Sequence record: OZ413489.1
Length of the DNA stretch: 64,000 nucleotides
Source of the DNA: a phage
Strand: one strand, 5' to 3'
Made by a program: the position numbers and the translations under genes. The notes beneath the pieces were generated by a model. That model saw only the letters and a program-made list of their open reading frames with translations. It had not been told where the DNA came from and made no database searches. Numbering within the stretch: position 1 is the stretch's first letter; each line of letters begins with the position of its first letter. This document shows positions 1 to 64,000 of the stretch, piece after piece.

Positions 1-258
1 CTCTGGGATGCCAACCCAGGTCTTAAGGGGCGCAAAGAGGATCTGGAGAAATTCTGGGAAGCAACAGGTAAGAAGTTTATCTACTCTTTTGATGGTCATG
101 CTATCTGGACCCGATCTAAACACTCTTTACTTAATGCATACCAACAAAATGGCGGTGCATCGTTGTGTGACTTAGTTGGAATACTCATGCACCACCAGAT
201 GGTGAAGCGTGGGTGGTACGATGAAGGTGTTCGTCGTATTATTTATTACCATAAATAA
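1..258 (+). CDS. hypothetical protein (5'-truncated at window edge)
   Basis: Open frame 1 from window start to TAA at 256-258; same strand as downstream array. Confidence 0.5.
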   Translation, partial: LWDANPGLKGRKEDLEKFWEATGKKFIYSFDGHAIWTRSKHSLLNAYQQNGGASLCDLVGILMHHQMVKRGWYDEGVRRIIYYHK

Positions 259-282
259 CATTGTGGCTTCATAGAGTAATCT

Positions 283-441
283 ATGTCGAATAACCTCTTT
301 AACTGCGGGAAGCCTAAACCTTATGGCAAGGTAATCCGCAACGAAGCGCTCAAAAGAGCGAACGCTCAGAGGCCATTCCGAAAGGAAGTAGACCAGCAAG
401 TGCGGTCGAAATGGGAGGATTCCTGTGGTTGCTTATCATAG
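283..441 (+). CDS. small Cys-containing hypothetical protein (52 aa)
   Basis: ATG 283, weak RBS; not in ORF track (<60 aa). Confidence 0.25.
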   Translation: MSNNLFNCGKPKPYGKVIRNEALKRANAQRPFRKEVDQQVRSKWEDSCGCLS

Positions 442-525
442 GAATATGAGATGGTCCGATCCTACGTGAAAACGTATGGCTATGCACGTAATGGTGCGGG
501 GTAGCTTAACGACCTACCTGAACTA

Positions 526-882
526 TTGGATGAGTACCAACTTCAAGTGCCTGACACACCGAAGTATAAGACTGTGTACACCTTCGACACAATTGAAGAA
601 CTGGAAGCATTTAAGGCAGAGCAGGAAGCCAAACTTCATGTGTTCGACGGTCATAAGTACAAAAAGGCACGCAAGGATGAGGACGGAAACGAAGTGGTTG
701 ACAGAGACGGAAACACGGTGTACGATCCTATCCTGAACGATGACGGAAAGCTTGAACTTATCTGGAGCCCTGTGGGTGAAATGGTGGTACATTGCTTCTG
801 GCAAGCTTCTAAAATGATGGGAGTCCCGTTCCAGATCACAGGTGAATACTTGTGTGGTCGTAATTGGGGTGATTGTCACTAA
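526..882 (+). CDS. hypothetical protein
   Basis: 118-aa ORF, protein-like composition. Confidence 0.6.
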   Translation: MDEYQLQVPDTPKYKTVYTFDTIEELEAFKAEQEAKLHVFDGHKYKKARKDEDGNEVVDRDGNTVYDPILNDDGKLELIWSPVGEMVVHCFWQASKMMGVPFQITGEYLCGRNWGDCH

Positions 883-931
883 TGTAAACTATCAACACAT
901 GGAAGTGTTGTTGAGCAAAGAGGAGACTTTT

Positions 932-1216
932 ATGGTAGTAGAACCAACAAAAACATTTACATCCATGACTATCCCTGTTATTATGCAGGTGGAGTGTGTT
1001 CAGGTATCTCAAGTGTGGCCTGGCACCAAAATCCCAACAGGGCCTGATTTCTTTCAGGTTGGGAAAGTGTACAATGTCTGGAAGGCACCAGATTGTTACC
1101 CTTTCATTAAAGATGACCGTGGGATGCTGTGGTACCTTGGAAATGACTTGACACTGCACCTTGGGAATACTATTATTGCAGTATTCAGACTTAACAAGAA
1201 GGAGACCGATCAATGA
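932..1216 (+). CDS. hypothetical protein
   Basis: ATG 932 preceded by aggag RBS; track ORF 842..1216 probably over-extended. Confidence 0.55.
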   Translation: MVVEPTKTFTSMTIPVIMQVECVQVSQVWPGTKIPTGPDFFQVGKVYNVWKAPDCYPFIKDDRGMLWYLGNDLTLHLGNTIIAVFRLNKKETDQ

Positions 1217-1440
1217 CGACTTTGGTTAAAGCTACCTTTGTAGAAGAAAAGATGACAGACCTGTCATTCTTTAAAGAAGGAAAGACCTACGAGGTTTATT
1301 ACGATAAAGCTCGTGCAAACAAAATGATTAAAGACGAGGAAGGGGTTGCCTGGTATATCTCTCACCTGGCAAACGGTGAGTATCATATCTACGGAACCAC
1401 TTTGCTTGCCAAGTTTGTAGTTGTTGAAGAGGACCTATGA
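1213..1440 (+). CDS. hypothetical protein
   Basis: 75-aa ORF, start overlaps upstream stop (ATGA coupling). Confidence 0.6.
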   Translation: MTTLVKATFVEEKMTDLSFFKEGKTYEVYYDKARANKMIKDEEGVAWYISHLANGEYHIYGTTLLAKFVVVEEDL

Positions 1441-1631
1441 AAGTAAAGTATCTTGCTGAAGGTATGAATAGGTATTTTACCCTTGGTGAAGAATATTGGC
1501 CCTTTACAAACAACGGCGATGTCTACGTGAAAGATAATTTCGGCACGCCGTGGTTTCTGCACTCTAATGGGCTGGGATACTCCATTTACTGCGGTGCAGT
1601 GAACAACACAACTCTTGCAGAGTTCGTTTAG
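1437..1631 (+). CDS. hypothetical protein
   Basis: 64-aa ORF, translationally coupled. Confidence 0.55.
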   Translation: MKVKYLAEGMNRYFTLGEEYWPFTNNGDVYVKDNFGTPWFLHSNGLGYSIYCGAVNNTTLAEFV

Positions 1632-1641
1632 AGGAGGTAGG

Positions 1642-2013
1642 ATGTTAGTAAAAGGTACCCACACAGTCAAACAACGTATTGAAGTTGAGATTGATGATTG
1701 TGAGCTGAAGCATATTTTACGGTCATGCTCCAACGTTTTGCTCCTTAGTATTCTTCAGGAGCGAGCGGAGAACGAGTTCTTAAATGCATTGGCAGGCCGT
1801 CCCGGTGACTTCTGTGTGCGTAAGCGTGGTGACAACAAGTCGTGGTTGTGGGAGATCGATGCCGACTGGGATTACCACAAAAATGAGGGTATAGATGAGC
1901 CTATTCGTGAACTGACGGACAAAGAGATTCAGATGTACAATGAAGTTTGTCATTGGGCAACACGCCAACAAATTTACCTAGACCCTGTGTGGCTGATTGA
2001 AAATAGTCGTTGA
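1642..2013 (+). CDS. hypothetical protein
   Basis: ATG 1642 after GAGGAGG RBS. Confidence 0.6.
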   Translation: MLVKGTHTVKQRIEVEIDDCELKHILRSCSNVLLLSILQERAENEFLNALAGRPGDFCVRKRGDNKSWLWEIDADWDYHKNEGIDEPIRELTDKEIQMYNEVCHWATRQQIYLDPVWLIENSR

Positions 2014-2038
2014 CAAGAAGTAAGGCTAGATGTAAGAT
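2010..2038 (+). promoter_or_regulatory. sigma70-like promoter (ttgaca-17-taagat)
   Basis: -35 ttgaca at 2010-2015, -10 at 2033-2038; upstream aaatagtcgttgaca motif shared with 10591-10604. Confidence 0.55.
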
Positions 2039-2089
2039 ACTCCCCACAAACAGAGTATTGATTGTTAAATAATTAAGGAGACCTCTAAG

Positions 2090-2344
2090 ATGAAAATCAT
2101 GTTGAAACCAGAATGCGTTGCAAACGACCGAGCTTTTAAAGATTGCACACTTGGCGCTACTTATGAAGCAGAGTTTTGTGAGAACCCTTTGGTAAAAGCC
2201 CTTTTGGAAGAAGGGGCCCCTCTATCACAAGAAGAGCTTGATGAGCTGGAAAACTCAGCACAGTGCCTTACCTTTAAAGATGATGAAGGAGACTCTGTCT
2301 GGTGCACTGTTAATGAAGTAGTTTTTGTAAAACCTGAACATTAA
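2090..2344 (+). CDS. hypothetical protein, paralog of 2408..2668
   Basis: RBS aaggaga; shares DRAFKDCT / DSAFRDCT with next gene. Confidence 0.65.
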   Translation: MKIMLKPECVANDRAFKDCTLGATYEAEFCENPLVKALLEEGAPLSQEELDELENSAQCLTFKDDEGDSVWCTVNEVVFVKPEH

Positions 2345-2347
2345 TAC

Positions 2348-2376
2348 TTGACAACAGTGATGGGGCCTAATATAAT
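2348..2376 (+). promoter_or_regulatory. sigma70-like promoter (ttgaca-17-tataat)
   Basis: Consensus hexamers at 2348-2353 and 2371-2376. Confidence 0.6.
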
Positions 2377-2407
2377 GGCCCTATCAAAACGAAAGGGGAC
2401 CACAGCA

Positions 2408-2668
2408 ATGACCAAACAATATCAACGAATTAAAGCCAAGGTTAAGCCAGACTATCTGGAGAAAGACTCTGCTTTTCGGGACTGCACAGCCGACAAAGTT
2501 TACACAGGGGCTGTCCTGTTGAACGATAAACTTGAAGTAGATGTGCTGGGTAAAGAGGCCGTTATCGAGGATGACAACGGTGACTGGGTTTTCTGCACCA
2601 CACGAGAGCTAGAAGTCTTAGAATATTTCGGTGAAATCTTCAACTCCTTAGACGACGAGGAAGCGTGA
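2408..2668 (+). CDS. hypothetical protein, paralog of 2090..2344
   Basis: ATG 2408 downstream of promoter; track start 2348 lies inside the promoter. Confidence 0.6.
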   Translation: MTKQYQRIKAKVKPDYLEKDSAFRDCTADKVYTGAVLLNDKLEVDVLGKEAVIEDDNGDWVFCTTRELEVLEYFGEIFNSLDDEEA

Positions 2669-3057
2669 TGAAAAATATTTGGGATATCGATATCTTTGAA
2701 GCCTCTAAGCTTGACGGTGCTGATGGAGTGATTATGGTGTCTGATGGCAAGGCAACACTAACTTCCGGAGATATCATCTATGCCTTGGACGAGCTGGCGC
2801 TTCTGAAATCTACCGGTAACACTTTGGAGGAGCGTCTTCAAGGATTCGCTTTCAAAGAAGGTACAAATACAGCCATGATGTGCACCACACGGACAGTTCA
2901 GGTTGGTAACGGTGTCTATATGATTATTGCTGTGTGTCCTAAATTCAGCAACGTCAACAAAGATGATGCTGACGCGGTCAACGATGTGGTTGTTCTCTTC
3001 GTGGGTGACGCTATGGCAGATCTGATGAATGCAGGAGAAGCAGCAAATGAAGACTGA
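2665..3057 (+). CDS. hypothetical protein
   Basis: 130-aa ORF, coupled start. Confidence 0.6.
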   Translation: MMKNIWDIDIFEASKLDGADGVIMVSDGKATLTSGDIIYALDELALLKSTGNTLEERLQGFAFKEGTNTAMMCTTRTVQVGNGVYMIIAVCPKFSNVNKDDADAVNDVVVLFVGDAMADLMNAGEAANED

Positions 3058-3349
3058 AAACATCACCCCAGCAGGGTTCTTAAAAGTATACCGTGAACTG
3101 CTATATACTACAGAGGACAGTGTTCTAGAGTATCCAGAATATCTTTTGCTGTATAAGTATCTGCAGGAGGCTGGTGAAAATCTGCCAGTTAGTGCAGAAG
3201 GTGGTCCAAACTGGATATACAGCGCATGGAGAAAGGTTGACATTCTCCCAGACCCAGGTAAAGATATGGTAGTTTGGCAGCTTATCAACAACATCGGGAT
3301 TCCAATCTTTGATGAAGCTGTTAAAATCTATTTTGAACTTGACGATTAA
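3047..3349 (+). CDS. hypothetical protein
   Basis: ATG 3047 with ggagaag RBS; in frame with track ORF 3029. Confidence 0.55.
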   Translation: MKTENITPAGFLKVYRELLYTTEDSVLEYPEYLLLYKYLQEAGENLPVSAEGGPNWIYSAWRKVDILPDPGKDMVVWQLINNIGIPIFDEAVKIYFELDD

Positions 3350-3366
3350 TATCAGGAGACCTTAAG

Positions 3367-3612
3367 ATGACTGAAGCAGTTGCTCGCGCAGGACAGAAAG
3401 TACGTTGTGTTGAAGTAGGTTTTGGTGGCAAAGGGTGTCAAAACTTGACTCAAGGTAAGGAATACGCTGTTATCTCTGGGGGTGGAGACGAAAGTATTGT
3501 GTTCGAGGGCCACATCCTGGATGCTGAAAACTTTGAAATCTTTGACGACGATGGGGACCCGATCACCTGCCTGCTGGACGGGAATTGGGGAACTTTCGAA
3601 GTGATTGGCTAA
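3367..3612 (+). CDS. hypothetical protein
   Basis: RBS caggagacc upstream. Confidence 0.6.
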   Translation: MTEAVARAGQKVRCVEVGFGGKGCQNLTQGKEYAVISGGGDESIVFEGHILDAENFEIFDDDGDPITCLLDGNWGTFEVIG

Positions 3613-3695
3613 CAAATACCTATTGTAATTTACAGAAGGGGATGCTAAAATAGTGTCTCCTTCTATGTTGTTCAAATAAAATCGGAGATTCCATA

Positions 3696-4061
3696 ATGGA
3701 ACAAATGAACGATCAAGCGTCGGTTGCGATGAACGAGCAAGAACAACCTCAAGAATTTTTCTTAGGGTTAAGTAAAGATCAAGTGTCTCTTCTGCTAGTG
3801 CTTTCTTCTTTCATGGGAAGACTTCAGGAGCTTACACAACAGCCAGAGGCTGAACAATTATTCCAGGCTCTGCGTGAAGAAGAAAAATATCGTCGTTTGG
3901 ACTATGCCTTAGGTTGGGTAGCTCAACAACGAGATATGCTGATGGCCCTCTCTGGGACCACAAGTTTTGCAATGGGCCTGTTGGCTCAAGTTCAGGACAA
4001 ATTAATTCAAGCAGGGTTTGCACACACGGCAAACACTAACGAAGAACAAGGAGATAAATAA
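3696..4061 (+). CDS. hypothetical protein
   Basis: 121-aa ORF. Confidence 0.6.
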   Translation: MEQMNDQASVAMNEQEQPQEFFLGLSKDQVSLLLVLSSFMGRLQELTQQPEAEQLFQALREEEKYRRLDYALGWVAQQRDMLMALSGTTSFAMGLLAQVQDKLIQAGFAHTANTNEEQGDK

Positions 4062-5287
4062 TGAGCGTTATTCAACAATTCGCTAACCCGATGAATCCGC
4101 GTGAAACTGTTTTACTAGCTCACGGCATGATTAAACGTGTCAGCATCAAGCCTATCAAAGGTGCTGATCCTACAACAGGTATTAAAACCACTGTGTGGCA
4201 AGGTAAGAAAATTGAATCCAGCCACACCATCTCTTTACTGATTTCTGAACTGGATTCCTCTGATAACCTACTTCAAGGTGGTGAAGAAGTTTGGATCAGT
4301 ATGGGCGATAAGCTGCTTAAACCAGGTCATCAAGACTCTGTCTCTGTTAAAATTGATGACAAGTGGGAAACCGTAACGCCAGGATGGATCGTAAATATCC
4401 CTTTGAAGGCAAACGAGCATAACGGTAAGACCTACTACAAAGGCTCACTGGCTAAGATGGTTAAGCTGGGTGCAGGAGAGGCTCCAGCAGCGACTCAGCA
4501 GCAAAAACAGCAACAAGGTGCACAATCACAAGGCCAGAAGCAGAAACCTCAGCAGAATGCCAATCAGGACGTTTTACGCATCTATGGTGATGTGACTCAG
4601 ATTGTTGGCAACGTGGTTACTGTTAATGACCACAAGATTGGCGAAGGTGCTATGGTTGTCACTGATGAGCAGCTTAAAGACCTGGTGGTAGGTGGTCGTG
4701 TTGCAGCCATTGTTGACAAAGACACCGGAAACATTATCAGTGGCTTCAAGGCCTATCCTCCTAAGGCAGAGAACGGCACTCAAGGCTCTGGTGGCAAGCG
4801 TAAATCCTCTTACGACCCTATCGGTGTGGAGACGGGACATAGCATCAATGCGTTGCAGATCATCCTGGATCGCGGGTTTAAGGTGGACGACCCACTAGGC
4901 GTGGCTAAAACACTGCACGTAGTCACCATTGAGCTTAAGAAAGAGTATGCTCAAGCCACCAACCGAACTGAAGATGAAGTAGGTGCCAGTGTCGGCAATG
5001 CGGTGTTGAACGCTTGTCGCCGTATTGACAAGAAAACGAAAGTTGATGATTTTGCAGCGGCAATTACTGCAGAAGCAAAAGATGTCTTGACTAATCTGGC
5101 TGAGCCGTTGTACGATTGGATCAAGAACGGTGCTGGGTCCACTGACCATCAAGAACCTCAAGCTGCCAAACAGGAAGCAGCTCCACAGCAAAACACTGTA
5201 GACGCTCCTCCTGTAAATGACGAGGAAGATGACCCGATGGATCAGAATCCAGCACAGTATGAGTTCGATGACTCGATCCCTTTCTGA
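4061..5287 (+). CDS. SSB-like protein (Gln-rich linker, C-terminal acidic tail ...YEFDDSIPF)
   Basis: C-terminal DDSIPF resembles the bacterial SSB tail (DFDDDIPF); Q-rich low-complexity linker; N-terminal fold not verifiable by eye. Confidence 0.55.
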   Translation: MSVIQQFANPMNPRETVLLAHGMIKRVSIKPIKGADPTTGIKTTVWQGKKIESSHTISLLISELDSSDNLLQGGEEVWISMGDKLLKPGHQDSVSVKIDDKWETVTPGWIVNIPLKANEHNGKTYYKGSLAKMVKLGAGEAPAATQQQKQQQGAQSQGQKQKPQQNANQDVLRIYGDVTQIVGNVVTVNDHKIGEGAMVVTDEQLKDLVVGGRVAAIVDKDTGNIISGFKAYPPKAENGTQGSGGKRKSSYDPIGVETGHSINALQIILDRGFKVDDPLGVAKTLHVVTIELKKEYAQATNRTEDEVGASVGNAVLNACRRIDKKTKVDDFAAAITAEAKDVLTNLAEPLYDWIKNGAGSTDHQEPQAAKQEAAPQQNTVDAPPVNDEEDDPMDQNPAQYEFDDSIPF

Positions 5288-5295
5288 GGTCAGTT

Positions 5296-5874
5296 ATGAA
5301 ATGCAAACGTTGTGGAGAGGACAAGGAGGCCTCCGACTTCTACACCAGTAACAAATCAACGTGCAAAGAGTGTTGCAAGAAGGCCAGCAGGGAGGCTGAC
5401 CAATTTGCTAAAGACTCTTCAGAAAAAGGTGTAATACGTGTGTTGTACAAGGCTCAAAAGTGCAACAGCAAGCAAAGAGGTCACCCTCCTCCGACTTACA
5501 CCAAAAAAGAGTTTAAGGAGTGGCTATACCTTAACGGTTACAAAGAGTTGTATGATCAGTGGGTAGCCAGCGGATACGACAAAAGGAAAAAGCCTTCTTG
5601 TGACAGGATAGATGATTTCAAAGGGTACTCTTTTGATAATATCCGTTTAACGACTTGGGGAGAAAATAAAGACAAGCAGACAGAGGATATTCTGTTACAT
5701 AGAAGCACCAGCGGTAGACGGTGCAAAAATGTAAGGAGGTTGGACATGAATGGTAACGTTCTTAAAGAATGGGTATCTCACAACTCTTGTAGCAGAGAAA
5801 CCGGAATATATATTGGTTACTACATTCATGAAAAAATTCCAGCTCCAGATGGATACTTATACGAATACTTTTAA
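5296..5874 (+). CDS. Cys-rich protein with HNH_3-like domain (DRID in place of DHID)
   Basis: N-terminal CxxC...CxxCC; SCDRIDDFKGYSFDNIRLTTWGENK resembles HNH_3 but catalytic His position is Arg. Confidence 0.45.
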   Translation: MKCKRCGEDKEASDFYTSNKSTCKECCKKASREADQFAKDSSEKGVIRVLYKAQKCNSKQRGHPPPTYTKKEFKEWLYLNGYKELYDQWVASGYDKRKKPSCDRIDDFKGYSFDNIRLTTWGENKDKQTEDILLHRSTSGRRCKNVRRLDMNGNVLKEWVSHNSCSRETGIYIGYYIHEKIPAPDGYLYEYF

Positions 5875-5890
5875 CACATAACTAACATAG

Positions 5891-5917
5891 CCCTGCCCGA
5901 AAGGGTGGGGCATTTTT
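5891..5917 (+). terminator. putative intrinsic terminator
   Basis: ccctgccc-gaaa-gggtgggg hairpin followed by T-run. Confidence 0.45.
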
Positions 5918-5936
5918 GTATAAGGAGATCTGAAAA

Positions 5937-6353
5937 ATGACATTAGAAGATATCATTGTTAAACCTGAGAACTATGACCAATACAACCTGTCAACTCAAT
6001 CTGTAGACCTTGGATGCGCCACAGTTAGTGCGTGGCTGGTTAATGGAAAAGAGCTGGACAAGTGCTTAGAAGCTCACATGTCTGTTAACAAGTTTCTGGA
6101 TGAAAATACTCACTGGCTTGAGGGTGCTGGAGTATATGCTTCATGGTTGGAGAGCATGGGCTTTGACTATCAATCTGATGAAGGGTGGTGGAGCTATCTG
6201 GCTATCTGTCCAGAAACACTGCAATGCTTCATGAAATACTCTGAAGATCTTGAGTACCGAGCGGTGGTTGATAGTGCTATTGCCCGTTATAGCCGTAAAC
6301 CTTTTTCCCATGACATTAAAACTGTGGAAGAATTTGTTGAAGTTTTCTGTTGA
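5937..6353 (+). CDS. hypothetical protein
   Basis: 138-aa ORF. Confidence 0.6.
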   Translation: MTLEDIIVKPENYDQYNLSTQSVDLGCATVSAWLVNGKELDKCLEAHMSVNKFLDENTHWLEGAGVYASWLESMGFDYQSDEGWWSYLAICPETLQCFMKYSEDLEYRAVVDSAIARYSRKPFSHDIKTVEEFVEVFC

Positions 6354-6449
6354 CACAGGTTGAAAGGTGTGCAATTATAACTTCATAAAACGGGAGGACG
6401 CGATGAACGAAGAAAACTGGGATGTATAACTAACAGGAGACCACTGCCC

Positions 6450-6647
6450 ATGATTTATCGAATCCGTGTAAGAGAAGATGCACCAGGCTGTTACTTTGAC
6501 TGGCGTGGGTGGTGGTTTCTCCACCCGATGGATGGACTCACAGATAGAATGCTGGATGCTGCCCTTTATACAGATACCGACATAGAATATAATCTTTATC
6601 TGAAGGACGGTATAGATAACGGCCTATTTGAAGCAATTCCTGTGTAA
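6450..6647 (+). CDS. hypothetical protein
   Basis: 65-aa ORF. Confidence 0.5.
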   Translation: MIYRIRVREDAPGCYFDWRGWWFLHPMDGLTDRMLDAALYTDTDIEYNLYLKDGIDNGLFEAIPV

Positions 6648-6715
6648 GAGACTGCGATAGCCATGTTTTATGATCTTCCTGTAGCACCACCACCTATTGA
6701 ACCCGGAGAACCAAG

Positions 6716-7135
6716 ATGATCTATGAAATGCCAAAATTGATCCGTGACGATGCCCAAAACCACACCATTATTATGGGTAAACGCATGAATATCCTTTGCC
6801 GTAACGATTTCTGTGGTGGAGAATACGTTGCAGACTACTTCGGTGAGAATGGTAAACACCCTGTTCAGTTCTTCCTTGACCATGAGGATAACATTATCTG
6901 GGAGTTTGAAACTGAAGATATCCGCAACCTCTTCATCTTCCTCGGTGTCAAGGTTAAGGCCAATTTCGCAGAAGGTGAGTGCGACGATTGTGGATTTTAT
7001 GAGGTGACAGACTTTTATCTCCCGAGTGGCAAGAACCTTTACTATGAGAGTCACTTCGGAAACACCAACATGCCTCAAAGCTGGGAAGAATTTTTCAGTA
7101 TCGTAGAAGAGGAGCTGGCATACCGTGATTATTGA
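6716..7135 (+). CDS. hypothetical protein
   Basis: 139-aa ORF, overlaps start of macro-domain gene (operon). Confidence 0.6.
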   Translation: MIYEMPKLIRDDAQNHTIIMGKRMNILCRNDFCGGEYVADYFGENGKHPVQFFLDHEDNIIWEFETEDIRNLFIFLGVKVKANFAEGECDDCGFYEVTDFYLPSGKNLYYESHFGNTNMPQSWEEFFSIVEEELAYRDY

Positions 7136-7583
7136 TACTGTAAAGGGAGATTTAATCTCCCTTTTTAAGAGCGGTGCTGGTCACCTGATCCACGGTTGTA
7201 ACTGCTTCCACACAATGGGTAAAGGTATAGCAAAACAGATTGCCCGTGAGTTCCCTCAAGCATTGGCAGCCGACAAAGAGACGAGACACGGTTGCCTAAG
7301 TAAACTGGGTGCGTTCTCCCGATGGGAGCACTTATCTCCGATAGGTATTGTCTACGGAATCAATCTGTATACTCAGTTCTACCCAGGGCCTAATGCTGAA
7401 TATTTCTCAATCCTGAAAGGCTTTGAGCTAGTCAATGAGGTATTCAAGGGATCGACTTTACCATTCTACATCCCTAAGATCGGGTGCGGCATAGGCGGTT
7501 TGAAGTGGGAGCACGTAGAGGACGTTATTAACCTCGCCACTTTTGATATAGATATTATCGTGGTGGAGTACAAAGAGTGTTGA
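7125..7583 (+). CDS. macro-domain protein (ADP-ribose binding / O-acetyl-ADP-ribose deacetylase family)
   Basis: GHLIHGCNCFHTMGKGIAKQI and IGCGIGG match macro-domain signatures; GTG start. Confidence 0.7.
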   Translation: MIIDTVKGDLISLFKSGAGHLIHGCNCFHTMGKGIAKQIAREFPQALAADKETRHGCLSKLGAFSRWEHLSPIGIVYGINLYTQFYPGPNAEYFSILKGFELVNEVFKGSTLPFYIPKIGCGIGGLKWEHVEDVINLATFDIDIIVVEYKEC

Positions 7584-7609
7584 CAGCTGGCTTTTGAGAT
7601 GGTATAGTC
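7580..7609 (+). promoter_or_regulatory. sigma70-like promoter (ttgaca-18-tatagt)
   Basis: Hexamers at 7580-7585 and 7604-7609. Confidence 0.5.
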
Positions 7610-7636
7610 ACCACAACGATTGAGAGAGGGAGCACT

Positions 7637-7837
7637 ATGGAGACTAAAATCTTAATTCTGGCTGTGATAGATACGACCGAAGGGGCCGTGTTCGAATCTG
7701 CAGGAGGGTATTTCTACCTGCCCTACGGAAAAAGAACTTCCGAACCGAGTAAAGATTCAATCCTTAAAGTGTTCCCTTGTGCTTTCTGGCTGGAGATTCT
7801 GGTAGAAGATTGCAGAGGATTGGGGAGAGAATTATGA
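7637..7837 (+). CDS. hypothetical protein
   Basis: 66-aa ORF. Confidence 0.5.
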   Translation: METKILILAVIDTTEGAVFESAGGYFYLPYGKRTSEPSKDSILKVFPCAFWLEILVEDCRGLGREL

Positions 7838-8028
7838 GAAACAAGAAAGAGCTTTACTCTGGCGAGTGGATCAACGATCAACAGGTCGGAGAGGTAACCT
7901 GCTTCCGATGTTTTACCAGGTACAATCTTAAAACTGCACCAAAAAGTGTTCCAAAGACTGATGGTTATTATATAAAAGAACCTCATTGCCCAAAATGTAA
8001 ATGCCGATTGTACTGGAGCAATCTGTAA
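7834..8028 (+). CDS. zinc-ribbon protein (CxxC...CxxC)
   Basis: ATG 7834 after ggggagag RBS; CFRC...CPKCKC. Confidence 0.5.
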   Translation: MRNKKELYSGEWINDQQVGEVTCFRCFTRYNLKTAPKSVPKTDGYYIKEPHCPKCKCRLYWSNL

Positions 8029-8041
8029 GAGGTTGACATCT

Positions 8042-8069
8042 GAAAACTGCAGTGTATAATATACGCATA
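8042..8069 (+). promoter_or_regulatory. sigma70-like promoter with extended -10 (ttgaca-16-tgtgtataat)
   Basis: Consensus hexamers. Confidence 0.6.
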
Positions 8070-8091
8070 AACTAACAGAGAGCGATGTATT

Positions 8092-8283
8092 ATGGTAATT
8101 TTTAACCGGGATGGTATCATAGTTAGACAGCACCCGTTCCTTGAATACTATCAAATTGAGCAATGGTGCTACGGGGATTGCAGTCACTCCTATGGGCAAA
8201 GTTGGGGATACCGTACAGTTTTTGAATCCACAGACCTTGACAAAGTAAGACAGAAAGTTTTAGAACTTATTAACAACAAGTGA
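8092..8283 (+). CDS. hypothetical protein
   Basis: 63-aa ORF downstream of promoter. Confidence 0.5.
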   Translation: MVIFNRDGIIVRQHPFLEYYQIEQWCYGDCSHSYGQSWGYRTVFESTDLDKVRQKVLELINNK

Positions 8284-8290
8284 GTATGAT

Positions 8291-8623
8291 ATGGTAACAT
8301 TAGAAAGACGTAAAGCTATTGCCGCCACACTGGCAGACATCTTTTGGGATTGTAATTTAAAATCTACCCGAAATTGTGGCGCATCTGTAGATGTATTATT
8401 CCCACGGCCTACTATTGTTGCAATGGGCAACCTTCTTGATGTGGTATATGGAGCATGGGACAAGGAAGGTGGATTCTATATCTGGCAACCTGACTACGGG
8501 ACTTGGAAAGAGGTTAGTGGTTCTACGGACTTCACTCCTGCAGTGGCTAAAATGGATGGCTGGAAAATCTATGTCGGTAACGACATGGAACTGAAAGGCG
8601 AAATTGTTTACTGGTTACCTTAA
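8291..8623 (+). CDS. hypothetical protein
   Basis: 110-aa ORF. Confidence 0.6.
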   Translation: MVTLERRKAIAATLADIFWDCNLKSTRNCGASVDVLFPRPTIVAMGNLLDVVYGAWDKEGGFYIWQPDYGTWKEVSGSTDFTPAVAKMDGWKIYVGNDMELKGEIVYWLP

Positions 8624-8644
8624 GAGAATGCAGGAGATAAAGTT

Positions 8645-8890
8645 ATGAACAAAGGGTGGACATTTGTAGACGGCGTTAAAAACATGCCTCTAGGAAAGTA
8701 TATTGTAGCCATGGCTGATGAGGATGGCAATGTGGATTTCGGAGCTTGCGAGGTTGTTCTTGCAGGATCTGGTAACTATGTGGACAAAACCGGGATAATT
8801 AACGGTCAGTTCTACTTTGATCACAACCCTGTTGTAGCGTATATGGCTATGCCAGAGTTTAAGTTCCCAAAGGATGGTGCTGATGTTTAA
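8645..8890 (+). CDS. hypothetical protein
   Basis: 81-aa ORF, RBS gcaggaga. Confidence 0.55.
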   Translation: MNKGWTFVDGVKNMPLGKYIVAMADEDGNVDFGACEVVLAGSGNYVDKTGIINGQFYFDHNPVVAYMAMPEFKFPKDGADV

Positions 8891-9080
8891 GCTTAAATCC
8901 GCATGGAGCATTGCTGTGGGTGATGAGATCCGTATCCCCGGTGGGAAGACCATTATGAAGATATCTCGTATTGAGTACGAAGGTGACCGTGTATTCCACA
9001 TCTTCGCAGAAGATGGTCGAGAAATTTATATACAGGCAGGTTCTCACATTTATATCCGTAAGAAAGGGGACGACAAATGA
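8874..9080 (+). CDS. hypothetical protein
   Basis: 68-aa ORF. Confidence 0.5.
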   Translation: MVLMFKLKSAWSIAVGDEIRIPGGKTIMKISRIEYEGDRVFHIFAEDGREIYIQAGSHIYIRKKGDDK

Positions 9081-9406
9081 CAGAAATCATCATTTCAACT
9101 GCAGGGTATGTGTTCCTGACAATCATTGCACTGACTATTTTGGTGACAGTGTATGGGTTTGTTATCCTTCCTATCCTTGAGACATTTAGTTTGTGTCGGT
9201 GTTGGAGAAAAGCTTACGGTCCACAACCATGGAAGGACTGGCCCCACCTGGTGCGCTTAGCGTTCTCTTATGCTTACGATCACTCCAGTAGTGCATGCAT
9301 AACCGGATACCACGCCCACAACTGGAGCTGGGAAGGGTTGAGGAAATGGAATGTTACAAAGACCATACCTCTGCGCATGTACAAACCTAAAAACAAAGAC
9401 AACTGA
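9077..9406 (+). CDS. membrane protein (N-terminal TM helix)
   Basis: Hydrophobic N-terminus IISTAGYVFLTIIALTILVTVYGFVILPIL. Confidence 0.55.
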   Translation: MTEIIISTAGYVFLTIIALTILVTVYGFVILPILETFSLCRCWRKAYGPQPWKDWPHLVRLAFSYAYDHSSSACITGYHAHNWSWEGLRKWNVTKTIPLRMYKPKNKDN

Positions 9407-9419
9407 TACTTGAAAATTC

Positions 9420-9990
9420 TTGGCATATCAAGTATAAGGGGGATTTCTAAAATGGATTTCCTCCTTTTGATATTTCACCGGGCCGGATATTTTAAAATTC
9501 TTAGAAAATCAGAAAATGGATCGAAAACTAAAATGGATTTTTCAGAGTAGGCGCGACAAGCTGAATAACTCATCCTATCGTTTGCACCATATTCCAGGCC
9601 ACCATTATAGATTTCCCACACATGCTAACCTCCCTCTACTAGAACTTCCTCCACTTACCCTTGACCTTCTATGGTAACAATCTAACCGCTATCTTGAAGT
9701 TGCTGTGCAGCTTTCCAGGTACTCGATCTACTTTTCATTTCAGGGCTTGGATTTTCTGAAAATTTTTCTCGATAAATTTCTCAGTACTCGATCTGTTTTT
9801 CGTTTTCTGAATCGGATTTTCTGGAAATCGTTCCGGCTCTCGACCTGAAATTTTTGGGGACGAAATCGATTTTTCGTTTTCAGAAATGGATTTTTAAAAT
9901 TTCTATATGGGAATATTTTATGGGATACTGTTTTATAGGAAATTGTTACGGAGGGTAATTAGCGTGCTAATTAAATTTATTAAATGCGAG
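9420..9990. repeat. ORF-free region of degenerate direct repeats
   Basis: Recurring tactcgatct, ggattttctg, tttcgttttc, aaatggattt motifs; no ORF of 60 aa or more. Confidence 0.6.
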
Positions 9991-10004
9991 GAGTTCTCAT
10001 TTAG

Positions 10005-10225
10005 AATTTTGAATGATAATCATTCTCGTTTGCAGAATAACGGGCAGGCCCGGTGATTGTCTCCCGGCCCCTACTGCCCCGGCTTGTTATTATAGTATCA
10101 CACAGGACAAAGAAAGCAAGGATTTTTTGCATAAATTTTTAAATGATAATGATAACCGTTCTCATTTTATGCAGCGCCCATCCCCGGTGGTTGTCTCCCC
10201 CGTCACCGGTGCCTGCCGTCCTTTC
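10005..10225 (+). repeat. two tandem ~75-nt GC-rich units containing ccggtgRttgtctccc
   Basis: Unit 1 ~10005-10085, unit 2 ~10143-10225; each begins aatgataat and contains a GC hairpin. Confidence 0.6.
10045..10067. repeat. 23-nt inverted-repeat arm, left (ggcaggcccggtgattgtctccc)
   Basis: Exact reverse complement of 17486-17508. Confidence 0.75.
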
Positions 10226-10422
10226 GATAGGTATATCGTGCCACCTGGCGGGGCCGCTGTCAACACTTTTCAAAAAATTTTTCTAACCTGATGCGCTAAC
10301 CGCTGCAACCTGGCGGGGTCAGCCTGGCAGGACCTAACTGACCGGGTAGGAGAGAATGAAGGCTTGTAAACCTGGTGGGCCTATGCTACAGGATAGGTAA
10401 CAATTGAAGAGGAGGTACAAAA

Positions 10423-10590
10423 ATGAAAGGTAATATGATCCCCCTAGAAAATGTAGCTATTAATGACGCTGAGGCTATCGCCCTGGTTGAAAAGGCTATG
10501 GCGGGAGCGTTGGAACATAAAGAAGAGTACGAAAAATGGTGGTTAACCTGGCGGGGGCGGCAGGTGGATTCTATCATAAAAATAATTTAA
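10423..10590 (+). CDS. small hypothetical protein (55 aa)
   Basis: Strong RBS gaggagg; not in ORF track (<60 aa). Confidence 0.45.
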   Translation: MKGNMIPLENVAINDAEAIALVEKAMAGALEHKEEYEKWWLTWRGRQVDSIIKII

Positions 10591-10598
10591 AATAGTCG

Positions 10599-10626
10599 TT
10601 GACAACAAGGTTAATCATGGTATTAT
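10599..10626 (+). promoter_or_regulatory. sigma70-like promoter (aaatagtcgttgaca...tattat)
   Basis: Same upstream motif as promoter at 2010. Confidence 0.5.
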
Positions 10627-10676
10627 TACCCTACAAGGTGAACAACACCGCACTAACCAGTAAAGAGGATAAATTT

Positions 10677-10874
10677 ATGAACGCATACGGGATCAAAGTA
10701 CGTCGCAACACTCGCCAGGTGGTCACCAATCAAGTGATTTGCCGGGTGGATGTAACCATCAACAACGGGCAAGGCCTTTATAAATTTCGTCGCGGTCATA
10801 GCTATACCCTGCAACAGCTTAATCGTTGCGCCCTGACAAAAGGTCAGATCAACCATTGGTTTAATAAAAAATAA
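10677..10874 (+). CDS. hypothetical protein
   Basis: ATG 10677 after gagga RBS; track start 10599 lies in the promoter. Confidence 0.5.
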   Translation: MNAYGIKVRRNTRQVVTNQVICRVDVTINNGQGLYKFRRGHSYTLQQLNRCALTKGQINHWFNKK

Positions 10875-10877
10875 GTA

Positions 10878-10906
10878 TTGACATACAGTCCGACACCAAA
10901 TACACT
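10878..10906 (+). promoter_or_regulatory. sigma70-like promoter (ttgaca-17-tacact)
   Basis: Hexamers upstream of 10939 gene. Confidence 0.5.
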
Positions 10907-10938
10907 AAAAGCACAAAAGACACTAAGAGGATAAAATC

Positions 10939-11337
10939 ATGAAAACCACTACCTTTAATTTTGATAATGCAGACTTTTCTTTTTCTGATGTCAAGAACTG
11001 CCGCCGTGATCGTGGATTTTACAAGGCTTATAATCTGGTGGGCCTGGACGATGACAATAATTTGCACGAAGTAGCTGAGATCCGGTATTATGCCGCCGCC
11101 AGCGGTAACACTAACTACTGCGTTTTTTGGATACACGACAACAAGAACAATAAGTACGGTTATACTGGTGGCAAGGCTAGCGGTCACGGTTATGATAAAG
11201 CCAACGCTGCACTTGAAAGCGCATTAAATGCCATGGGAATCACTGCCGACGGCTGGATCTATGAAGAAGAGTTTTTGGCGGCACTTGCTGCCCACCTGGG
11301 CTATAAAAAGCACATTGTAACATGCGCCCACGAATAA
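10939..11337 (+). CDS. hypothetical protein
   Basis: 132-aa ORF, RBS aagagga. Confidence 0.6.
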   Translation: MKTTTFNFDNADFSFSDVKNCRRDRGFYKAYNLVGLDDDNNLHEVAEIRYYAAASGNTNYCVFWIHDNKNNKYGYTGGKASGHGYDKANAALESALNAMGITADGWIYEEEFLAALAAHLGYKKHIVTCAHE

Positions 11338-11347
11338 AAAAAAAATT

Positions 11348-11376
11348 ATTGACACGCTGCAAAATTCAAGTAAACT
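11348..11376 (+). promoter_or_regulatory. sigma70-like promoter (ttgaca-17-taaact)
   Basis: Hexamers upstream of 11425 gene. Confidence 0.5.
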
Positions 11377-11424
11377 AGGCACAAAAGGCGGGAATGTTTC
11401 CCGCCAACACGAAGGAAAAAGATC

Positions 11425-11820
11425 ATGAATAAAAACGTACGCCGCATCATGAACGAACTGGCAAACGATGAAAAAATTATTGATATGCATTTGGTCAACA
11501 TTTGCCGCCGTTGTGTAACATATAACAACCGCGCCGCAAAAGCGCGTGAGATGAACGCAAAAGGCACCTTAAAGCCCTTTCAGGTGGTTGTAAAATCTAT
11601 GACCAGTGCAGCAGGCCAGGCGCATGACCACAACAACGGGAGCACTAATATTGATCCATCTTACGTAATGAAACGGATCCGGACTTGCAAGAATAAAGAG
11701 CAGGTGTATAACGTCATAGATTGGCTGGACTCCCTGGGTGACGTGGTTTACAATAGGTTTTCTGCAGCTATTGAAATTCAGTTAGACAGGTTGGACGGGA
11801 AAGTACTGAAAACTTACTGA
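11425..11820 (+). CDS. hypothetical protein
   Basis: 131-aa ORF. Confidence 0.6.
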   Translation: MNKNVRRIMNELANDEKIIDMHLVNICRRCVTYNNRAAKAREMNAKGTLKPFQVVVKSMTSAAGQAHDHNNGSTNIDPSYVMKRIRTCKNKEQVYNVIDWLDSLGDVVYNRFSAAIEIQLDRLDGKVLKTY

Positions 11821-11822
11821 GT

Positions 11823-11868
11823 TTATTTTTAGATGGCCTTGACTCCAGGGCCATCAATAAAGTAAACT
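11823..11868 (+). promoter_or_regulatory. conserved promoter-stem-loop module, copy 1
   Basis: ttatttttagatggccttgactccagggccatcaataaagtaaact: 7-bp stem gatggcc/ggccatc enclosing ttgact. Confidence 0.6.
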
Positions 11869-11900
11869 AATCCCAGTTAAGCGAAAAAGGAGGCTTGAAG

Positions 11901-12020
11901 ATGAGCACTACACGCCAGCACACAAAGGTAACTATTATCGTTTGCATCATTGGTTATATCCTGGCGCAAATGTTGATGGGTAGCGCTAACGGTGTCGCAA
12001 AATTTTTCTTAAACTTTTAA
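11901..12020 (+). CDS. small hydrophobic peptide (39 aa)
   Basis: RBS aaaggagg; TM-like IIVCIIGYILAQMLMG; below ORF-track cutoff. Confidence 0.4.
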   Translation: MSTTRQHTKVTIIVCIIGYILAQMLMGSANGVAKFFLNF

Positions 12021-12049
12021 TTGACAAGCTAACTTAGATCAGTATACTA
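12021..12049 (+). promoter_or_regulatory. sigma70-like promoter (ttgaca-17-tatact)
   Basis: Hexamers upstream of 12098 gene. Confidence 0.55.
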
Positions 12050-12097
12050 AACACATAAACGGGAAAACTTCCCAGAACACCAAAAGGAGAAAACATT

Positions 12098-12448
12098 ATG
12101 AATACTTCCATCACTATGACCGCCGAAGAAAAAGCCCTGCAGATCGCCGCTCTGAAAAAACAGATTGCAGAACTTGAAGACAAGATCGACAATTTTGAAA
12201 TCGACGAAGACAAATACGACGATAAATATGATGAATGGTTGGACGAGATCTACGGCGAAATTATGATCGGAAACATTTCTTTTCTTCCGTCGCGTATCCT
12301 CAAGGAGCTAGATCCTATCGCTTACCGCTGCGGATTTAGCGACTACATCGACAGCCTGGATATTGAGGACGATGAAGAATACCAGGAATTGCAGACAGAG
12401 CTTGAAGAAGTGAAAGAAGAGCTTGCAGAACTGGAAGAAAACGAGTAA
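12098..12448 (+). CDS. highly acidic coiled-coil protein
   Basis: 116 aa, Asp/Glu-rich with heptad-like N-terminus. Confidence 0.6.
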   Translation: MNTSITMTAEEKALQIAALKKQIAELEDKIDNFEIDEDKYDDKYDEWLDEIYGEIMIGNISFLPSRILKELDPIAYRCGFSDYIDSLDIEDDEEYQELQTELEEVKEELAELEENE

Positions 12449-12450
12449 GA

Positions 12451-12496
12451 TTATTTTTAGATGGCCTTGACTCCAGGGCCATCAATAAAGTAAACT
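12451..12496 (+). promoter_or_regulatory. conserved promoter-stem-loop module, copy 2
   Basis: Identical to copy 1. Confidence 0.6.
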
Positions 12497-12537
12497 TTAT
12501 ACTGTTAACACTGAACTAATGCATAGGAGTTAAAACC

Positions 12538-12783
12538 ATGGCAGCACTAATCACCAAATATTATGCCCCTACCAACACCAAAAGCGCCCGTATCATGGTA
12601 AAAGGCTTCGGACGTAAAAAGGTTTACACTTGGGATTATTCCCTAGACATGGAAGACAACTACACCAACGCGATGACCGATTTTATTAATGAACTAAATA
12701 AGCAGATCTTAACCAATTATAAGGTGACCGACATCGCCTATGTTGGGGAAGGTGGGATCTGTTTTGTCGGTATTGTCAAATAA
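12538..12783 (+). CDS. hypothetical protein
   Basis: 81-aa ORF. Confidence 0.6.
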   Translation: MAALITKYYAPTNTKSARIMVKGFGRKKVYTWDYSLDMEDNYTNAMTDFINELNKQILTNYKVTDIAYVGEGGICFVGIVK

Positions 12784-12835
12784 GCTGTTTTTTCGGTGGT
12801 CCTGGTGGCAGGGCCATCTATAAAGATAGTTTATT
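12784..12835 (+). promoter_or_regulatory. diverged promoter-stem-loop module
   Basis: gtggtcctggtggcagggccatctataaagatag; same layout, different stem. Confidence 0.4.
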
Positions 12836-12858
12836 AACACCATGAAAGGAGAAAGTAC

Positions 12859-13212
12859 ATGATCAGCGGGGCTAGTTTTATTATTGGCGCTATTGCTACA
12901 GCTTTAATTGTAAACAAGATCCAGGATAAAAAGGAAAGAGGAAGTACCGCCCTTGCAGAATATCCATTTTGGACATTCAACGATAACGAAGATTATATTA
13001 TAAAGTATAAAAATAAAGAAGGTGACCAAGTAACACCGCGACCGATCCCGGCTTACAAGATGCAGGAAACACTATACCGCTTGGAGGCAGGGGGCGCAAA
13101 AATTGTGGACTTTTGGGGATACGATCACACAGATCAGGAAGTTATAAAGCGCCGTATCCGGGCTATTCAGGCCAATATTGAAGTTAGCAAGGGGGGAATA
13201 TATGAAGATTAA
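12859..13212 (+). CDS. membrane-anchored hypothetical protein
   Basis: N-terminal TM helix, 117 aa. Confidence 0.6.
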   Translation: MISGASFIIGAIATALIVNKIQDKKERGSTALAEYPFWTFNDNEDYIIKYKNKEGDQVTPRPIPAYKMQETLYRLEAGGAKIVDFWGYDHTDQEVIKRRIRAIQANIEVSKGGIYED

Positions 13213-13399
13213 TTTTGAGAAAATTGTAAAGCGATCTCATGATTCCGAAGAGCTGCCGGAACGCCGCCAGCGTAACAATAAACTGAATAAGCCAAAAAGA
13301 TTTGGGAAGATCTGGCGGAATCATTATGATCGTAAATTGCCGGGCCTCCTTTTGGAACGTGAACGGCAGGCGGAACGATACCGCCACAAAGGCAACTAA
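13202..13399 (+). CDS. small basic protein
   Basis: ATG 13202; Lys/Arg-rich. Confidence 0.4.
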   Translation: MKINFEKIVKRSHDSEELPERRQRNNKLNKPKRFGKIWRNHYDRKLPGLLLERERQAERYRHKGN

Positions 13400-13406
13400 C
13401 AACCAA

Positions 13407-13434
13407 CGCCCCGCCATCGTGCGGGGCTTTTTAT
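13407..13434 (+). terminator. intrinsic terminator
   Basis: gccccgc-loop-gcggggc followed by tttttatt. Confidence 0.65.
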
Positions 13435-13556
13435 TTCTACCCTACGAATAGCGCCCCTGGTTGGCCCCACAACGCCCTAAAAGCCCCCTACCCATGCAAT
13501 CCCATTTCTTAACCTGAAAACATCGTCAAAGGCTGTTTTAAAGCGTTAAAAATATT

Positions 13557-13584
13557 GTTGACATCTAAAATATTCTAGATATAC
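13557..13584 (+). promoter_or_regulatory. sigma70-like promoter (ttgaca-16-tatact)
   Basis: Hexamers upstream of 13621 gene. Confidence 0.55.
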
Positions 13585-13620
13585 TAATCACATCAAAGCG
13601 AGAAGTAAGGAGTAAACGCC

Positions 13621-13881
13621 ATGCGTAAATTAAAAAATTTTGATAAAGTTGATATTGTCCTGAATAATTTTTACTACTGCAATAACAAGGCCGTTTGGTG
13701 GCGTGATAGTTCCACCGATAAAGTCAAGGCGCGCTTTCTCCAGGGGCACTGGCAAGGCCGCCCAGTGATTAAAATCATGGGGCAATTGGTAGCGTTTAAA
13801 AATTGCCGCCGTGTTGATGACGTTGAAGAGATTTTAAACATTTTGCGCCACAATAATTTAAAAAATAGTGTTGACAAGTAA
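13621..13881 (+). CDS. hypothetical protein
   Basis: 86-aa ORF, RBS aaggag. Confidence 0.55.
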   Translation: MRKLKNFDKVDIVLNNFYYCNNKAVWWRDSSTDKVKARFLQGHWQGRPVIKIMGQLVAFKNCRRVDDVEEILNILRHNNLKNSVDK

Positions 13882-13898
13882 ATCTCAATAAGTATAAT
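13871..13898 (+). promoter_or_regulatory. sigma70-like promoter (ttgaca-16-tataat)
   Basis: Consensus hexamers; overlaps 3' end of previous ORF. Confidence 0.55.
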
Positions 13899-13955
13899 TA
13901 AAAACACAGGCGGGAAAACTTCCCGCCACTAACAAAGAAAACAGGAGAAAATATC

Positions 13956-14579
13956 ATGACCACCGTTAACATTACCACAGGTTACAATTTATCTTTCGAC
14001 GTGCTGACCGACGAACAAAAAGAAAAAGCCGTGGAAATGGTCCGCGAAAGAGAAGAACACAGCGGGGATAACTTTTTTGCAGAAAGTGTAATTGAGTACT
14101 ATAAAGAATATGTTTTTCCAGAGTACGGCCTTGAAGATACCGATGTACATTGGTCAGGCTTTTGGTGCCAGGGTGACGGCGCGTCAATCAGTGCGGAAAA
14201 CGTGGATTTAGAAAAATTCTTGCGTAAAGTCAAGTCTCTGACTAAATTCCGCTCAATTCGTCACTTGTTCGGCACAATGCACGATGGCGAGTTATCCGCA
14301 AGTGTTGAGCGTGATCCATATAGCCGCTATAGTCACGAAAACACTGTAAACGGATACATCGATACTACATGGCTAGACCTGACCACCAAACAAGAAAACA
14401 AAGTGGAAGATCTGGAAGAGCTGATCACCGAGACGGTACGGGAGTTATCCCGCAAGGTTTACGTAGACCTGGAGGAGGCCTATCTTGAACAATTCACCGC
14501 CGAAAACTTGATCGGCCTTATCGAGGCCAATGATTGGCGGTTTGATGTCGATGAACACGGTAAGATGACTTTTTCATAA
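13956..14579 (+). CDS. hypothetical protein
   Basis: 207-aa ORF. Confidence 0.65.
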   Translation: MTTVNITTGYNLSFDVLTDEQKEKAVEMVREREEHSGDNFFAESVIEYYKEYVFPEYGLEDTDVHWSGFWCQGDGASISAENVDLEKFLRKVKSLTKFRSIRHLFGTMHDGELSASVERDPYSRYSHENTVNGYIDTTWLDLTTKQENKVEDLEELITETVRELSRKVYVDLEEAYLEQFTAENLIGLIEANDWRFDVDEHGKMTFS

Positions 14580-14667
14580 ATAAAGTGTTGCAATAACCTA
14601 AAAACCTGCTATATTAAAACTCAAGGGGCAAGACGTTTGCCCCACACAAAACAAAGAGGTAAACATT

Positions 14668-15048
14668 ATGAAAAACACTACTAAAGCTATTGACACCGTT
14701 ATGTTTAACCTGGTTACATTCCGTGAAGATATGAAAGATCTTCCACGTGAAACAGTGTGCGATCACATTGAAAACTATCGCAAACTAATCAAAGAGTTGC
14801 CTTTAAAACGTGACCAGTATGCGGCTAACGCTATGCTTAACGCCATGATCAAAAAGATGATTCAGTGTGATTTAACTCTGGCCTATGATTATGCAGGTGG
14901 TCGTTTTGCAGTATACAATCAGCCCGTGCCTGGTATGAGCACCACCGAAGAATTGCACGCGTTAAATCTGAAACAAGATGTATGGGATAACATGCCCCGC
15001 GTGGTGGTGTGGGCAGAAAGCGGAAAGATTTACGGCGATAATTTTTAA
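14668..15048 (+). CDS. hypothetical protein
   Basis: 126-aa ORF. Confidence 0.6.
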   Translation: MKNTTKAIDTVMFNLVTFREDMKDLPRETVCDHIENYRKLIKELPLKRDQYAANAMLNAMIKKMIQCDLTLAYDYAGGRFAVYNQPVPGMSTTEELHALNLKQDVWDNMPRVVVWAESGKIYGDNF

Positions 15049-15112
15049 TCAGGTAACAGGCGGCATATTTGCCGCCTTATTGTTAAACAGAACTGCAAAA
15101 GAGGTACATAGA

Positions 15113-15484
15113 ATGGAATTTATTATTTTGGCTGTAGTAGTTGCCTTGTTCAACGCCTGGATCGCTGGCAAGATAGGTAGATCCGCTTTTCTATGGTTTG
15201 TTATATCTATTTTCCTGGGAGTGGTTGCAACTATTGTATTGGTTATCCTTGCAATTGTTGACAAGGGCGATAATAGAAAGGGTAAAGTGTTTTCCGACCT
15301 GTATGACGCACAAACGTTTGTCAACGCCTATTATAGTGATCTTCCAGTCTCCCTACGCTGCAGCCTGGCACAACAGGTTTTTGATGAGGCTAAAACCAGA
15401 GACCAAGCCCATGAGATATGTTTAACTGAAGCGGATCGCCTATTTGAGAGGAATAGAAAATATGTGGACCAGCCGTTTAAATAA
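15113..15484 (+). CDS. membrane protein (two TM helices)
   Basis: ATG 15113 after aagagg RBS; hydrophobic N-terminal half. Confidence 0.55.
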   Translation: MEFIILAVVVALFNAWIAGKIGRSAFLWFVISIFLGVVATIVLVILAIVDKGDNRKGKVFSDLYDAQTFVNAYYSDLPVSLRCSLAQQVFDEAKTRDQAHEICLTEADRLFERNRKYVDQPFK

Positions 15485-15683
15485 CGCCACGTTAATTAAT
15501 CCCTTTAGTGAAGATTTGAAGCCAGCCGCCTGGCGTGACGGATTCAATAACGAACGCTTTATTTTCAGGCCTGATCTTGAGGAATTTTATAACAATGGAT
15601 CGAACAACAGCGGAGATAATTTTTCTTGTGGTGTGCGTGGTGATAGGACTCCTGGGGGCCATTGTAAACCACGTCACTACTAA
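15462..15683 (+). CDS. hypothetical protein (alternative: overlapping frame 15535..15720 with a TM segment)
   Basis: Two overlapping frames; neither resolvable from sequence alone. Confidence 0.3.
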   Translation: MWTSRLNNATLINPFSEDLKPAAWRDGFNNERFIFRPDLEEFYNNGSNNSGDNFSCGVRGDRTPGGHCKPRHY

Positions 15684-15703
15684 CAGGAGGGAAGGGGGAG
15701 ACG

Positions 15704-15823
15704 ATGACAACCAAAGATAAGCCATGCGCTGATAAGGTGCGCCGTGTTATGGTATGGCTTGAGATTATCGCCCTTGAAATATTGTTAGGCGTAGGGATGT
15801 ACTTTATCGCTGTAAGTAACTAA
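15704..15823 (+). CDS. small membrane peptide (39 aa)
   Basis: RBS aggaggg; hydrophobic core; terminator immediately downstream. Confidence 0.4.
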   Translation: MTTKDKPCADKVRRVMVWLEIIALEILLGVGMYFIAVSN

Positions 15824-15825
15824 GA

Positions 15826-15856
15826 GCGGCCCCCGATCATGGGGGCCTATCTTTTA
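15826..15856 (+). terminator. intrinsic terminator
   Basis: ggccccc-gatcat-gggggcc followed by T-run. Confidence 0.65.
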
Positions 15857-15961
15857 AAAAATTTTTCTTCCGGGGTGTTGCAATCCGGTCCGGAATGTGG
15901 ATAATAACAATCAACGGGGAGCTAATCCCCACCACCACAAAAACCAGAAAGGAGAAACAAA

Positions 15962-16162
15962 ATGAGCAACAATATCCGCGTTATTAACTTCAAAAAAGAA
16001 GAAAAAATTGCCGTGCTGATTGACGGTCAAGAAATCTTCAAGGGCGACTATGAAGATCATCAAACGGCGATTAGTATCACTCGCGTGATTGGTTATCATA
16101 ATTTCTACCCCCAAGGCGCTGAGGCAGCAGTTAAACGAATCAAAGAGATTGTAGGCCTGTAA
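15962..16162 (+). CDS. hypothetical protein
   Basis: 66-aa ORF, RBS aaaggagaaa. Confidence 0.6.
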   Translation: MSNNIRVINFKKEEKIAVLIDGQEIFKGDYEDHQTAISITRVIGYHNFYPQGAEAAVKRIKEIVGL

Positions 16163-16165
16163 AAT

Positions 16166-16210
16166 TTATTTTTAGATGGCCTTGACTTCAGGGCCATCGA
16201 TAAAGTAAAT
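16166..16210 (+). promoter_or_regulatory. conserved promoter-stem-loop module, copy 3
   Basis: tttatttttagatggccttgacttcagggccatcgataaagtaaat. Confidence 0.6.
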
Positions 16211-16255
16211 TTAAACCCTGTTAAAATACCACGCAGTTAACAAGGAGTGATAGAC

Positions 16256-16555
16256 ATGTTTATCCAGGCTAATAATCTTTATTTCTTTGATGGTCAGATC
16301 GTAGATGGTGTGGAAGTGGAGATCACCGGGTGCCCTGGCGGTCAGGCTATGACTTTTCGGAATAATGCCTTTGATGATTCTCATATCGTTATAAGAATGG
16401 AAGTTACGAAGCTGGACGACAAGAAAACACTTATTGACTATTCTGTGAAAGATCATCCAGACTACCGCATGATCCATGGTGATTTGTGCATTGTTGACCG
16501 TGACAAGGTGGGCGGCATTGTGATCGCTATTGTGAACGATGTTTTCTCAAACTAA
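16256..16555 (+). CDS. hypothetical protein
   Basis: ATG 16256 after aaggag RBS. Confidence 0.6.
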   Translation: MFIQANNLYFFDGQIVDGVEVEITGCPGGQAMTFRNNAFDDSHIVIRMEVTKLDDKKTLIDYSVKDHPDYRMIHGDLCIVDRDKVGGIVIAIVNDVFSN

Positions 16556-16572
16556 TTTCAGCAGGCGATTTT

Positions 16573-16923
16573 ATGAAAGTCAAACTATATTACCTTAATG
16601 AGCTTAACCCCCTTGCCCAGGTCCGCGCCCTAGCTAATACCTTGATTTGTGAGAAATCTGTATATTGTGTTGAGCTTAACGCCATGCGTGAACGTCTCAA
16701 AGGTGGTTACTTTGACATCCATGCTGCAATCAACGGCCTGAATATGGAATTTATACGCTTACGTAACAGCCGCCGGAATCTGGCAAGAATGGAACAAGAT
16801 CCGGCCCACCTTCGTAAACTGGTTATTGAAAATCATCTGATGTTTAATGCCGAGGGGGATTATTACCATTTTCACCGCAAACGCTGGTACCGTGGCGGCA
16901 ATACAGGCAAGAATGCAAAATAA
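16573..16923 (+). CDS. hypothetical protein
   Basis: 116-aa ORF. Confidence 0.6.
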   Translation: MKVKLYYLNELNPLAQVRALANTLICEKSVYCVELNAMRERLKGGYFDIHAAINGLNMEFIRLRNSRRNLARMEQDPAHLRKLVIENHLMFNAEGDYYHFHRKRWYRGGNTGKNAK

Positions 16924-16957
16924 GGCCCCTAGCAGGGCCTGCAGCAATATAATCACA

Positions 16958-16992
16958 TAAAGGCCATGCGGTTGCATGGCCTTTATTATTTT
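16958..16992 (+). terminator. intrinsic terminator
   Basis: aggccatgc-ggtt-gcatggcct followed by ttattatttt. Confidence 0.6.
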
Positions 16993-17048
16993 GGCGTTAC
17001 AACGGCATACGGGGCGCTTAAAAAATTTTTAAAGAAGTACTTGCATCA

Positions 17049-17530
17049 TTCCCGACAATATGGATAATAAGAGTTGTCGAGGGGGAGGCCCCCAATCGTT
17101 GACCAGATAGATAGGAGTTAAAATCATGGCTATTGTTACCGCTGGCTATCTTCAAAGATGCGGAAGCAAAACAACGCCGGATCTCAATACATGAGATCAT
17201 CAACCTTAACGCTGGAGGCACACCATACCGCCCAGGACCTGGCCGTGAGATGGACAATACGCTAGCGATCCTGAAGATACGCCGTAAACGGTCCTCCCTT
17301 ACTCTGGACTCATTACACACAATGCAGCCTCCGTTCCAGGTGACCGGGAAACGGATCGCCAGGTCCTGGACAAAGGCCAATGATCGGACCGTATAAATAA
17401 AAGTGTTTTGGTACTGATTTTGGGGTTGACTTGTTCGGCCCCTTTTGCTATTCTTATTAAACGGGCGGCACTTGGGAACAGGGGGAGACAATCACCGGGC
17501 CTGCCTGTCATATAAGAACTATAAAAACCG
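17049..17530 (+). other. promoter-driven GC-rich leader region: candidate 22-aa leader ORF or structured RNA
   Basis: ttgcat-16-gataat promoter at 17049-17076; 22-aa ORF at 17126 with aggag RBS; both long ORFs here look non-protein-like. Confidence 0.35.
17486..17508. repeat. 23-nt inverted-repeat arm, right
   Basis: ggagacaatcaccgggcctgcc is the reverse complement of 10045-10067. Confidence 0.75.
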
Positions 17531-17559
17531 TTGACATCTGCCATGGGGTGGGGTAACAT
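17531..17559 (+). promoter_or_regulatory. sigma70-like promoter (ttgaca-17-taacat)
   Basis: Hexamers upstream of 17614 gene. Confidence 0.5.
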
Positions 17560-17613
17560 TTATCTTGAAGGGGCAAAAGTGCCCACACAACAACCAAGAG
17601 AGAGGAAAACACT

Positions 17614-17886
17614 ATGTCAAACTGGATTAATCAAGAAGTCGAATCACGTTTTAATGCTATTTGGGATCTCATCGAAAAAGAAGACGGCACATCAAGCCCC
17701 TACCTCAACAATTTGGAATTCCATTTTGTGGAAGCGATGAACGCAGAACATGATCACGAAGGTGGCGCGGATGAGTTCGCTAAAGGTTATGGCTTTAACA
17801 ATGCCAACGAAATGATCGAGGCGGTAGTACTCCAGGCTGAGGAAGATTATCAACTAAAAACGCTTGAATTCTGCCGCCGCAAGTAA
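17614..17886 (+). CDS. hypothetical protein
   Basis: 90-aa ORF, RBS agagagga. Confidence 0.6.
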   Translation: MSNWINQEVESRFNAIWDLIEKEDGTSSPYLNNLEFHFVEAMNAEHDHEGGADEFAKGYGFNNANEMIEAVVLQAEEDYQLKTLEFCRRK

Positions 17887-17946
17887 TAAGATAATGACAC
17901 GGGCCAAAAGGCCCACTAATCAGAACCGCACAAAGAGGTAAACATC

Positions 17947-18210
17947 ATGAAACGTCTTGATCAGCTCAAATTAGTTCAATATATGGCTTATCGTGTTCTT
18001 GAAGTCCAGAAAGGTAGCAAAAAAGAGGTTTGCGAGAAAGCTTATAAGATCTTCACTCGCAAAAAAGATGACTGGATGCTACGCCAGACTAAAAAGGCTG
18101 ACATCTTGGGGTACCTGGAAGAAGAGATCCGCCTTGAAGAGCAAGAAGAGATCCGCCGTAGTGAGGCAGATTATCAGGCAGCTTGGGAAAACTGGATGAG
18201 CAACAAATAA
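17947..18210 (+). CDS. hypothetical protein
   Basis: 87-aa ORF, RBS aagaggtaaa. Confidence 0.6.
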   Translation: MKRLDQLKLVQYMAYRVLEVQKGSKKEVCEKAYKIFTRKKDDWMLRQTKKADILGYLEEEIRLEEQEEIRRSEADYQAAWENWMSNK

Positions 18211-18228
18211 TACAACAAGGTGCACGGT

Positions 18229-18256
18229 CAGGGGCTTAAAGCCCCTTTCTTTTTGT
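18229..18256 (+). terminator. intrinsic terminator closing the + strand block
   Basis: aggggc-ttaaa-gcccct followed by ttctttttg. Confidence 0.65.
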
Positions 18257-18859
18257 CTCCTCTTTTCCTACCACAAATGGCCCCGCCTGGCAAATGGAAT
18301 AATCAACAAGCCAGCAATTAACCCCACTGTACAAACATACATATAAAATAACTATTGCATAATTTTTCATTGTGTGGTAGCAGTGCCATTTTTACACGTT
18401 TTTCCTTCCAAAATTGCACGTAATGCAGCATTTGCACAAAATTTAACCTGATGCATATCTTCAATAGCTTGTCAACAACTAAAAATCTTTATAAGTCATA
18501 CACTTACATAACTACAAAAACGTTTTCTACGTGAAAAATCGAGTATAACTATAGCCGCCAGATCTCAGAATTTACGTACGCTCGCCATTCTATAGCCTGC
18601 TAAGCATTTATTCCAACCATAGAATAACGGAATAGTCAATACCTGCATAAAATAATTATTCGTGTAAACTGCATAACATAAATCGGCCCAGGTGTCAACA
18701 TTTTTCGTAAACAGTCTGGAATTGTCACGTTAGGTTACCATAAGCAGAGAAATCTTTAGTCGTCTAATGTTTACTGTACATTACTATACTGACTGGAATC
18801 ATTAGATGACTAAGAGAAAGATAAGAAATAATTAATAATGTAATTATTTTACCTGTAAC

Positions 18860-19125
18860 AATAAGGCAACTATGCAAACGAATGGCATGGCGCGACGGAG
18901 TCGCGACATAATATAAAAGCAGTAACCATCACCCCCGTGATAGTTTGTCTGCAAACTATTAATCAGATCATAGTTGCCTTGTATTTAGTTAATCATGACA
19001 TGACAAGCAAGGCAACTATAGATCTGCTAATAGTTGCCCTGCTTTTATATTATGTCATGCTAATTATAATCAGTGCGATTATTGTCATGTATAATTATTG
19101 TCATGCAAACGAATGGCATGGCTGA
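18860..19125. repeat. array of aaggcaactat motifs in both orientations plus duplicated gcaaacgaatggcatggc
   Basis: Copies near 18863, 18970 (inverted), 19009, 19031 (inverted variant); 18-mer at 18874 and 19106; cgcgac-ggag-tcgcg palindrome. Confidence 0.6.
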
Positions 19126-19132
19126 TTATCGG

Positions 19133-19230
19133 TGTGTAAACAGTCAATCATGTAAATGGTTAGCATGTGAACAATCAGGAATGTAAACAATCCAGTGTGT
19201 AAACTAATAGGTGTGTAAAAGTGTCATGTT
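19133..19230. repeat. iteron-like array of six tgtaaac-type direct repeats
   Basis: gtgtgtaaacag, atgtaaatgg, atgtgaacaa, aatgtaaacaa, gtgtgtaaact, gtgtgtaaaag at 10-20 bp spacing. Confidence 0.55.
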
Positions 19231-19364
19231 GTGTCAGTTAGGTCACATTATGTCAGACAAGTTTTTCTCCTCTTTGTCAAGTGCTGCATGAAAAATTTAC
19301 AAGCTTGTATGGTAGCATTTTTGCGGCCCTGTTTACATTCAGTAATGTATGTATAATCCTTGTT

Positions 19365-19527
19365 GTGTGGGCGTTTAGACGTCTAGACGGTTGGAAGTCC
19401 ACAGGTCAATATCTAATCTATCGGCTGCTAACTATATCCCACACATGTGTGGGCGTTTAGACGTCTAGACGGTTGGAAGTCCACAGGTCAATATCTAATC
19501 TATCGGCTGCTAACTATATCCCACACA
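19365..19527 (+). repeat. perfect tandem duplication of an 81-bp unit (82-bp period)
   Basis: Unit gtgtgggcg...tagacgtcta...cccacaca twice; 7-bp terminal inverted repeat gtgtggg/cccacac; tataat hexamer at 19351-19356. Confidence 0.8.
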
Positions 19528-19789
19528 AATAGTAAGAAATATGATTGTTATATGCGTAAACTGTAACTCATGTTATCAATCCCTGTATGGATCGCCAGTG
19601 GTGCGCATAATAGGTATTATGTTAAATTGCCCGTAATGATAACAGTTCTCACAATGATAGGTATTCTCATTCATCCACACAAAATAGGTTGCAAATGTTG
19701 TGCCACTGTGTGAACGGCCTGGCCTATTAATTTCTCTCACTGCCTCGATATTTGAGAATTGTTATAAGAATGAGAAGTATTCCCATTCC

Positions 19790-20130
19790 GTCCGCCTGGC
19801 AGCACTCCTGTAGGTCCTGCAAGGACTCTAGCTGAAAGCTAGACCCTTCGGGCCTCCCTGTAGGTCAGGTCAAAATCGTGGTAGAATTGGGCCTGTTCAG
19901 ATATTTCTGGCTGACTCTTCAGGTCTGTGTGGGAAAAGCCAACCTCTCCGGCGGGGCAGGGGGTCATGACGGGAAAATTGCAGGTCAATTAAAAAATTTA
20001 CGTGGTGTATGAAGCGCTCTTCAGGTAAGGCATGTATTATGGGATGAAACCCTCTTCAGGCAATGATATTTGTGGGTGTGATATTTGCTGGAAAGCCAGA
20101 TATGACGGGACTCCCGGCGGGGATGGGGTA
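19790..20130. repeat. GC-rich segment with recurring short motifs
   Basis: ctcttcagg x3 (plus one at 20465), ccggcgggg x2, cctgtaggtc x2, atgacggg x2. Confidence 0.55.
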
Positions 20131-20823
20131 GTACAGACAGGGAAAATATGAGAATGTAGTTGGGGAAATTGATCAGACAGGTAGAGTATGGAATATGTTA
20201 CAAGTATGTTAAATATGGAGGTTGAATATCTGTAGGATTTGTGTGTAAAATCAAAGACTTAAGGGGTGTTGTGGTATTTTCTATAAATAATTCAAGTTTA
20301 ATAGGCAATATTTGTCTCTATCCGCTTTGTGTGGTAAACAGATTCAGATTAGATTGGTTTACAAGTGTATACATAATATACAAATTAAAGATACAAGAAA
20401 CCCCCCTCCCCCTTCGGCTACCATTCACCTTTTCCTCTGACTGGTACTTAAACACTTATTCAGACTCTTCAGGTTATCACCCATATATCATATGGCAGTG
20501 ACTGGTGTCCTCCGGCCCCTCTTTCGTCACCCGTCCGCTTCGCCATGCTAATGCCATAGCCAATGGTTCGGTTGTTCACTCTGTTCACTCAGGTGTATCT
20601 CCATACCCCTTCAAACCGAAGAGAACAGAAAACCCGAATTACTCGGTAAAAGAAAAGAGAAGAACTTAATTTTATCAGGATAGGCAAGAATGTCAAGGCA
20701 TGACTGCTCACTAAACAAGCAAACAGTCATGTGTGGAAGGTAAGTGATTGTGGTGGTGGGAAATTTAGTTGAAAGATGTGTTATAGGTGCTCCCAGCACT
20801 TTAGCCGGGTAGCTAATTGTGTG

Positions 20824-21039
20824 TCAGTCCAGTGGTTCATCACCTACTTCACTGAAATCAATGTTCATGGTCTCCTCCCAACCATCAATCTCAGCACCAG
20901 AGTAGAGATCTTTAGGACTTACTCCCAAAGCATCAGCAACAGAGTCCATATTTAACACCTCTGGCAGGTATGATTCATCGAATTCAAGGTAAATCAGGCC
21001 ACGAGTGTTGTCAGCTCCACCAAATATTTCTATCTTCAT
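20824..21039 (-). CDS. hypothetical acidic protein
   Basis: Start at MKIEIF after aggag RBS; last gene of minus block. Confidence 0.5.
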   Translation of the reverse strand: MKIEIFGGADNTRGLIYLEFDESYLPEVLNMDSVADALGVSPKDLYSGAEIDGWEETMNIDFSEVGDEPLD

Positions 21040-21159
21040 GAAATCTCCTCTGGGAATGAGAGTGTGAACAGGGTTTATACGTTCCAATGCGCTGGAATTA
21101 TGCACGTTTGCCTCTTCAGGCCATGCTTCAGCATGAGGAACCTGTGTGGGCTCGGTGCT

Positions 21160-21372
21160 TCATAGTCTACCACCCCTGAACTCTTCGTGCTCAGGCATAA
21201 TAGAGAACCAGATATCTACGATGTCTTCCCACGTCAGGTCATCAGCCTCAGGATCTACCTGGAGCGAAGATGAAGAATCTTCAGAATCGAAGTTTTCCTC
21301 TTGCACTGGCTCAGTCAAGGGACATATAGTCACTCCTTTGGATGTCTCTTCAGATGCATGTGTGTTTATCAT
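21160..21372 (-). CDS. hypothetical acidic protein
   Basis: 70-aa ORF; start overlaps stop of upstream small ORF. Confidence 0.35.
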   Translation of the reverse strand: MINTHASEETSKGVTICPLTEPVQEENFDSEDSSSSLQVDPEADDLTWEDIVDIWFSIMPEHEEFRGGRL

Positions 21373-21470
21373 GTTCCACCCGTGAGTATTCCGGCAACAG
21401 CTGCTATGGACGTAATGATCATCAGGATCACCACTAAAACTTCGGACAATGTTCTCATTGTGTACTCCAT
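21369..21470 (-). CDS. small membrane peptide (33 aa)
   Basis: Hydrophobic LVVILMIITSIAAVAGIL; ATGA coupling to next gene; no clear RBS. Confidence 0.25.
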   Translation of the reverse strand: MEYTMRTLSEVLVVILMIITSIAAVAGILTGGT

Positions 21471-21732
21471 ATTCTACAAACTATGTGTGGATACTATCAC
21501 TGGATCGGTAATGTGTCAACAGAAACGCCGCGAGGGTTTGGTTAAAATCCGAGCGTATGGTGATTTGGGTCAAAACGGACGTGCGTTCTCGCTACGCTCG
21601 AAATATGGAGTTGTTTGTAGGGAGCTCTTAAACGCTCTGTAATGAAATTAACTACCCAAGGTATGCAATCGTGCACCAGACAAAGAAAAGGACGCCACAG
21701 AGCGTCCTAGGTGTCTTAAATTTGATATTTTG

Positions 21733-22044
21733 CTATACCCACGAGGGCTTATCAAGGTTGGAGTAGCTGAAAGGTGTCAAAAGGTGACTGTCAAAATCTC
21801 TCAAACTATCCAAATCTTTTTCCTCGTCCTGACACCATCTGTGCCTACATTTGTTGTTGTAGTGCATGGAATGCATAGCGTTCTGCAACTTAACAGGCAC
21901 AAGTGATTCAGGAGTAGATAGTATTGTTGGGTATGCCAGAACCACCTCAAACAGTGGAAACACATCGAAACTAAAGTCTACCTCTGCAGAGGTTGATGGC
22001 ATATAGGAGTATTTAGCCGCCTTTGTAGACATAATCCACCTCAC
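21733..22044 (-). CDS. hypothetical protein
   Basis: 103-aa ORF. Confidence 0.55.
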   Translation of the reverse strand: MRWIMSTKAAKYSYMPSTSAEVDFSFDVFPLFEVVLAYPTILSTPESLVPVKLQNAMHSMHYNNKCRHRWCQDEEKDLDSLRDFDSHLLTPFSYSNLDKPSWV

Positions 22045-22373
22045 ACAGGTTTGATAATACCTTCACCGAATAGCTCTTCGTATCTAATCTTGTCCGGATC
22101 CCACTCCTGTATAATTTCGAAGACAATATCCAACCCAGGAACAATCACTTCTCCAGTGTCAAGCTTAGCAAGAACAAAACCGGAAGGTTGAATGGTTTCC
22201 CAGTTACGGCGATCAGAATAAAATACTTCGAAAATATCACCAACCTCAATCCGTTTCTGTTGCTCAAGATGCTGAAGGTTCTCTTTCATACGGATGCAGC
22301 GTATTTTTCGTGCAGGCCATAGACCACCTGCATCACGTTCATTCAATTCTTTTACAGTGATCGGTATACCCAT
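22041..22373 (-). CDS. hypothetical protein
   Basis: 110-aa ORF. Confidence 0.6.
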   Translation of the reverse strand: MGIPITVKELNERDAGGLWPARKIRCIRMKENLQHLEQQKRIEVGDIFEVFYSDRRNWETIQPSGFVLAKLDTGEVIVPGLDIVFEIIQEWDPDKIRYEELFGEGIIKPV

Positions 22374-22428
22374 CTCAAGTCTCCTTCATGGATAGTAAAA
22401 AGAGGGGCCTAAGCCCCCCTCTTTGTCA

Positions 22429-22734
22429 TTATTCTACAGAGCGTTTGAACAGAATGTCTGCCTCAGACATGTGCTCAACCTCTTCTTCGATTTTAGCTCG
22501 ACGTTTTTCAGCCTCATATCGAATATCGAACTCGGTAGCCACCAGAGATTTGATGAATTTAGGAGAATACAGATGATCCTGCTTCTCAACAAGAATGATA
22601 TCCTTGATGGCATCTTTCAAATCTTTAATCTGAAGCTGGAGTTCCACCAGTTCTTCAATTGTTTTGCGAAGGCGATCACGTTCTGCAGTGTCAGAAGGAA
22701 GAGAGGTGAACAGTTCAACTTTAGATTTAGCCAT
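22429..22734 (-). CDS. coiled-coil hypothetical protein
   Basis: 101-aa ORF, charged heptad-like sequence. Confidence 0.6.
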   Translation of the reverse strand: MAKSKVELFTSLPSDTAERDRLRKTIEELVELQLQIKDLKDAIKDIILVEKQDHLYSPKFIKSLVATEFDIRYEAEKRRAKIEEEVEHMSEADILFKRSVE

Positions 22735-22762
22735 AGTAAGAGTCTCCTTATGTTGTTTTAAA

Positions 22763-23014
22763 TTAACGTTCTACAAAAATACCGTTCAGTTCAATAACCA
22801 GGAATTTCTGGTCTTCACTATCGTCTCGTGCCAGCACCTCACAGACGTATCGGTCATCCCCATCATCATCGCAGTCAAATACAAGACTGAGGACTTTATC
22901 ATGGTAAACCTTCGCCACTACCGCCTCGTAAGTATTGCCGATTGTGAATCCAAGATAATCTCCGATGCATTTGACAACAACATGGTCTCCAGCATTTAAG
23001 TCAATCTTCGTCAT
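22763..23014 (-). CDS. hypothetical protein
   Basis: Start at MTKIDL after aaggag RBS; track ORF extended to 23080. Confidence 0.55.
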   Translation of the reverse strand: MTKIDLNAGDHVVVKCIGDYLGFTIGNTYEAVVAKVYHDKVLSLVFDCDDDGDDRYVCEVLARDDSEDQKFLVIELNGIFVER

Positions 23015-23169
23015 TACTGCGCTCCTTGGGTAATAATACTGTATGTAAAACTTTAACCAGAGATGTGAATAACGCCCCAAAACACACCGATAGCGCTAAA
23101 ACAGACAAGGCCATCATTAAAGCTTCAGTAAAATCCGTCATTCCTCACCTCTTGTTAGTCACTATACTA

Positions 23170-23433
23170 TCATTTATCCTTGTCGTCAAGAACTTTTTTA
23201 AATCTTTCAGGGATATCTCCCGTTCTTAGATAGTTCATGACCTCGCAAGGTTCCCACTTGAATTTCTTACAGAGCAGGGCGGCTGAGATTGTTTCATTGC
23301 GAAAAGAAAGGATATTAATATCCCACTCTGAGAACCCCAACTTCCGAAGGGTAGCTACAGAAATCCTCACCGCAACCCAGCAGCAAAAACATGCAACAAA
23401 CGCCACTGCTACAACCCACATCAGGATGTTCAT
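23170..23433 (-). CDS. membrane protein (N-terminal TM)
   Basis: MNILMWVVAVAFVACFCCWVAV hydrophobic N-terminus. Confidence 0.55.
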   Translation of the reverse strand: MNILMWVVAVAFVACFCCWVAVRISVATLRKLGFSEWDINILSFRNETISAALLCKKFKWEPCEVMNYLRTGDIPERFKKVLDDKDK

Positions 23434-23522
23434 ATAAGCACCTTACTGAAATACAAGACACAGTGTTAAGGTTACTGACCAGCAAATAATTAACAGTGCC
23501 GTTGCAACCTTGGCAAGATTTA

Positions 23523-23810
23523 TCATAGTGCCTCTAAGATTTCATATCCTTCGGGTCGGAATACAAGCCACTCCGTGGCTCCGTTTGGTCGATACGCTTT
23601 ATACAGAACAACCTGATCTCGGCACATGCACATGGCTACATAGTTTTCATCCACACCTGCAGCCTGCATTGCATCTTCTTCTCCGGCAACCGCTTTGCTT
23701 ACAACTTCCTTGGTAGGCAGGTGTGCGATCAGCTCGTCACCATCATTAATTCCAAAATGGCTGAGTTCTCCATTGGTATCTTTGATCTTAATCTTAACCA
23801 GATCTTTCAT
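23523..23810 (-). CDS. hypothetical protein
   Basis: 95-aa ORF. Confidence 0.6.
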   Translation of the reverse strand: MKDLVKIKIKDTNGELSHFGINDGDELIAHLPTKEVVSKAVAGEEDAMQAAGVDENYVAMCMCRDQVVLYKAYRPNGATEWLVFRPEGYEILEAL

Positions 23811-24139
23811 TAGTCTTTCTCCAGGTTCAAAGGTCCTAAGATTTCATATGCCAGATTAGAAGTTACAAGAGGGTCTTCTGCGTCTTTAGTATTATACCAC
23901 CCGTGAATAACCAGAGTCCCACTTTGTTTCATGTCCAACTGTAACTCTTCTGCCGTTTCCTCATCCAGCTCCAAGATTTCCATAAGGTATTTGATGTTAG
24001 GGAGGTATGCAGCTGTTACAGTCCCCTCTACCAGACCTTCAGGCCAACCTACATCTGGATGACAAGTAGGAACCAGGTTGGTCAGCTTAATGGTGTACGC
24101 TTTTTCTGCACGAGCCTTCAGTAACGGGTCAATCTTCAT
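23810..24139 (-). CDS. hypothetical acidic protein
   Basis: 109-aa ORF, coupled. Confidence 0.6.
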   Translation of the reverse strand: MKIDPLLKARAEKAYTIKLTNLVPTCHPDVGWPEGLVEGTVTAAYLPNIKYLMEILELDEETAEELQLDMKQSGTLVIHGWYNTKDAEDPLVTSNLAYEILGPLNLEKD

Positions 24140-24489
24140 TATTCGTCCTCCTCTTCGGTACCTGCTTCCAGTAATAAGTTAAGAATATCTTCTGCACAAG
24201 GCTCATAGAACTCTTGGCCTTCATTATCGATGATTTTATAGTCATCTCCACGAATAATCAGGGGATCACTCTCAAAATTATCGAGACCTTTAACAACGAC
24301 AACACGATCGATTGCCATCATTGTAAGAACTTTATCGACATCTTCCTCTGCTACACCATACTGCAGCAGAATGTCTTTGGTAGGAGGAACAGCATCCACC
24401 ACAACGCCGTTACCAAAACCTTCTGGAAGTTTAGCTAAAATATCTTCCGGAACCACATTCACATCAAAACCGGTAATTTCTACTTTCAT
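24139..24489 (-). CDS. hypothetical acidic protein (MKVEITG family)
   Basis: 116-aa ORF. Confidence 0.6.
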   Translation of the reverse strand: MKVEITGFDVNVVPEDILAKLPEGFGNGVVVDAVPPTKDILLQYGVAEEDVDKVLTMMAIDRVVVVKGLDNFESDPLIIRGDDYKIIDNEGQEFYEPCAEDILNLLLEAGTEEEDE

Positions 24490-24750
24490 TTACAGCACCT
24501 CTTCGTCAACTACTTCATAAAAATGGCCTGGGATTGCAATAGCGTTCTCACCTTCACCTACAAACACAGTTCCGTCAAGAATCAACATCATAAGAATTTC
24601 TGTAATATCCTCTTCCGGAACGTTGCCAAAACCTTTAATCAGCTCGTAGGTTGGAATATTTACCTCTAAGATGTCACCATCTTTAGAACGGAAATCAACA
24701 CCGTCCTGAATCTCTGCCGTTTCAAGGTTTTTCAATTTAATCTTCATCAA
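24490..24750 (-). CDS. hypothetical acidic protein (MKIKL family)
   Basis: 86-aa ORF. Confidence 0.6.
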   Translation of the reverse strand: MMKIKLKNLETAEIQDGVDFRSKDGDILEVNIPTYELIKGFGNVPEEDITEILMMLILDGTVFVGEGENAIAIPGHFYEVVDEEVL

Positions 24751-24826
24751 TCGGTCTCCTGTCTTGTTAAGATGAAGGTATTATTTCACACAGGGTTGGC
24801 GTTGTCAACACCTGTGTGCAAGAAAA

Positions 24827-25222
24827 TTACTGAAACAGTGCGGATAAATTACCTTCTGGTGGGAACTTATCTGCCAAAAACGGTGTTAGCACAGTAGCCC
24901 TCTGAAGATCTGGGGTCCACTCGTTGTTCAGAACATCCCAGTAGTACGCAATGTTGCTGTGTGGGTGCCGCATTACGAACTTTTTCCCTTCGTAGTCATC
25001 TGAAACCTCTACAGAAGAAATAACAACAGAATCTTCAAGGGTTTCTTCATAGAAAGATCCACCTTCAAATTTCCAACGAGATGCAAGAGCCCCTGCCTTG
25101 AACGCTGCAGATAACGGACTGTCGGCAAGAACATACATTTCTTGCACTCTGTCGCTGCGATCTTTGCTTCTTACGTTGTATACAGTATCTGAGCTATACT
25201 CAACACGGTATAGGCTTACCAT
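24827..25222 (-). CDS. hypothetical protein, paralog of 27029..27427
   Basis: Shared HP(H/D)S...YW...W TP block. Confidence 0.65.
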   Translation of the reverse strand: MVSLYRVEYSSDTVYNVRSKDRSDRVQEMYVLADSPLSAAFKAGALASRWKFEGGSFYEETLEDSVVISSVEVSDDYEGKKFVMRHPHSNIAYYWDVLNNEWTPDLQRATVLTPFLADKFPPEGNLSALFQ

Positions 25223-25554
25223 TACCGAACCTCCTCAATAACTTCCACATCTGAACCTACCACAAATGCAAAAGGACAGGTTTCATGAAAGATATCCGGA
25301 TCGCCGCCAAGCTTGCTAACAATTTCTCCACCACTAATAAACACAAGCTCACCGATATTCATCAGATTGCTGAAATAGTACCCATAATGATTAAAGAATG
25401 CAGCAGGGTCAGGTAGACTAGTAGCCTCAAGCACTACATCGGTTGAGGTTACTTTCTTATCATAACCTCTCGCCTTTTGAGATGCAAGATCTGCAGAATC
25501 CTCAGGCGACCGGAGATGCACAGGAATTGTTTCACCAATAAAGCGTACTTTCAT
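25222..25554 (-). CDS. hypothetical protein
   Basis: ATG start at MKVRFIGE; track start is TTG. Confidence 0.55.
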   Translation of the reverse strand: MKVRFIGETIPVHLRSPEDSADLASQKARGYDKKVTSTDVVLEATSLPDPAAFFNHYGYYFSNLMNIGELVFISGGEIVSKLGGDPDIFHETCPFAFVVGSDVEVIEEVR

Positions 25555-25558
25555 ATTA

Positions 25559-25822
25559 TCACCCAACAACCATAGCTTCAAAAGGAGTCATGAACGAATA
25601 AACGGCATCATCATCTGCTTCAGGGAATGCTCCCAAAGACTTCATATCTGAGCCCTTGACAAATACAAGGTTTTGATCAAAGGCTTCTTGGGGGTCAATC
25701 CGATACATATTTCGTAAAATATCGCTTACCTCCTCATCAAGAGGTGAGTATGCTGTGCACGTTTTTCCGATCAAGCTTTGAGAATCAGGGTATCCACCTG
25801 AAGTTTTAAAATAAACAATCAT
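25559..25822 (-). CDS. hypothetical protein
   Basis: 87-aa ORF. Confidence 0.6.
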   Translation of the reverse strand: MIVYFKTSGGYPDSQSLIGKTCTAYSPLDEEVSDILRNMYRIDPQEAFDQNLVFVKGSDMKSLGAFPEADDDAVYSFMTPFEAMVVG

Positions 25823-25913
25823 ATAGTATCACCTCTGGTAAGAGATTGGGACTCCTTTCCCACAAATAATTACAAATCTTCCTTAGCGAGGAAGTATGCT
25901 AATCCAAGCAGGA

Positions 25914-26183
25914 TTATTCCTCTACAATCTCATACACATCAGGAGTTACAATCAACTCTTCTCCGTTACCCGGTGCAACAAACACCACCAAACCTTCAGG
26001 TGTGTGCTTTTTAGCCATCTCGATAACATCTTCTCGCAGAGCTGGCTCCATCAGATCAAAACCTTCACCTAGGGCATCACGAACCACCTTCATATAGTCC
26101 ACTGGTTGTGCTTCAACAATCATGCCTTCAACCAGTCCACAATTTTTGTCTGCCAGCTCAGTTTGGAATAATTTAATTTTCAT
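25914..26183 (-). CDS. hypothetical acidic protein (MKIKLF family)
   Basis: 89-aa ORF. Confidence 0.6.
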   Translation of the reverse strand: MKIKLFQTELADKNCGLVEGMIVEAQPVDYMKVVRDALGEGFDLMEPALREDVIEMAKKHTPEGLVVFVAPGNGEELIVTPDVYEIVEE

Positions 26184-26320
26184 TTAGAGGTCTCCTCAAT
26201 TATTTGATATTAATAGCCGTAACCTAACACATTAACTACAACTGCGATTGCAAACATAATTTCAAAGCATGCAATCTCTACATTTGGGACTAATTTCTTA
26301 ATCACACCCATTGTAGCACC

Positions 26321-26638
26321 TCATTCTCCAAAGTCAATCTTTACTTTGCCTTTCCCCTTACCTTTCTTTCCACCGCATTTAGCCAGCTGACGTGCTGCAA
26401 CATCTACCATACGGTCAGTTGCCTCGTAAGCATCACTGCCTTTAGCCTTGGCAATAACTTCTTTTCCAGAATTGTCAAAAATGAACGCCATAACTTCCTG
26501 GTGATCATTTTCAACTTTTACACTCACACGTGCATAGTTGGCAGAGGGATGCAAACGCTCCAACTTAGACATTTTGTGGGAAATGAAAGACACCATACCT
26601 TCAGTGATTTCTACGTTGCCAGTGATTTCAATTTGCAT
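26321..26638 (-). CDS. ribosome hibernation promoting factor / RaiA (YfiA) family homolog
   Basis: MQIEITGNVEITEGM...KVE...AKAKGSDAYEATDRMVDVAARQLAK aligns by eye with E. coli HPF (MQLNITGNNVEITEAL...ASAEGQDMYAAIDGLIDKLARQLTK); Lys/Gly-rich C-terminal tail. Confidence 0.7.
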   Translation of the reverse strand: MQIEITGNVEITEGMVSFISHKMSKLERLHPSANYARVSVKVENDHQEVMAFIFDNSGKEVIAKAKGSDAYEATDRMVDVAARQLAKCGGKKGKGKGKVKIDFGE

Positions 26639-26720
26639 AACGTGTTCCTTTTAAAGAAGAGGGAACCGAACCCTCTTTGAAAACAATGATACTAAATCTG
26701 AAGCGTTGTGTCAACAGTTT

Positions 26721-27011
26721 TTACAGATTGTTGTCGATAGTTTTTAAAATATCCACAGCAAGATCTGCCATTTTTCGAACATACTCTGCAAACTCAACAG
26801 GATCCTTGATCAAAGAATTCACAGGGTCGTACCCTAGAGCGTTCAAAATGGCTGCAGCATCTACAACCTTCTCATCATTTGCGAAGATCTCTCCATCAAA
26901 CTTGTAGGTCCATTTTGAGTCAATCTTGGCAGGGAATGATTGGTCAACGCTTGTTACACCATCCTTTTTAAACGCTCCGGTGTTATCAGTGTCTAGAACT
27001 AAATCCATCAT
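26721..27011 (-). CDS. hypothetical protein
   Basis: 96-aa ORF. Confidence 0.6.
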   Translation of the reverse strand: MMDLVLDTDNTGAFKKDGVTSVDQSFPAKIDSKWTYKFDGEIFANDEKVVDAAAILNALGYDPVNSLIKDPVEFAEYVRKMADLAVDILKTIDNNL

Positions 27012-27028
27012 GTTAGTACCTCACCGTT

Positions 27029-27427
27029 TCAGTTTAGCTTTTCTTCAACAACCCCATAGCTCGGGACAGAGTCAAGAGCTTTCTGGTTTAAAAGTGGTGT
27101 AGCAGAATCTGCAAACGGTGTCCAAGTTTTTGTTCTGGCGTTCCAGTAATGCTTCACTCTGGAATCTGGATGCACTATAACAAAAACTTTTTCACTTGTC
27201 AACACATTAATTTCTTCCACACCCCTGCTGATAATTTCTCCGTCATATCCCCCGGTCTGGTATCCTTCGTACCAGGTTCTTGCATAGGCATAGCCAGCCT
27301 GCCAGCATGCAGCCTCCTCCGAGGTGGAGACTACGTAGAAGTCTTTCTCAAATTCTGGGATACGCCCTTGCTTTACGCTCCAAGCTCCGCGAATTTTCAT
27401 TGTAACTTTGAATAGTTTATTTTTCAC
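27029..27427 (-). CDS. hypothetical protein, paralog of 24827..25222
   Basis: 132-aa ORF. Confidence 0.65.
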   Translation of the reverse strand: MKNKLFKVTMKIRGAWSVKQGRIPEFEKDFYVVSTSEEAACWQAGYAYARTWYEGYQTGGYDGEIISRGVEEINVLTSEKVFVIVHPDSRVKHYWNARTKTWTPFADSATPLLNQKALDSVPSYGVVEEKLN

Positions 27428-27439
27428 AACGGTTACCCA

Positions 27440-27694
27440 TCACAGTTCTACAATATCTGCATCTGACCCTGCCCCAAAGGCATAATAGGACTCTTCCCCG
27501 AAATAATATTCCGGTGCACCAGCAGCGATCAGGTCTGATCCCAAAATGAATACCACGTTGTGGCCTACATAGCTGTGATTTTGCCGCACAGGATCATCCC
27601 ACGGCAACCCTTCGAAGTATACCGCAGGGACGACCTTTCCTTTCAGGAAGGATTGCCCCAAGTAGACGTTAGAATCAAGAATTTTAACCTTCAT
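27440..27694 (-). CDS. hypothetical protein, MKVK(I/V)LD paralog family
   Basis: Shares MKVKxLDS...GKV...DLIAAGA with 27684..27911 and 31324..31557. Confidence 0.65.
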   Translation of the reverse strand: MKVKILDSNVYLGQSFLKGKVVPAVYFEGLPWDDPVRQNHSYVGHNVVFILGSDLIAAGAPEYYFGEESYYAFGAGSDADIVEL

Positions 27695-27911
27695 GATCGT
27701 CCTCCACTATCTCTACATCCTCACCTAGGGCAAAGTTGTAGGTCCACTGACTGTCAAAGCATTCCTGAGATGCACCAGCGGCAATAAGATCTGCCCCTTT
27801 TATTTTTAAAAGGTCAGGGTAATCTTCGTTAGGGACAGCAGTAAACACTTTCCCTACTAAAGGCTCCTGACCAATATAGAAGCTTGAATCTAAAACTTTA
27901 ACTTTCATCAA
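27684..27911 (-). CDS. hypothetical protein, MKVK(I/V)LD paralog family
   Basis: Tandem paralog. Confidence 0.65.
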   Translation of the reverse strand: MMKVKVLDSSFYIGQEPLVGKVFTAVPNEDYPDLLKIKGADLIAAGASQECFDSQWTYNFALGEDVEIVEDDHEG

Positions 27912-28195
27912 CGGTCTCCATCAGGTGGTTGTGGGACGTAAACACTGTTACGAATATCGTCCGCAGTATAGTAATAAGTGTCTCCAACCCTATCTCTGGC
28001 TGCAATGTACTCTGCTATACCAATAAGTGCCATTGATTTGGTGGCGTATCTTCCCCACTCGTTAGCTCCCCAGTAGAATTTAGACCAGTAGGGAATAATA
28101 CCGAACAAATATACCTTTTGACGAACTTCCCAGTAAGTGCCTTTTCCGACAAGTTTAAACTCTACTTCACTACTGTTAATCTTTTTCATTATCAA
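27908..28195 (-). CDS. hypothetical protein
   Basis: 95-aa ORF. Confidence 0.6.
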   Translation of the reverse strand: MIMKKINSSEVEFKLVGKGTYWEVRQKVYLFGIIPYWSKFYWGANEWGRYATKSMALIGIAEYIAARDRVGDTYYYTADDIRNSVYVPQPPDGDR

Positions 28196-28488
28196 TCTCC
28201 CTCTACCGTGGTCGGATTGTCAGTAAGAAATTGAGCATTGGCTGGAGGCACGCCTGACATTTTCCACACAACCATAAGTTTGTAACCAGGAACTCTATTA
28301 AGTGCAGATCGAGTAGAGTTTGTGCACGTATACTTTCGCTTTCCAAACCCGTTCTCCATCATAATCCAGTACCCAGTATCTTTGTCACCAGGTATCGGTA
28401 GACCACCTTCATCAACCCACTGAATGGACCACGGCACGATGGCTACAGCTTTATATTTAAACTTTTTAAACCACTCAAAAAGTTTCAT
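28192..28488 (-). CDS. hypothetical protein
   Basis: 98-aa ORF. Confidence 0.6.
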   Translation of the reverse strand: MKLFEWFKKFKYKAVAIVPWSIQWVDEGGLPIPGDKDTGYWIMMENGFGKRKYTCTNSTRSALNRVPGYKLMVVWKMSGVPPANAQFLTDNPTTVEGD

Positions 28489-28491
28489 AAT

Positions 28492-28581
28492 TCAGCCTCG
28501 CATAGACATAATCACTATAAACAGGCAAACAATGAATCCGAATGCCACGCCACCCATAAACGTTAATATTGATGCAATCAT
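28492..28581 (-). CDS. small membrane peptide (29 aa)
   Basis: MIASILTFMGGVAFGFIVCLFIVIMSMRG; fits exactly between flanking genes; below ORF-track cutoff. Confidence 0.35.
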   Translation of the reverse strand: MIASILTFMGGVAFGFIVCLFIVIMSMRG

Positions 28582-28583
28582 AG

Positions 28584-28769
28584 TCAATCAGCCTCGCTTG
28601 GCAACTCTTCTACCTTAACATGCCGAAAAGTGTTACCGTAATGGTTGATCCATGACATCAGCTCGCTTTCTTGCTCTTCCTCTGGGATGAACTCTCGAAT
28701 GCTGACAAGTTTTAAGAAAACCCAATCACAATCTGCACCCATTCTACCAGACAGGCAATAGTGCTTCAT
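28584..28769 (-). CDS. hypothetical protein
   Basis: 61-aa ORF. Confidence 0.5.
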   Translation of the reverse strand: MKHYCLSGRMGADCDWVFLKLVSIREFIPEEEQESELMSWINHYGNTFRHVKVEELPSEAD

Positions 28770-28787
28770 AAAAACCCCCCGCCTGGT

Positions 28788-28982
28788 TTAGAATATTGCT
28801 TCTTCCATTGCACCTGAGAGCAACAAAGAGGTGATCTGGCTAACATTCATCTCAGACTCTACTTCCTCCCCTTTGAAAGGTTCGCGGCAGAATAGGACTG
28901 TTTCAGGACTTTTACTTCGAACAATATAATACAAATCATTCAATGTGTTGTAGTAATAAGTGTTAAAACGTAAGTTTTTCAT
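28788..28982 (-). CDS. hypothetical protein
   Basis: 64-aa ORF. Confidence 0.5.
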   Translation of the reverse strand: MKNLRFNTYYYNTLNDLYYIVRSKSPETVLFCREPFKGEEVESEMNVSQITSLLLSGAMEEAIF

Positions 28983-29266
28983 TTTCTAGTCCCCTTCTTA
29001 GATTTTTGTGTAGAAACGCTTTCTGCAATACGAGACAAACGTTCTTCTGAAGCCTTGCCTATTCCAGGTTTTTTGAGTGGGTTATCTTTATGACCACAAT
29101 CCAATTGGATATTGGATACCTCTCCAACCTTGTAAGTCAATTCTAGCAAAAGGTTGTCGTCCTTGTCAAATGTTCTTACGATAAATTTTTTATCGTTCTC
29201 CTGAACTTCGTATCGGGTACCCGCAGTATACAGCATGGTGCCATCCGCATAGGATATCCAGATCAT
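28979..29266 (-). CDS. hypothetical protein
   Basis: 95-aa ORF. Confidence 0.6.
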   Translation of the reverse strand: MIWISYADGTMLYTAGTRYEVQENDKKFIVRTFDKDDNLLLELTYKVGEVSNIQLDCGHKDNPLKKPGIGKASEERLSRIAESVSTQKSKKGTRK

Positions 29267-29610
29267 TGAACCTCCTTCTGCTGCAACAGCATTAACTCTT
29301 TGTTGGAGATTTTTACTGCTGTTTTTATTGTTCCATCTTCACGAAACCACGACCAGAACTCTACAGTGTCCCCACTGTCAAGCAAAGCATACCCGTGGTA
29401 GAAGTCTTTGTCCTTAGACAGTTTCTCATCTATGTCTGCATCGACACATTCGTGATCCATAGCATTTTGCCTGAATGCATCGGTTATACCAATGCACGCC
29501 TTGCTCTCAAGACTGGTATATCCGATATCTTTTAATTCAGTTTCCCAAGTCCAGTACCCTATAAAAGCTAAAACAGCTACCCACATTAATAACGTTTTAA
29601 TCTTTGGCAT
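29263..29610 (-). CDS. membrane-anchored hypothetical protein
   Basis: N-terminal hydrophobic LLMWVAVLAFIGYW. Confidence 0.6.
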   Translation of the reverse strand: MPKIKTLLMWVAVLAFIGYWTWETELKDIGYTSLESKACIGITDAFRQNAMDHECVDADIDEKLSKDKDFYHGYALLDSGDTVEFWSWFREDGTIKTAVKISNKELMLLQQKEVQ

Positions 29611-29672
29611 TCTCTCTACCTCTTTCTTAGTTTATTTCACTATGGCACATCCTTTGTGCCATATCTCAACCA

Positions 29673-30134
29673 CTACTTAAATAGTAGTCCAAAATAGTGC
29701 AAAATTAACAGAAGTTGAACTACACCTAGTGCAACGGCGAGTATGTTAATCTTAGAATCGAAAAACTTCTTAACTTTTACTCTAAAAGGTTCCTTAATGT
29801 CCTTTACGATCCTATTTATAGATGATTTCATATCCCTGATTACCATCCTAAACATTAGAGACGGATCTTCCTTCTCTGTAATAGAATCGAAAACATACTC
29901 TCTTCGGTCATAAGGACCTCCAGATCTGCGTATTAACCTCTCCACAGAGACCTCGTACGACACACCTGTAACGTAATCATCTATGATAAGTAGTGACGGG
30001 TCTTTATCGTCCAAGGGTATTAAAGTTATCTTTCCAGATTTTGTTAAAATTTCTCCTTTTTCAAGCAAGGTGTACCAATGCTCTCTACCAAGATTGTTGA
30101 GGCACGTTTTTACATATTTAACAAACATCGTCAC
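29673..30134 (-). CDS. hypothetical protein with C-terminal TM helix
   Basis: C-terminal NILAVALGVVQLLLILHYFGLLFK. Confidence 0.6.
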   Translation of the reverse strand: MTMFVKYVKTCLNNLGREHWYTLLEKGEILTKSGKITLIPLDDKDPSLLIIDDYVTGVSYEVSVERLIRRSGGPYDRREYVFDSITEKEDPSLMFRMVIRDMKSSINRIVKDIKEPFRVKVKKFFDSKINILAVALGVVQLLLILHYFGLLFK

Positions 30135-30334
30135 CCCTCATCGCACGTCTGATATAACCACTCTATGAAATCTTGATACCATTCGCCCTCTGAGCGCTCC
30201 GTAGGCCAATAATCTTCACCCTCTCGTGCATTAAAATCTGAGTATTCAACTTTCCACTCCTTTACCAGCTCGTGGAGAAGGTTTTCAGCCTGCTCTAAAG
30301 ATTTATTTTTTGCCATTGCTGTCTCCTTTTTCAA
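30131..30334 (-). CDS. hypothetical protein
   Basis: 67-aa ORF. Confidence 0.55.
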   Translation of the reverse strand: MKKETAMAKNKSLEQAENLLHELVKEWKVEYSDFNAREGEDYWPTERSEGEWYQDFIEWLYQTCDEG

Positions 30335-30535
30335 GATAGTTATACATCAGAACTGCACCACCTAAGATGGCTACCAGTAACAATATCCCAGATAGCATCT
30401 CAATAAACATGGCTTGAAACACTGGAAGGTCTCCCTAAATTAACGCACCATTTTAAATACATGCTCTTTTCCCATAAAGGTGCCTGGCTAAGATCTGCGT
30501 AGAACGCAATCTCTTTAAGAACAGTATAGATAGTT

Positions 30536-30763
30536 TTAGGTGCGGTCTCCATCCCTACTCTCCTTCCTGATATTCTTGTAGTAATCAACTAGGCACATTG
30601 TTACGATGAAGATAACAACAGGCCAAAAAGGTGCAGCAGTGATGATGGTGATAAAATCATCAAACTTCACCCTTCGTCTGGACACGATGCATACACCTGT
30701 CAAGAATGCCGCTGTTATAACGGACATTACCAGGTAACCTATTAGCACAACATTTATACTCAT
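30536..30763 (-). CDS. small two-TM membrane protein (holin-like topology)
   Basis: Two hydrophobic segments and charged C-terminus; holin role is speculation. Confidence 0.5.
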   Translation of the reverse strand: MSINVVLIGYLVMSVITAAFLTGVCIVSRRRVKFDDFITIITAAPFWPVVIFIVTMCLVDYYKNIRKESRDGDRT

Positions 30764-30793
30764 TGGTCCTCCCTTTGTAGGTTAAATTGTATA

Positions 30794-31327
30794 CTACAAA
30801 TGGTCGCTGAGGGTGTCAAGAAAATTATCCCGTTCTTTCTCAGAGTTTTCATGTGTGTAGCTGAAAAACATATCGAGAATAACCTTATTGATATATTCCA
30901 GCTCCTCTGTGTTCAGATGCTTAGCAGGATCTACAATGACATCCCAAATATCATACAGACCACACTCATGATACCCATAACGCCACTCAATTGTCAAGCT
31001 GAGCGGCAAATCTTTACCTTCACAAACAACCTTCCATCTACATATGTTGGTATCTGGTCGTACCTGTGCACGGTACACCTGCACAAAATCCAATTTGAAT
31101 TTGAGGTACTCGTCATACAATTTAAGCACAAAGCTCTCGATTTGTGGAGACACTTTTGCAGCAAACTGTGCGTATTTGTACTTGCACTGGATGATCTTTC
31201 TACGTTTTGCAGTTAAATTTTTTGCCGCCAGTTGTTCTTCAGTGTATCTCCACCTACGATCAACAAACGCAACAGGGTCTTTGTCCCCATAGAGGTCTTC
31301 CCAGTTAATCAGAAGCATACCTGTCAC
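30794..31327 (-). CDS. hypothetical protein
   Basis: 177-aa ORF. Confidence 0.65.
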   Translation of the reverse strand: MTGMLLINWEDLYGDKDPVAFVDRRWRYTEEQLAAKNLTAKRRKIIQCKYKYAQFAAKVSPQIESFVLKLYDEYLKFKLDFVQVYRAQVRPDTNICRWKVVCEGKDLPLSLTIEWRYGYHECGLYDIWDVIVDPAKHLNTEELEYINKVILDMFFSYTHENSEKERDNFLDTLSDHL

Positions 31328-31557
31328 TCCTCCACAACTTCAAGGCCTTTACCGCCTCGCTCTGGCAGATTACTTAAAGATAGGTAATACATATAATCAG
31401 GAGAGATCCTGCCAGACTCTGCACCTGCAGCTAGTAAATCCTTCCCTTTAACCAGGACAACATTCTCGTTTGCAGATAGCCGTTTTGCTTCCACAATTTT
31501 ACCAACACAGTCAACCAAGGAAGGGTACCCTAAATCTGTAAGAAATTTAACTTTCAT
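31324..31557 (-). CDS. hypothetical protein, MKVK(I/V)LD paralog family
   Basis: MKVKFLTD...GKIV...DLLAAGA. Confidence 0.6.
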   Translation of the reverse strand: MKVKFLTDLGYPSLVDCVGKIVEAKRLSANENVVLVKGKDLLAAGAESGRISPDYMYYLSLSNLPERGGKGLEVVEE

Positions 31558-31594
31558 GCTACCTCCTACCTACCGTCCCTGGTAAGATAAATTA

Positions 31595-31993
31595 TTACTG
31601 AACAGAGCGCGGTGCTGGGAAGGATAACTCCTCTAAAGAGAAGATTTCATTTCCTACCACCCAAGTTGCTGGGTCATCTGGATCAACAGGTTGGATAATC
31701 ATTACCTCATCCGCCTCGCACACACGTTTCCCACCCATAGTAGCGTCAGCCACTAACATACGCGGCTCTTCAGAAATGCACAGGTAGCCACCTCGGCCCA
31801 CTGTTCCTTCCACGGGATCCTGCCCTTTGACCACAATGAATACCTTCTCTCCTGTGGAGATATTACTTTTCACACTAACAGTTTGACCAACTTTAGATGT
31901 ACCGATCTTGGTGGCTTCAAACATTAAATCCCGAATTACTGTTGCATAGTTGCCGGACACTTTCTTACCTTCTTTAGTAATCTCAATCTTCAT
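31595..31993 (-). CDS. hypothetical protein
   Basis: 132-aa ORF. Confidence 0.6.
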   Translation of the reverse strand: MKIEITKEGKKVSGNYATVIRDLMFEATKIGTSKVGQTVSVKSNISTGEKVFIVVKGQDPVEGTVGRGGYLCISEEPRMLVADATMGGKRVCEADEVMIIQPVDPDDPATWVVGNEIFSLEELSFPAPRSVQ

Positions 31994-32265
31994 AATCTAG
32001 GCTCCTTAAATGAATCTATGTAATCAATTAAATCCCAAGCATCGCGATGGGCTGTCAGAGGGTATACTTCTCCGAGAGGGATCATAGCAATAAGTCTATC
32101 AAAAACCCAGTCTGGACGCAACATTTTATGGTGATATTCCCACTCACCTTCCACAGATTTTTTCTGAGTTATCAGGATCTCTGTGTAGTGTTTCTCCTGT
32201 CTTGAGTAGATTGAAAATGACTTGTACATAAATGACCCCCTCTTGTTGAAAACAACAATACACAA
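31990..32265 (-). CDS. hypothetical protein
   Basis: 91-aa ORF. Confidence 0.6.
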   Translation of the reverse strand: MCIVVFNKRGSFMYKSFSIYSRQEKHYTEILITQKKSVEGEWEYHHKMLRPDWVFDRLIAMIPLGEVYPLTAHRDAWDLIDYIDSFKEPRL

Positions 32266-32580
32266 CTACCAGGTTACTGTCAAGTAGGCAACCGTATTAT
32301 TTTTCTCTGGGGAGATGCCAACAACATCTACCTGCAGACCTCCTGCCCTTAAATCTCCAACAATGTGAGGGAAGTAATCTGAGAGATGCGAGGGTAGATT
32401 TATCGAAAATCCGCACCCCAGAAAGCCTGCTAACGCTTTATTTTGTATCTCCCCCACAATCGCATCATAAATGGAGTTAAGCTCGTCAGGGAGCGTTACA
32501 GGACGTTTTAGCGCTAACTGGTGTAATTTGTCCTTAGCACTCATTTTCATTTCAGGTCTACCTCTGGAGGTGCCAACCAC
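32266..32580 (-). CDS. hypothetical protein
   Basis: 104-aa ORF. Confidence 0.6.
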   Translation of the reverse strand: MVGTSRGRPEMKMSAKDKLHQLALKRPVTLPDELNSIYDAIVGEIQNKALAGFLGCGFSINLPSHLSDYFPHIVGDLRAGGLQVDVVGISPEKNNTVAYLTVTW

Positions 32581-33080
32581 ATAAACGGCGGCAAGTCTAA
32601 ACGGTTTTTCTTATCCCACACAAAATATGCATATGCTTGCCCGTCAGTTCTGCCGTTTGATTGAAATGATGGACGCTTAGATATTGTGATCACAGTAGTA
32701 GGTGCATTATCAAGCCACCATTCAAATCTGGCTTTGCTTTCCAGAAAATTAAGACGCAAAAGCATAATAACTACGTCAGCATCTTTCAACGCCTTGTCTA
32801 CAAACTCACGAGCCAGGCTGTATGGTGGGTTGGTGATAATACAGTCAACATGGTTGTATTCTGTATTCAGATAGTCAACACCTTCTTGTATTTCTCCCCA
32901 TGCAGATCCTAACGGCATACGGGAGTAGAACACACCTGAGGCACTATTCCTGCAAGGCTCTAAGTAGGTCCAGTCTTCTGGGAACGGAATAAGGTCATAC
33001 AGCCCTTCTGCACACCACTCCGGTGTCACATACTCATCGTAGGCGTTACGTTGTTCATCAGGTTTTCGAGCACAAGTCAT
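32547..33080 (-). CDS. DNA N6-adenine methyltransferase (small phage Dam-like, NPPY motif)
   Basis: IITNPPYS catalytic motif; 177 aa. Confidence 0.6.
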   Translation of the reverse strand: MTCARKPDEQRNAYDEYVTPEWCAEGLYDLIPFPEDWTYLEPCRNSASGVFYSRMPLGSAWGEIQEGVDYLNTEYNHVDCIITNPPYSLAREFVDKALKDADVVIMLLRLNFLESKARFEWWLDNAPTTVITISKRPSFQSNGRTDGQAYAYFVWDKKNRLDLPPFMWLAPPEVDLK

Positions 33081-33131
33081 GCAAATCTCCAGATCATAAA
33101 AGCCCTCCGAAGAGGGCTTTAGAATTAATGT

Positions 33132-34181
33132 TTAAGCTTCTTCGACAATTCCTGCACCCAGGATTTTTTCATTGAGCTCTTTTGCTGTTTTAATAATATT
33201 GTCCACCAGACGCTTGCGAGTCTTATCTTTTACCTTAACCTCTTCACCGCCGTTTAGGGTTGTCTTCAATTGGGACAAAATGTCTTGAAGTTCAACGACA
33301 GAGAATCGCTGCAGATCTTCTGAGGTAATCTCACCTAAGGCAATCTTAACGGTCTCACCACTTTCCATCTGCAGGTTCAGGAACACAGTGTGAACATCCC
33401 CTTTCGAACCACCCGCTTTTGCAGATTCAACAGCATGAACTAACTCATCTAAAGATGTGCACTGGTGAATCTCCGGAAGACCTGCTTCACCTAACACGCC
33501 TTCTTCATCACCTTTTGCCAGAAGCTTTTTCGGTTTTTGTCCGTTCTGGATGCGTTGTATGTTGCCTTCATCCAGAATAATAGCTCCAGTGCGTGCTGCC
33601 AGCTCTTCTCCGTCCAACCACACTTCGCCACCAGCTGTGATGGATGCGATCTCATCTTCTGTCAGCACCCCACCGTAGTATTTTTCGATCAGGCGTTCAA
33701 AACGTTTTTTCCAGTAGCTGACCTGAGTATTCATGTTCACACCGTTACCATAAGTGCCACCTTGATAGTAGTGGAACATAAACTCTGTGTCCGGAGCCAC
33801 AGTACGTTCTTTGCAACCCAGCCATAAGATTGTTCCCGCAGAGCAGCACATCCCTTCCGCATGTGCAACAACGCTTGCCTGAGACTCGCGGAATGCCTGC
33901 AGATAAGCCATCGCAATGTGCACGCAACCACCAGGGCTGTTAATGATCACTCGAATGCTTTCTTCAGGCTGAGCCATACGGATCGTCTGCAGGCGAGACA
34001 TATGATCCTGCAGGTCTTCCAAATCGTCGATATAAAGAACGTGGTCAACAACAGGTGTTGGGTAGCTGTATGTTTCCATGATACCGCCCGGCATACCAAA
34101 CATTTTATTACTCATAGGTTCGAAACCGTTCTGTTTCTCTTTCATGCCGTGTACCATGGTGCTGCGAGGTGTTAAATTCAT
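33132..34181 (-). CDS. ClpP/S14-like serine peptidase with C-terminal extension
   Basis: VIINSPGG and GMCCSAGT match ClpP-family motifs; about 150-aa C-terminal extension. Confidence 0.6.
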   Translation of the reverse strand: MNLTPRSTMVHGMKEKQNGFEPMSNKMFGMPGGIMETYSYPTPVVDHVLYIDDLEDLQDHMSRLQTIRMAQPEESIRVIINSPGGCVHIAMAYLQAFRESQASVVAHAEGMCCSAGTILWLGCKERTVAPDTEFMFHYYQGGTYGNGVNMNTQVSYWKKRFERLIEKYYGGVLTEDEIASITAGGEVWLDGEELAARTGAIILDEGNIQRIQNGQKPKKLLAKGDEEGVLGEAGLPEIHQCTSLDELVHAVESAKAGGSKGDVHTVFLNLQMESGETVKIALGEITSEDLQRFSVVELQDILSQLKTTLNGGEEVKVKDKTRKRLVDNIIKTAKELNEKILGAGIVEEA

Positions 34182-34241
34182 GAGAAATCCTTAATATTGG
34201 AAGTTGAAAGCTATTTATTTAAACCTGATTCACATTTACCT

Positions 34242-34553
34242 TTATTTAGCAATCACTATGGAATACTTACGATTGTCAGAAGCATCACAGCTCAATGATT
34301 GCCAGTCTACCACATACCACGTATCATTGTCAACAATTACTTTATCGCCTGTTCTGTAGCAAGTGCTGCTTTCAATAATTCGAGACTCGATAAAGAATCT
34401 GTGTCGGCGCTCACGTAGCAACGCTAAGTTAATTATATTACCACCGCTGTCCTTGGTCCACACATTCTTGGATCCCTTATTTGCCAAAATTGTCTCGCCG
34501 TTATAGACAAACAGGCAGTATATTTTATTCAGTTTCTCTTGTATTGTAGCCAT
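34242..34553 (-). CDS. hypothetical protein
   Basis: 103-aa ORF with minus-strand ttgaca/tattat promoter upstream (~34593-34622). Confidence 0.6.
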   Translation of the reverse strand: MATIQEKLNKIYCLFVYNGETILANKGSKNVWTKDSGGNIINLALLRERRHRFFIESRIIESSTCYRTGDKVIVDNDTWYVVDWQSLSCDASDNRKYSIVIAK

Positions 34554-34654
34554 ACTGTCCTTCTCTCTGTTTTGTCCGATAATAATATCTAAAGCTTACC
34601 TATTTGTCAACAACTGTTTTAGATATTTAAGGGTGGAATAACCACCCTTCTGTA

Positions 34655-35443
34655 TTACTCGGAAACAGGGGTCCAAATATGATTTGCACGATCCTCAATA
34701 AGATTGAGTGCGATCTGACGACCCAACCCAGAACGAACGACATCGTCTGGACTATCAAAGCTGATCATTCCAACCTCAGGATCTGGATGACGAGTAAAGA
34801 AATCCGTCACCCATGCAAGGCCAGATTTACCAGGGATGTCACGTTGGCTATTATCACCCATAATTACAAGGGTGGCTTGATCAGAGATCCTTGTGATAAT
34901 TGACAACATTTCTTCAGGGTTAGTTTGCTGTGCCTCGTCAATCAGGACAAAGCATCGCTCATCGAAACTACGACCACGAATGCTTTCAACTTCACAAATC
35001 TCGATACGACTGTTCTGACCGTCTCCCAGCATTGCGGCAAAAGCACCTTTGCCAACACGACGACAAATCGTGTCCATCATGCTTCGAAGATAGGGCCACA
35101 GTTTCTGCATTGCATTTCCGGGTTTAAATCCTGAAGTCTTTCCTGTCTGGACGTAAGGACGTGCAACAATGATCTTATCAATCTCATTCTTACGCAGAAG
35201 ATCACCTGCATATGCAGATGCCATGAATGTCTTACCGGATCCAAACACACCGTTTACAATAATAATCTTACGTGACCCTAGATAATCAAGATACTTTTGC
35301 TGCTTTTTATTCATTGGTCGGAGAGCTGGAGCGGTGTGCTCTCGTTCGTCAGCAAATTTCTCAGCAGCCTTACGCAGGCGATCAGATTTGCGAGCCTCTC
35401 TAGCTTCATCACGCATGCGTTTTGTTTCTTTAGCTCGACCCAT
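34655..35443 (-). CDS. phoH: PhoH-like ATPase
   Basis: Walker A GVFGSGKTFMA; size and basic N-terminus typical of phage PhoH. Confidence 0.7.
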   Translation of the reverse strand: MGRAKETKRMRDEAREARKSDRLRKAAEKFADEREHTAPALRPMNKKQQKYLDYLGSRKIIIVNGVFGSGKTFMASAYAGDLLRKNEIDKIIVARPYVQTGKTSGFKPGNAMQKLWPYLRSMMDTICRRVGKGAFAAMLGDGQNSRIEICEVESIRGRSFDERCFVLIDEAQQTNPEEMLSIITRISDQATLVIMGDNSQRDIPGKSGLAWVTDFFTRHPDPEVGMISFDSPDDVVRSGLGRQIALNLIEDRANHIWTPVSE

Positions 35444-35481
35444 GTTGGGACTCCTTTCAGATTGAGATGTGCCAAGTACTT

Positions 35482-35832
35482 TTACTGCAACAGTTTTTCA
35501 ATAGCCGCTTCCATGCTGCTTGCAACAGCCTGAACTCGGATATTCATCTCTTCTTGGTGGATCAGCTCCTTAAGCTCTTTAATGGTAAATTCTTTAGAGA
35601 AACCTTCCACCATAATCTTGTGCAAGGCTTCTTGCGTGTCTACTTGCAAGAACTTTTCCAGTTTGTTGGCAGAGGCTTCTAAATCAGCCCGAATACGAGG
35701 GTCATCTGTGCGATTCAGCATTAGGCGTAAGCCATCAAGATTAGTAGAAATAGCGTCTGCATGTTGAGTAACTAACCGTGGCAAAATGAGATCTACAAAC
35801 TTATTAGCCAAATCGATACGTTCTTGTGTCAC
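35482..35832 (-). CDS. hypothetical protein
   Basis: 116-aa ORF, GTG start. Confidence 0.55.
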   Translation of the reverse strand: MTQERIDLANKFVDLILPRLVTQHADAISTNLDGLRLMLNRTDDPRIRADLEASANKLEKFLQVDTQEALHKIMVEGFSKEFTIKELKELIHQEEMNIRVQAVASSMEAAIEKLLQ

Positions 35833-35942
35833 TGTTGCACCCCCTCTTCATCCTCATGATATTTCTTTTCACGCTTGTGTTTTTTCTTAAGCTCAAGCGC
35901 AATCTCTTTTTTGTACGCCTTCTTCAAGGCTTTTTTAGCCAT
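35829..35942 (-). CDS. small Lys-rich peptide (37 aa)
   Basis: Perfect RBS gaggagg 6 nt upstream of ATG; GTGA coupling to next gene; below ORF-track cutoff. Confidence 0.5.
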   Translation of the reverse strand: MAKKALKKAYKKEIALELKKKHKREKKYHEDEEGVQQ

Positions 35943-36004
35943 TTGGCACCTCCTCTGCTCTCATTACGCTAATTATAACCAACTTAACAAAGCTTTGTCA
36001 ACGA

Positions 36005-36478
36005 TTAGTCAACCTGAACCCAACCATCTGCTACCTTTTTAAACATTCTTTGGTTATCACTACCTCTGAATGGTTTTTTGGTGGGGTTATCTTTTTCGTA
36101 CTTACCATCCATAATGTAATCGACACTATCTTTAATATAATCTGGGACTTCTTCAAACAAATACCCTGTGTACACCCAGATAGTTTTTGTGTTGCCGAAG
36201 CGTTCACGGATAGCGAGAATGATCGAGTACATACCATCGATATTGTAAGGCGCTAAAGGTTCGCCACCACACAATGTAACTCCGGTAATATGTTTCGGCT
36301 CTATAGAGTGAAGTATACTCTCAATTGTGTCATTTGTTAACGGTTCCCCTTTAGCGGGTGACCAAACACTTTTGTTTTGGCAACCAACACAGTGATGTGG
36401 ACAACCAGAACAGAACACCGTTGTCCTAATGCCTGGGCCGTCAACCATGCTACACTCTATAATATTAACAACATTCAT
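36005..36478 (-). CDS. nrdG: anaerobic ribonucleotide reductase activating protein (radical SAM)
   Basis: CSGCPHHCVGC cluster near N-terminus; adjacent to nrdD. Confidence 0.75.
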   Translation of the reverse strand: MNVVNIIECSMVDGPGIRTTVFCSGCPHHCVGCQNKSVWSPAKGEPLTNDTIESILHSIEPKHITGVTLCGGEPLAPYNIDGMYSIILAIRERFGNTKTIWVYTGYLFEEVPDYIKDSVDYIMDGKYEKDNPTKKPFRGSDNQRMFKKVADGWVQVD

Positions 36479-36711
36479 TCCTTACCCTCTTTGAGGTAGG
36501 GATATTCAGGCCCACAATAAGCTCTATCTAAGAAAACAGCTTCTTCCCCTCTGGAATCAGTAGATCTATAATACCCATCACCCTGGTAACTAACGAACCA
36601 GTAGCACCCATCATCGCTTTCTACTGTTGTGGCTCTGTCCGAATGAAAGATAATTTCGTAATCCTTGCCGAATGTAAACCATCTGTTAGCTTTTACACAG
36701 ACACCTACCAT
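36475..36711 (-). CDS. hypothetical protein
   Basis: 78-aa ORF between nrdD and nrdG. Confidence 0.55.
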   Translation of the reverse strand: MVGVCVKANRWFTFGKDYEIIFHSDRATTVESDDGCYWFVSYQGDGYYRSTDSRGEEAVFLDRAYCGPEYPYLKEGKE

Positions 36712-36862
36712 AAGGAACCTCTCTTCTGTGGTGTGCTTCTATTCAAGATAAACTTATAAAAGTCCATTTGATGAAGCCGTATAACTTTTTATACTTACGC
36801 TTCAGTGCTAACAATTTTATCTTGAGTTTCTTGATAGATTTCCGCATTTCGACCCCTTATGC

Positions 36863-36979
36863 TTATAAGTACTCTGCATCGCATTCAGGACAATGCCAAA
36901 TAAAATCGTCCAGTGCCTTGCACCAACGAAGATTGCAACGACAACCACACTTGCAAATTTTATAAATACCTTTAGACAT
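36863..36979 (-). CDS. small zinc-ribbon protein (38 aa)
   Basis: aggagg RBS; MSKGIYKICKCGCRCNLRWCKALDDFIWHCPECDAEYL; preferred over track ORF 36817..37008. Confidence 0.45.
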   Translation of the reverse strand: MSKGIYKICKCGCRCNLRWCKALDDFIWHCPECDAEYL

Positions 36980-37042
36980 ACTGTACCTCCTAGCTCACTG
37001 TGTGTCAATAATATGCCACATCCTTGTGGCTTTTGTCAAGTA

Positions 37043-39166
37043 TCAGCAAATACAACTTCCATAGTGCTTAACTCGCTCGATAACTTCCGCTTGCTTACCT
37101 TTATTGTAAGGACGGGAGTTAGGACTGGAAAGGTATCCAGACACACGTCGAATTACACTGATCGTTCCCTCTTCATGGTTTCCACACTCTGGGCATACAA
37201 AGCCTTTAGCTGTTGCACTGAACTCACCAGAGAAACCACACTTGAGACATTTATCCACAGGTTGGTTAATACCAAAATACATAATATGTTTATATCCGAA
37301 ATCAACAAGAGTTTCCAAAGCATCTAAGTTGTTTTTCAGATTTGGTGTCTCTACGTATCCGATGTTGCCACCAGAGGAGATCATAGCAAAACCTTCCTCA
37401 TACTCCCACTTATCAAAAGGAGAGCTACTGATCCATACTGGCTGATGGAAACTGTTGGTGAGATATTCATGCTCGTGCTTCAACACTTCCGGATATTCAC
37501 GATCCAGACAGGTTGCAGCTTTATAGCATAGACTTTCAGAAGGGGTGCCGTACAAGCTAAATGCTAGTCTACTTTCCTTCTTGTATCTCTCACAAGCATC
37601 TCTCATGTGCTGAAGGATTCCAAGAGCTAAAGCCTTGTCACCCTCTCTGCCCAAAATCTTACAGGTTTCATACACACCAATATACCCAATACTGATGGAA
37701 GCGTACCCGTCATAGAAGAGTTTATCAATACTCTCTTCAGGATCCAGGCGAGCAAGAGCGCCTTCACACCACATGATAGGGTTCTGCCCTGCCTTGGTGC
37801 CTTTCAGACGGTTAACCCTTACAAGGTGAGCTTCATATGCCAAATCCAGATACTCGTCAAGAACGGCAAAGAAATCAACACCTTCCGTCTTAGCTTTTGC
37901 CGCAATCATTGGTAGGTTAAGGCTAACAACACCCAAGTTGAATCTGCCGAGGTATTTCTCCTCACCTGTTTCCAAGTCATTGTATTTGCTAAGAAAACTC
38001 CGGCAACCCATACTCGTTACTTTGCCATCTGTCGAGCCTGTCACTTTACGATTTAGTGGAACAGAAACAAAGTCAGGATAAATCCGCTCTGCAGAGCATT
38101 CCAGAGCTAATCGTTTCAAATCATAGTTGGGATCTCCAGGGTTCATGTTGACACCCTCTTCTAGGAAGAACAGCACTTTAGGGAACACAGGTGTGATACG
38201 TTCTTCACCAAGACCCATTTTGTGGACTTTCAAGTAGTTTTTGGTAATCATTCTACCAAAGACTGAGGTGTCCAAACCTAAACTCAATGTGATGAATGGA
38301 GTTTGCCCGTTGACAGAAGTTAACGTATTGATTTGATAGAGCAAAGTCTGCATGCTGTCAAATACGTCTTTATCTGTCATTTGCATTGCAACAGTCTCAG
38401 CATCTGGCAACCAATGTTCCTGGCAAAATTTAAGGTTCTTCTCATAAGTCGCCTCAACATACTGTGCCAAATAATGGTCAATATGGCTCATAGTCTGACC
38501 CCCATATTGAGCACTAGCTACTGCACTAGAGATTTGGCTAAGGATTGTTGTTGCAACCCCTATTGACTTCGGCTTACTGACATGGGCGTTACCAATGTTG
38601 AATCCGTTTTCCAACATATCTGGATAATTTACCAAACAACAGTTTGTTAACGGACTGATCAAGTAGTCAAGATCATGCACATGGATGAAGCCTTTATTGT
38701 GCTCTTCTGAGACACGGTCTGGCAGGATCTGTGTTGATGCAAGGTGTTTGCTAAGGATGCCTGCAAGCAGGTCACGATGAGTGTGTACATGATTGGTAGG
38801 CTTATTTGCGTTTTCTTTTGTAAATTCATCACAAGTTCGATCCAAGAAGCCACTAATATCTGCAAGCAGTTTTCCACCTGCCTCTCTGTTATTATCTCTT
38901 GTCTGTCTATACTGGATGTATTCTCTGGCTGCACATTTTAAACCCATATCCATAAGAGCATCTTCAACAAGGATATGGATATTTTTTACAGAGATCGTGC
39001 ACTGGTCGGTTGGTAGATTGTTAGCAACAACTTCATTAACCGCACAAGCGATCCGGTAAGCTTCTTCTTCAGTATGTCCAGACTCAAGTAAGGCGGACTC
39101 TGCCGCCTTGATCACCTTAATTCCGTTATAGACCTCTTCTCTACCGTCCCGTTTTACAACTTTCAC
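37043..39166 (-). CDS. nrdD: anaerobic ribonucleoside-triphosphate reductase (class III)
   Basis: N-terminal ATP-cone; C-terminal Cys cluster and glycyl-radical motif RVSGYL; 707 aa. Confidence 0.85.
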   Translation of the reverse strand: MKVVKRDGREEVYNGIKVIKAAESALLESGHTEEEAYRIACAVNEVVANNLPTDQCTISVKNIHILVEDALMDMGLKCAAREYIQYRQTRDNNREAGGKLLADISGFLDRTCDEFTKENANKPTNHVHTHRDLLAGILSKHLASTQILPDRVSEEHNKGFIHVHDLDYLISPLTNCCLVNYPDMLENGFNIGNAHVSKPKSIGVATTILSQISSAVASAQYGGQTMSHIDHYLAQYVEATYEKNLKFCQEHWLPDAETVAMQMTDKDVFDSMQTLLYQINTLTSVNGQTPFITLSLGLDTSVFGRMITKNYLKVHKMGLGEERITPVFPKVLFFLEEGVNMNPGDPNYDLKRLALECSAERIYPDFVSVPLNRKVTGSTDGKVTSMGCRSFLSKYNDLETGEEKYLGRFNLGVVSLNLPMIAAKAKTEGVDFFAVLDEYLDLAYEAHLVRVNRLKGTKAGQNPIMWCEGALARLDPEESIDKLFYDGYASISIGYIGVYETCKILGREGDKALALGILQHMRDACERYKKESRLAFSLYGTPSESLCYKAATCLDREYPEVLKHEHEYLTNSFHQPVWISSSPFDKWEYEEGFAMISSGGNIGYVETPNLKNNLDALETLVDFGYKHIMYFGINQPVDKCLKCGFSGEFSATAKGFVCPECGNHEEGTISVIRRVSGYLSSPNSRPYNKGKQAEVIERVKHYGSCIC

Positions 39167-39441
39167 TTTTTCTCTCCAAAACCATTCTTAACAAAAGAGA
39201 TGAAATCGTCGGCACCGCCTATATGGACACTTTCAAGATTGCTTTCTAAGAAGATCTGCGGCAACGTTCTGGGTACGATTGGACTGCACTTCTCAATAAG
39301 CTCTTCTTTTGTGTAACCCTCGCCAAGTGTCTTATATACAAAAGGCAGACCTTTACTGACTGCAAATTCTTTTGCTCTTACACAATGTGGGCAGTTATCT
39401 TTACCGTAAATAATAAAGAAAAAAGATTTTTCACAGCTCAT
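39163..39441 (-). CDS. glutaredoxin/thioredoxin-like protein (CPHC)
   Basis: GKDNCPHCVRAKEF redox motif; between nrdB and nrdD. Confidence 0.7.
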   Translation of the reverse strand: MSCEKSFFFIIYGKDNCPHCVRAKEFAVSKGLPFVYKTLGEGYTKEELIEKCSPIVPRTLPQIFLESNLESVHIGGADDFISFVKNGFGEKK

Positions 39442-39444
39442 GTA

Positions 39445-40533
39445 TTAAAACTCCCAAATTTCTTCTTCAGCGTCATTAACAGTTGTGTTGACGCGGTAGT
39501 CAGTGTTCGACATTTCTTGGTTCGCCGTCTGTTGCAATGAAGGTTTCATCCACACCTGCATAAACGGTAGAGGGTCCTTTGTTGGCGGCACAAAGTCTTT
39601 GTCGATGCCGTAGTAATCATAAATCGGTGAGCAGTTATAGTCAACCCATTCTTTAAGCAACGGTGAGTTAAGACCTATAATCGCTCTTCCTTCGCTGAAA
39701 ATATAGTCACTCCAACCGTACTCTTTGGTTCGTACTTCATCAAGAATCTCTTTTAACTCCCCTTTTATCTCAAGGAAGCTTTTCTCCCATGCCGGATCAT
39801 TAAGCAGGATATCAATGATGGCAAAATCACCTTTCGAGTGTAGCATTTCGTCAAGCATGATTTTTTGAACAAGCTGCGCCACCTGAACAAAAATACCCTG
39901 TTCAGCTACTGCGAAAGTGCATGCAAAACTTGCAATAAACTCAATACTTTCCAGGGCTAAAAGTGCAAAAAGCGCTCTAAGAATGCATTTCCGCACAATA
40001 TCTTCTTCAACACTAGAAGGATCCAGTCGGTATTTTGCACCAATAACCTCAAGCTCTTGCATGTATTTGACAATAACGCCAGATCTGCTCAGAACGTTTT
40101 GGTTTTCCTGAATCTCTTCTATAATCTCACGGGCATTGGGGAGGCATTGTCTAACAATCTCTGAGTAAGTTAGTGCGTGAAGAACTTCAATCTCTGACTG
40201 TTTCATCAATAGAGTGAAAAGCTCACTATTAGTGATGAATGGTGAAAAGAGGCAGATGATCGATCTTGCCGCAACGCTATCAGCCTCCCATTGCCACATC
40301 AAGGTCTGCACCATCACGTCATAAGTTGACTTGGAGCATGTTACAAAATCTGAAATAGATTGCGACAAATCCACTTCATCCTCTGCCCAATCTTGCTCTT
40401 TTTGTTTTTTGTATAGTTCAAACAGTTGTGGATATTTTTTGTTGATAGAGTCATACATACCCATTTGCTGTCCTAGAAACAGCGGATAGTCACCAGTTTT
40501 ATGAGCGGTGTTCTCAGCATTAAATACAGCCAT
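39445..40533 (-). CDS. nrdB: ribonucleotide reductase class Ia beta subunit
   Basis: 362 aa immediately downstream of nrdA; called from length and operon position. Confidence 0.75.
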   Translation of the reverse strand: MAVFNAENTAHKTGDYPLFLGQQMGMYDSINKKYPQLFELYKKQKEQDWAEDEVDLSQSISDFVTCSKSTYDVMVQTLMWQWEADSVAARSIICLFSPFITNSELFTLLMKQSEIEVLHALTYSEIVRQCLPNAREIIEEIQENQNVLSRSGVIVKYMQELEVIGAKYRLDPSSVEEDIVRKCILRALFALLALESIEFIASFACTFAVAEQGIFVQVAQLVQKIMLDEMLHSKGDFAIIDILLNDPAWEKSFLEIKGELKEILDEVRTKEYGWSDYIFSEGRAIIGLNSPLLKEWVDYNCSPIYDYYGIDKDFVPPTKDPLPFMQVWMKPSLQQTANQEMSNTDYRVNTTVNDAEEEIWEF

Positions 40534-40572
40534 TATTCTAACCTCTAAAATGGGGCCGAAGCCCCTTTAAAA

Positions 40573-42888
40573 TTATAGTGCACAACTTTCGCAATACGGA
40601 TCTTCAACCGAACTATCTGCAATCAAAGGGTAGTTCTTTCTGGTTTCATCTTCAGCCTGTTTCTTGGCATGAAGTTCCTCTGCCAATGAGTCACCAGCAC
40701 CAACCCTGGAGTTTAAATAATACCATGTCTTCATCCCGAATTTAGTGGCACGGATAAGGTACCCTAGCTGCTCCTTCATTGAAATTTTACCATCTTTCAA
40801 CTTGGTGTAGTCTATGTATAAATCCGCGCTGATTGCCTGACCTGTAAATTTTTGAATCACAGCATACATATCGATCATGTCGTTAGTATCAACGTCCCAA
40901 GCCGAGGTGTAATACTCTTTCAACTCATCATAGTCAGGAACGATAAACAGCACCTGCCCTTGTGGCGACTTTTTAAAGATAATGTGCTCACGGACAGGAT
41001 AAACCCCGTTAGTGGTGTTTGTTGCCAGCGAAGAGCTTTCATTAGGCATATATGCTTCAAGAACGCTATTACGTAGCCCACCATTTTCAATGATTTCTTT
41101 ACGTAACCCTTCCCAATCCTGTTTAAGAGAAGGATCTTTCACCACGCTATCGACCTCTTTGTTATAGGTGTCGATTGGTAACCAACCTTCTGGATATTTT
41201 GTTTTATGCATCCACTCGCAGACACCACGCTCTTTTGCCAACCGTAAACTTGCCTTATGCAAGCTGTAGCTGTGAAGTTCTGCAAGATCGTGAACAAGCT
41301 GTTTACTTTCAGGAGATCCGTAAGTAACCTTGTGGCTGGCAATAAAATGTGCAACATTGGTAAGGCCAACCCCGATGGATCTGCGTTTTTTAACTGTGCT
41401 TTCCATATTTTCATACGGATATGTCATGATTTCCATAACATTGTCAATCATAAGCACCGTGTAGTATGCAACATCCTCATACTCCTCTGGAGTAACCCTT
41501 CCAGCTACAAGAGATGACAGGAAGCACAATGCAACCTCTCCATCATCAGCATCGTACTTGAAGATATTACGCATATCTGAATAGCCTTTTGTAGGGAGGG
41601 CTATTTCTGCACACAGGTTACTTGAATAGATCACATCTTTAAAAGGTGTATGTCTATTCATCTCATCTGTCCAGTATACATACAGCCTTCCCACCTCAGT
41701 ACGCTGCGTGATCAGTTCAACAGCAAGATCTCTGGCTCGGATCCATGTTTTAGGAATACTGTCATCTTTAGCAATACGATCAACCTCTGCATCAAACTCC
41801 TCCATAGACATGGTGAAGATACCCTCATGCAGTTGAGGAGCGTGCTTATAAGAAACAAGCATCCAATCTAAATTCTTAGCCACACGGTTGATAAACGACC
41901 TATTAATACCGATGGAGTAGTCCATGGTGTTGATTCTTTTTGAAGCAACAGTCATAGGGTTTCTCAAGCGGATTAGCTCATCAATCTGCGGGTCTAGTGC
42001 AAGGAATGATACTGTTGCAGAACCGCCACGTGATTGTTGTCTGTTCTCCTTAACACCAGCATCAATACCTCGATAATATGGAATCTTACCCATGTGTTTA
42101 ATAGTGTTACCGCGAACACCATCACCTGCAGATCTTGATGATAAATAGTAGCCGATACCTGCTTGGTTAACCGTCATTGTGTACGCAACTTCACGTGCCA
42201 CACCAATAGATTTTGCTGTATCGTCAGCTTTTATTACACAACAAGATGCATACCCTGTCTTACCTGTGCGCAGCCCGTTTAAGTACGGTGTCGGGGCATT
42301 GATCTTTAAGTCGGACAGATAAGTGTATAATTTTACAACATCGTTGATACGACGTTCTTTTGGCATATTCTTCATGACAGCCATTGCTATCCCCATAAAC
42401 ATCATCTGGGGAGATTCAAACAAGGTGTCTTTAAGAGTATCCTTGATCCCGTATTTGTCGCGAAACTGTTTAAGGACTGCATAGCCATAACCGAGATCTT
42501 TACTGTGGTCAATAACAGCGTCTAAAGTGTTTAGCTCGGTAAAGCTATATCCCATATCCTCCCAATACCCTTTCTCAACCATGTCGTTGTAAAATGATGG
42601 TAAGGAAGGGATCTTTGTAAACCCTCCAAAAGCCTCTTTATAAATCTGACCAATAAGAACACGACCAGCCATACGGGAATGTGCTTCGTCTTTACGGCTA
42701 ACACAGGAGTCTATGATAGCTTGGTTAACTTCTTTGGTTGTACATCCATCATACAGTCGTTTGTATGCATCCAGTGCAATATGTGACCAATTGCCGTTAC
42801 CGTCGTCACCGAAAATAGCTGCCTTATTTAAACGTTCTGGATCGAATGCCACTTCACATCCGTTGCTTTTAATTACCTTGGTGATCAA
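40573..42888 (-). CDS. nrdA: ribonucleotide reductase class Ia alpha subunit
   Basis: N-terminal ATP-cone (VIKSNGCEVAFDPERL); 771 aa. Confidence 0.85.
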   Translation of the reverse strand: MITKVIKSNGCEVAFDPERLNKAAIFGDDGNGNWSHIALDAYKRLYDGCTTKEVNQAIIDSCVSRKDEAHSRMAGRVLIGQIYKEAFGGFTKIPSLPSFYNDMVEKGYWEDMGYSFTELNTLDAVIDHSKDLGYGYAVLKQFRDKYGIKDTLKDTLFESPQMMFMGIAMAVMKNMPKERRINDVVKLYTYLSDLKINAPTPYLNGLRTGKTGYASCCVIKADDTAKSIGVAREVAYTMTVNQAGIGYYLSSRSAGDGVRGNTIKHMGKIPYYRGIDAGVKENRQQSRGGSATVSFLALDPQIDELIRLRNPMTVASKRINTMDYSIGINRSFINRVAKNLDWMLVSYKHAPQLHEGIFTMSMEEFDAEVDRIAKDDSIPKTWIRARDLAVELITQRTEVGRLYVYWTDEMNRHTPFKDVIYSSNLCAEIALPTKGYSDMRNIFKYDADDGEVALCFLSSLVAGRVTPEEYEDVAYYTVLMIDNVMEIMTYPYENMESTVKKRRSIGVGLTNVAHFIASHKVTYGSPESKQLVHDLAELHSYSLHKASLRLAKERGVCEWMHKTKYPEGWLPIDTYNKEVDSVVKDPSLKQDWEGLRKEIIENGGLRNSVLEAYMPNESSSLATNTTNGVYPVREHIIFKKSPQGQVLFIVPDYDELKEYYTSAWDVDTNDMIDMYAVIQKFTGQAISADLYIDYTKLKDGKISMKEQLGYLIRATKFGMKTWYYLNSRVGAGDSLAEELHAKKQAEDETRKNYPLIADSSVEDPYCESCAL

Positions 42889-43115
42889 TTTGCTTCCTCC
42901 ACTTCATCAACGTATTTATCAAGGCAGGTATCAGTATCTTGCTGGATAAAGGTATCCTCTTCTACAGAGATATTTATAATTTTGCCTGTATACTCGTCAT
43001 AATAAACATCATCATACATTTTAATATCGTTTGTCAGGCCGTTGAACCAAAGCCAACCAACATACTCTGACCGACTTGCAAAACCAAGATCCTTCCACTT
43101 GGAGTTATGACTCAT
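42885..43115 (-). CDS. hypothetical protein
   Basis: Start at MSHNSKW after aaggtgg RBS; track ORF extended to 43193. Confidence 0.5.
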   Translation of the reverse strand: MSHNSKWKDLGFASRSEYVGWLWFNGLTNDIKMYDDVYYDEYTGKIINISVEEDTFIQQDTDTCLDKYVDEVEEAN

Positions 43116-43125
43116 CTTCACCACC

Positions 43126-43626
43126 TTAGCTTTCAATACCGAATAATTTTTCCAGGCGATGCAGATCTTCAAAATTGAAAGGTTCATCAACAATATGAAT
43201 ATCTTCAGCCTTTTCAGATTGTTTTGTATACTTTCTTACATTAACACGATCCTCTACAGGAATATCATACGGAAGATCTTGAACAAGCATTGCCTCACCA
43301 GGTGCTTTATCCACATCTAAAATATCTACACCGTTATACATTTGCGGGTATCTAAAGTCTGCACGCATGACACCAGCAAATACATCTGCCTTTCGATAAT
43401 GTGTTGGCTTATTTTTGCATCGAACGTTTTTTCCACGAAGAACATCAATACTTTTTAAATCAAACCCTACGGCAAAGAGTGCAGCTCGGAGACCGTTTCG
43501 TGTGCGAACGTTAAACCCGGGAACGGTAGATAGGAAATCCAAAGTAACTGAAATAAATGTCTTTTTAGGAATCATAACATTACTCATATCTGTCTCCATT
43601 TCTGGCTCACCAACAAAGTGAGCCAT
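43126..43626 (-). CDS. hypothetical protein (nucleotide-metabolism context)
   Basis: 166 aa between thyX and nrdA; no motif recognised. Confidence 0.55.
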   Translation of the reverse strand: MAHFVGEPEMETDMSNVMIPKKTFISVTLDFLSTVPGFNVRTRNGLRAALFAVGFDLKSIDVLRGKNVRCKNKPTHYRKADVFAGVMRADFRYPQMYNGVDILDVDKAPGEAMLVQDLPYDIPVEDRVNVRKYTKQSEKAEDIHIVDEPFNFEDLHRLEKLFGIES

Positions 43627-43685
43627 TATTATAGATTATCTAATACTATTAGTCAACACAAAAGTTACCTATCGCTGTGATAGGA

Positions 43686-44669
43686 TTAACCTTTCACGAA
43701 GTGGTTATTAAGCAGTTGTCTGTGCTGAACCCACCCACAAAAGTTGGCAGACCAGAATTTACCATCACGGTCTTGATGGGTTACACCTTCCTGCCAAGTA
43801 CTGATGTCTTGTGTGATTTCACATGAAGACAGGTAGTAGTTTAAACGTTCCATTGCGTTATCGTGATCCATAGGTGTTGCCTGGTGCTCGTAAGGGCTTG
43901 CATGAATACGATCCCCACCAATCAATTTTTTAGCAACACTATCTGCCTTTTCAAACGTGCTGTCAATATTTCGATAAGATACTTGTGCACAGCAACTAGC
44001 ACTGATAGACAGAGCTTCTTTAGTATCGAGAATGCAAAGCTTTCCTTCTGTGTCACGTACAGCGTAGTTAAACTCTCCGTCCAAATAAACGTGCTCTACA
44101 TATGGGGTGTGCCATTGACCCGGTTTAAGGATTTCAGGAGTGCTATTCTCAAGAGCCTCCCACATACAATTAGCTAACATCTGAATCGTAGGATCCGCAT
44201 CGTGCCAGCAACGGAGGTGGAAAAAATTATTCCACTCGGTGCTTGTTACAACTGTTTTCATGCGCTGGAACGGCTCCACTAAGCGGTTACATACTTGCTT
44301 ATGGTAACCAGCAAGGGCGAACTTCTCTGCATGCCAAGCGGCGTTTTTTGCAGCTTCTTTCCAAAACTCTTCAGGAGTTAGCTCCATGTCAGTGTACTCT
44401 ACACGGATCTTTTGATCGTGTTCCCCACCATCTTCCATTCCTCGCTTATTTACACCGAAGCGAACTGGCATTGCCGGATTCTCCACAATCTGTTGCAGCA
44501 TCTTTCCGACAGGCACTGCACGGGAAGACATGGCGTTTCGGCTGAACACTCGGTGCGTCATAAGCTCTGAGTGAATAATTCGAGGATACTCTAGCTCAAA
44601 AGTGGTGATGCGCTTACCTTTCTCGGAAATGCTGTCAGCAATGATCTTTGCAGTGCACAGTTTTAGCAT
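43686..44669 (-). CDS. thyX: flavin-dependent thymidylate synthase (ThyX-like)
   Basis: HRVFSRNAMSSR matches the ThyX RHRx7S motif with Thr in place of the first Arg. Confidence 0.6.
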   Translation of the reverse strand: MLKLCTAKIIADSISEKGKRITTFELEYPRIIHSELMTHRVFSRNAMSSRAVPVGKMLQQIVENPAMPVRFGVNKRGMEDGGEHDQKIRVEYTDMELTPEEFWKEAAKNAAWHAEKFALAGYHKQVCNRLVEPFQRMKTVVTSTEWNNFFHLRCWHDADPTIQMLANCMWEALENSTPEILKPGQWHTPYVEHVYLDGEFNYAVRDTEGKLCILDTKEALSISASCCAQVSYRNIDSTFEKADSVAKKLIGGDRIHASPYEHQATPMDHDNAMERLNYYLSSCEITQDISTWQEGVTHQDRDGKFWSANFCGWVQHRQLLNNHFVKG

Positions 44670-44869
44670 TATTTAGCTCTCCTTGTTTTAATTTTGGAAA
44701 TTTCGTCTGGGTTTATGTTGGCCTTAAATGCAAGGTATCTGTTGAACATATCGGAGCACATGTCTTGGGTGATCCTAGAGGCATACACTAGCTTACCTCC
44801 TAGATCATACACCTCTAGCCAGTCACCGTATCTGACTACAGGATCGCCACCTTTAGAACATCTGCCCAT
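44669..44869 (-). CDS. hypothetical protein
   Basis: 66-aa ORF. Confidence 0.5.
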   Translation of the reverse strand: MGRCSKGGDPVVRYGDWLEVYDLGGKLVYASRITQDMCSDMFNRYLAFKANINPDEISKIKTRRAK

Positions 44870-44870
44870 T

Positions 44871-45464
44871 TCAAATACCTTCTAAAAATTTTCCTATTTT
44901 ATACCAGCTATTAGCGGTATAGTCAACACTGACCTTTAACTCCTCGAATTGCTCATAAGGCGTATCTTTTAGGATTTTAATAACTTCAGGTCGTGAAGCG
45001 AATTGGTTCAGGTATTCATGCCTGTCATCAATTATAACATCTACAGCCACATTTCCTTTGAAATGTGTGGCGTAGAATCCGTGGCCCTGGGTGTGATCGT
45101 CCAGATCCATAAAATCACTGGTCCAACGCTTTAAGAACCTTGATTTAGATGCAAGGTGACCTTTCTTGCATACCGAGATAAATGCAAGCTTGTGACCACG
45201 AGCCACCAAATCTTTCATAACCTCAATAGCCCCCTCTTCAGGCTTAAGGAAGTCGTAGAGGGACGGATCACTCCAGAAATCAAAAGGTCCTATGATGTTT
45301 TCTTTGGGACGATCAGGCCAATACTTTGACAGATCGTAATACATTAGCCCATTAGAAGGTTTAGCTACTGTCTTACTGGCTGGACCATACAAACGCTCCA
45401 ACCACTCCCACCATGCTGTTCCTGAATCTACCAGTGTCAGATCTACATCAATTCCGATTAACAT
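44871..45464 (-). CDS. HAD-family 5'(3')-deoxyribonucleotidase
   Basis: N-terminal IGIDVDLTL (DxDxT) motif. Confidence 0.6.
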   Translation of the reverse strand: MLIGIDVDLTLVDSGTAWWEWLERLYGPASKTVAKPSNGLMYYDLSKYWPDRPKENIIGPFDFWSDPSLYDFLKPEEGAIEVMKDLVARGHKLAFISVCKKGHLASKSRFLKRWTSDFMDLDDHTQGHGFYATHFKGNVAVDVIIDDRHEYLNQFASRPEVIKILKDTPYEQFEELKVSVDYTANSWYKIGKFLEGI

Positions 45465-46072
45465 TCTTCTTGGGCCTCTTTAGCATCAATATACTTGCAC
45501 ACAATCTCCGATGCACACTCCCAAGGTGCACCTTCAGGGTTTACAACATCAAACTCAACCCCTTTTATTCCGTTCTTTTCCAGACTTAGATAGGTTCTGG
45601 AATCATTTCCCCAGTCATATCCTACACGGTGAATACGGAACAACAACAGATCTCCACCTGTGCTGTATGCGTACTCGCTAAGGCATGCCAGCTCCTCTTT
45701 GAATCCCCCATCGGAGTAAACAATAACCCCTTTACCTTCAGGGAAATCTTTCTTCAAAGATGCGACTGCGGCTTTACCGAAAGCATCTTCACCAAAGATA
45801 GGTTTAATCAGATTTTCACTACAATGGATCATCCATTCTCGCGGAGAAACATGCTTGCCGTCTATCATTAAGAAAGGGCAAGGCTCTTCTTTGTAGTGAC
45901 GGTCATAAAGTGCATTCCAGAGTTGAGGAGTTACACCAGCTGCCTTAATTGCCACACTGAAGAGCATTTCCTTAACCTCGCGGTGGTGTGAGTTAGGAAT
46001 AGCTTCCAACAAGAGATCTGCAATGTGATCCTTACCACTGCTGGGTGGGGCGTTAAGAACAATAATATCCAT
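45458..46072 (-). CDS. P-loop kinase, probable dNMP kinase
   Basis: Walker A NAPPSSGKDH; layout resembles T4 gp1. Confidence 0.5.
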   Translation of the reverse strand: MDIIVLNAPPSSGKDHIADLLLEAIPNSHHREVKEMLFSVAIKAAGVTPQLWNALYDRHYKEEPCPFLMIDGKHVSPREWMIHCSENLIKPIFGEDAFGKAAVASLKKDFPEGKGVIVYSDGGFKEELACLSEYAYSTGGDLLLFRIHRVGYDWGNDSRTYLSLEKNGIKGVEFDVVNPEGAPWECASEIVCKYIDAKEAQEEC

Positions 46073-46275
46073 TAAAAACCTCCGTGGTATTCTTCAACTG
46101 CATCAATAATACTTTTACACTTATCTACCAGCTCGTTAGCCACTACAGAATCGTCTTCCCAAACAGCCTCCTCAATCTGATCAAGCAATGATCGCATCTT
46201 ACTCATCATTTCTGGGATAAAGTTTTCTGAAAAGTTGTCTGGAATTGTTAACTCTAGTGTCATTTCGGTCTCCAA
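46072..46275 (-). CDS. hypothetical acidic protein
   Basis: 67-aa ORF. Confidence 0.5.
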   Translation of the reverse strand: METEMTLELTIPDNFSENFIPEMMSKMRSLLDQIEEAVWEDDSVVANELVDKCKSIIDAVEEYHGGF

Positions 46276-46290
46276 TCATACTATGCGTTA

Positions 46291-46749
46291 TTAGAAGTTT
46301 GTTTTTACACGTCCCTTCTCATCAACCTCGTTGTTAGCTAAAAGCGTTACAAAGTCTGTGAAACGAACATGAAGAACCCTTTTCTTATCAAGGTATCCTA
46401 AAGCCACCCCTGAGAAATTTAGCATCAAAGGGGCTAAAGAAGCTCTGGCACTGAAATGCTGTTGTTCTACCCTTCCAACACCCTTAGTGTAGGATGGGTT
46501 AAGATTGTAAGTTCTGAATCCCAGTTTTGTTGGAGCTTTAGAATTAAAAACGACTTTATAGCGTTTCTTACTCAACTTATGCTCCAGGATAAGCATTCCC
46601 TTATCACCTTTGATAAGTTGAAAATCTGTAAAGTGCTCTTTTAAGACGAAAGGTAGTGCCAGTCCCATCGCCTGTCCTCTTTGTACCGCTGTCTCACCAA
46701 AAGCTTTTGCATCAGTAAGTTCTTTGGTCAAGTCTATGCTTTTGATCAT
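46291..46749 (-). CDS. hypothetical protein
   Basis: 152-aa ORF. Confidence 0.6.
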   Translation of the reverse strand: MIKSIDLTKELTDAKAFGETAVQRGQAMGLALPFVLKEHFTDFQLIKGDKGMLILEHKLSKKRYKVVFNSKAPTKLGFRTYNLNPSYTKGVGRVEQQHFSARASLAPLMLNFSGVALGYLDKKRVLHVRFTDFVTLLANNEVDEKGRVKTNF

Positions 46750-47533
46750 ACCTGGTCTCCAAAATGTATTGTAGTTCTTTCTTACCTATACTCTTCATTC
46801 CAGCAGTCTTACCTGCTTCTTCTTGAAAAGAAGAATAGCATTCAGCAAACACTCTGTCAACACCGTTAACTAAAGATTTTATGAAATATGTTGATTCTTC
46901 AGATTTTGGGTCATCATCCCCCAATACTTTTCCAGCATTATACCCAACACGTCTTACACAGAAGTCGTAGTCATCTGGTGTGCTAAAAGAAAATAACTTA
47001 TTCTCTCCAATCTCTACAGGATCCCTATTGCACGCCTTTTTCTCCCAAATTTGGAAAACACATGGCACGTCATAAGGTTTGCCATTAAGTAAAAACGAAT
47101 TCTTAGGGCACCTTTCGCTGTAGACAAGGTGCATCGACATGTCCAGTTTGTTTGCAAAAAATATTTTTTCAAATGTCCGTGGCAAGATGAAGGCTATAGC
47201 CCCTCCAAGCTCTAGCAATGATGCACAATGGTTAAAGAATTTGCAAGCTAAGGATGAATTCTTGCCAAATGGTGGGTTACCTATGAAGACATCTGCCTTG
47301 GGATGCACCTCCAAGAAGTTTGCCTGAATGCACGGTGTTGGTCCTTCAAATTCAGGATCTGGTACTAAATCGTACGACAGTATCTCTGAAAATAGTTTTG
47401 AAAAAGAACCCCTTCCAGCAGAAGGCTCAACGTATGCACAATTCCCATACTTATCTTTTACTTTACCAACAAGATATTCTGCATACTCAGGGTTTGTGTA
47501 GTATTTGTCGTTGGACTCTTTCTTGCTCAAAGT
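46712..47533 (-). CDS. DNA N6-adenine methyltransferase (NPPF motif)
   Basis: VEPSAGRGSF (motif I) and IGNPPFGK (motif IV); TTG start after ggagg; stem-loop gggaggc-gcaa-gcctccc just upstream. Confidence 0.65.
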   Translation of the reverse strand, partial: TLSKKESNDKYYTNPEYAEYLVGKVKDKYGNCAYVEPSAGRGSFSKLFSEILSYDLVPDPEFEGPTPCIQANFLEVHPKADVFIGNPPFGKNSSLACKFFNHCASLLELGGAIAFILPRTFEKIFFANKLDMSMHLVYSERCPKNSFLLNGKPYDVPCVFQIWEKKACNRDPVEIGENKLFSFSTPDDYDFCVRRVGYNAGKVLGDDDPKSEESTYFIKSLVNGVDRVFAECYSSFQEEAGKTAGMKSIGKKELQYILETRYDQKHRLDQRTY

Positions 47534-47575
47534 GCCTCCAAAAGGAAAAGGGAGGCGCAAGCCTCCCTATAATTG

Positions 47576-48559
47576 TTAGATTATCTGAATCAGGGTATTT
47601 TTCATTTCTTCTCTGGTTCGGATGTTGTTACGGTCACGAACAACAGATCCACAACCTTCGCAGCGGTATGTTTTAAATGCACTCAGTTGAGTATACGCCA
47701 AAGCTTCTTCCTCGTGAAGGTGTTCTCCACCACAGCGTGGGCAACGAACTTTTGGCTCCTCATCCTGGTAGTACAATGACATGTTGGGGTGCTGCTTAGC
47801 AAACGGGCGAGCCAGCAAATACAGGCCTTCCAGAGATAGGATATCGCCAACATTGTACTCCCGCATCTGTTTAAACGCCTCAAGATCACCGTGAACACAC
47901 TTGATCCACATTTCAAATGTGTGGTCAATCAGTTTCTGTCGGGCAAGTTGGAAGTATTTGCATGCATACTCCAAAGTGTTTGCATTCAAACGGAATGCCT
48001 TCTTGATCATTTTAAGGGTGTCAACCTCTTTGTAGGGGCTTGTTGGAGGCAATCCGTGAAATGCAAATCGTTGGTTGGCCCACCCACAGTCAAAACCTGA
48101 ATTGTGGGCTACTGCGACATCACATTTATCCAGATAATACCACAAATCCTGAATCAATTCGAGATCATTGTGAATATCCTCATCCCACATTTTGTAATCA
48201 GGAAGAGCGCAGTCAACCACACTAGGACTGTCTAACCACTTACCTGCGAAAGTTAGCATGTAGGGCATAATTTCAATACCACAGGTTTGAATGTTGGTCT
48301 TATAGTGCCCAAAGAACCAGCCGTTTGTTGGGGATGTCTCTGTATCATACACCCAAACTTTAGCACCTTTGTGCTCCTCAAGGAAGCGCTCCGTTGCCTC
48401 TCCTACAATCTCTGACATATTCTCTTGTGCACGTTTAAGCTGTAGTCGGATCCAGCTCTCACGTGACTCACGGCCTAAAAATTCACGAGCAATTTGTCTA
48501 TTAGTGTATCCCTGTTGCTTTAGTGTTAAAATTTGCTCAAGAGTTAACTTTGTCATCAT
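47576..48559 (-). CDS. DnaQ-like 3'-5' exonuclease with N-terminal HTH
   Basis: VWVYDTETS, VAHNSGFD and HGD exonuclease motifs; C-terminal CxxC...CxxC. Confidence 0.65.
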   Translation of the reverse strand: MMTKLTLEQILTLKQQGYTNRQIAREFLGRESRESWIRLQLKRAQENMSEIVGEATERFLEEHKGAKVWVYDTETSPTNGWFFGHYKTNIQTCGIEIMPYMLTFAGKWLDSPSVVDCALPDYKMWDEDIHNDLELIQDLWYYLDKCDVAVAHNSGFDCGWANQRFAFHGLPPTSPYKEVDTLKMIKKAFRLNANTLEYACKYFQLARQKLIDHTFEMWIKCVHGDLEAFKQMREYNVGDILSLEGLYLLARPFAKQHPNMSLYYQDEEPKVRCPRCGGEHLHEEEALAYTQLSAFKTYRCEGCGSVVRDRNNIRTREEMKNTLIQII

Positions 48560-48571
48560 CGTTAAGATTCC

Positions 48572-48793
48572 TTAGTAAAACTGAAGAATGTCTTTTAAAG
48601 CGAAGTCACGATATTCGCCCTTGTCTACATCGAAGGCACGCATCAACCACTGCTCTTCTTTATGATACTCTGTAGAGCCAAACCATAAATTAGGCTCAGT
48701 AACGCAGCGATCTGCAACAACACCTTTCCAGTTACGGTATTTCATCCTGATCAGGACTGAGTCGCAAGGATTGAATACCTTTTTCATCCCCAT
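48572..48793 (-). CDS. hypothetical protein
   Basis: 73-aa ORF; start uncertain. Confidence 0.45.
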   Translation of the reverse strand: MGMKKVFNPCDSVLIRMKYRNWKGVVADRCVTEPNLWFGSTEYHKEEQWLMRAFDVDKGEYRDFALKDILQFY

Positions 48794-49337
48794 AGAAATC
48801 TCTCTCCTCAGTTTTCTTTATAAACTCTTGCATGTAGGACTCAATAGCCTCATGCTTGGTGCACTCCGGATCAATGACAAGATTGAGATCTGATTCTGCT
48901 CGTGCAATAATCGTAGCTTTAGAGCATCTCCTCAAGAACTTTGTCATATCATCTCTGTAGTTTTTGTGGAGCGGGAAGTCGCTGTAGTCTTTCTCCAAAT
49001 AGTCAGCCATCCGGCGCAACGCCTCTGATAAACTGCAATCTGTATACTCGTTACAGTATTTCATCCAGTATTTAAGCACATACCCCTCAAAGGTATTAGT
49101 GCATTGAGACAAAACACCCCTGCAACGACCAGTCAGATGATCATGATCTAAACAAGGCTTACGAAGTGGCTCGCACAAGATCGGATCAAGACCATCCTGC
49201 TCCTCTGACAATTCTTTTCGAAAGTTGGCTATGTCCTTAGAATCTTTTAACCACCCGTTATGAACTGGGGCTTTGACAGCTTTCTTTCTTATTTTACGCT
49301 TTGCGATAATCCCTCCAGATGAGCCCTGCCTATCCAA
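48732..49337 (-). CDS. endonuclease VII-like Holliday junction resolvase
   Basis: CLDHDHLTGRCRGVLSQCTN matches the T4 gp49 HLDHDHxxG...RGLLCxxCN signature. Confidence 0.7.
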   Translation of the reverse strand: MDRQGSSGGIIAKRKIRKKAVKAPVHNGWLKDSKDIANFRKELSEEQDGLDPILCEPLRKPCLDHDHLTGRCRGVLSQCTNTFEGYVLKYWMKYCNEYTDCSLSEALRRMADYLEKDYSDFPLHKNYRDDMTKFLRRCSKATIIARAESDLNLVIDPECTKHEAIESYMQEFIKKTEERDFYGDEKGIQSLRLSPDQDEIP

Positions 49338-49918
49338 TAAGCATCTGCGAGATCGGCCTTACCTTGTACCAAATTGATCCCGTCTAGGAACCCAGGTTCA
49401 GATACTTCGCAGGCCTTAACCATCAACTTTTTATCCATTGTAACAGGTTTCTTCACAGTATGCTCTTTACCTGTCTTTTTGTCAAGCTTTTTCTTCTCCT
49501 CAAAAGCAAGTTCTTCAGGAAGATGACTACGAGCAAACTTTTTGGCAGTTGTTGGTGTCACTGTGTGGACCTTAAACAGGCCGTCATTTTCACAATCAGC
49601 TAAGGCATCCCAAAGCATAATTTCAAGACCGTAAAACAACCCAGCCAGTTCACGTGTGGCATCCCCGCGTGATCCAAAGGAAAGCCCTTCCATAACCACG
49701 GTGTCAACGTGATGCGTGTGGATATAATATCTGACCTGTTTGCAGATCCAGTCAATACGCTCAGCAGCTGTTGCAAAAGAAACCGTCCCTGGTTTCTTCT
49801 CTTTTGCAGATGAGCTTTGAGTTCGTAACACAACCTTATGAACAGGCTTTCCATCGTCCCATACAACGCAAGCTGTGTGTGTCAACGACTGGTCTATGGA
49901 TAATAGACGCTCTCTCAT
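49289..49918 (-). CDS. RuvC-like resolvase/nuclease (putative)
   Basis: N-terminal LLSIDQSLTHTACVVWD and later VMEGLSFG resemble RuvC/YqgF folds; weak. Confidence 0.45.
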   Translation of the reverse strand: MRERLLSIDQSLTHTACVVWDDGKPVHKVVLRTQSSSAKEKKPGTVSFATAAERIDWICKQVRYYIHTHHVDTVVMEGLSFGSRGDATRELAGLFYGLEIMLWDALADCENDGLFKVHTVTPTTAKKFARSHLPEELAFEEKKKLDKKTGKEHTVKKPVTMDKKLMVKACEVSEPGFLDGINLVQGKADLADAYWIGRAHLEGLSQSVK

Positions 49919-50250
49919 ACTTCCTCATCCTCCTCTCCTTCATCAGGAGCATAAGCCTTATCTTTGAACAAGACGAGAGAGCAAAGCTTAACATCTGTTT
50001 CCACACTGGTGAACATGCATAACCGCTCGCCCTCAATCAGTTCACAATCCTCTTTTAAAACAGCAGACCATACACGGTCATCTGCGTAATCATCAGTGTA
50101 CAGGATGTATGAAATGGTGTCATCTTCATACAACCGCCACATACCTGTGGCAACAACGAATGTATTTTTTGTTTTAAGTGTCCCTGTTGTATGATCATCC
50201 TCAAAAACAGCTTCCATAATTGCACTATCTACAGAATTTTTAGTCATCAA
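49915..50250 (-). CDS. hypothetical acidic protein
   Basis: 111-aa ORF. Confidence 0.55.
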   Translation of the reverse strand: MMTKNSVDSAIMEAVFEDDHTTGTLKTKNTFVVATGMWRLYEDDTISYILYTDDYADDRVWSAVLKEDCELIEGERLCMFTSVETDVKLCSLVLFKDKAYAPDEGEEDEEV

Positions 50251-51386
50251 ATTGCTCCAACATTTCTAAGAACGTTAACAAGTTTTGTTTGATCATTGAA
50301 TGTTCGCTTCATATACAAACAGTCAAAAATTATACTCATCCATTGACCTACGGAAATTCTACGATCAACACCATTGAAGTCAGTATACTTAACAACACCT
50401 TTCGGGAACCACTTCTTGTACTGATCAATAATAGCCACCCACATCTCCTTTGGAGTGCTGCACTGAGACAGTAGGTAGAATGCTGAGGCATCTCCGAACT
50501 TACCCTTACCGATAAGTCCCTGATACGGCTTGATGTTGTCAGCAGAGTCACCACACAGCATTTGGTATCCGAAGAACAGCATTCCGTAACCACCAACCTC
50601 TCCATTAGGCTTCATGAAGATGTTCCCCATACCGTTATCGATCAGCATAGGGGTTTCTCTTACAAAATCTCCCTTATCGTTTCGCATGGGATCGAACACA
50701 AGCCCCGGTAGTGTTCTTTGGTCCTTATCAATAGAGATAATAAACTTGTTGAACTTACCTGTTTTTTGGTAGTGGTTCCAACCTTCAAATTGCTGGATAG
50801 CTAACCAGTCGTCAGCCTCGATACCGTTGATCACTTGAGCATTATACTGCTTTTGGAGATACTGTCTTGCATCTCCAAGCAGCAGTGGTCGAAGAGTATT
50901 GTTACGGTTGGCTTTATATCTTTCCGGCATGGGAAGATCTAGTCTGAAATTACCTGTGCCTCCAAGTACCCCCACGCACCGATCTTCCGGAATACCGAGA
51001 TAATTAAGGACTGCATTAGCTTTACACTTAATTGTGTGCAAGCAGTTCTCTACAGGATCAGGGGTTTGGATATCCAAGACATCGAAATCTTCTCGTGTCC
51101 ACGGAATAAACTCCTTGCCAGCCTTTTTACATGCAGCTTCACGGTTGGTATTCTCAGCTTTTAACCAACCACCAACGGTGTTCTTCTGCCGCCCCCAGAA
51201 CTCTGTTCGTGTTTTAAACATCTTCTTACGTCCGGAGGCTTTGTGTGTTACCTCAATTGTCCTTTTTTCACAACTTGCTGCAGCTTGATATGCAACCTGA
51301 TCGAAGTCATAATAAACTATAGCGTCAGGTTCAAGAAGATCAGCCAGACAATCTATGGACTCAATAAGTGGATATTCTCTACTCAA
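50247..51386 (-). CDS. FEN-family 5'-3' exonuclease / RNase H-like protein
   Basis: GIEADD and GDSADNIKPY acidic motifs. Confidence 0.6.
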   Translation of the reverse strand: MSREYPLIESIDCLADLLEPDAIVYYDFDQVAYQAAASCEKRTIEVTHKASGRKKMFKTRTEFWGRQKNTVGGWLKAENTNREAACKKAGKEFIPWTREDFDVLDIQTPDPVENCLHTIKCKANAVLNYLGIPEDRCVGVLGGTGNFRLDLPMPERYKANRNNTLRPLLLGDARQYLQKQYNAQVINGIEADDWLAIQQFEGWNHYQKTGKFNKFIISIDKDQRTLPGLVFDPMRNDKGDFVRETPMLIDNGMGNIFMKPNGEVGGYGMLFFGYQMLCGDSADNIKPYQGLIGKGKFGDASAFYLLSQCSTPKEMWVAIIDQYKKWFPKGVVKYTDFNGVDRRISVGQWMSIIFDCLYMKRTFNDQTKLVNVLRNVGAI

Positions 51387-51687
51387 AGACCCTCCTGTTA
51401 GTTATTCTGCAAGATGGTTGGATGCTGTAATGGAAGGCATCATCACTCTCTGCAATAAGTGACTCAACATCCCAATACTTTTCAAAAAGGAACGGATTAG
51501 ACCCCCAGTGGTGGGTTATTTTCATCAAGGAGTCTGGTATCATATAACCACAGATCTTAATTACATCGCCAGGTTGAATTGTGTTTTCATGAAGGTTGCT
51601 TGCCTTCTTCAGAATCATACCTTTATGATTCTCGTTTGCATACAACTGGACAATATCTTTATCTTCAACAATAAAAATTTTAAGCAT
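51379..51687 (-). CDS. hypothetical protein
   Basis: 102-aa ORF. Confidence 0.55.
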   Translation of the reverse strand: MLKIFIVEDKDIVQLYANENHKGMILKKASNLHENTIQPGDVIKICGYMIPDSLMKITHHWGSNPFLFEKYWDVESLIAESDDAFHYSIQPSCRITNRRVFE

Positions 51688-51746
51688 ATCTAGTTCTCCT
51701 AGTTTATAGATATCTTACCGATAATATCAGATTAATAACACTTTTG

Positions 51747-52040
51747 TCAAGACTTTTTAGTCTTTCTTGGAGAGCTTTTTGTTGATCTTTTCCTTTTGTG
51801 GTAGATTCCAAGTGCAGCGTTTTCTTGGGCGCACGTTTTAACAGTTCTCAGACAAGAACTTTCAGCTTTAGGCAGGTTTAACTCCCACCAACCAAGCCAG
51901 TAAAGTTCTGATTCAGACAACTGCTCAGATTCAGCCTTCCGATACAAGGCTTGCATACCTCTGATGATATCGTCCAGAGGTGTATCGAATACAAAAGCTG
52001 TCTTATCGAATTTCTCTTTTACAGGTTTCTTAGCCATCAA
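51747..52040 (-). CDS. hypothetical protein
   Basis: 97-aa ORF, basic C-terminus. Confidence 0.55.
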   Translation of the reverse strand: MMAKKPVKEKFDKTAFVFDTPLDDIIRGMQALYRKAESEQLSESELYWLGWWELNLPKAESSCLRTVKTCAQENAALGIYHKRKRSTKSSPRKTKKS

Positions 52041-52494
52041 GGTAACCCTCTATCCACGAAAAGTCAGTCTTCCACTCTGGAACTTTACTAAGCTCACGCC
52101 ACTCTGCAAAGCAGTCTCGGTAATACTCCTCTGCCATACCTTTGGTGATCTTATTCACCTTAGCCAACTGATTAACTGCCTGAGCATACTTTCCACGGAT
52201 ATTTGCTAACCCAGGGTGCACCGATGTGTGACAATCCGGGCACAACGCTATCAGTCCGACAAGCCGGATCACTCCCTCTTCGAAAGTGTAAAGTTCATGA
52301 CACTCCACTGGGTGTTTGCTGCCTTTACCGCCGCACACCTCACAGGTGTAGTTGGCTTCTCTATAGCACTTCTTGCGGATCTTATCCCACTCACTCTTCT
52401 TTACAGCGTTTCGGAGGTTATTATACCAAGCTGTTTCTGGGATCAGTTGCACAATAAGCCTGCGTTCAGACTTCATTAAACGTCCGTCTTCCAC
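52030..52494 (-). CDS. HNH-like endonuclease (putative)
   Basis: CEVCGG...HPVECHE...CPDCHTSVH arrangement. Confidence 0.5.
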   Translation of the reverse strand: MEDGRLMKSERRLIVQLIPETAWYNNLRNAVKKSEWDKIRKKCYREANYTCEVCGGKGSKHPVECHELYTFEEGVIRLVGLIALCPDCHTSVHPGLANIRGKYAQAVNQLAKVNKITKGMAEEYYRDCFAEWRELSKVPEWKTDFSWIEGYLDG

Positions 52495-52503
52495 GTATCC
52501 TCC

Positions 52504-52710
52504 TCATTCAAAGAAATGGGTACGAGGGCAGGAACCTGCCTCTCCTTGTTTCACAAGTTCGTAGAGCTCACCTTGGCTTGTCTCATAAAGGCAAATACGT
52601 TTACCATTGTCCCGATATACATCGACAAGATACGCTGTTTCACCTGCAAACACTACACCACAGGCCAGACATGCCGCCATGAACAAAATTGCCAACAGAA
52701 AATCTTTCAT
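52504..52710 (-). CDS. small secreted protein or lipoprotein (68 aa)
   Basis: Signal peptide MKDFLLAILFMAACLACGVVFA with possible lipobox Cys; downstream of endolysin. Confidence 0.5.
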   Translation of the reverse strand: MKDFLLAILFMAACLACGVVFAGETAYLVDVYRDNGKRICLYETSQGELYELVKQGEAGSCPRTHFFE

Positions 52711-52778
52711 GGTTAAACCCTCTCAAACATTTTATGAGGTGACAATACCACGTCCGTGTGGTTATGTCAATGATACTG

Positions 52779-53477
52779 TTACAAGCTTTCAGTAAGAGCC
52801 TTTGCGTAACACGCTTCAGCAGACTCTTTGGTGTCAAACCTGCCTAACGTTTTTCCTCTGAAAGTTACTTTCCATTTGCCCCTGTCTGCTTCAAATCTGA
52901 CACCTCTAGATTTATCCCTCCCTAAAGGCTGTCCACGATATTCCCTGACAAACGTGCCACTTTCAAAAGACTTTTGAGCAGCAATGGCCTCTTCTAAGGT
53001 ATCGTATTCTCCTAAATCTTTCTTATAGTAATGACCTACCTTACCAAAAGCAGCATACCTTCCAGATCTAGCATGAAAATATACACCCAAATGTCCAGTA
53101 TTGGATTTAGGTATCTTGCGTGCCAGGCATCCGTCATCTGCCGCCTTTTTTGCATTTTCTTCTGGTGTTAACAGTTGTAGGTTTTCTACCCTATCATCCG
53201 CAACACCATCGGAATAGAAAAGTGGCTTTATGTGATCAACTTCGTACCCTTCTGGGATTGGTCCATAGTGCATCTCCCACACCAATCTATGCCTGTAGTA
53301 ATGCACGCCACAATAGACTATATCCCTGTACCCGTCCATGTTAGTACATCCAGCCTCCTTTCCCAGTAGTTGAGGTTTGTTTTTTGGCGGGGACTTCCAA
53401 AACAACCTTCCAGTTCCTGTATCGTATCTAAAGACACTCCACCAGTTAATCCCGTTACTCATCTGTAACAACTCCAC
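52779..53477 (-). CDS. HNH homing endonuclease with AP2-like DNA-binding domain
   Basis: GYEVDHIKP...NLQLLTPEEN HNH core; C-terminal AP2-like segment; overlaps endolysin 3' end. Confidence 0.7.
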   Translation of the reverse strand: MELLQMSNGINWWSVFRYDTGTGRLFWKSPPKNKPQLLGKEAGCTNMDGYRDIVYCGVHYYRHRLVWEMHYGPIPEGYEVDHIKPLFYSDGVADDRVENLQLLTPEENAKKAADDGCLARKIPKSNTGHLGVYFHARSGRYAAFGKVGHYYKKDLGEYDTLEEAIAAQKSFESGTFVREYRGQPLGRDKSRGVRFEADRGKWKVTFRGKTLGRFDTKESAEACYAKALTESL

Positions 53478-53943
53478 CTGCCTTCTTAAAGATATCCAGC
53501 ATCTTGTCTATACTTTCTGCTCGCTGATTGTACAGCTTTCCAGCTCCTGGCGGTGGTGGGAAGCTTGCCCAGCGGCTGCGGCATTTATAAATGGCCTGAT
53601 GAATACGCCCTTCGTCAATGTCAGCGAGAGCCTTGCACTCACGGATCAGTTGCAACGCAATCTTGTCCTGACTGGCAGGGCCAAAATCTGGTAATCCTAA
53701 CTGTTTCATGTAGTGTTTAGCAAACTTCTCCAAAACCTGGTAACGACCAGCAGCGGAGGAGGTAAGTTTAGCATTTAGCTTAACGTAAACACCTGGATGC
53801 TTGCTGTAATCGCTGAACAGCTTGCCGCCGACTATGACATCGTACCCCCGATCCTTGGTAGGTTGTCTACCATTATCTGTTCCTTCCGAATATGCGATCA
53901 TATCCAAGAAAGCTTTTCGTTGAACATTTTTATCAAGTTTCAT
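53455..53943 (-). CDS. endolysin, lambda R-like
   Basis: NVQRKAFLDMIAYSEGTDNGRQPTKDRGYDVIVGG aligns by eye with phage lambda R. Confidence 0.8.
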   Translation of the reverse strand: MKLDKNVQRKAFLDMIAYSEGTDNGRQPTKDRGYDVIVGGKLFSDYSKHPGVYVKLNAKLTSSAAGRYQVLEKFAKHYMKQLGLPDFGPASQDKIALQLIRECKALADIDEGRIHQAIYKCRSRWASFPPPPGAGKLYNQRAESIDKMLDIFKKAGGVVTDE

Positions 53944-54067
53944 TTTTCATACTCTCCAGTTTGCTCATAACTAACCCGATCAACAACACTGCATAGTGTG
54001 GTTATGTAGGTGCCAATTGAAAAACCATCATTCAATTGGCTACCGTTACCTACTAAACCATCCTACA

Positions 54068-55351
54068 TCATTCCAGAACCTCCCAAGTGTCTGGGTCAAC
54101 ATTTCGGACGCAGATACCGACAGGGAATTGGTAGTTGTTGTCTTCTGTCCTTGATTGATATTTGAAGGTGACAAACTTGCCGATCATTTCCTGCATCCTG
54201 TCATAGCTACGCTCCTCGTGCGTGCCTTTCATCTTCATTTTAACAATAACACCTTCCTTGTCAACACAGATAAGAACACCTTCATCATTCTTATCTTTCT
54301 CAACGTCAATAACTTTCACCTCTGCGTCGTTGAACTTTTTCCATTTCAATGCTTCAGATGTTCGCTGACCGTACTCGTATTTACCGCAGAAATTACGCAT
54401 GATAGTACCTTCATATCCTTCGGACATGAATATACCAACAGATTCTTCGCAATGATCAACTGTGTACGCAAGCTCTGCGTCAACAACCTTGATATGGTCA
54501 AGCATCAGAGTGGTAACGGTATCCTCTGCATCCATAAGATCCTTGCAGCGTCCAGACTCTGTTTCTGGATCCCACCACACCTTGTCGCTAGGAATATCAA
54601 AAATGTGATACTCCAGATCGTAGCTACAGTACCCACCGTAACGCAAATCATCACGAACAGGCTCAACATCGACAGGAATATCTACCTTGTTGAAGTTTTT
54701 GTATGTTGATAAGCCTGCCTTAATTGCTGCATGACGGCGTTTTTTATCTGCCTCATAGTCTTTATCGATCTCGGCCTGAATTTCTTCCTGTGTGCGCCAC
54801 CGTTTAGCAAGAGACACTATTTTCTGCAGAGGAAGACCATGAATATAGAGCTCTCCGTCGAGCTGTTTAATCCCGGTGGTTAGGTGGAAAGAGCGAAGTT
54901 GCTCCAGAAGCTTTCCTTGAATAGGGTAGGACTTATTACCACGGGAAATAAATTTAGGCTCACCATTTTGGAAAACAACAAGCAGACGAAGGCCATCTAA
55001 CTTACGCAAGATCCAGCAAGGTAATTTAAGTGCCTTGCCACGCTTCAGGTAGTCATGCACCAGCATGGGTAAAAGATCAACACCCTGCTCGCAATCTTCC
55101 ATGTTTTCAACATACCCCAGACGGACTTGTTTTTCCCACTTGCTGATAGCCTCAAGCTCGGCCTGTTGCTCAGCTGTAGTCTCGTTGGCACGACCTACGT
55201 TCTTAGGTGTGCATACCGTCTCTTTGTACTGCAGTTTACCATCAAGCTTGCCAAACTCTACGATAACCTTATCACCATCCGTGAATACTTTCCACTGTTG
55301 GTAGCTGCCATCTTTATTCAGTGCGTACAGTGTTGTTTTGATCTGATGCAT
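54068..55351 (-). CDS. ATP-dependent DNA ligase (putative)
   Basis: Motif I KxDGxR (RKLDGLR); 427 aa; ligase versus other nucleotidyltransferase not fully resolved. Confidence 0.6.
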   Translation of the reverse strand: MHQIKTTLYALNKDGSYQQWKVFTDGDKVIVEFGKLDGKLQYKETVCTPKNVGRANETTAEQQAELEAISKWEKQVRLGYVENMEDCEQGVDLLPMLVHDYLKRGKALKLPCWILRKLDGLRLLVVFQNGEPKFISRGNKSYPIQGKLLEQLRSFHLTTGIKQLDGELYIHGLPLQKIVSLAKRWRTQEEIQAEIDKDYEADKKRRHAAIKAGLSTYKNFNKVDIPVDVEPVRDDLRYGGYCSYDLEYHIFDIPSDKVWWDPETESGRCKDLMDAEDTVTTLMLDHIKVVDAELAYTVDHCEESVGIFMSEGYEGTIMRNFCGKYEYGQRTSEALKWKKFNDAEVKVIDVEKDKNDEGVLICVDKEGVIVKMKMKGTHEERSYDRMQEMIGKFVTFKYQSRTEDNNYQFPVGICVRNVDPDTWEVLE

Positions 55352-55620
55352 TACTCGGCCTCTTCCTTAAAAATTTTAAACATCTCTTCTTTACTCATTA
55401 CCAACCAGTCTCCCATAAAGTCAACTAGCCAATCTCCCTGGTACAAGACAAGGTTACCAAAAGGCTCGACAAGCTCACACATGCGACGAAGATCTCTGGT
55501 CCGAACAGGTGACGATGTAAACACACCTGTATCAATCCACCGTTGCAGATCAGATACTGATGAAGAGCTTCCGTCAAACTGATGTGCTTCTACAGGTTTA
55601 GCAAGATTAAATAACGGCAT
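55351..55620 (-). CDS. hypothetical protein
   Basis: 89-aa ORF. Confidence 0.55.
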   Translation of the reverse strand: MPLFNLAKPVEAHQFDGSSSSVSDLQRWIDTGVFTSSPVRTRDLRRMCELVEPFGNLVLYQGDWLVDFMGDWLVMSKEEMFKIFKEEAE

Positions 55621-55945
55621 TGCAGTCCTCCTTCTGTAGTAGGTCTTTTATAGGATAAACAAGTAAGTGTGGGTCGTAATAACGTATAGTCCTATTCTGC
55701 CACACTATGAACTTTATTACAACCAAATTTACAATATCTTTATCACCATGTAGCCCAACACACACATTTGTCCATATTTTGTGGTTGAAGACCTTGCTAT
55801 CGATGTAGATTTTAGTGTCAAACTTATCCTCCATTCTACCAATAAGTTTAACCAACTCTTTCATCTGATCCCCAAACACAGCATCGTTTTCAAGATCTCT
55901 AGAGTGCTTGTACATAACTATCTGCCTCACTTGCATACTTTCCAC
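55607..55945 (-). CDS. hypothetical protein
   Basis: 112-aa ORF. Confidence 0.55.
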   Translation of the reverse strand: MESMQVRQIVMYKHSRDLENDAVFGDQMKELVKLIGRMEDKFDTKIYIDSKVFNHKIWTNVCVGLHGDKDIVNLVVIKFIVWQNRTIRYYDPHLLVYPIKDLLQKEDCNAVI

Positions 55946-55978
55946 AACAAGTAAAGCCGGGTAATCCCGGCTATGTTG

Positions 55979-56692
55979 TTAAATATACTCTGTTACATCC
56001 TTGAAGCTCGAAGGCTTCATGATCTTACCTTTACTGTCAAGGAATATGATAACTTTATTACCGTTGTAGAATTCTTCCTTAGCAACAAAACCTTCATATC
56101 GACCATCAAAGCGTCGTTCAAGATCTTTAATCTCCAACTCGATGAGTTGTTCAGCAGGCATATCTGCACTGGCACCGTGTGAATACCGTAGATGGTTGAC
56201 CCGTGCAAACTTGCTGTCATTCGATTTGAGAACCTTACGCATCATCCCGCACACATCGCCGCGAAGCTGGAACAGCAAAGCTGTTGACAACTCTGCTAAG
56301 CGGTAAGCGGATGCTCTTTGCTTAGAGGTGTTTTTCGCAGCGATCAGTGTATCATAGAACTCACCGATCTTGAACTTAAGACCTCGTGGATTATCAAACA
56401 GGTTTGACCACTTTTCGTGATTGTCATTAACAAGATAAGCGGCATAACTTGTGACAACGTGAAGATCGCAGGCCTCTTTTAGCAGGTGATCTCCACCATC
56501 CCCTTTCTCCAGCTCTTCCAAAACTTCATTGAACTCTTCCTCAATGAAGCTAAGCTGTAATTCGAACGGTATGTATGATTTTTTCACTTTAGCTGCCACA
56601 CGGTTCCAGTTTTCCACCCAGTTGGCAGACCAAAGGTAGTTTTCAGGTTGGGACAGTTTTTCCAGGTTGTCAATTAATTTGGTATTCAGCAT
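55979..56692 (-). CDS. hypothetical protein, possible MazG-like NTP pyrophosphohydrolase
   Basis: EEEFNEVLEELEKGD...LLKEACDL resembles the MazG EExxE...D pattern; weak. Confidence 0.35.
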   Translation of the reverse strand: MLNTKLIDNLEKLSQPENYLWSANWVENWNRVAAKVKKSYIPFELQLSFIEEEFNEVLEELEKGDGGDHLLKEACDLHVVTSYAAYLVNDNHEKWSNLFDNPRGLKFKIGEFYDTLIAAKNTSKQRASAYRLAELSTALLFQLRGDVCGMMRKVLKSNDSKFARVNHLRYSHGASADMPAEQLIELEIKDLERRFDGRYEGFVAKEEFYNGNKVIIFLDSKGKIMKPSSFKDVTEYI

Positions 56693-56705
56693 TAAAGGTC
56701 TCCTT

Positions 56706-57467
56706 TTAAAGTTCCATAAAGTTTTCTACGGTCTCAATGAATGTTTTATCAGAGAAGGCATCAACCGCACCGTTAAACCAAACTGGGATGCCGCGATCCT
56801 CATACTGGTAAATATCACTACGTGAAATGCCATTCTCCTCTAGATGCTGTGAGTCGTATTTATTAACGATCAGTAGTTTGGTTCCCTTATTGCAGGCAGG
56901 GAATAGCTCCCAGTTAAAATTGATAACTGTGTTGGAACACCCTACAAGGATAACCATATCATTGCTTGTAAGAGAAGTCAACAGGTCATACATGTCTGTA
57001 TACTTCGGAGCTACTTCTCCGAAGAACACCACATTAGGTTTAACCCAGGTATACTTTCCTGCATCTACCTCAGAGTATCCAATGTCCTTAATGACGTCAC
57101 TTCCTTCATCGTCCTCATAGACTATTTCTGGCAAATACCCGTGAACATGTAAAATATCTTCATGTTTTACACCAGCACGCTCCAGCAAATCATCTACATT
57201 GGTGGTAAGGTTGATCACACGACCAGACCAGCGGGAATACCACTCAGCGATCCGAAGATGTGCAAGGTTAGGCTCAACACCGCCTAGAGCTACACGACGT
57301 GCATTGTAAAAGTCATGCACCTTGTAGTAGTTCTTGGCAAAGGTGTGGATGTTGCACACCTCATCGATGCTGAAATTCTCCCACATTGCAGTGCTACCAG
57401 ATCGGAAAGTGGGAATACCAGATTCAGCGCTCAAACCAGCACCGGAGATAATAATCAGTCGTCGCAT
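56706..57467 (-). CDS. Sir2-family (sirtuin-like) NAD-dependent protein
   Basis: GAGLSAESGIPTFR, TTNVDDL and HG motifs match Sir2/CobB; no Zn-ribbon Cys pairs seen. Confidence 0.7.
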   Translation of the reverse strand: MRRLIIISGAGLSAESGIPTFRSGSTAMWENFSIDEVCNIHTFAKNYYKVHDFYNARRVALGGVEPNLAHLRIAEWYSRWSGRVINLTTNVDDLLERAGVKHEDILHVHGYLPEIVYEDDEGSDVIKDIGYSEVDAGKYTWVKPNVVFFGEVAPKYTDMYDLLTSLTSNDMVILVGCSNTVINFNWELFPACNKGTKLLIVNKYDSQHLEENGISRSDIYQYEDRGIPVWFNGAVDAFSDKTFIETVENFMEL

Positions 57468-57475
57468 AAGTGTCC

Positions 57476-57826
57476 TCAGTAGATGTTTTGTTTAATCTCT
57501 ATTCCAAACTTTTTAAACGAGTCAGCTGCAAGCATGAATTTACGAGCCGCTGATGGGTTAGAAGTATGCACGAAAATCTTCACGTTGTCAACTACAGGGG
57601 GCTTACCAAATACAAATTTTTCCTCCAACATAGATAGGCAATCGTACCCTTCGAACACCTCTCCAAGGTCGTTGTCCATGTGCCACTCAGAAACGCGTCT
57701 GTAGAGCTTTCCCCTATCGTTAATAAAATCTATAAACTCGGAGGAATTCTTTAGCCAAATAGCGTCTGGGAGCCCATAATTTGACGGATCTCTCAAGTCA
57801 TCCAGCCACACAATCAACTTCTTCAT
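57476..57826 (-). CDS. hypothetical protein
   Basis: 116-aa ORF between Sir2 and RNA ligase. Confidence 0.55.
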   Translation of the reverse strand: MKKLIVWLDDLRDPSNYGLPDAIWLKNSSEFIDFINDRGKLYRRVSEWHMDNDLGEVFEGYDCLSMLEEKFVFGKPPVVDNVKIFVHTSNPSAARKFMLAADSFKKFGIEIKQNIY

Positions 57827-58758
57827 TGCATATAGTTCTCGTTGTGGAAATAGTAATCAAGTATCTCACGGCGTTCCTGCTCCAGGAGGCAGTTCCACAC
57901 ATCTTCTGTGTAATTGTTACGAATGAAGTTTACCATGCCGTAAAACTCTTCGTCAACACGTTTAAAGATATCATCATCCCAAATCCTCCAAGCTTTACCC
58001 CTCATTACGGCCTTCCGTGCCAGGTAGTATGGAGACTTGATCTTCAGCTGCAGGTCATAAGGGTAGTAAGGCTTACGGATCATATACCCTTCGCCCCTTG
58101 TTTCTGCGGCTAATTCTTTTGCATAGCTGAACGGGATTTCACGCACAGTGTGAGGACGTTTTGCACCAAGGTATTTGGCAATCCCATCTAAAGCTGCTTC
58201 TGGTAGCATTATTCCAGAATCATTATATCTGCAACCTATCAAATATGCGCCATGGTCTTCTTGAACAATATGCGGATCTGAAGGGTGACAAATTTCAAAC
58301 ATGAATGTCATGTTTTCATTGCCCATAACCTTCTTGATAAGATCTAAATTACCACATTGCTCTTGGATGGTTTCCTTTGCAAGGTTACAATATGGAGAAT
58401 CAAGAGACCCGGTTGTTGAGAACAATAGGTCACCTTTATGAGATGATACCACACCAAGGAATCCGTTCTTTTTCTCTACCGCAGTCACAAGCTTATTGTC
58501 AGGCAGGTTGGTGGAGTTTTCTCCCAAGTTAAACACTTTTGTGAAGGGCCATGCCACAACATTTCCTTCATTACCTACAACAATGCCTCGACACTCCAGT
58601 AAACGAGGGGACAAATGCCATAAATTGTTGTAAAATACTTTTCTAGCATATTTATAGATCTTTAACCCAAGATCCGGGTAATATCTACTGGTTACAAGAC
58701 CTTTGTCAACTAGGTCGTCTGCATTAAAATACTTCATCATACGTTCCTCATTTGTCAT
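57823..58758 (-). CDS. RNA ligase, T4 RnlA (Rnl1)-like
   Basis: LLECRGIVVG...KVFNLGEN resembles T4 Rnl1 (ALECRGIMFE...FFNLNENP); nucleotidyltransferase motif EKKNG. Confidence 0.6.
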   Translation of the reverse strand: MTNEERMMKYFNADDLVDKGLVTSRYYPDLGLKIYKYARKVFYNNLWHLSPRLLECRGIVVGNEGNVVAWPFTKVFNLGENSTNLPDNKLVTAVEKKNGFLGVVSSHKGDLLFSTTGSLDSPYCNLAKETIQEQCGNLDLIKKVMGNENMTFMFEICHPSDPHIVQEDHGAYLIGCRYNDSGIMLPEAALDGIAKYLGAKRPHTVREIPFSYAKELAAETRGEGYMIRKPYYPYDLQLKIKSPYYLARKAVMRGKAWRIWDDDIFKRVDEEFYGMVNFIRNNYTEDVWNCLLEQERREILDYYFHNENYMQ

Positions 58759-58801
58759 TTTGTCAGTCTATCCTGCCACACAAATAACCTAGTGTCAACA
58801 C

Positions 58802-58830
58802 TTGAAATTAACAAAACAGTTAGGTATACT
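58802..58830 (+). promoter_or_regulatory. sigma70-like promoter (ttgaaa-17-tatact)
   Basis: In the divergent intergenic region upstream of the kinase gene. Confidence 0.5.
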
Positions 58831-58858
58831 ATCGTTGAAATTAAAACGGAGTATTACT

Positions 58859-59269
58859 ATGTCTAAAATGCTATATATCGTGCGTGGTCTACCAGGGTCT
58901 GGCAAATCAACACTGGCAAATGCGCTATCTTTAGAAGGTCTGTATCCACATTTTGAGAACGACATGTTCTGGTACGACGATGATGGAAATTACAACTGGG
59001 ATGCAAGTAAAGTAACACTTGCAGCAAAATGGTGCAAAGATAACGTAGAAGATATGATGCGTATGGGATACGACCGTATCGTGGTAAGTAATACGTTTAC
59101 AAAAGAAAAATATGTGCAAGAATATATTGACATGGCGATCAGTCATGGGTATAGTTATACCGTGATCGTGGTTGAAAACCGCCATGGTAATAAAAGCATT
59201 CATGATGTTCCAGACAGGGTTGTGGATCGTATGGAACGCCAGCTTAAAAACTGCATTAAACTTAAATGA
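58859..59269 (+). CDS. P-loop polynucleotide 5'-kinase-like protein
   Basis: Walker A RGLPGSGKST; layout similar to the T4 Pnk kinase domain; track start 58802 lies in the promoter. Confidence 0.55.
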   Translation: MSKMLYIVRGLPGSGKSTLANALSLEGLYPHFENDMFWYDDDGNYNWDASKVTLAAKWCKDNVEDMMRMGYDRIVVSNTFTKEKYVQEYIDMAISHGYSYTVIVVENRHGNKSIHDVPDRVVDRMERQLKNCIKLK

Positions 59270-59276
59270 GGAATGT

Positions 59277-59831
59277 ATGAAATACTTTGTAACAAGCGAC
59301 ACACACTTTCTCCACCAGCGGGTCATGGAGTTCGATTCATGTCAAAAACACAGATCTCAGTATGATCACAATCTTGACAGTATGAATGCGGGAATCATCG
59401 CCGAGTGGAACTCTGTTGTGTCACCTGCAGACACTGTGTTCCACTTGGGAGATATTGCGTGCACTAATGATAAGAATATCAACAACTTACTTCCAGATAT
59501 TCTAAATATGTTGAACGGACATATTATTCTTGTTCGTGGCAACCATGACACAAGGACGACTGTCAGAATTATGAAAGAGTTCGGTCATGAGGTTGTAGAT
59601 TATTACGAGCTTCGCCACAACAAGAATTTGATCTGTATGAGCCATTACCAATTTGCAAAGTGGAACAGAAAGCCTCACGGATCAGTCCAACTGTTCGGTC
59701 ATGCTCACGGAACCACACAACAGTTGTTTGGCAGGCAGCTTGATGTCGGTTGGGATGTGTGGGGGAGACTCTTACCATTAGAAGAGGCATACCGTATTGC
59801 AATGAGTTTTGCTATTGACAGCGGGGAGTAA
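59277..59831 (+). CDS. calcineurin-like metallophosphoesterase
   Basis: VTSDTHF, HLGDI and GNHDT phosphoesterase motifs; start at MKYFVTSD. Confidence 0.7.
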   Translation: MKYFVTSDTHFLHQRVMEFDSCQKHRSQYDHNLDSMNAGIIAEWNSVVSPADTVFHLGDIACTNDKNINNLLPDILNMLNGHIILVRGNHDTRTTVRIMKEFGHEVVDYYELRHNKNLICMSHYQFAKWNRKPHGSVQLFGHAHGTTQQLFGRQLDVGWDVWGRLLPLEEAYRIAMSFAIDSGE

Positions 59832-59878
59832 TCCCTGCTATTTTAAAGAAAATTGCCACACAAGGAGAATCAGGAGAT

Positions 59879-60229
59879 ATGAAAGATGGGGATAAGCTGC
59901 TATATCTTAAAGTCCCCCTTGAAATACTGTCTATGTCAAAAGTTTTGAATGACACAACTGGAGAGGTTGTTGTTCTTGACTTGTATGACAAGATCGTATA
60001 CTGCTACCTGCACAACTGGTATAAGCTTGGAGGAAATTCACGCTTCACACCCAGCACAAGGAAAATTGCAGCAGATGTTGGGATAAAGAAAACAAAAGCA
60101 GCAGCGTGCGTTAAAACTTTAGAGTGTGCAGGGGTGGTTGAAACATCCACACAAGGGAGAGGTAAAAGATGCACATTTTCCAAAGTTTTGCCACCAGAAG
60201 AAGTTATTCGGATGTCAACAACTGGTTAG
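59879..60229 (+). CDS. winged-helix DNA-binding protein (replication-organizer or repressor-like)
   Basis: PSTRKIAADVGIKKTKAAACVKTLECAGVVE resembles HTH of phage replication initiators; operator array immediately downstream. Confidence 0.5.
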   Translation: MKDGDKLLYLKVPLEILSMSKVLNDTTGEVVVLDLYDKIVYCYLHNWYKLGGNSRFTPSTRKIAADVGIKKTKAAACVKTLECAGVVETSTQGRGKRCTFSKVLPPEEVIRMSTTG

Positions 60230-60288
60230 ACCAGTAAAAACTTAAATATCTGTACTATAAGGATTCGTATGTTTTATGTTCGCCATGG

Positions 60289-60386
60289 AACGGATACTAT
60301 TAACTGTCCGTGATACGGACACTACTGTCCGTCACGCGGACACATCTGCCCGTAATACGGACACTAACTGTCCGTGATACGGACAC
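60289..60386 (+). promoter_or_regulatory. array of four palindromic operators (ctgtccgt-N3-acggacac)
   Basis: Copies at 60304-60322, 60325-60343, 60346-60364, 60368-60386; 21-22 bp centre-to-centre. Confidence 0.7.
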
Positions 60387-60529
60387 ATAAAGAATATAAC
60401 TAAAATAACTAAATAATAAAAAATAAAAGATCTAGTACTTATGGTACTAAGTACATATACTTAACTTATGTAGAATATACTAGATCCTAAGTACCATGTT
60501 TTAAATTTATTACTTACTATGGGCAGTGT

Positions 60530-60790
60530 CGGCCCTTCATTGGCACTCGCCTACGAGGGGCGAGATGCCGTGCCTCCTTGGTGTACACAATAACAGAAGT
60601 GCATACATGCAGGTCTGTTAACATGTGTGGGAGCGAAGCGATAGCGCAGGCCAAAGGCCGAGCACTGCTGTGGACCACCGACGAAAGCTTGCCAGCGCCG
60701 TAAGGAGTCGGTTGAGAGTCTCCCGCGCGAGCTTGGATGAAGTTTATGTGTGGAAACTGACAAGAAGGTCCCTAAATCGCTCCACAGCCA
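60530..60790 (+). other. GC-rich hairpin-dense island; candidate structured RNA or leader
   Basis: Sharp composition shift; multiple stem-loops; only ORF is antisense and non-protein-like. Confidence 0.3.
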
Positions 60791-60889
60791 TGTAAACTAT
60801 ACCAAGTAAGGCAATCGCACCAGTTTGATAGAAAAGCTCGTTACAAAGCGATACAGTGAGTTTTTCTATAACTTGAAGAGGAGGCAGCT

Positions 60890-61468
60890 ATGAGTCCACG
60901 CAAAGATGACCGTGAAAAGATTGCAAAACGTTATCAGAATGAAGAACAGATGGAGAAAACTTTCAAGTGGAAGCCAGGTTTCCAGCGTAATCATTCTAAC
61001 GCTCGTGATCGTAAGCATCCGGATAAGTGGTTAACACCGCCAAATGATGGCATGCAGGTTGGGGATGAGAAGGAGCTGTCACCTGGAAAAGATGGCAACT
61101 ACATTCGCACTAAGGAAGCAGGTCCAAAGGATGACAGCTATCTTGTAGATAAGGTTCTTGATGGTATTGATGTAGATGTTGACACTGCACGAAACCTTTT
61201 TCTTGGTTGGTATCGTACAGGGTTTTTCGACATCAAGGCTATTCGTCGTGTTTGTGATATTAAAAAGTCTGCATATGATGATGACTCTCTACATCGCACT
61301 CTGAGACAATGCTCAGAGAGATACGGTCATCCAGTTATCACTCTTGACGATATTAACGAAGTGATGTATCATGCAGAGGTTGTTGCAGGTAGATTCGGTG
61401 ATGCATATCTCGGTATTCTTTCTGCAAAAGATGAGGTAATGTTAAATAAAATTTACTATGAACGCTGA
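60890..61468 (+). CDS. hypothetical protein
   Basis: 192-aa ORF, RBS gaggagg. Confidence 0.65.
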   Translation: MSPRKDDREKIAKRYQNEEQMEKTFKWKPGFQRNHSNARDRKHPDKWLTPPNDGMQVGDEKELSPGKDGNYIRTKEAGPKDDSYLVDKVLDGIDVDVDTARNLFLGWYRTGFFDIKAIRRVCDIKKSAYDDDSLHRTLRQCSERYGHPVITLDDINEVMYHAEVVAGRFGDAYLGILSAKDEVMLNKIYYER

Positions 61469-61667
61469 GGAGCGCTTAATGAACAACCCGGTAGCAAAGA
61501 ACTGTAATAAGTTCAACAAGTCTGCAATTCACACTGACAGGAAAAAGAGCTGGTCTCCTGACATTGACGAGGAGCTTGAGAGTTACTTTGAAGACCTGGT
61601 CACTAATGCAGATGAGGTTGCGATTAAAGAATACGCAGACAGGAAGGATAAGGCCGGAATCTGTTGA
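61458..61667 (+). CDS. hypothetical protein
   Basis: 69-aa ORF. Confidence 0.5.
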   Translation: MNAEERLMNNPVAKNCNKFNKSAIHTDRKKSWSPDIDEELESYFEDLVTNADEVAIKEYADRKDKAGIC

Positions 61668-61743
61668 CAAAAATAGTGTTACCTGATAAGATCTGCAATA
61701 TGATGTGATGCAATTTTAACTTACGAGGTCTACAGGTAATGCT

Positions 61744-61986
61744 ATGTTTAAGGTTAAGCTCGTTTTTCGTTCCATGAATGAGGATTATTTAGAAGATGAA
61801 GGTGAATTTCGTGCACTGGATGATGCAATAGATTTTGCCAACGACTTAGCTTGTATGAATACAGGTTATGGGCTATGTTGTTGGGATGGTGGTGTTCAGA
61901 TCGGTGATAGCAAGATCTTCTACTTCTACCCTGAGCCTGATAACAAACAAATTAAGTATGTTTTATTTATTTGTGCTTTACAATGA
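61744..61986 (+). CDS. hypothetical protein
   Basis: 80-aa ORF. Confidence 0.55.
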   Translation: MFKVKLVFRSMNEDYLEDEGEFRALDDAIDFANDLACMNTGYGLCCWDGGVQIGDSKIFYFYPEPDNKQIKYVLFICALQ

Positions 61987-62039
61987 GGTTGTTTTCGTGT
62001 ATCATGATGAATATCCAATTTAAAGATGAATTTGATGGC

Positions 62040-62300
62040 TTTATCTCTGGATGCTTTGAAACAGGGTTCGGAGAAGACTGAGTTCCCCTTAGAGGGCTTG
62101 ATAGTGCACCACACTTAAAATGGTAGGGGCAGCCAGCACATGACGATGTGACCCCAGCCAACCTGTAACAAGGTCGAGCCGAAGCGCGGGTAATAGGCCT
62201 CTGGTAACCCACTTGTTGGGTCTTGCTGGCCCAGGACGCTGGACAAGTCGCAGGGAATACCACCCTGCGGCGAACTTGACAATCAGTATTTGCTATGATA
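62040..62300 (+). other. GC-rich island; candidate structured RNA or leader
   Basis: Composition shift; stem-loops; in-frame extension upstream of ATG 62333 looks non-coding. Confidence 0.3.
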
Positions 62301-62332
62301 AAATCCACCTATCACGTGATAATGGAGGAAAC

Positions 62333-62671
62333 ATGGCGGATACAACTAAAAAGCGTCGCCGTAGAGGCAGACCTCTGAAAGAGGAGTCCAACGCCATTCA
62401 GCTAGAGAAGAACATCCTTGATATGAAGGAATCTTTTATAGCGATGGTTCCAGAAGCTCACAAAGTTTTAAGAGAGCTGATGTTGGACCCGAAAACCAAA
62501 CAAAATATTCGTCAAAGCATTGCAGAGTATGTTCTTGATAAGGCAGACCGAATGCAGGAAGAATATGATGAGATGTTTGGTGAAGAGGAAGAGGTGGTAG
62601 TGGAAGAGGCTGAAAAACCAGCACCTTTTATGCCATTTACTACAGAAATACAGCCTGTTAGCAATAGCTAA
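62333..62671 (+). CDS. AT-hook-like basic/acidic DNA-binding protein
   Basis: N-terminal KKRRRRGRPLKE (RGRP AT-hook core) and acidic C-terminus; RBS ggagga. Confidence 0.55.
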   Translation: MADTTKKRRRRGRPLKEESNAIQLEKNILDMKESFIAMVPEAHKVLRELMLDPKTKQNIRQSIAEYVLDKADRMQEEYDEMFGEEEEVVVEEAEKPAPFMPFTTEIQPVSNS

Positions 62672-62680
62672 AATATTTTC

Positions 62681-62709
62681 TTGACAAACTTTGCTTAACA
62701 GTGTAATAT
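62681..62709 (+). promoter_or_regulatory. sigma70-like promoter upstream of tRNA cluster (ttgaca-17-taatat)
   Basis: Hexamers at 62681-62686 and 62704-62709. Confidence 0.55.
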
Positions 62710-62767
62710 TGTAAACATGGTCTCCCACCTTTTCTGGCGGCTAAGGTGTAAAAGAAAGCCACCCAGT

Positions 62768-62842
62768 GCCCTGTTAGCTTAGTGGATAAAGCAGCGGCCT
62801 TCTAAGCCGTTGACACTGGTTCGAGTCCAGTACGGGGTGCCA
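62768..62842 (+). tRNA. tRNA-Arg (anticodon UCU)
   Basis: Cloverleaf folded by hand; loop cttctaa; TTCGAGT T-loop; encoded CCA. Confidence 0.75.
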
Positions 62843-62846
62843 AATT

Positions 62847-62933
62847 GGGGAGTTATCCCGTAGAGGTAGCGGTGTAGACTGTAAATCTATTGTCATTGCG
62901 ACTCGGGTGGTTCGACTCCACCACTCCCCACCA
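62847..62933 (+). tRNA. tRNA-Tyr (anticodon GUA), long variable arm
   Basis: Perfect acceptor ggggagt/actcccc; loop ctgtaaa; encoded CCA. Confidence 0.75.
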
Positions 62934-63047
62934 AATTTATATTTTTAGATGCATAAATAATACAGATAATGGCATTGATATTTATCGTCGTTTATACTAG
63001 TCACTAACTGCTCGAAAATCAGTGTCATTATCAGTATAATTTATAAA

Positions 63048-63138
63048 GGAGGGTAGGGAGCAATGGTGCTCAAGCGGTCTTGAAAACCGTCCCGTTGAGG
63101 ATGACTCGATGATGGTTCGATTCCATTACTCTCCGCCA
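63048..63138 (+). tRNA. tRNA-Ser (anticodon UGA), long variable arm
   Basis: Anticodon arm gcggt-cttgaaa-accgt close to E. coli tRNA-Ser(UGA); encoded CCA. Confidence 0.7.
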
Positions 63139-63236
63139 CATTGTTGACCTTGTAATTAAGCGAAAGCCGGAAGCAGAACCGGATTATCAAATGTTACAGT
63201 CGTCATCGCCGACTAGCAACATGGTCAACATGCTGA

Positions 63237-63335
63237 GCTAGGTAAGCCCTTTGGCAAGGGCGAGGATTTTTAATCCTGAAAATAGACGAGGTAGTCGTTG
63301 AATACATAGGTGGTTCGATTCCATCACCTAGCACC
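63237..63335 (+). tRNA. tRNA-like gene with aberrant anticodon arm
   Basis: Acceptor gctaggt/acctagc, D-arm and T-arm fold; anticodon region is either a 5-nt loop or a 4-bp stem with loop tttttaa; 3' end is CC then T. Confidence 0.35.
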
Positions 63336-63340
63336 TTTTT

Positions 63341-63416
63341 GCTGATGTAGCACAATCGGTAGTGCAATTGATTTGTAATCAATAGGTTGTAGGTTCAAAT
63401 CCTGCCATCAGCACCA
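63341..63416 (+). tRNA. tRNA-Thr (anticodon UGU)
   Basis: Perfect acceptor gctgatg/catcagc; loop tttgtaa; encoded CCA. Confidence 0.8.
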
Positions 63417-63417
63417 A

Positions 63418-63492
63418 GGCCCTGTAGCTGGAAGGTTCAAGCAAGCGACTCATAATCGCCAGACGGTGGTTCAATTCCACCCAGGGCCACCA
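63418..63492 (+). tRNA. tRNA-Met (anticodon CAU; could be Ile-lysidine type)
   Basis: Perfect acceptor ggccctg/cagggcc; loop ctcataa; encoded CCA. Confidence 0.75.
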
Positions 63493-63503
63493 AATAGTAA
63501 ATA

Positions 63504-63580
63504 CTCCGCGTAGCTCAGCTTGGTAGAGCGCCTGATTTGGGATCAGGAGGTCGAGTGTTCGAATCACTTCGTGGAGACCA
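63504..63580 (+). tRNA. tRNA-Pro (anticodon UGG)
   Basis: Anticodon arm cctga-tttggga-tcagg; canonical D-arm; encoded CCA. Confidence 0.75.
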
Positions 63581-63626
63581 CTTTCAGTTATACTTTAAAC
63601 ATATATAAACAAAAGGAACCTTTAAA

Positions 63627-63896
63627 ATGTATACACTTAAAATTGTAGAGCGTGTAAATCCAACCCATACTGTAGATTTTCGTGACGATTTCAATCCTCT
63701 GGCTGTAAATCTTCGAGAGTCATATCATGAACTCAGCTGCGATGCAGTGGTGGTCTTTTTTGAAGACAACTCTGAAGGGGCGGTAGCTTGTGTTGTTGAT
63801 AGTGAGCAGAAGTTTTATATTTACAGAGATGTAGATGCATACTTGATGAATGAAAACGCAGTTACTGTTAGAATCATCCACCGAGTGCCTCGATAA
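63627..63896 (+). CDS. hypothetical protein
   Basis: 89-aa ORF, RBS aaaggaacc. Confidence 0.6.
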   Translation: MYTLKIVERVNPTHTVDFRDDFNPLAVNLRESYHELSCDAVVVFFEDNSEGAVACVVDSEQKFYIYRDVDAYLMNENAVTVRIIHRVPR

Positions 63897-63949
63897 GTAT
63901 TAGTCTCCTTTTAGTTAGTTTCGATCTATTTAGGTTACTCAATTTTAAC

Positions 63950-63986
63950 CCGCCCCGTTAGCTGTATAGCTGCGGGGTTTTTTCGT
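63950..63986 (+). terminator. intrinsic terminator
   Basis: ccccg...cgggg stem followed by ttttttcg. Confidence 0.6.
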
Positions 63987-64000
63987 TTCTGGAGCCTTAA

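Follow-up and report, generated by a model that had tools for sequence, protein, structure and literature searches.

Gene content and organization

The window – the whole stretch of 64,000 nucleotides of phage DNA that was analysed (sequence record OZ413489.1) – comes from an rV5-like Vequintavirus genome and shares 90-97% identity with 124 phage records. Between positions 10423 and 18210 lie 20 genes, all on the plus strand (as are all features described below), in 16 spacer-separated units that are mono- to tri-cistronic. The genes are counterparts, gene by gene, of rV5 ORFs 197-165 and are syntenic with Vequintavirus genomes; an AGGAG/AAGAGG ribosome-binding site stands 6-9 nt 5' of nearly all of them. 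The array is real and well organized at these coordinates, and nearly all of its products are of unknown function. The approximately 20 small genes are under purifying selection: comparison with 7 relatives gave dN/dS values of 0.00-0.19 in 18 of 21 tested ORFs.

The acidic, basic and small membrane products that a preliminary description had reported are all present. Four are acidic: a 116-aa protein of pI 4.05 (12098..12448, rV5 ORF192; dN/dS 0.13), a 207-aa protein (13956..14579, ORF185), a 99-aa protein (16256..16555; dN/dS 0.19), for which a PDB search gave no match, and a 90-aa protein (17614..17886, ORF167; dN/dS 0.05) with homologues scattered among unrelated phages of 45-51 kb and of 143 kb (the rV5 annotation records one in RB49). 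Five are basic: 65 aa, pI 11.0 (10677..10874; PHROG 7119; dN/dS 0.16); 131 aa (11425..11820, ORF194; dN/dS 0.07), lacking a match in PDB or Pfam; 65 aa, pI 10.8 (13202..13399, ORF189; dN/dS 0.05); 86 aa (13621..13881, ORF186; dN/dS 0.08); and 116 aa (16573..16923; dN/dS 0.12), without a PDB match. Four are membrane products: a 39-aa peptide (11901..12020, ORF193; Kyte-Doolittle 19-residue maximum 2.08; dN/dS 0.08), for which the rV5 table lists one transmembrane domain; a 117-aa protein with an N-terminal transmembrane segment (12859..13212, ORF190; Kyte-Doolittle 1.88 at residue 1; PHROG 12734; dN/dS 0.08); and two members of a tightly packed three-gene unit without a promoter of its own (15113..15823), namely a 123-aa protein (15113-15484; Kyte-Doolittle 3.13; dN/dS 0.07) and a 39-aa peptide (15704-15823; 2.15; dN/dS 0.12), which flank a 73-aa gene (15462-15683; dN/dS 0.56).

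The remaining genes encode products of 55 aa (10423..10590, approximately rV5 ORF197; ribosome-binding site GAGGAGG; PHROG 21957, E 8e-28), 132 aa (10939..11337, ORF195; PHROG 7028; dN/dS 0.05), 81 aa (12538..12783, ORF191; dN/dS 0.06), 126 aa (14668..15048, ORF184; dN/dS 0.04), 66 aa (15962..16162, ORF179; dN 0.000, dS 0.138) and 87 aa (17947..18210, ORF165; dN/dS 0.01). The C-terminus of the first differs among relatives, and since none of the 7 holds an ungapped intact orthologue, the gene has no dN/dS value. PDB searches with the 81-aa and 126-aa products found no match; one relative's record notes a similarity of the latter to Phi92_gp227. Two labels in single database records are unsupported: 'acetyltransferase' for the 132-aa product (no Pfam, NCBIfam or PDB match) and 'DNA translocase FtsK' for the 87-aa product.

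Promoters and terminators

Promoter-like sites were counted on the plus strand of 10291-18330 and compared to 300 dinucleotide shuffles. There are 28 sites matching at least 9 of 12 positions (8.4 expected by chance), 9 at ≥10/12 (1.3 ± 1.2) and 4 at ≥11/12 (0.09); the minus strand of the same interval holds 5, 0 and 0, respectively. The enrichment is thus strand-specific. A site at ≥9/12 precedes 12 of the 16 units and one at ≥10/12 precedes 7, with one further unit preceded by an 8/12 site; no upstream promoter was found for genes 10423, 12859 and 15113 (three units) or for the tightly packed genes. That almost every gene has its own promoter, as first proposed, therefore holds for most units at the looser threshold but is an overstatement.

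The -10 hexamer sits at a regular distance, 32-57 nt upstream of each ATG, and across the 7 relatives the promoter hexamers are invariant while the spacers drift. For example, the promoter serving gene 10677 (10599..10626, TTGACA-16-TATTAT with extended -10 TG, 11/12, rV5 P195A) has an invariant -35 hexamer as against 8-9 spacer substitutions, and that serving gene 13621 (13558..13585, TTGACA-16-TATACT, 11/12, P186) keeps its hexamers through approximately 7 spacer changes. Gene 10939 is served by TTGACA-17-TACACT (10878..10906, 10/12, P195).

Could such a pattern be mere chance, the intergenic DNA being AT-rich and the small ORFs spurious? A simple scan at the loosest threshold does return 25 ± 6 promoter-like sites from shuffles of both strands. 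However, the strand-specific excess at stricter thresholds, the fixed distance from site to start codon, the conserved hexamers, the purifying selection on 18 ORFs and the assignment of every ORF to a PHROG family refute a chance origin, to which we attach next to no credence.

Intrinsic terminators, also foreseen in the preliminary description, were found at six plus-strand sites, each a hairpin followed by a T-run (starts 13408, 15058, 15828, 16957, 17422 and 18230). The first (13408..13436) reads GCCCCGC-loop-GCGGGGC, then TTTTTATTT; those at 15058..15084, 15828..15855 and 16957..16992 are rV5 t184, t181 and t177, the fifth occupies 17422..17452, and the last (18228..18254, rV5 t164) is a hybrid hairpin that marks a deletion of 541-547 nt. 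Several further terminator-like matches were rejected, being hairpins within 5' leaders. With the array partitioned by these six canonical terminators, one would expect transcripts that nest and overlap.

Two classes of intergenic cassette

The intergenic spaces contain cassettes combining a promoter with a GC stem-loop, in which they resemble the PeSLs of T4-like phages. In the first class (class A, repeat family D1) a U-rich tract is followed by a 10-bp hairpin, GATGGCCTTG/CAGGGCCATC, that encloses the -35 hexamer TTGACT, and then by the -10 hexamer TAAACT. The pattern occurs four times (0.08 expected), as three near-identical copies and one degenerate copy: copy 1 is a 49-nt repeat at 11820..11868 (hairpin energy -17.8 kcal/mol), copy 2 (12448..12496, 98% identity to copy 1) serves gene 12538, and copy 3 (16163..16211, 92% identity) serves the pair 16256/16573. 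In the degenerate copy (12783..12831) the -35 hexamer is lost (CTGGTG), and yet the hairpin energy is unchanged by virtue of two G.U pairs. Since such pairs form in RNA only, this copy points to an RNA-level role of the hairpin on the plus strand. As they have no T-run, the class A hairpins are not canonical terminators; the most plausible guess is that they act in read-through RNA, as attenuators or as 3'-end or processing elements.

In the second class (class B) the hairpin follows the promoter, beginning 3-6 nt past the predicted transcript start. Seven copies were found: TTGACA-16-TAAACT (11349-11376, rV5 P194) with hairpin GGCGGGAATGTTTCCCGCC (11387-11405), together 11349..11405 (leader MFE -14.6 kcal/mol, z -5.2); TTGACA-16-TATACT (11/12, P192) with GGGAAAACTTCCC (12061-12073), 12021..12073; the perfect promoter TTGACA-16-TATAAT (12/12, P185) with GGCGGGAAAACTTCCCGCC (13909-13927), 13871..13927 (MFE -14.6 kcal/mol, z -5.3); TTGCAA-16-TATATT with extended -10 TG (9/12) and GGGGCAAGACGTTTGCCCC (14625-14643), 14588..14643 (MFE -12.6 kcal/mol, z -3.5); TTGCAA-16-GATAAT (9/12) with GGGGAGCTAATCCCC (15916-15930), 15878..15930 (MFE -9.5 kcal/mol, z -3.3); TTGACA-17-TAACAT (10/12, P168) with GGGCAAAAGTGCCC (17571-17584), 17531..17584; and a class B-like copy behind a weak promoter only, TTGAAT-17-TAAGAT (8/12) with GGGCCAAAAGGCCC (17901-17914), 17864..17914. 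The leader hairpins have z-scores of -2 to -5.3. Most likely, they would shield the 5' end of the mRNA against RNase E-type decay.

Gene-sized gains and losses

Comparison with relatives shows gene-sized blocks entering and leaving the array, in part through recombination in repeated regulatory sequences. The largest deletion has left a scar at 17126..17396: an out-of-frame fusion, at 17139-17149, of one gene's start (ATG 17126) with the 3' part of a second gene. Relatives hold 1,978-2,308 nt at this site (approximately 8-9 genes, rV5 ORFs 169-176). The junction shows 8 bp of microhomology, CCGCTGGC, and lies inside ORFs rather than in a regulatory cassette; phage C9 carries an independent deletion of approximately 1.66 kb with another junction. 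P164 and ORF164 (541-547 nt) have been lost here through recombination between two similar stem-loops, leaving the hybrid hairpin at 18228-18254, the rV5 ORF166 indel is flanked by a 36-nt repeat, and the absence of gene 16573 from rV5 is a 349-nt single-gene indel.

For PeSLs – defined, with their subclasses, in T4-like phages – gain and loss by recombination has been described and mobility as mini-circles proposed. With this precedent, the promoter-like and hairpin motifs of the array might be mainly recombination or mobility modules, selfish cassettes that form mini-circles, and not primarily expression signals. The repetition of a 49-nt cassette at 92-98% identity and the stem-loop and repeat boundaries of the ORF164 and ORF166 events agree with this. 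Nonetheless, we judge it improbable: class A is fixed at approximately 3 copies per genome in 121 Vequintavirus records and was found in no other phages, a distribution that gives no hint of active spread; the promoter hexamers are under selection; and the biggest deletions proceeded via microhomology or gene paralogy rather than via cassettes.

Candidate functions

The preliminary description had found no recognisable function in the array, and indeed every ORF falls into a PHROG family of unknown function; two products nevertheless stand out. The product of gene 13202 is a homologue of T7 gp1.1 (PF08200 Phage_1_1, E 9.5e-11; score 42.4 bits, cut-off 21), the only product with a curated family; the rV5 table likewise assigns ORF189 to T7 gp1.1, which jointly with Ocr has been reported to shut off host protein synthesis. 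The second is the 207-aa protein, a member of a very large, unnamed family marked by the motif SGFWSQGDGAS...YSHENTV. Its bacterial homologues reside in islands on plasmids and integrative elements, adjoining genes for ssb, H-NS, DUF932, RadC, ArdA, ParB_N and a Strawberry-notch helicase, and a polyvalent protein combines the domain with Fic/Doc. The acidic 116-aa protein, in turn, has a conserved central core (residues ~40-85, motif SRILKELDPIAYRCGF) and variable, acidic coiled-coil arms.

Structure prediction and structural search, the check proposed at the outset, were run for the acidic 116-aa and 207-aa products, and no PDB fold was matched. The model of the 207-aa protein is confident; that of the 116-aa protein (AF2, pLDDT 89.4) has prefoldin beta as its best hit (E 1.7, TM 0.41), and matches neither Ocr nor ArdA, so that an Ocr-like or ArdA-like identity was rejected. 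Sequence and profile searches with the 116-aa protein were also without a match.

These data bear on the idea that the array is an anti-defence island, its acidic 116-aa and 207-aa products, for example, mimicking DNA and thereby blocking restriction enzymes. A role in host takeover or anti-defence, which the preliminary description had favoured, is weakly supported, and what speaks for anti-defence is indirect, confined to one gene – that of the 207-aa protein – and drawn from the neighbours and domain partners of its homologues: guilt by association only. More generally, the genes lie in a block driven by host-type promoters, include small acidic products, and come and go among relatives, as counter-defence genes often do. 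On the other hand, the products match by sequence no ArdA or other Pfam anti-restriction family, no PADLOC model and no solved structure; the two structural models share a fold with no solved inhibitor in the PDB; the acidic protein conserves a non-acidic core and not its charge pattern; and Vequintavirinae proved 'exceptionally susceptible' to restriction-modification systems in the BASEL study. An anti-defence island is thus a tentative possibility, the less probable reading of the array.

Timing of expression and nature of the array

The sigma-70 promoters and terminators of the homologous rV5 region were predicted and catalogued in 2013 (Kropinski et al.), and a comparable promoter-rich region of 'short hypothetical ORF' type has been reported in Certrevirus; the anatomy of the array, as individually promoted accessory genes, fits this literature. 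Small genes just as rich in promoters extend leftward to window position 1, which makes the array's left boundary at 10423 arbitrary.

Whether the genes are also early, as first described, is less direct. When the window is divided into 4-kb bins, most of them contain sites at ≥10/12, placed on the strand that encodes the respective unit (opposite-strand units included), and Kropinski et al. saw consensus promoters across the whole rV5 genome, suggesting that host polymerase may escape T4-style reprogramming. Sigma-70 promoters alone are therefore not proof of early expression, and our search of the literature found no Vequintavirus transcription timing or transcript starts. The array could accordingly be a constitutive accessory region with promoters active throughout infection or in its middle stage. 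We consider this unlikely: promoter density peaks in the small-ORF units, and rV5 has an Srd-like anti-sigma candidate together with separate T4-late-like motifs 5' of structural genes, which imply a temporal switch.

The array 10423-18210 is probably the distal part of an accessory transcription unit of Vequintavirus (rV5 ORFs 197 to 165) that depends on host RNA polymerase. A typical cassette opens with an A-rich upstream tract and a sigma-70 promoter; a GC-rich stem-loop comes next, and a strong ribosome-binding site leads into the small ORF. The E. coli sigma-70 holoenzyme would read these promoters on incoming DNA without a phage factor, and for this reason the genes are probably expressed first. 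The array is the ordinary, catalogued small-gene block of an rV5-type E. coli phage, with one or two leads worth pursuing, and its products would be dispensable accessory proteins that, presumably, act early in infection to adjust the host cell.

Conservation of the array among rV5-like phages

The array of small genes at 10423-18210 (plus strand) is a known feature, catalogued together with its promoters and terminators for phage rV5 in 2013, and an ordinary part of the genome. Gene by gene it corresponds to rV5 ORFs 197 to 165, which run the other way in the rV5 record and were assigned to transcription unit '10-1-238-164' (Kropinski et al. 2013, Virol J 10:76). The two phages share genes and gene order at 92-93% nucleotide identity, and also predicted promoters (P164-P195A series) and terminators (t164-t184 series) (Kropinski et al. 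2013): published promoters P168, P185, P186, P192, P194, P195 and P195A, and published terminators t164, t177, t181 and t184, coincide with sites in the window. All rV5 genes of the array are annotated as hypothetical, save for a Phage_1_1 match. The window lacks ORFs ~169-176, ORF166, and ORF164 with its promoter, whereas rV5 lacks a 116-aa gene that the window carries at 16573-16923.

A megablast search with 10423-18210 against 50,697 phage records matched 124, all of them Vequintavirus (rV5-like). Identity at the best place in each was 80-99%, the top match being vB_EcoM_10C2_SA_NWU (97.4%), and 90 of the 124 cover at least 80% of the query; the array occurs in more than 120 sequenced phages. 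Alignments are collinear with all seven relatives (Vequintavirus genomes aligned to the window, including rV5 and phage C9), gene order and nucleotide identity being common to rV5-like genomes, and annotated relatives show the same run of 25-29 'hypothetical protein' genes. Seventeen GenBank records labelled 'Campylobacter phage' are Vequintavirus genomes. Because MG065661.1 (phage C9, with a 'Campylobacter' label) is flagged UNVERIFIED and is ~93% identical to the array region of an E. coli phage, its host label is doubtful.

The array holds 20 plus-strand genes, nearly all preceded, 6-9 nt from the start codon, by a ribosome-binding site of the AGGAG or AAGAGG type. Using orthologues from the seven relatives, dN/dS was 0.00-0.19 in 18 of the 21 ORFs tested, the exceptions being the first ORF, which has indels in its C-terminus, and the overlapping pair starting at 15462 and 15535. 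Ribosome-binding sites and dN/dS together therefore show that the ORFs of the array are real genes under purifying selection. The second member of the overlapping pair is an alternative-frame ORF (15535-15720; 61 aa, GTG start, strong hydrophobic segment) that overlaps the 73-aa gene at 15462-15683: it is intact in all seven relatives and has no PHROG family, and dN/dS is uninformative in both frames (0.56 and 0.76).

Promoters, terminators and boundaries

Sigma-70-like promoters exceed chance by far. On the plus strand of 10291-18330 there are 28, 9 and 4 sites with at least 9, 10 and 11 of 12 matches, compared to 8.4, 1.3 and 0.09 expected from 300 dinucleotide-preserving shuffles; the minus strand has 5, 0 and 0. 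Well-placed sites all end 32-57 nt upstream of a start codon, and across the seven relatives the -35 and -10 hexamers are fixed while the spacers differ by up to nine substitutions. The preliminary description had given almost every gene its own near-consensus promoter. The strand-specific excess bears this out in part, but the claim was overstated: the 20 genes form 16 spacer-separated units, of which 12 have a site with at least 9 of 12 matches (at least 10 in seven of these) and one further unit has an 8/12 site. Three units – the gene at 10423, the gene at 12859 and the trio 15113-15823 – have none. Intrinsic terminators had also been described after several genes, and six canonical ones are indeed found on the plus strand of the array. 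This promoter and terminator count, more exact than before, is an addition of the present analysis.

The left boundary of the array is arbitrary, since similar promoter-rich small genes extend to window position 1; the right boundary is natural, being the end of a transcription unit followed by a non-coding stretch. Consensus promoters are present in every unit of the genome and are thus no proof of early expression in themselves. Early transcription of the array genes would fit the sequence; a literature search for Vequintavirus transcriptomes or transcript timing found nothing relevant. A comparable arrangement occurs in the 'likely early gene region' of Certrevirus, a genus of the same subfamily, with promoters of the form AAAA(N3)TGTTGAC(N19)TATAAT (Buttimer et al. 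2020): there, as here, sigma-70-like promoters with an A-rich upstream tract (sigma-70-plus-UP) cluster among short hypothetical ORFs. Genus and gene families are nevertheless different, and Buttimer et al. 2020 includes no stem-loop analysis.

Two classes of promoter-hairpin cassette

Intergenic promoters combine with hairpins in two layouts. Class A (starts 11820, 12448 and 16163, plus strand; 92-98% identical over 49 nt) comprises a U-rich tract, a 10-bp hairpin (-17.8 kcal/mol) enclosing the -35 TTGACT, and then the -10 TAAACT. In the window there are four occurrences of the inverted-repeat pattern (0.08 expected), and each of 121 Vequintavirus records has about three copies; no other phage in the collection has any. 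A degenerate copy at 12783-12831 (plus strand) has lost its -35 hexamer, and its hairpin energy is unchanged by virtue of two G.U pairs. The palindrome could in principle be a DNA operator for a dimeric repressor; since G.U pairing works only in RNA, the degenerate copy led us to set this reading aside. We infer a role for the class A hairpin at the level of the plus-strand RNA: that of an attenuator, of a processing site or of a 3'-end element.

Class B (starts 11349, 12021, 13871, 14588, 15878 and 17531, with a weak member at 17864; plus strand) comprises an A-rich tract and then TTGACA or TTGCAA, separated by 16-17 nt from a -10 hexamer; a GC hairpin follows, its first base 3-6 nt beyond the predicted start of the transcript. 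For the folding energies of the leaders, z-scores are -2.0 to -5.3. In E. coli, 5'-terminal stem-loops of mRNAs such as ompA protect against decay; by analogy, the likeliest role of the class B hairpin would be protection of the mRNA 5' end. A search of 9000-22500 against Rfam at permissive thresholds returned one chance-level match only.

Neither class is part of the 2013 description of rV5 (Kropinski et al. 2013). Both resemble promoter-early stem-loops (PeSLs), which were defined in RB49 and phi1, two T4-like phages with hyperplastic regions, as strong sigma-70 promoters with a stem-loop overlapping the -35 or -10, between them, upstream, or just downstream of the -10, and between which recombination shuffles small non-essential ORFs in phages of this type (Arbiol et al. 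2010; Comeau et al. 2014). Further traits proposed for PeSLs are transcription termination by the stem-loop and formation of mini-circles. In the window, near-consensus sigma-70 promoters likewise lie in spacers among small non-essential ORFs, and two of the PeSL stem-loop positions are found: class A hairpins overlap the -35 and class B hairpins lie downstream of the -10. The architecture of the cassettes thus appears to match that of PeSLs, here recognised from sequence in a phage that is not T4-like. There are differences: the lineage is Vequintavirinae rather than T4-like, and the best-conserved cassette has just 3-4 copies. Our literature search for a paper linking PeSLs with rV5-like phages found none.

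Deletions and plasticity

All seven relatives carry DNA that is absent from the window. Two deletions specific to the window genome, about 2.85 kb together, are an addition of the present analysis. The first has its junction at 17139-17149 (within 17126-17396), where six relatives – C9 being the exception – have 1,978-2,308 nt: a block of about 8-9 genes corresponding to rV5 ORFs 169-176. The junction is an 8-bp microhomology, CCGCTGGC, inside ORFs. At the scar the opening codons of one gene run out of frame into the 3' end of a second, and what remains is a stub of 22 codons plus a truncated ORF. The second deletion, at 18228-18254, corresponds to 541-547 nt that all seven relatives have at 18228-18247, with promoter P164 and ORF164 (139 aa); the terminator hairpin left behind is a hybrid of two similar hairpins that flank ORF164 in the relatives. 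Loss of ORF164 thus looks like a PeSL-like event, with both ends inside stem-loops.

Other changes add to this picture. In rV5, 349 nt are missing at the gene 16573-16923, and the extra ORF166 has at its borders a 36-nt repeat from the region of the ribosome-binding site. Phage C9 has lost ~1.66 kb of the ORF169-176 block at a different junction with a 31-nt overlap; given separate losses in the window and in C9, the block has gone on at least two occasions and is dispensable. Both the first deletion and that of C9 involve microhomology or paralogy within ORFs. Some indels between close relatives, with stem-loops or repeats at their ends (ORF164, ORF166), may be of the PeSL kind; the largest deletions did not use cassettes. 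Breakpoints use regulatory repeats only some of the time.

Other elements in the window

The non-coding stretch of ~1 kb upstream of the array contains a site that agrees with the E. coli Fur-box consensus at 16 of 19 positions (one found, 0.01 expected) and a second, weaker match seen by eye (Fur-box-like sites at 10016-10034 and 10145-10163). Each is followed after ~20-25 nt by the 17-nt motif CCCGGTGRTTGTCTCCC (10049-10065 and 10183-10199; all four on the plus strand), a third copy of which lies inverted within the array, just upstream of promoter P168 (17483-17499, minus strand). These sites, which gave no Rfam match and no consistent fold, may represent a small RNA or a regulatory site that responds to iron. 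At 9709-9894, where there is no conserved ORF, are three direct repeats of about 47-57 nt (spacing 65-74 nt, 70-74% identical); they resemble iterons and perhaps belong to an origin of replication or to an array of protein-binding sites.

The non-coding region on the downstream side, equivalent to the 'non-coding' box of the rV5 map, contains at 19364-19527 an 82-bp unit in two perfect tandem copies, near the turn in cumulative GC skew. Near the window start, 243-478 (plus strand) matches a group I intron (64.7 bits; Rfam gathering score 50). Seven tRNA genes cluster at 62768-63580, and 63237-63335 is a 99-nt tRNA-like gene for which ARAGORN predicts a four-base anticodon, 'atcc', and which scores only 35.5 bits in Rfam.

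Products of the array

The product classes reported previously are all present: four acidic proteins (the extreme being that of 12098-12448, pI 4.05, with 37 of 116 residues acidic), five basic proteins, and four with a hydrophobic segment (Kyte-Doolittle 19-residue mean 1.9-3.1). That none has a recognisable function is nearly right. Each of the 20 genes matches its own PHROG family, all of 'unknown function', and scans of the products against Pfam, PHROGs, NCBIfam and PADLOC gave no curated family above cut-off except PF08200, the T7 gene 1.1 protein, for 13202-13399 (42.4 bits against a Pfam cut-off of 21, E 9.5e-11, residues 2-42). By this profile match, the 65-aa basic product of 13202-13399 is the only one assigned to a curated family; its counterpart, ORF189, was already noted as a gp1.1 homologue in the rV5 table. 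It shares with T7 gp1.1 its small size, its basic character and a place among genes that the host polymerase transcribes, the T7 protein being shorter (about 42 aa). One paper remarks that host protein synthesis is shut down when gp1.1 is expressed with Ocr.

Sequence and profile searches of the PDB with ten queries returned no match at E<0.1. Structure prediction followed by fold search, suggested in the preliminary description for each product, was carried out with two confident models, neither of which had a significant match. Several names in public records also fail. A homologue of the 132-aa product of 10939-11337 (JLBYU08) is labelled an acetyltransferase (GNAT), yet searches gave no Pfam or NCBIfam match and a best PDB E of 0.59; 'phosphonoacetaldehyde hydrolase', 'DNA translocase FtsK' and 'GvpG' are without HMM or fold support. 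SbcCD ATPase is a further unsupported name among homologues of array genes. Rejection of these misleading labels is an addition of the present analysis.

Homologues of the 116-aa acidic protein (12098-12448) are 67-151 aa long and share a central core, ...YDEWLDE..G..F.PSRILKELDPIAYRCGF.DY..., while their coiled-coil acidic arms vary. The AlphaFold model (pLDDT 89.4) consists of two helices, a beta-hairpin, two short helices and a long C-terminal helix; its best PDB fold match, prefoldin beta (E 1.7, TM 0.41), is not significant, and PDB sequence and profile searches found nothing. Weak coiled-coil HMM matches (GvpG, HalX and others) were dismissed as low-complexity noise.

A very large protein family

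The most interesting product is the 207-aa protein of 13956-14579, a member of a very large, unnamed family without a structural match. When 1.84 billion cluster representatives were searched with a profile, at least 7,599 (clusters at 50% identity) matched with E<=1e-3, including 685 with E<=1e-30. Among the invariant residues are G58, F69, Q72, G73, D74, G75, A76, H127 and Y169. Homologues occur in jumbo phages, other phage contigs and many bacterial phyla; a few are domains within long proteins, among them one with Fic/Doc at its N-terminus. Members are thus carried by phages, plasmids, integrative elements and polyvalent proteins alike. Neither the protein nor its relatives have a Pfam, NCBIfam, PADLOC or PDB sequence match, and the model has no PDB fold match. 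Members are labelled 'YeeU-like antitoxin' (YeeU/CbeA) and 'antitoxin of toxin-antitoxin stability system': Pfam and NCBIfam searches with the window protein, its relatives and the plasmid homologue so named, plus a PDB fold search, gave these labels no HMM or fold support.

A homologue on a Roseobacter plasmid neighbours H-NS, ssb, DUF932, two radC, DUF6878 and DUF6915. In a Pfam census of 150 ORFs around homologues at 25 diverse bacterial loci, Strawberry-notch-type helicases lead (8), and ResIII, resolvases, integrases, ParB_N, DUF932, RadC and one ArdA are also found, a set that we take to be typical of plasmid or integrative-element establishment or anti-restriction islands. By guilt by association, this neighbourhood is the only positive hint of anti-defence in the array.

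A more direct anti-defence reading would make the 116-aa and 207-aa proteins DNA mimics of the Ocr/ArdA type. The acidic array products are, like Ocr and ArdA, small, strongly acidic and encoded among host-promoter-driven genes. The 116-aa protein, however, has no sequence or fold similarity to either and is conserved in its non-acidic core, and for neither protein did family HMMs or the PDB fold search give a match that would support the reading. Moreover, Vequintavirinae are reported to be exceptionally susceptible to restriction-modification systems (BASEL study), so that classic anti-restriction activity of the acidic proteins is disfavoured.

Implications

The array offers a list of genes for functional screens, in phages that see wide use in therapy and biocontrol work: its genes are short, strongly conserved, dispensable and come as ready-made expression cassettes, and the natural deletions in the window and in C9 show which blocks can be lost. 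Tentatively, and with the odds against both parts holding together, the 207-aa family may be one of enzymes or inhibitors that act against a host function while a new cell is being entered, and regulatory and recombination cassettes of the PeSL type, judging by the promoters embedded in hairpins, may not be confined to T4-like phages. Placing the 207-aa protein in its family is an addition of the present analysis, and the protein is worth experimental attention: with the family abundant across phages and mobile elements, assignment of its function would annotate thousands of genes.

Follow-up and report, generated by a model that had tools for sequence, protein, structure and literature searches.

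The window analysed here, a 64-kb stretch of a Vequintavirus (rV5-like coliphage) genome, contains four copies of a conserved hairpin of about 20 bp that folds on the sense-strand RNA between small genes. With moderate confidence, we consider this element best read as an intercistronic mRNA processing or stability signal. The hairpin has been kept through compensatory change, also where the promoter-like hexamers coinciding with it have been lost or displaced.

Results

Four copies of an intergenic module

A 45-nt string was found exactly at positions 11823 and 12451 and with three mismatches at 16166, as against a chance expectation of 0.00 in window shuffles. A looser pattern, a repeat search, an nhmmer profile and a covariance model all identified a diverged copy at about 12781–12835 with 67% identity. 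This bears out the recurrence described in an earlier note on this DNA, which had listed three near-identical copies and a diverged one at 12784. Searches of the 64-kb window by nhmmer, repeat search and the covariance model with its filters off yielded no further copies; all four lie within 4.4 kb.

The placement between small genes given in the earlier note also holds, as every copy is flanked by small plus-strand ORFs. Each begins at the stop codon of the upstream ORF and is followed 15–45 nt downstream by an SD sequence and a start codon. The first base of copy 1 is the last base of the TGA of ORF 11425–11820; copy 2 (core 12451–12493, the same as copy 1 across 45 nt) and copy 3 follow the TAA of ORFs 12098–12448 and 15962–16162, respectively; and the lower stem of copy 4 contains the stop codon of ORF 12538–12783. 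The repeat unit extends from the stop codon to about 20 nt beyond the hairpin.

Table 1. Coordinates of the hairpin copies, promoter-like hexamers and flanked cassettes in the window.
Feature	Position	Strand	Evidence or remark
Copy 1 hairpin	11820–11868	+	RNA fold (-25.1 kcal/mol, z -6.8); covariance model (84.7 bits)
Copy 1 lower stem	11820–11829/11859–11868	+	RNA fold
Copy 1 internal loop	11830–11831 and 11856–11858	+	RNA fold
Copy 1 upper stem	11832–11841/11846–11855	+	RNA fold
Copy 1 tetraloop ACUC	11842–11845	+	RNA fold
Copy 1 sigma70-like TTGACT, 18 nt, TAAACT	11839–11868	+	Consensus scan, 9/12; TTGACT 11839–11844, TAAACT 11863–11868
Cassette between copies 1 and 2	11869–12446	+	Absent from five relatives and one viral contig
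39-aa ORF, copy 1–2 cassette	11901–12020	+	
Consensus promoter TTGACA-N16-TATACT with 5′ hairpin, copy 1–2 cassette	12021–12048	+	
116-aa ORF, copy 1–2 cassette	12098–12448	+	
Copy 2 hairpin	12447–12497	+	45-nt match; RNA fold (-21.1 kcal/mol, z -4.9); covariance model (83.8 bits)
Copy 2 sigma70-like hexamers	12467–12496	+	Arrangement as in copy 1
Cassette between copies 2 and 4	12498–12783	+	81-aa ORF 12538–12783; absent from 241Ecol014PP
Copy 4 hairpin (diverged)	12779–12835	+	Looser pattern; repeat search; RNA fold (-28.4 kcal/mol, z -7.1); covariance model (75.3 bits)
Copy 3 hairpin	16162–16212	+	Near-match; RNA fold (-24.7 kcal/mol, z -6.6); covariance model (78.6 bits)
Copy 3 sigma70-like hexamers	16182–16211	+	Second hexamer TAAATT

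The module folds as a bipartite hairpin on the sense strand

The RNA hairpin of about 20 bp is bipartite: an AU-rich lower stem of 10 bp is joined through a 2 × 3 internal loop to a GC-rich upper stem, likewise of 10 bp, which ends in a tetraloop. The upper stem measures 10 bp in every copy and in the general description includes one U-G pair, while the lower stem varies from 10 to 14 bp. The 7-bp stem of the earlier note is therefore replaced by these two longer ones. Copy 3 has an ACUU loop and differs from copy 1 by a compensatory G-C to A-U change at the base of the lower stem; in copy 4 the lower stem measures 14 bp, the 10-bp upper stem contains two G-U pairs and the loop is GUGG. On the plus strand the four copies fold with dG values of -21 to -28 kcal/mol (z -4.9 to -7.1). 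The minus strand folds far more weakly, at -16.8 and -9.2 kcal/mol (the latter for copy 4), and the covariance model assigns 75–85 bits to the plus strand against 31–41 bits to the minus strand.

No match in Rfam 15 reached its gathering score, the best overlap being with rhtB (23.1 bits versus 55, E 3.1). An intrinsic (Rho-independent) terminator was ruled out by the absence of a U-tract after the stem on either strand, both strands having a T-rich run before the stem and an A-rich run after it; a terminator scan listed none of the copies.

Compensatory change maintains the RNA structure

RNAalifold recovered the 10 + 10 bp structure from 33 distinct copies in 16 genomes. In this set the upper helix was 100% paired, with four pairs alternating between Watson-Crick and G-U, and both sides had changed in lower-helix pairs 8-54, 9-53, 11-51 and 12-50. 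Pairing held in 91% of the cells, as against 37–53% when the 3′ partners were slid by one to three columns, and in 98.6% against 34–58% for 42 distinct copies from 20 sources; shuffle statistics are inflated here by the close relatedness of the aligned copies, and independent compensatory events are few, namely the paralogue splits and two or three within copy 4 orthologues. About 111 cells of the 42-copy set are G-U on the plus strand and A-C mismatches on the opposite strand.

Two cases separate the hairpin from the promoter-like hexamers. CTGGTG occupies the -35 place of copy 4 in 119 of the 119 genomes carrying that copy. The loop and internal loop of copy 1 in the metagenomic contig L061 measure 5 and 4 nt, which sets its hexamers 20 nt apart; this copy still folds despite the altered loops (-22.6 kcal/mol, z -5.4). 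Since the hairpin is kept in copy 4 and in L061 while the -35 or its spacing is lost, selection acts on the sense-strand RNA structure and not on a promoter.

The same observations bear on a DNA palindrome read as an operator, at which a dimeric DNA-binding protein of the phage or host would repress or activate the overlapping promoter. The -35 lies at the centre of the inverted repeat GATGGCC...GGCCATC, which is strongly conserved in about 120 genomes, as such a site would be. However, the differences between copies preserve RNA pairing through one-strand G-U pairs and double changes in the AU arms, neither of which an operator needs; folding is also largely asymmetric between the strands, and L061 retains the stems with loop and internal-loop lengths altered. 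We therefore regard an operator as very improbable.

Distribution in relatives

About 120 sequenced relatives retain copies at the same positions, and their whole genomes hold three near-identical places and one diverged place. The modules are mostly 95–100% identical among relatives, compared with 88–98% for the genes that they flank; a flanking 131-aa gene is restricted to Vequintavirus. The exact core was present in one IMG/VR contig, and a 16-base conserved half-site, CAGGGCCATCNATAAAG, occurred in 18 viral and more than 120 metagenome stretches. Among these half-site contigs the covariance model accepted only L022/L025/L061, L075 and L098, the accepted contigs bearing the module set at Vequintavirus-like spacing; the remaining matches were rejected by the model and represent chance 16-mers.

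Could the copies be functionless duplicated intergenic DNA, left behind by past duplication or insertion of cassettes and homogenised by gene conversion? In keeping with that origin, copies 1 and 2 are identical, paralogues have polymorphisms in common and the repeat unit has the extent described above. Yet the modules are more conserved than the flanked genes, copy 4 folds better than the other copies at only 67% identity, and compensatory changes are found among the copy 4 orthologues too, which makes lack of function hard to credit.

Promoter-like hexamers in copies 1–3

In copy 1, TTGACT and TAAACT are 18 nt apart, in agreement with the -35-like and -10-like hexamers and the spacing in the earlier note. 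The "-35" is split between stem (TTG) and loop (ACT), and the "-10" is the 3′ arm of the lower stem. In phage genomes TTGAC is invariant in copies 1–3, with T, G or A at the sixth position and thus the consensus TTGACA in some. PhagePromoter predictions exist in the Gotham record for its orthologues of copies 2 and 3, whereas the rV5 record, with its 33 promoters and Table S4, has none at these sites. The class of 9/12 matches with an 18-nt spacer is close to chance in the window (36 found versus 24 expected in the consensus scan), while genuine-looking promoters nearby match at 10–12 of 12 positions with 16–17-nt spacers. Hence, of the promoter reading, the hexamers stand in copies 1–3, but they are 9/12 matches of a near-chance class, copy 4 has no -35 and the spacing in L061 is 20 nt. 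Judged from these sequences, copies 1–3 may double as weak internal promoters.

Deletions between copies remove flanked genes

ECP32, ECP26, phiWec189, ime, magaca and one IMG/VR contig lack the two-gene cassette between copies 1 and 2, whose genes belong to PHROGs without assigned function. For the 81-aa gene between copies 2 and 4, homologues at 35–44% identity occur in unrelated phages. Each deletion junction is a single chimeric module: a copy 1 × copy 2 chimera in 5 of about 119 phage records and one viral contig, and a copy 2 × copy 4 chimera in one record (241Ecol014PP). Some of these junctions could be assembly collapses. No deletion involving copy 3 was inferred among relatives because nearly all complete genomes retain three places. 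The copies are genuine recombination points: they constitute direct repeats of about 50 bp, so that phage recombination between them deletes the flanked genes. The polymorphisms common to paralogous copies suggest exchange between them.

The earlier note had likened the modules to stem-loops proposed to mediate cassette shuffling in T4-type phages and had suggested that the small genes are modular and exchangeable. Deletions at module junctions support the former in part, but no swaps were seen and other indels in the region lack modules at their ends. Exchangeability found no support: in a comparison for different genes at module-flanked slots, the relatives showed presence or absence only, with no gene replaced and no slot holding a different gene.

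Comparison with PeSLs of T4-type phages

PeSLs (promoter-early stem-loops), known from T4-type phages (Arbiol et al. 2010, PMC2839356; Comeau et al. 2014, PMC4122927), run from a stop codon through an AT-rich tract and a stem-loop that overlaps a sigma70-like -35 to an SD sequence and an ATG (PMC2839356). The rV5-like element has a matching anatomy. It is intergenic, with the upstream stop codon in an AT-rich tract and an SD sequence and ATG downstream; its 10-bp upper stem encloses the -35-like hexamer, so that the stem-loop can overlap it, and its lower stem holds the -10-like one. G-T pairs occur within the stems, the copies lie among small genes without assigned function, and recombination between copies removes the intervening genes, some indels between close relatives being bounded by the motifs. 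In contrast to PeSLs, the element resides in a Vequintavirus and not a T4-type phage and has no sequence homology to them; it is present in four copies within 4.4 kb and not in dozens over hyperplastic regions, and it forms a long bipartite 20-bp hairpin with no terminator tail in place of a short GGGG/CCCC stem. Its hairpin is conserved where the promoter is lost, and only deletions, not swaps, are seen. The likeness drawn in the earlier note is thus partly supported: anatomy and module-bounded deletions agree, while copy number, the lack of swaps and a hairpin kept without a promoter do not. It is one of sequence and structure. A literature search found nothing connecting PeSLs with rV5-like phages.

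These comparisons leave a PeSL-type cassette boundary as a possible but doubtful explanation, in which an early sigma70 promoter with its -35 in a stem-loop that attenuates read-through would start the next gene, and the module would provide homology for shuffling. The anatomy, the invariant TTGAC with its TTGACA variants, the Gotham predictions, the module-bounded deletions and the exchange suggested by common polymorphisms all favor it. It is set back by hexamers matching near chance frequency next to better promoters, by the compensatory retention of the hairpin in copy 4 and L061, by the missing U-tract, which precludes intrinsic termination, and by the few clustered copies and lack of gene replacements.

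Two other classes of element share single features with the module. Like REP-type and operon-internal 3′ barriers, it is a stable intergenic operon hairpin that could make the upstream segment differ in stability, but REP elements have another consensus and are repeats of the host chromosome. Like moron boundary elements, it accompanies cassettes bearing their own expression signals, but the definition of a moron requires both a promoter and a terminator, and the rV5-like element has no terminator.

Resemblance to T7 RNase III sites

Dunn and Studier (1983) reportedly described the RNase III signals R0.3, R0.5, R1, R1.1 and R1.3 in the T7 early region. We folded T7 intergenic regions at coordinates that we take to be these sites, the T7 record used having no such annotation. 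The folds revealed comparable GC-rich upper stems of 9–13 bp, and a flanking lower stem was present in the three folds that span both sides.

T7 early mRNA has five RNase III signals; the ideal RNase III substrate is 22 bp, and an internal loop at the target leads to single-strand cleavage and a stabilising 3′ hairpin (PMC3867540). At least 11 bp are required between tetraloop and cut, and the rules for R1.1 call for a distal box with UA and then UG adjoining the loop and for AU at proximal-box position 2, where G-C and C-G are excluded; every distal-box substitution tested in uR1.1 lowered binding (PMC1540722). The rV5-like hairpin spans about two helical turns (10 + 10 bp) with a central 2 × 3 internal loop, and its 10-bp upper stem plus one non-Watson-Crick position provides the 11-bp distance. 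Copies 1–3 have the U27-A34 and U26-G35 pairs of the distal box and the A20-U41 pair at proximal-box position 2 that the rules require; the middle box is C-G and G-C, and a non-Watson-Crick pair occupies position 11. Proximal-box positions 1 and 3 are U-A and G-C, whereas the preferred pairs are G-C and A-U, and in copy 4 the pairs at position 2 are C-G in the distal box and G-U in the proximal box. The U-A/U-G distal box corresponds to the TT of the -35 hexamer in copies 1–3; because these are the same bases, its conservation does not discriminate between RNase III and a promoter.

The geometry and part of the sequence thus resemble the T7 R1.1 site. Common to both are a GC-rich upper stem (about 10 bp) capped by a tetraloop, an asymmetric internal loop in the centre, an AU-rich lower stem and the pairs adjoining the loop; both would lie at intercistronic sites in early mRNA that the host polymerase transcribes, and T7 too has promoters within the same intergenic spaces. 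Unlike the T7 signals, to which it has no sequence homology, the rV5-like element deviates at proximal-box positions 1 and 3, its lower stem overlaps the upstream stop codon, and its cleavage is predicted from structure. By analogy, the central internal loop predicts a T7-type single cleavage.

A simple 3′-exonuclease barrier or an attenuator would also fit the structure. As an alternative to RNase III, a U-tract-independent or factor-dependent attenuator, or a barrier, would act on RNA polymerase or on PNPase/RNase II. A stable, conserved sense-strand hairpin right after a stop codon suits such a role, and PeSL stem-loops are reported to terminate in reporter assays (PMC2839356). Nevertheless, no copy has a U-rich tail, and an AU lower stem with a central internal loop over two helical turns exceeds what a barrier needs; the upper stem alone would suffice, yet the lower stem undergoes compensatory change. 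This alternative therefore seems improbable to us.

Discussion

In the processing reading that we prefer, the module is primarily a sense-strand RNA structure that would be transcribed within the polycistronic mRNA of the upstream early gene and would most likely act post-transcriptionally, as an intercistronic processing or stability signal. Consensus promoters at 11349, 12021 and 15878 lie upstream of hairpins with no terminator in between. Host RNase III would cut the 3′ side of the internal loop, as in T7 R1.1, leaving an upstream message that ends in the stable upper hairpin and by the same cut freeing the downstream message. Against this reading, terminating ribosomes would melt the lower stem, in which the stop codon lies. 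The sigma70-like hexamers of three of the four copies would be possible extra weak promoters that are dispensable, and recombination between the direct-repeat copies deletes the genes between them.

A more speculative and rather unlikely reading is that the same ~50 nt are used twice, as a weak sigma70 promoter on the DNA and as an RNase III-type hairpin on read-through RNA, forming a self-insulating boundary. If so, upstream messages would be cut and hairpin-capped where new transcripts can start, cutting could depend on a ribosome terminating at the stop codon in the lower stem, and the boundary would also supply homology for losing or regaining flanked genes. The module would then represent a PeSL-like system of independent origin outside the T4 group.

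The finding carries a caution, as promoter-like hexamers in a repeat can arise as a by-product of RNA structure, and these sites already figure as promoters in public records on prediction alone. The modules also mark natural points of loss of accessory genes, which aids genome engineering and helps to interpret assemblies. Candidates for therapy and biocontrol are widely drawn from rV5-like phages; our literature search found no transcription start-site, transcriptome, end-mapping or rnc-mutant study of Vequintavirus or Vequintavirinae. A conserved, structure-supported RNA element at cistron boundaries makes the processing of their early polycistronic messages accessible to testing.

Four intergenic elements in the early accessory-gene region

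Searched with region 11000-17000, 124 phage records align at identities of 93-98.5%; every one is a Vequintavirus (rV5-like myophages of E. coli), and Escherichia phage MaxTheCat is the closest match. The modules sit in the early accessory-gene region, the counterpart of rV5 ORFs 176-209. This region is a series of small plus-strand ORFs assigned to PHROGs of unknown function, the exception being a T7 gp1.1-like ORF of 65 aa, which scores above the curated threshold for Pfam Phage_1_1 (the T7 gp1.1 family). A 45-nt string is exact in copies 1 and 2 and carries three mismatches in copy 3, in agreement with the recurrence described in the earlier note; dinucleotide-preserving shuffles yielded zero matches to it. 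The diverged fourth copy (67% identical) was also recovered by a looser pattern, a repeat finder, an nhmmer profile and an unfiltered covariance model, and these same searches revealed no further copy in the 64 kb. The -35-like TTGACT and -10-like TAAACT hexamers and their 18-nt spacing were confirmed as previously given. In every case the element opens at the upstream ORF's stop codon, and an SD sequence and then a start codon follow 15-45 nt after it.

Other repeats were observed in the window. A stretch poor in ORFs contains a perfect 82-nt tandem duplication, adjoined by a long inverted repeat forming a 24-bp hairpin; this stretch is probably the 'non-coding' box of the rV5 map and may be an origin or other cis-acting region. 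Four tandem 21-22-nt units, each with a hairpin GTCCGT-N3-ACGGAC, make up the most stable local fold of the window on both strands. A further repeat, ~47 nt long and present three times at spacings of 65 and 74 nt, precedes the early gene cluster.

Window coordinates of modules, ORFs and other features
Feature	Position	Remark
Module copy 1	11823	45-nt string
Module copy 2	12451	45-nt string
Module copy 4	~12781-12835	diverged
Module copy 3	16166	45-nt string, three mismatches
131-aa ORF	11425-11820	upstream of copy 1
81-aa ORF	12538-12783	between copies 2 and 4
65-aa ORF	13202-13399	T7 gp1.1-like
Promoter plus hairpin	11349-11405, 12021-12074, 13871-13927, 14588-14643, 15878-15934	near-consensus sigma70
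~47-nt repeat	9709-9894	three copies
Tandem duplication and inverted repeat	19364-19527 and 18965-19056
Tandem 21-22-nt units	60301-60386	four units

The element folds as a long RNA hairpin with covarying pairs

A 7-bp stem had been proposed for the module. RNA folding of the plus strand instead gave a single long imperfect hairpin in every copy. From its base upward, this hairpin consists of an AU-rich lower stem of 10-14 bp, an internal loop with 2 nt on one side and 3 nt on the other, a GC-rich upper stem of 10 bp that includes G-U pairs, and a capping tetraloop. On this strand the four copies fold at -21 to -28 kcal/mol (z-scores -4.9 to -7.1). The minus strand folds far more weakly (-16.8 kcal/mol for copy 1 and -9.2 kcal/mol for copy 4), and the covariance model scored 75-85 bits on the plus strand versus 31-41 bits on the minus strand. 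The G-U pairs and this strand asymmetry point to sense-strand RNA. No Rfam family was matched by the element. Nor does it look like a terminator, since on either strand the stem comes after a T-rich stretch and before an A-rich one.

The 57-nt module was found in 121 phage records, every one a Vequintavirus, at three places per complete genome, and copy 4 once per genome in 119 records. We aligned 33 distinct 66-nt copy sequences from 16 genomes, for which RNAalifold returned a 10+10 bp structure. In this alignment, all cells of the upper helix (100%) are paired, with four pairs alternating between Watson-Crick and G-U, and four lower-helix pairs show two-sided changes (GC/AU/GU, UA/CG, UA/GU/AU/GC and AU/UA). 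The structure itself has 91% of cells paired, as against 37-53% when the 3' partners are slid by 1-3 columns. Part of the compensatory events divides paralogues, such as copies 1, 3 and 4, while others fall among copy 4 orthologues, such as the change of pair 9-53 from C-G to U-A. When metagenomic copies were included, the set grew to 42 distinct sequences (20 sources), in which pairing holds for 98.6% of cells and drops to 34-58% after sliding; this alignment is model-fitted, which favours the structure. Shuffle statistics overstate significance, since the independent events are few and the genomes are near relatives; despite the few events, the covariation evidence is consistent in pointing one way. 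Copy 1 of the Gotham record (MT682716, 5540-5600) lacks six 3'-arm bases (AGGGCC), so that neither its hairpin nor the spacing of its hexamers survives.

Promoter or hairpin

The hexamers are built into the hairpin: of the '-35', TTG belongs to the upper stem and ACT to the loop, and the '-10' makes up the lower stem's 3' arm. Copy 4 has CTGGTG in place of the TTGACT of copies 1-3, yet forms the most stable hairpin of all. In a more diverged metagenomic Vequintavirus contig, the loop of copy 1 is 5 nt long and the 3' side of its internal loop 4 nt, which sets the hexamers 20 nt apart (15 nt with an alternative -10); the hairpin of this copy is intact (-22.6 kcal/mol, z -5.4). In copies 1-3 the hexamers agree with the consensus at 9 of 12 positions and are 18 nt apart, and hits as good number 36 in 10.5 kb versus 24 expected by chance. 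The neighbouring promoters listed in the rV5 paper match at 10-12 of 12 positions with 16-17-nt spacers; the modules are absent from that list. Counting for a promoter, TTGAC is invariant across copies 1-3 of the phage genomes (the sixth position being T, G or A), and the Gotham record carries PhagePromoter predictions at copies 2 and 3. On these sequence comparisons, we take the hairpin to be what selection maintains; copies 1-3 may also act as promoters, but such activity is not required.

A second, distinct promoter-plus-hairpin architecture consists of near-consensus sigma70 promoters, each with a short GC-rich hairpin ~10-20 nt on. Their sequences are TTGACA-N16-TATACT, TATAAT or TAAACT, with TTGCAA-N16-TATATT or GATAAT as weaker forms; one example of the hairpin, GGGAAAACTTCCC, was found twice. 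These sites likely give rise to transcripts with 5'-end hairpins.

Recombination footprints at the modules

The genes of 39 aa and 116 aa between copies 1 and 2 are missing from ECP32, ECP26, phiWec189, ime, magaca and an IMG/VR contig (L003), and in all six a single module joins the left flank of copy 1 to the right flank of copy 2. The ORF upstream of copy 1 has two allelic forms in Vequintavirus (131 or 134 aa; amino-acid identities of about 86% and 96-99% among genomes), a sign of mosaic recombination stopping at the module. The copy 1/copy 2 deletions occur on both alleles, which suggests at least two events. 241Ecol014PP lacks the 81-aa gene; its crossover lies within the common CAGGGCCATC.ATAAAG, and its chimeric lower stem has two mismatches, at covarying positions. 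Polymorphisms (A at loop position 3, loop TT and internal-loop G) reappear in different paralogues, consistent with exchange between copies. Homologues of the 81-aa ORF at 35-44% identity are present in unrelated phages, namely Seuratvirus (CAjan, Greed), Pseudomonas KIL-like phages and Klebsiella podophages, and this small gene has therefore spread horizontally.

Two unverified 'Campylobacter phage' records (MG065666 and MG065654) start inside a module; the repeats therefore break assemblies and, as with copy 1 of Gotham, can distort them, and a share of the apparent deletions could be assembly collapses. Several indels are not module-bounded: 16563-16913 in five phages (V18, Gotham, V5, BP9 and PDX), with ORF 16573-16923 absent; two large deletions in rV5_ev146 (11418-11913 and 13347-17490); and an indel or replacement in the slot of ORF 14668-15048 in ECP32, ECP26 and phiWec189, where the annotated CDS is 417 nt versus 381 nt, compared by annotation length only. 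As to the proposed exchangeable cassettes, no module-flanked slot holds a different gene among the relatives compared.

Relation to PeSLs and RNase III signals

The likeness to promoter-early stem-loops (PeSLs) of T4-type phages drawn in the earlier note holds for module anatomy and recombination footprints. It fails in that the window phage lacks many dispersed copies and the promoter is weak or missing in some modules; the modules are not homologous to PeSLs. In the literature searched, neither PeSLs nor RNase III signals are reported for rV5-like phages.

The RNA anatomy of the modules resembles the RNase III signals of T7 early mRNA, with two helical turns of duplex and a central internal loop. 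An ideal RNase III substrate has 22 bp; internal loops confine cleavage to a single strand, after which a stabilising 3' hairpin remains, and five sites of this kind occur in T7 early mRNA (PMC3867540). For one of them, R1.1, the minimal-substrate rule is a tetraloop-to-cut distance of at least 11 bp. Its distal box adjoining the loop is U-A then U-G, a 2-bp middle box comes next, and the proximal box reads G-C, A-U or U-A, A-U, A-U or U-A; binding is inhibited when the second proximal-box pair is G-C or C-G, and enhanced reactivity is reported for a middle-box G-C substitution (PMC1540722). We aligned the upper stem to R1.1 using the numbering of PMC1540722 and the T7 sequence. Copies 1-3 share a distal box of U-A and U-G, a middle box of C-G and G-C, G-C at the position after it, A-U as the second proximal-box pair and, at position 11, a non-Watson-Crick pair. 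They depart from the preferred pairs at positions 1 and 3 of the proximal box, and copy 4 deviates at position 2 of the distal box. The likeness does not amount to a demonstration, and it is confounded by overlap: the U's of the distal box double as the TT of the -35 hexamer. Since consensus promoters lie upstream of the hairpins (11349, 12021 and 15878) with no terminator in between, the hairpins should be embedded in polycistronic early transcripts, where the predicted cut would fall on the 3' side of the internal loop, at 11856-11858 for copy 1.

Follow-up and report, generated by a model that had tools for sequence, protein, structure and literature searches.

A predicted direct terminal repeat in the ORF-free region between convergent gene blocks of an rV5-like coliphage

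The ORF-free, repeat-dense region that separates the two convergent gene blocks of this phage (positions 18211-20823 of the window, by which we mean the whole 64,000-nucleotide stretch analyzed here) is most likely the genome-terminus, or concatemer-junction, region of a Vequintavirus. Judged by sequence similarity, the window is genome of a Vequintavirus (rV5-like) coliphage. The region is matched by 122 phage records at 85-97% identity, every one of which that has a taxonomy line is a Vequintavirus, and rV5 104014-106601 covers 99% of it at 87.9% identity; the locus is the same as the box that the rV5 authors drew as ‘non-coding’ (Kropinski 2013) and that has been cited as ‘wasteland’ (Turner 2021). 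We predict with good confidence that the virion DNA is linear and bears a short direct terminal repeat (DTR), with the chromosome starting at 19256 and ending at 19796 and this segment present at both ends. Ends of this kind are already known in close relatives, and it is later records together with the present analysis that link the rV5 box to physical termini.

The gene layout agrees with a preliminary description of the region, in that the plus-strand block ends at 18210 and the minus-strand block at 20824. The plus-strand block is closed by an intrinsic terminator (18230-18256, plus strand) that consists of the hairpin AGGGGCTTAAAGCCCCT and a T-run; the records of Alma, Gotham, EdH4 and Murica label this element a terminator as well. 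This convergent layout is real, but its appearance as a hub is probably in part the product of a linear, terminally repetitive genome assembled as a circle: the opposed gene blocks would meet at an ORF-free hub because assembly collapsed the two repeat copies and joined the ends. The largest ORFs of the window encode nucleotide-metabolism enzymes, and the terminase genes are located beyond the 64 kb. When 5,426 complete E. coli genomes were searched for a possible host source of the 2.6-kb region, no match was found. The suspicion that the region as a whole might be an assembly artefact is not borne out, as it recurs in the 122 phage records.

Analysis of coding potential upheld the view that the region holds no protein-like gene, since no preserved ORF with third-position bias was found among 15 aligned relatives. 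Although 38 ORFs of at least 25 aa lie inside the region, none of those of at least 40 aa is intact in more than 13 of the 15 relatives. A 44-aa hydrophobic ORF (18236-18370, minus strand) and an 86-aa ORF (20241-20501, plus strand) were considered as small proteins and rejected, being intact in just two and in none of the 15 relatives, respectively. The few short ORFs that survive fall where the DNA hardly varies, and they lack third-position bias. Curated records annotate nothing here, automated annotation fills the stretch with ORFs of 30-60 aa that are inconsistent with one another, and a tRNA/tmRNA scan found neither in the region.

The predicted DTR (19256-19796; 541 bp here, 459 bp in relatives) is placed by homology to phages whose ends were determined by sequencing, which favors, for these central 541 bp and their immediate flanks, the termini or packaging site that the preliminary description had listed among several possible functions. 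Gotham carries an annotated repeat_region at 1-459 and 136567-137025; in both Gotham and EdH4 we checked that the two 459-bp end copies are identical to each other, and the repeat boundaries of both phages map to 19796 and 19256 of the window. Terminal redundancies of 458 bp have been reported for EdH4 and HdK5 (Korf et al. 2019). At least 10 database records begin or stop exactly at 19256 or 19796 (HdK5, YN3, bov10K2, bov22_2, bov11CS3, bov25_3, Pr121LW, EcoIv14a_Aya, ECP2303 and ECP2309), and the segment is present twice in seven records; about 100 database records were opened at arbitrary positions and have no second repeat copy. Conservation also breaks at both boundaries, with variable iterons stopping ~6 nt before 19256 and an indel hot-spot beginning 12 nt after 19796.

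A more distant comparison points to the same left boundary. The first ~50 bp of the DTR are conserved with the Mydovirus KPP-1, whose PhageTerm boundary aligns 2 nt from 19256, and in three 146-kb IMG/VR contigs the similarity begins exactly at the same boundary as in the KPP-1 alignment. The KPP-1 DTR aligns with the present one in reverse orientation (z = 3.9); the two phages share no flanking-gene homology, and the orientation is therefore inferred from the repeat itself. A cut-site motif common to both boundaries, ATTnnGTC, was rejected as too short to be meaningful.

The DTR is 541 bp in this phage because it contains a perfect tandem duplication private to this genome (19364-19527, plus strand), comprising 2.0 copies of a unit (19364-19445 and 19446-19527) that is 82 bp long, rather than the 81 bp initially described. 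The unit is bounded by an 8-bp inverted repeat, TGTGTGGG...CCCACACA, and the junction is therefore a 16-bp perfect palindrome without microhomology. None of the 15 aligned relatives has the duplication, nor was a contiguous junction found in any of the best 15 of 74 records matching a junction-spanning query. It is either a recent private event inside the DTR or an assembly artefact. All four repeat systems that had been described, of which this duplication is one, were located within the region.

To the left of the repeat, an AT-rich arm lacking a conserved ORF (18257-18855; 89-97% identity among relatives) has the lowest GC content of the window, 0.382. It is followed by an imperfect palindrome system (18863-19056) built of four AAGGCAACTAT half-sites, three exact and one with a single mismatch, at 18863 (plus), 18970 (minus), 19009 (plus) and 19030 (minus), together with perfect 18-nt inverted arms (18905-18922 and 19039-19056). 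Across the window, AAGGCAACTAT has nine matches at no more than one mismatch compared with 1.6 expected, a number reached by none of 100 shuffles. As single-stranded DNA the palindrome folds at -60.4 kcal/mol (z = -8.3), the same on both strands. A pair of 20-bp direct repeats, ATGCAAACGAATGGCATGGC (18872-18891 and 19103-19122), brackets the system, and phage FV3 lacks exactly the 231 bp between them. Given that FV3 is viable, the palindrome is therefore dispensable, and in the packaging scheme set out below it would be an accessory element.

Between the palindrome and the predicted left end lie two classes of short repeats, both on the plus strand. The first is an iteron array with a TGTRAAC core (19127-19221) and a period of 15-16 bp, of which there are 5-7 copies here (19133-19220) and up to ~8-11 in relatives; the sequence GTGTGTAAA has four copies in the window, all of them inside the region. 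The second consists of four copies of (T/G)GTCA spaced every 9-10 bp (19222-19255), which abut the left cut. The predicted cut site, ...ATTATGTCA/GACAAG, falls between 19255 and 19256, and sequence conservation returns ~6 nt before 19256. Repeated short sites, namely TGTRAAC at 15-16-bp spacing and the TGTCA repeats that end at 19255, thus stand directly beside the cut, and we propose the combined array as a candidate terminase recognition site. Against this assignment, the iterons, at 15-16 bp apart, are not spaced by one helical repeat, and they evolve fast: no other segment of the region varies as much as the TGTRAAC array, with 58-75% identity in divergent relatives and an interval length of 129-215 bp.

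The right flank opens, 12 nt after the DTR boundary, with a 50-nt cassette of three GC hairpins delimited by alignment (19808-19857, plus strand), with the direct repeat TCC(C)TGTAGGTC on either side. At this position relatives have the same cassette, other cassettes or none (gap fraction 0.33-0.54). Two diverged copies of a module, GGNTGA-CTCTTCAGG-TGTGGG-AAAGCCA-CTCCCGGCGGGGnnGGGG-GGGAAAAT, were found by local alignment at 19908-20150 on the plus strand (score 21.5; z = 7.1 versus shuffles), and they contain G-run motifs at 19953-19963 and 20119-20128; the 64 kb contain four G4+N1-2G4+ motifs, and three of these fall in the region. The CTCTTCAGG box occurs at 19915, 20017 and 20052 and a fourth time at 20465-20473 (plus strand), and other GC-rich motifs are CCGGCGGGGnnGGGG (two copies), CAGGTCAA (four) and CTGTAGG (three). 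Across 16 phages the CTCTTCAGG cores are nearly invariant, the exceptions being two relatives with one altered copy each, whereas the bases beside the cores vary.

Farther right lies the most conserved block of the neighborhood, which is non-coding (20391-20790; 96-100% identity, 93% in the divergent L009). The segment 20400-20599 has the highest or tied-highest conservation in all five relatives with long flanks, and in L009 it scores 0.98 compared with 0.71-0.90 in adjacent genes. The block contains C6TC5 (G5AG6 on the minus strand) at 20401-20412 and a predicted minus-strand sigma-70 promoter, TTGACA-16-(TG)TAAAAT (20669-20696), which matches the consensus at 11 of 12 positions, has an extended -10 and is directed leftward to the DTR and terminus. 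Among 15 relatives the 12 hexamer columns show no differences, compared with eight in the 16-nt spacer. A small hairpin and T-run follow downstream of the promoter (20646-20624).

We suggest the following scheme for how these elements might act. Replication would yield concatemers in which each junction has a single copy of the DTR. Terminase would read cis elements in the unique DNA adjoining the repeat and then cut at both boundaries, and the DTR would be duplicated through DNA synthesis, per the T7 model. The best recognition candidate would be the TGTRAAC iterons followed by the ~10-bp TGTCA repeats that abut the left cut, an array that would be the counterpart of lambda cosB or of the T7/T3 pac elements. 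On the right side of the DTR, proteins might also bind the CTCTTCAGG boxes and G-run modules, and the promoter at 20696-20669 would produce a minus-strand transcript heading to the terminus. This scheme leaves the conserved block 20391-20790, which lies 600-1000 bp from the cut sites, unaccounted for.

The same elements could be read as a replication origin, in which an initiator binds the iterons and the AAGGCAACTAT palindrome, AT-rich DNA melts, and an R-loop primer arises from the promoter at 20696 together with the G-runs. The two readings need not exclude each other, yet we regard an origin here as unlikely. An iteron array and a large palindrome do exist, the left arm is the lowest-GC DNA of the window, and the footprinted promoter would give a transcript that reaches G5AG6 and then a T-rich tract ~265 nt downstream; G-run motifs on opposite strands also flank an AT-rich 250 bp (20130-20390). 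However, nothing specific supports this option of the preliminary description. The entire palindrome system is missing from FV3, DnaA boxes are not enriched (they are unclustered, with a single one-mismatch site in the region), no initiator gene is adjacent, and the 15-16-bp spacing and rapid turnover of the iterons are atypical of origins. The GC-skew turn in the region falls where the gene strand changes, a connection that the rV5 authors likewise drew for their phage.

One or more non-coding RNA loci are a further possibility, which we also hold to be doubtful. The promoter at 20696 might drive a minus-strand RNA, whether a CU-rich sRNA of ~35 nt that stops at the hairpin (20646-20624) or a read-through product of ~265 nt, and the duplicated unit in the DTR might give a Y-shaped plus-strand RNA of 82 nt. 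Any of these might have a role in regulation or anti-defence. In favor of such RNAs, the promoter hexamers are constant while the spacer varies, and the 250 bp downstream are the most conserved DNA of the neighborhood and non-coding. As plus-strand RNA the 82-nt unit folds at -26.1 kcal/mol (z = -3.2) with an MFE structure equal to the centroid, its 3-bp mini-hairpin shows the series UGG/CCA, UGG/CCG, UGG/CUG and CAG/CUG, and the UUCG- and GAAA-type loops of the hairpin cassette are correct on the plus strand only. There is also a precedent in an rV5-like phage, the repeat-expanding pseudo-ToxI of phiTE, but it was rejected as a positional analogue, since it sits not in the analogous gap but in a tRNA region between co-directional genes.

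Other results weigh against RNA loci. Rfam 15 yielded nothing at gathering score, and the single hit at E <= 5 was a chance microRNA match (E = 2.6) and no family match. The 278-nt minus-strand RNA has a z of -0.47 and sliding windows over 19900-20700 range from ~0 to +1.7, so that a structured RNA in the conserved block was discarded for want of excess folding (z ~0). Covariation in the 82-nt unit amounts to two pairs with double changes and is not significant among 10 sequences, as values this high also arise in 64-170 of 500 shuffles, and the other predicted pairs are broken without compensation; scans of IMG/VR and metagenomes for further relatives gave two and four loci. What still speaks for the RNA option raised at the outset is a single footprinted promoter and a single, weak signal of covariation, set against the missing Rfam match and mostly ordinary folding. 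A fuller version, a two-part terminus-proximal system that joins a sigma-70 minus-strand transcript running through the most conserved 270 bp and ending at the G5AG6-U tract with an 82-nt Y-shaped RNA in the DTR, tandemly amplified in this isolate, so that the ORF-free arms would be more than passive spacer beside the cut sites, is in our estimation distinctly unlikely. If it were true, such RNAs could prime replication via an R-loop or, on the model of the repeat expansion of phiTE pseudo-ToxI, could be early decoys that counter host defence.

Headful (pac-type) packaging of circularly permuted DNA, in which the region would hold a pac site without fixed ends and the 459-bp ‘repeats’ would be assembly overlaps, appears highly improbable. 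In older descriptions the genomes of rV5, PVP-SE1 and phiTE are circularly permuted, PhageTerm called the Vequintavirus BpE1AUH headful in one paper of 2026, and the 241Ecol014PP record has an artefact-like overlap of ~150 bp that is placed differently. Overlaps of this sort would be arbitrarily placed, however, whereas at least 10 records from several laboratories share two exact boundaries, conservation changes abruptly at both, and KPP-1 has twofold coverage and PhageTerm support for a DTR at the homologous place. Finally, a functionless spacer of decayed genes (the ‘wasteland’), slippage repeats or partial assembly artefact, as the indel-rich segments bounded by short direct repeats, the deletable 231-bp palindrome system and the private 82-bp duplication might suggest, is barely tenable given that the region is kept in 122 of 122 relatives, parts of it exceed neighboring genes in conservation, motif cores are constant while flanks vary, and two other genera have comparable ORF-free, DTR-bearing regions.

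If the terminus reading is correct, annotation of the region shows where the genome physically begins and ends, and the long-noted rV5 ‘wasteland’ is accounted for as the place where the ends of a linear genome with a DTR lie, not an unexplained gap. For engineering, it would define candidate cis elements, namely the promoter that points to the terminus, the CTCTTCAGG boxes and the iterons beside the left cut, and both genome rebooting and the design of packaging signals depend on true ends. Vequintavirus phages are widely used in biocontrol of E. coli O157 and in therapy cocktails. The conceptual advance is incremental: the feature is real and ordinary in kind, as the same feature is known in close relatives.

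The T7-type concatemer junction consists of a short DTR with pac elements and arrays of short repeats on its flanks. The present region resembles it in the length of its predicted DTR, a few hundred bp, and in having unique flanks with short-repeat arrays by the cut sites, a host-type promoter aimed at the end and a repeat whose duplication would be needed in maturation. Unlike T7, this phage is a ~137-kb myovirus of unrelated sequence without phage RNA-polymerase promoters, its gene blocks are both transcribed to the ends whereas T7 early genes read inward from the left end, and its cutting and duplication steps are proposed by analogy. Lambda, which makes 12-nt cohesive ends, has in cosB three R sites of 16 bp, beside the nicking site, to which the small terminase subunit binds. 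The likeness is a ~16-bp repeat array, putatively bound here, that directly adjoins a terminase cut site, predicted in the present case; the differences are a DTR instead of cohesive ends, more copies in variable number and no sequence similarity.

Nearer parallels come from other phages with DTRs. BME3 (phi92-like) has a 342-bp DTR within a ~3-kb ORF-free stretch, and the Klebsiella phage KPP-1 has a PhageTerm-supported 514-bp DTR, with twofold coverage, in a 1.8-kb ORF-poor gap between convergent blocks. KPP-1 shares a G5AAG6 motif, a CTCTTCAGG box and an AT-rich arm with a large inverted repeat containing internal palindromic sites, but its gap is shorter, its arm motif is ATGATAA-N-TTATCAT rather than AAGGCAACTAT or TGTRAAC, and there is no overall nucleotide similarity beyond the repeat. 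The rV5 box differs in that its papers took the genome as circularly permuted and gave the box no role. Published notes on EdH4, HdK5 and Gotham give the repeat length alone and do not describe the flanking elements. The present repeat is 82 bp longer than those of the Vequintavirus phages EdH4, HdK5 and Gotham (458-459 bp), owing to its private duplication, and its ends are assigned by homology; in all other respects compared it matches them, with 92-97% sequence identity, the same two boundaries and the same position between two outward-transcribed gene blocks.

Several database records of related phages are broken inside the gene-free region between the two convergent gene blocks (18211-20823), and the breaks fall at two positions only. 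The Gotham record carries repeat_region annotations at 1-459 and 136567-137025. Direct comparison showed these two 459-bp end copies to be identical, as are the 459-bp ends of EdH4, and in both records position 1 corresponds to window position 19796 and the last base to 19256. Terminal redundancies of 458 bp have been reported for EdH4 and HdK5 (Korf et al. 2019). When the initial 108 bp of the repeat served as query, seven records contained the segment twice, and HdK5, YN3, bov10K2, bov22_2, Pr121LW, EcoIv14a_Aya and ECP2303 proved to be anchored exactly at either position; bov11CS3, bov25_3 and ECP2309 are anchored at the same two sites. Arbitrary assembly overlaps would not share their coordinates in this way between laboratories. 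Homology to the Gotham and EdH4 ends, together with the anchored records, thus places predicted fixed ends at 19256 and 19796, bounding a direct terminal repeat (DTR) of 541 bp, its length here owing to an extra 82-bp copy. The apparent convergence of the gene blocks follows from a linear genome in which the genes near each end are read outwards, with the two repeat copies collapsed into a circle. The preliminary description had left origin, packaging site, termini and ncRNA undecided; homology now favors termini and packaging site for the repeat and its immediate flanks, with the array at the left cut as the candidate recognition site.

To examine the absence of genes, we built an alignment of the region and its counterparts in 15 relatives, taking 11 GenBank records and two IMG/VR contigs as single loci and reconstructing the loci of Gotham and EdH4 beforehand from both record ends. 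Among 38 ORFs of at least 25 aa, a 44-aa ORF is kept in two of the 15 relatives and an 86-aa ORF in none, and the survivors are only short ORFs in near-invariant DNA, with few substitutions and no codon-position bias. The earlier claim that no protein-like ORF lies here is upheld. Curated records leave the region empty and forced-ORF pipelines give mutually inconsistent 30-60-aa predictions; the rV5 authors drew the locus as a 'non-coding' box, and it appears in a phage-annotation guide as a 'wasteland with no apparent genes'. The minus-strand block ends at 20824, and a clear intrinsic terminator (18230-18256, plus strand) closes the plus-strand block, which ends at 18210. The last gene of the latter (17947-18210; L011 and L018 among the compared loci) varies among relatives, being a 264-nt gene, mis-annotated 'DNA translocase FtsK' in several records, or the 420-nt ORF 164 of rV5, with both present in rV5_ev156; this border is a gene-exchange hot-spot.

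The 2.6-kb region matches 122 phage records at approximately 85-97% identity, and every match with a taxonomy line belongs to Vequintavirus, the rV5-like coliphages. Sensitive blastn gave no match to the region outside this genus, and 5,426 complete E. coli genomes gave none. Nineteen 'Campylobacter phage' records (MG0656xx), some UNVERIFIED, hold Vequintavirus sequence 86-94% identical to the region and are probably mislabelled or contaminant assemblies. The remaining content of the window (ribonucleotide reductases, ThyX, ligases, a tRNA cluster and a group I intron) is consistent with the Vequintavirus assignment. The catalytic intron lies near the window start (243-478, plus strand; full-length match to Rfam RF00028, 64.7 bits), and the seven-gene tRNA cluster (62768-63580, plus strand) includes a 99-nt tRNA at 63237-63335, with a four-base anticodon (atcc) by ARAGORN and just 35.5 bits in Rfam, that may be intron-containing or aberrant.

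To the right of the repeat, an indel hot-spot starts 12 nt beyond 19796; between direct repeats TCC(C)TGTAGGTC it contains GC hairpin cassettes that differ among relatives or are missing. Beyond it, one module occurs in two diverged copies, comprising CTCTTCAGG, TGTGGG, AAAGCCA, CCGGCGGGGnnGGGG and GGGAAAAT (local alignment z = 7.1). Across 16 phages the four CTCTTCAGG cores are all but unchanged, with one copy altered in each of two relatives, and adjacent bases vary more; a fifth box lies just beyond the region at 21112-21120 (plus strand), among the first small minus-block genes. Of the four G4+N1-2G4+ motifs in the 64 kb, three fall within 19953-20412. Fourteen of the 15 relatives match the block at 20391-20790 with 96-100% identity; the value is 93% in the divergent relative L009, where 20400-20599 scores 0.98 versus 0.71-0.90 for adjacent genes. 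This interval is the highest or tied-highest 200-bp window across 16-22.6 kb in the five relatives with long flanks. The sole strong sigma-70 promoter of the region (20696-20669, minus strand; TTGACA-16-TAAAAT with TG) points towards the repeat and terminus and has a classic conservation footprint, with no changes in its 12 hexamer columns and eight in the spacer. The conserved block and promoter exceed what packaging accounts for.

An ncRNA locus is a less probable reading of the region. The predicted 278-nt minus-strand transcript from the promoter has no excess folding (z = -0.47); sliding-window z values of the conserved block as RNA run from about 0 to +1.7, and the block matches no Rfam family. 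The 82-nt unit inside the repeat, by contrast, has a favourable fold as plus-strand RNA (z = -3.2, with identical MFE and centroid structures). The changes in a 3-bp mini-hairpin of this unit (UGG/CCA, UGG/CCG, UGG/CUG and CAG/CUG among 10 distinct sequences) are a lead only, since 64-170 of 500 shuffles reach the observed values and the covariation is not significant; other predicted pairs of the unit are broken without compensation. The pseudo-ToxI ncRNA of phiTE (L028 3215-3273) was rejected as a positional homologue, lying beside tRNA genes, between co-directional genes and outside the terminal gap, and serves as a conceptual precedent only, for repeat expansion in an rV5-like phage. All four repeat systems noted previously are present above chance expectation, with the tandem unit corrected from 81 to 82 bp. 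The duplicated unit exactly spans the inverted repeat TGTGTGGG to CCCACACA, and at the duplication microhomology is absent and the junction forms a perfect palindrome of 16 bp. The contiguous junction is absent from the best 15 of 74 records matching a junction-spanning query; the duplication either arose recently in this isolate or reflects faulty assembly.

Left of the repeat, an AT-rich arm (18257-18855; 89-97% conserved among relatives) precedes an imperfect palindrome system of approximately 190 bp, with four AAGGCAACTAT half-sites and 18-nt perfect arms. As single-stranded DNA this system folds with z = -8.3, equally on both strands, which indicates that the inverted repeat is a feature of the DNA and not of an RNA. 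Perfect 20-bp direct repeats flank it (18872-18891 and 19103-19122), and FV3 (L012) lacks exactly the 231 bp between them, retaining one copy (L012 1041-1060), which is what recombination or slippage between the two copies would leave. The palindrome system is thus dispensable, which argues against an origin or essential packaging site there. A replication origin in the arms is possible but unsupported, since DnaA boxes are not clustered and gene strand accounts for the change in skew. Adjoining the strand and GC-skew switch near 59 kb, four tandem 21-bp units of ACTGTCCGTGATACGGACACT (60303-60388), each a small palindrome, look like an operator or divergent-promoter array.

From 19127, a TGTRAAC iteron array with 15-16-bp spacing is followed, up to 19255, by four (T/G)GTCA repeats spaced 9-10 bp apart. 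This segment is the least conserved of the region (58-75% identity in divergent relatives), the iteron interval ranging from 129 to 215 bp and the core motif count from 2 to 8; conservation returns about 6 nt ahead of the left cut. In the T7-type scheme, each concatemer junction holds one repeat copy, terminase cuts both boundaries and synthesis duplicates the repeat. By this analogy, junctions here would hold a single copy, terminase would recognise the unique flanking DNA and cut at 19256 and 19796, and DNA synthesis would then duplicate the repeat, with the iteron and TGTCA array as a candidate small-terminase recognition site. Headful packaging with circular permutation, claimed in older papers and by one recent PhageTerm run, leaves the recurrent identical boundaries unexplained. 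That the region is pure spacer is contradicted by its conservation pattern.

Comparable terminal regions occur in other genera. In the Klebsiella phage KPP-1, a Mydovirus of the same subfamily, a 514-bp DTR backed by doubled coverage and PhageTerm lies within a 1.8-kb ORF-poor gap between convergent blocks, and the phi92-like BME3 has a 342-bp DTR inside approximately 3 kb without ORFs. An ORF-free terminal region with a short DTR is therefore common to the wider rV5-like group. The KPP-1 repeat aligns with that of the window in reverse orientation only (z = 3.9 versus -0.2); relatedness is clear over its first ~50 bp (CTC..TTGTCAAG..AAATTTACAA), and its boundary falls within 2 nt of 19256. 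In three KPP-1-type IMG/VR contigs (146 kb), similarity begins precisely at that boundary, with different DNA upstream of it. A separate group of large phage contigs from IMG/VR (L064, L065 and L081; 140-165 kb), unrelated to these phages, carries the element TTTGTCAAG-N-AAATTTACAAG that is also present at the start of the Vequintavirus and Mydovirus terminal repeat; this element may be a promoter-like or terminal motif of wide distribution. KPP-1 also has GGGGGAAGGGGGG on the equivalent side of its repeat, together with a CTCTTCAGG box; the arm that carries the iterons in the window has genus-specific ATGATAA-N-TTATCAT palindromes in KPP-1. These palindromes, and the rapid evolution of the iteron and TGTCA array with its changing copy number, would fit a site co-evolving with its binding protein. 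In the literature examined, neither an explicit connection of the rV5 'wasteland' with the termini nor a map of the elements flanking the cut sites seems to have been described. As a kind of feature, short DTRs flanked by cis elements are well known, and the repeat has already been reported for sister phages; the layout of the candidate array at the left cut is comparable to that of lambda cosB.
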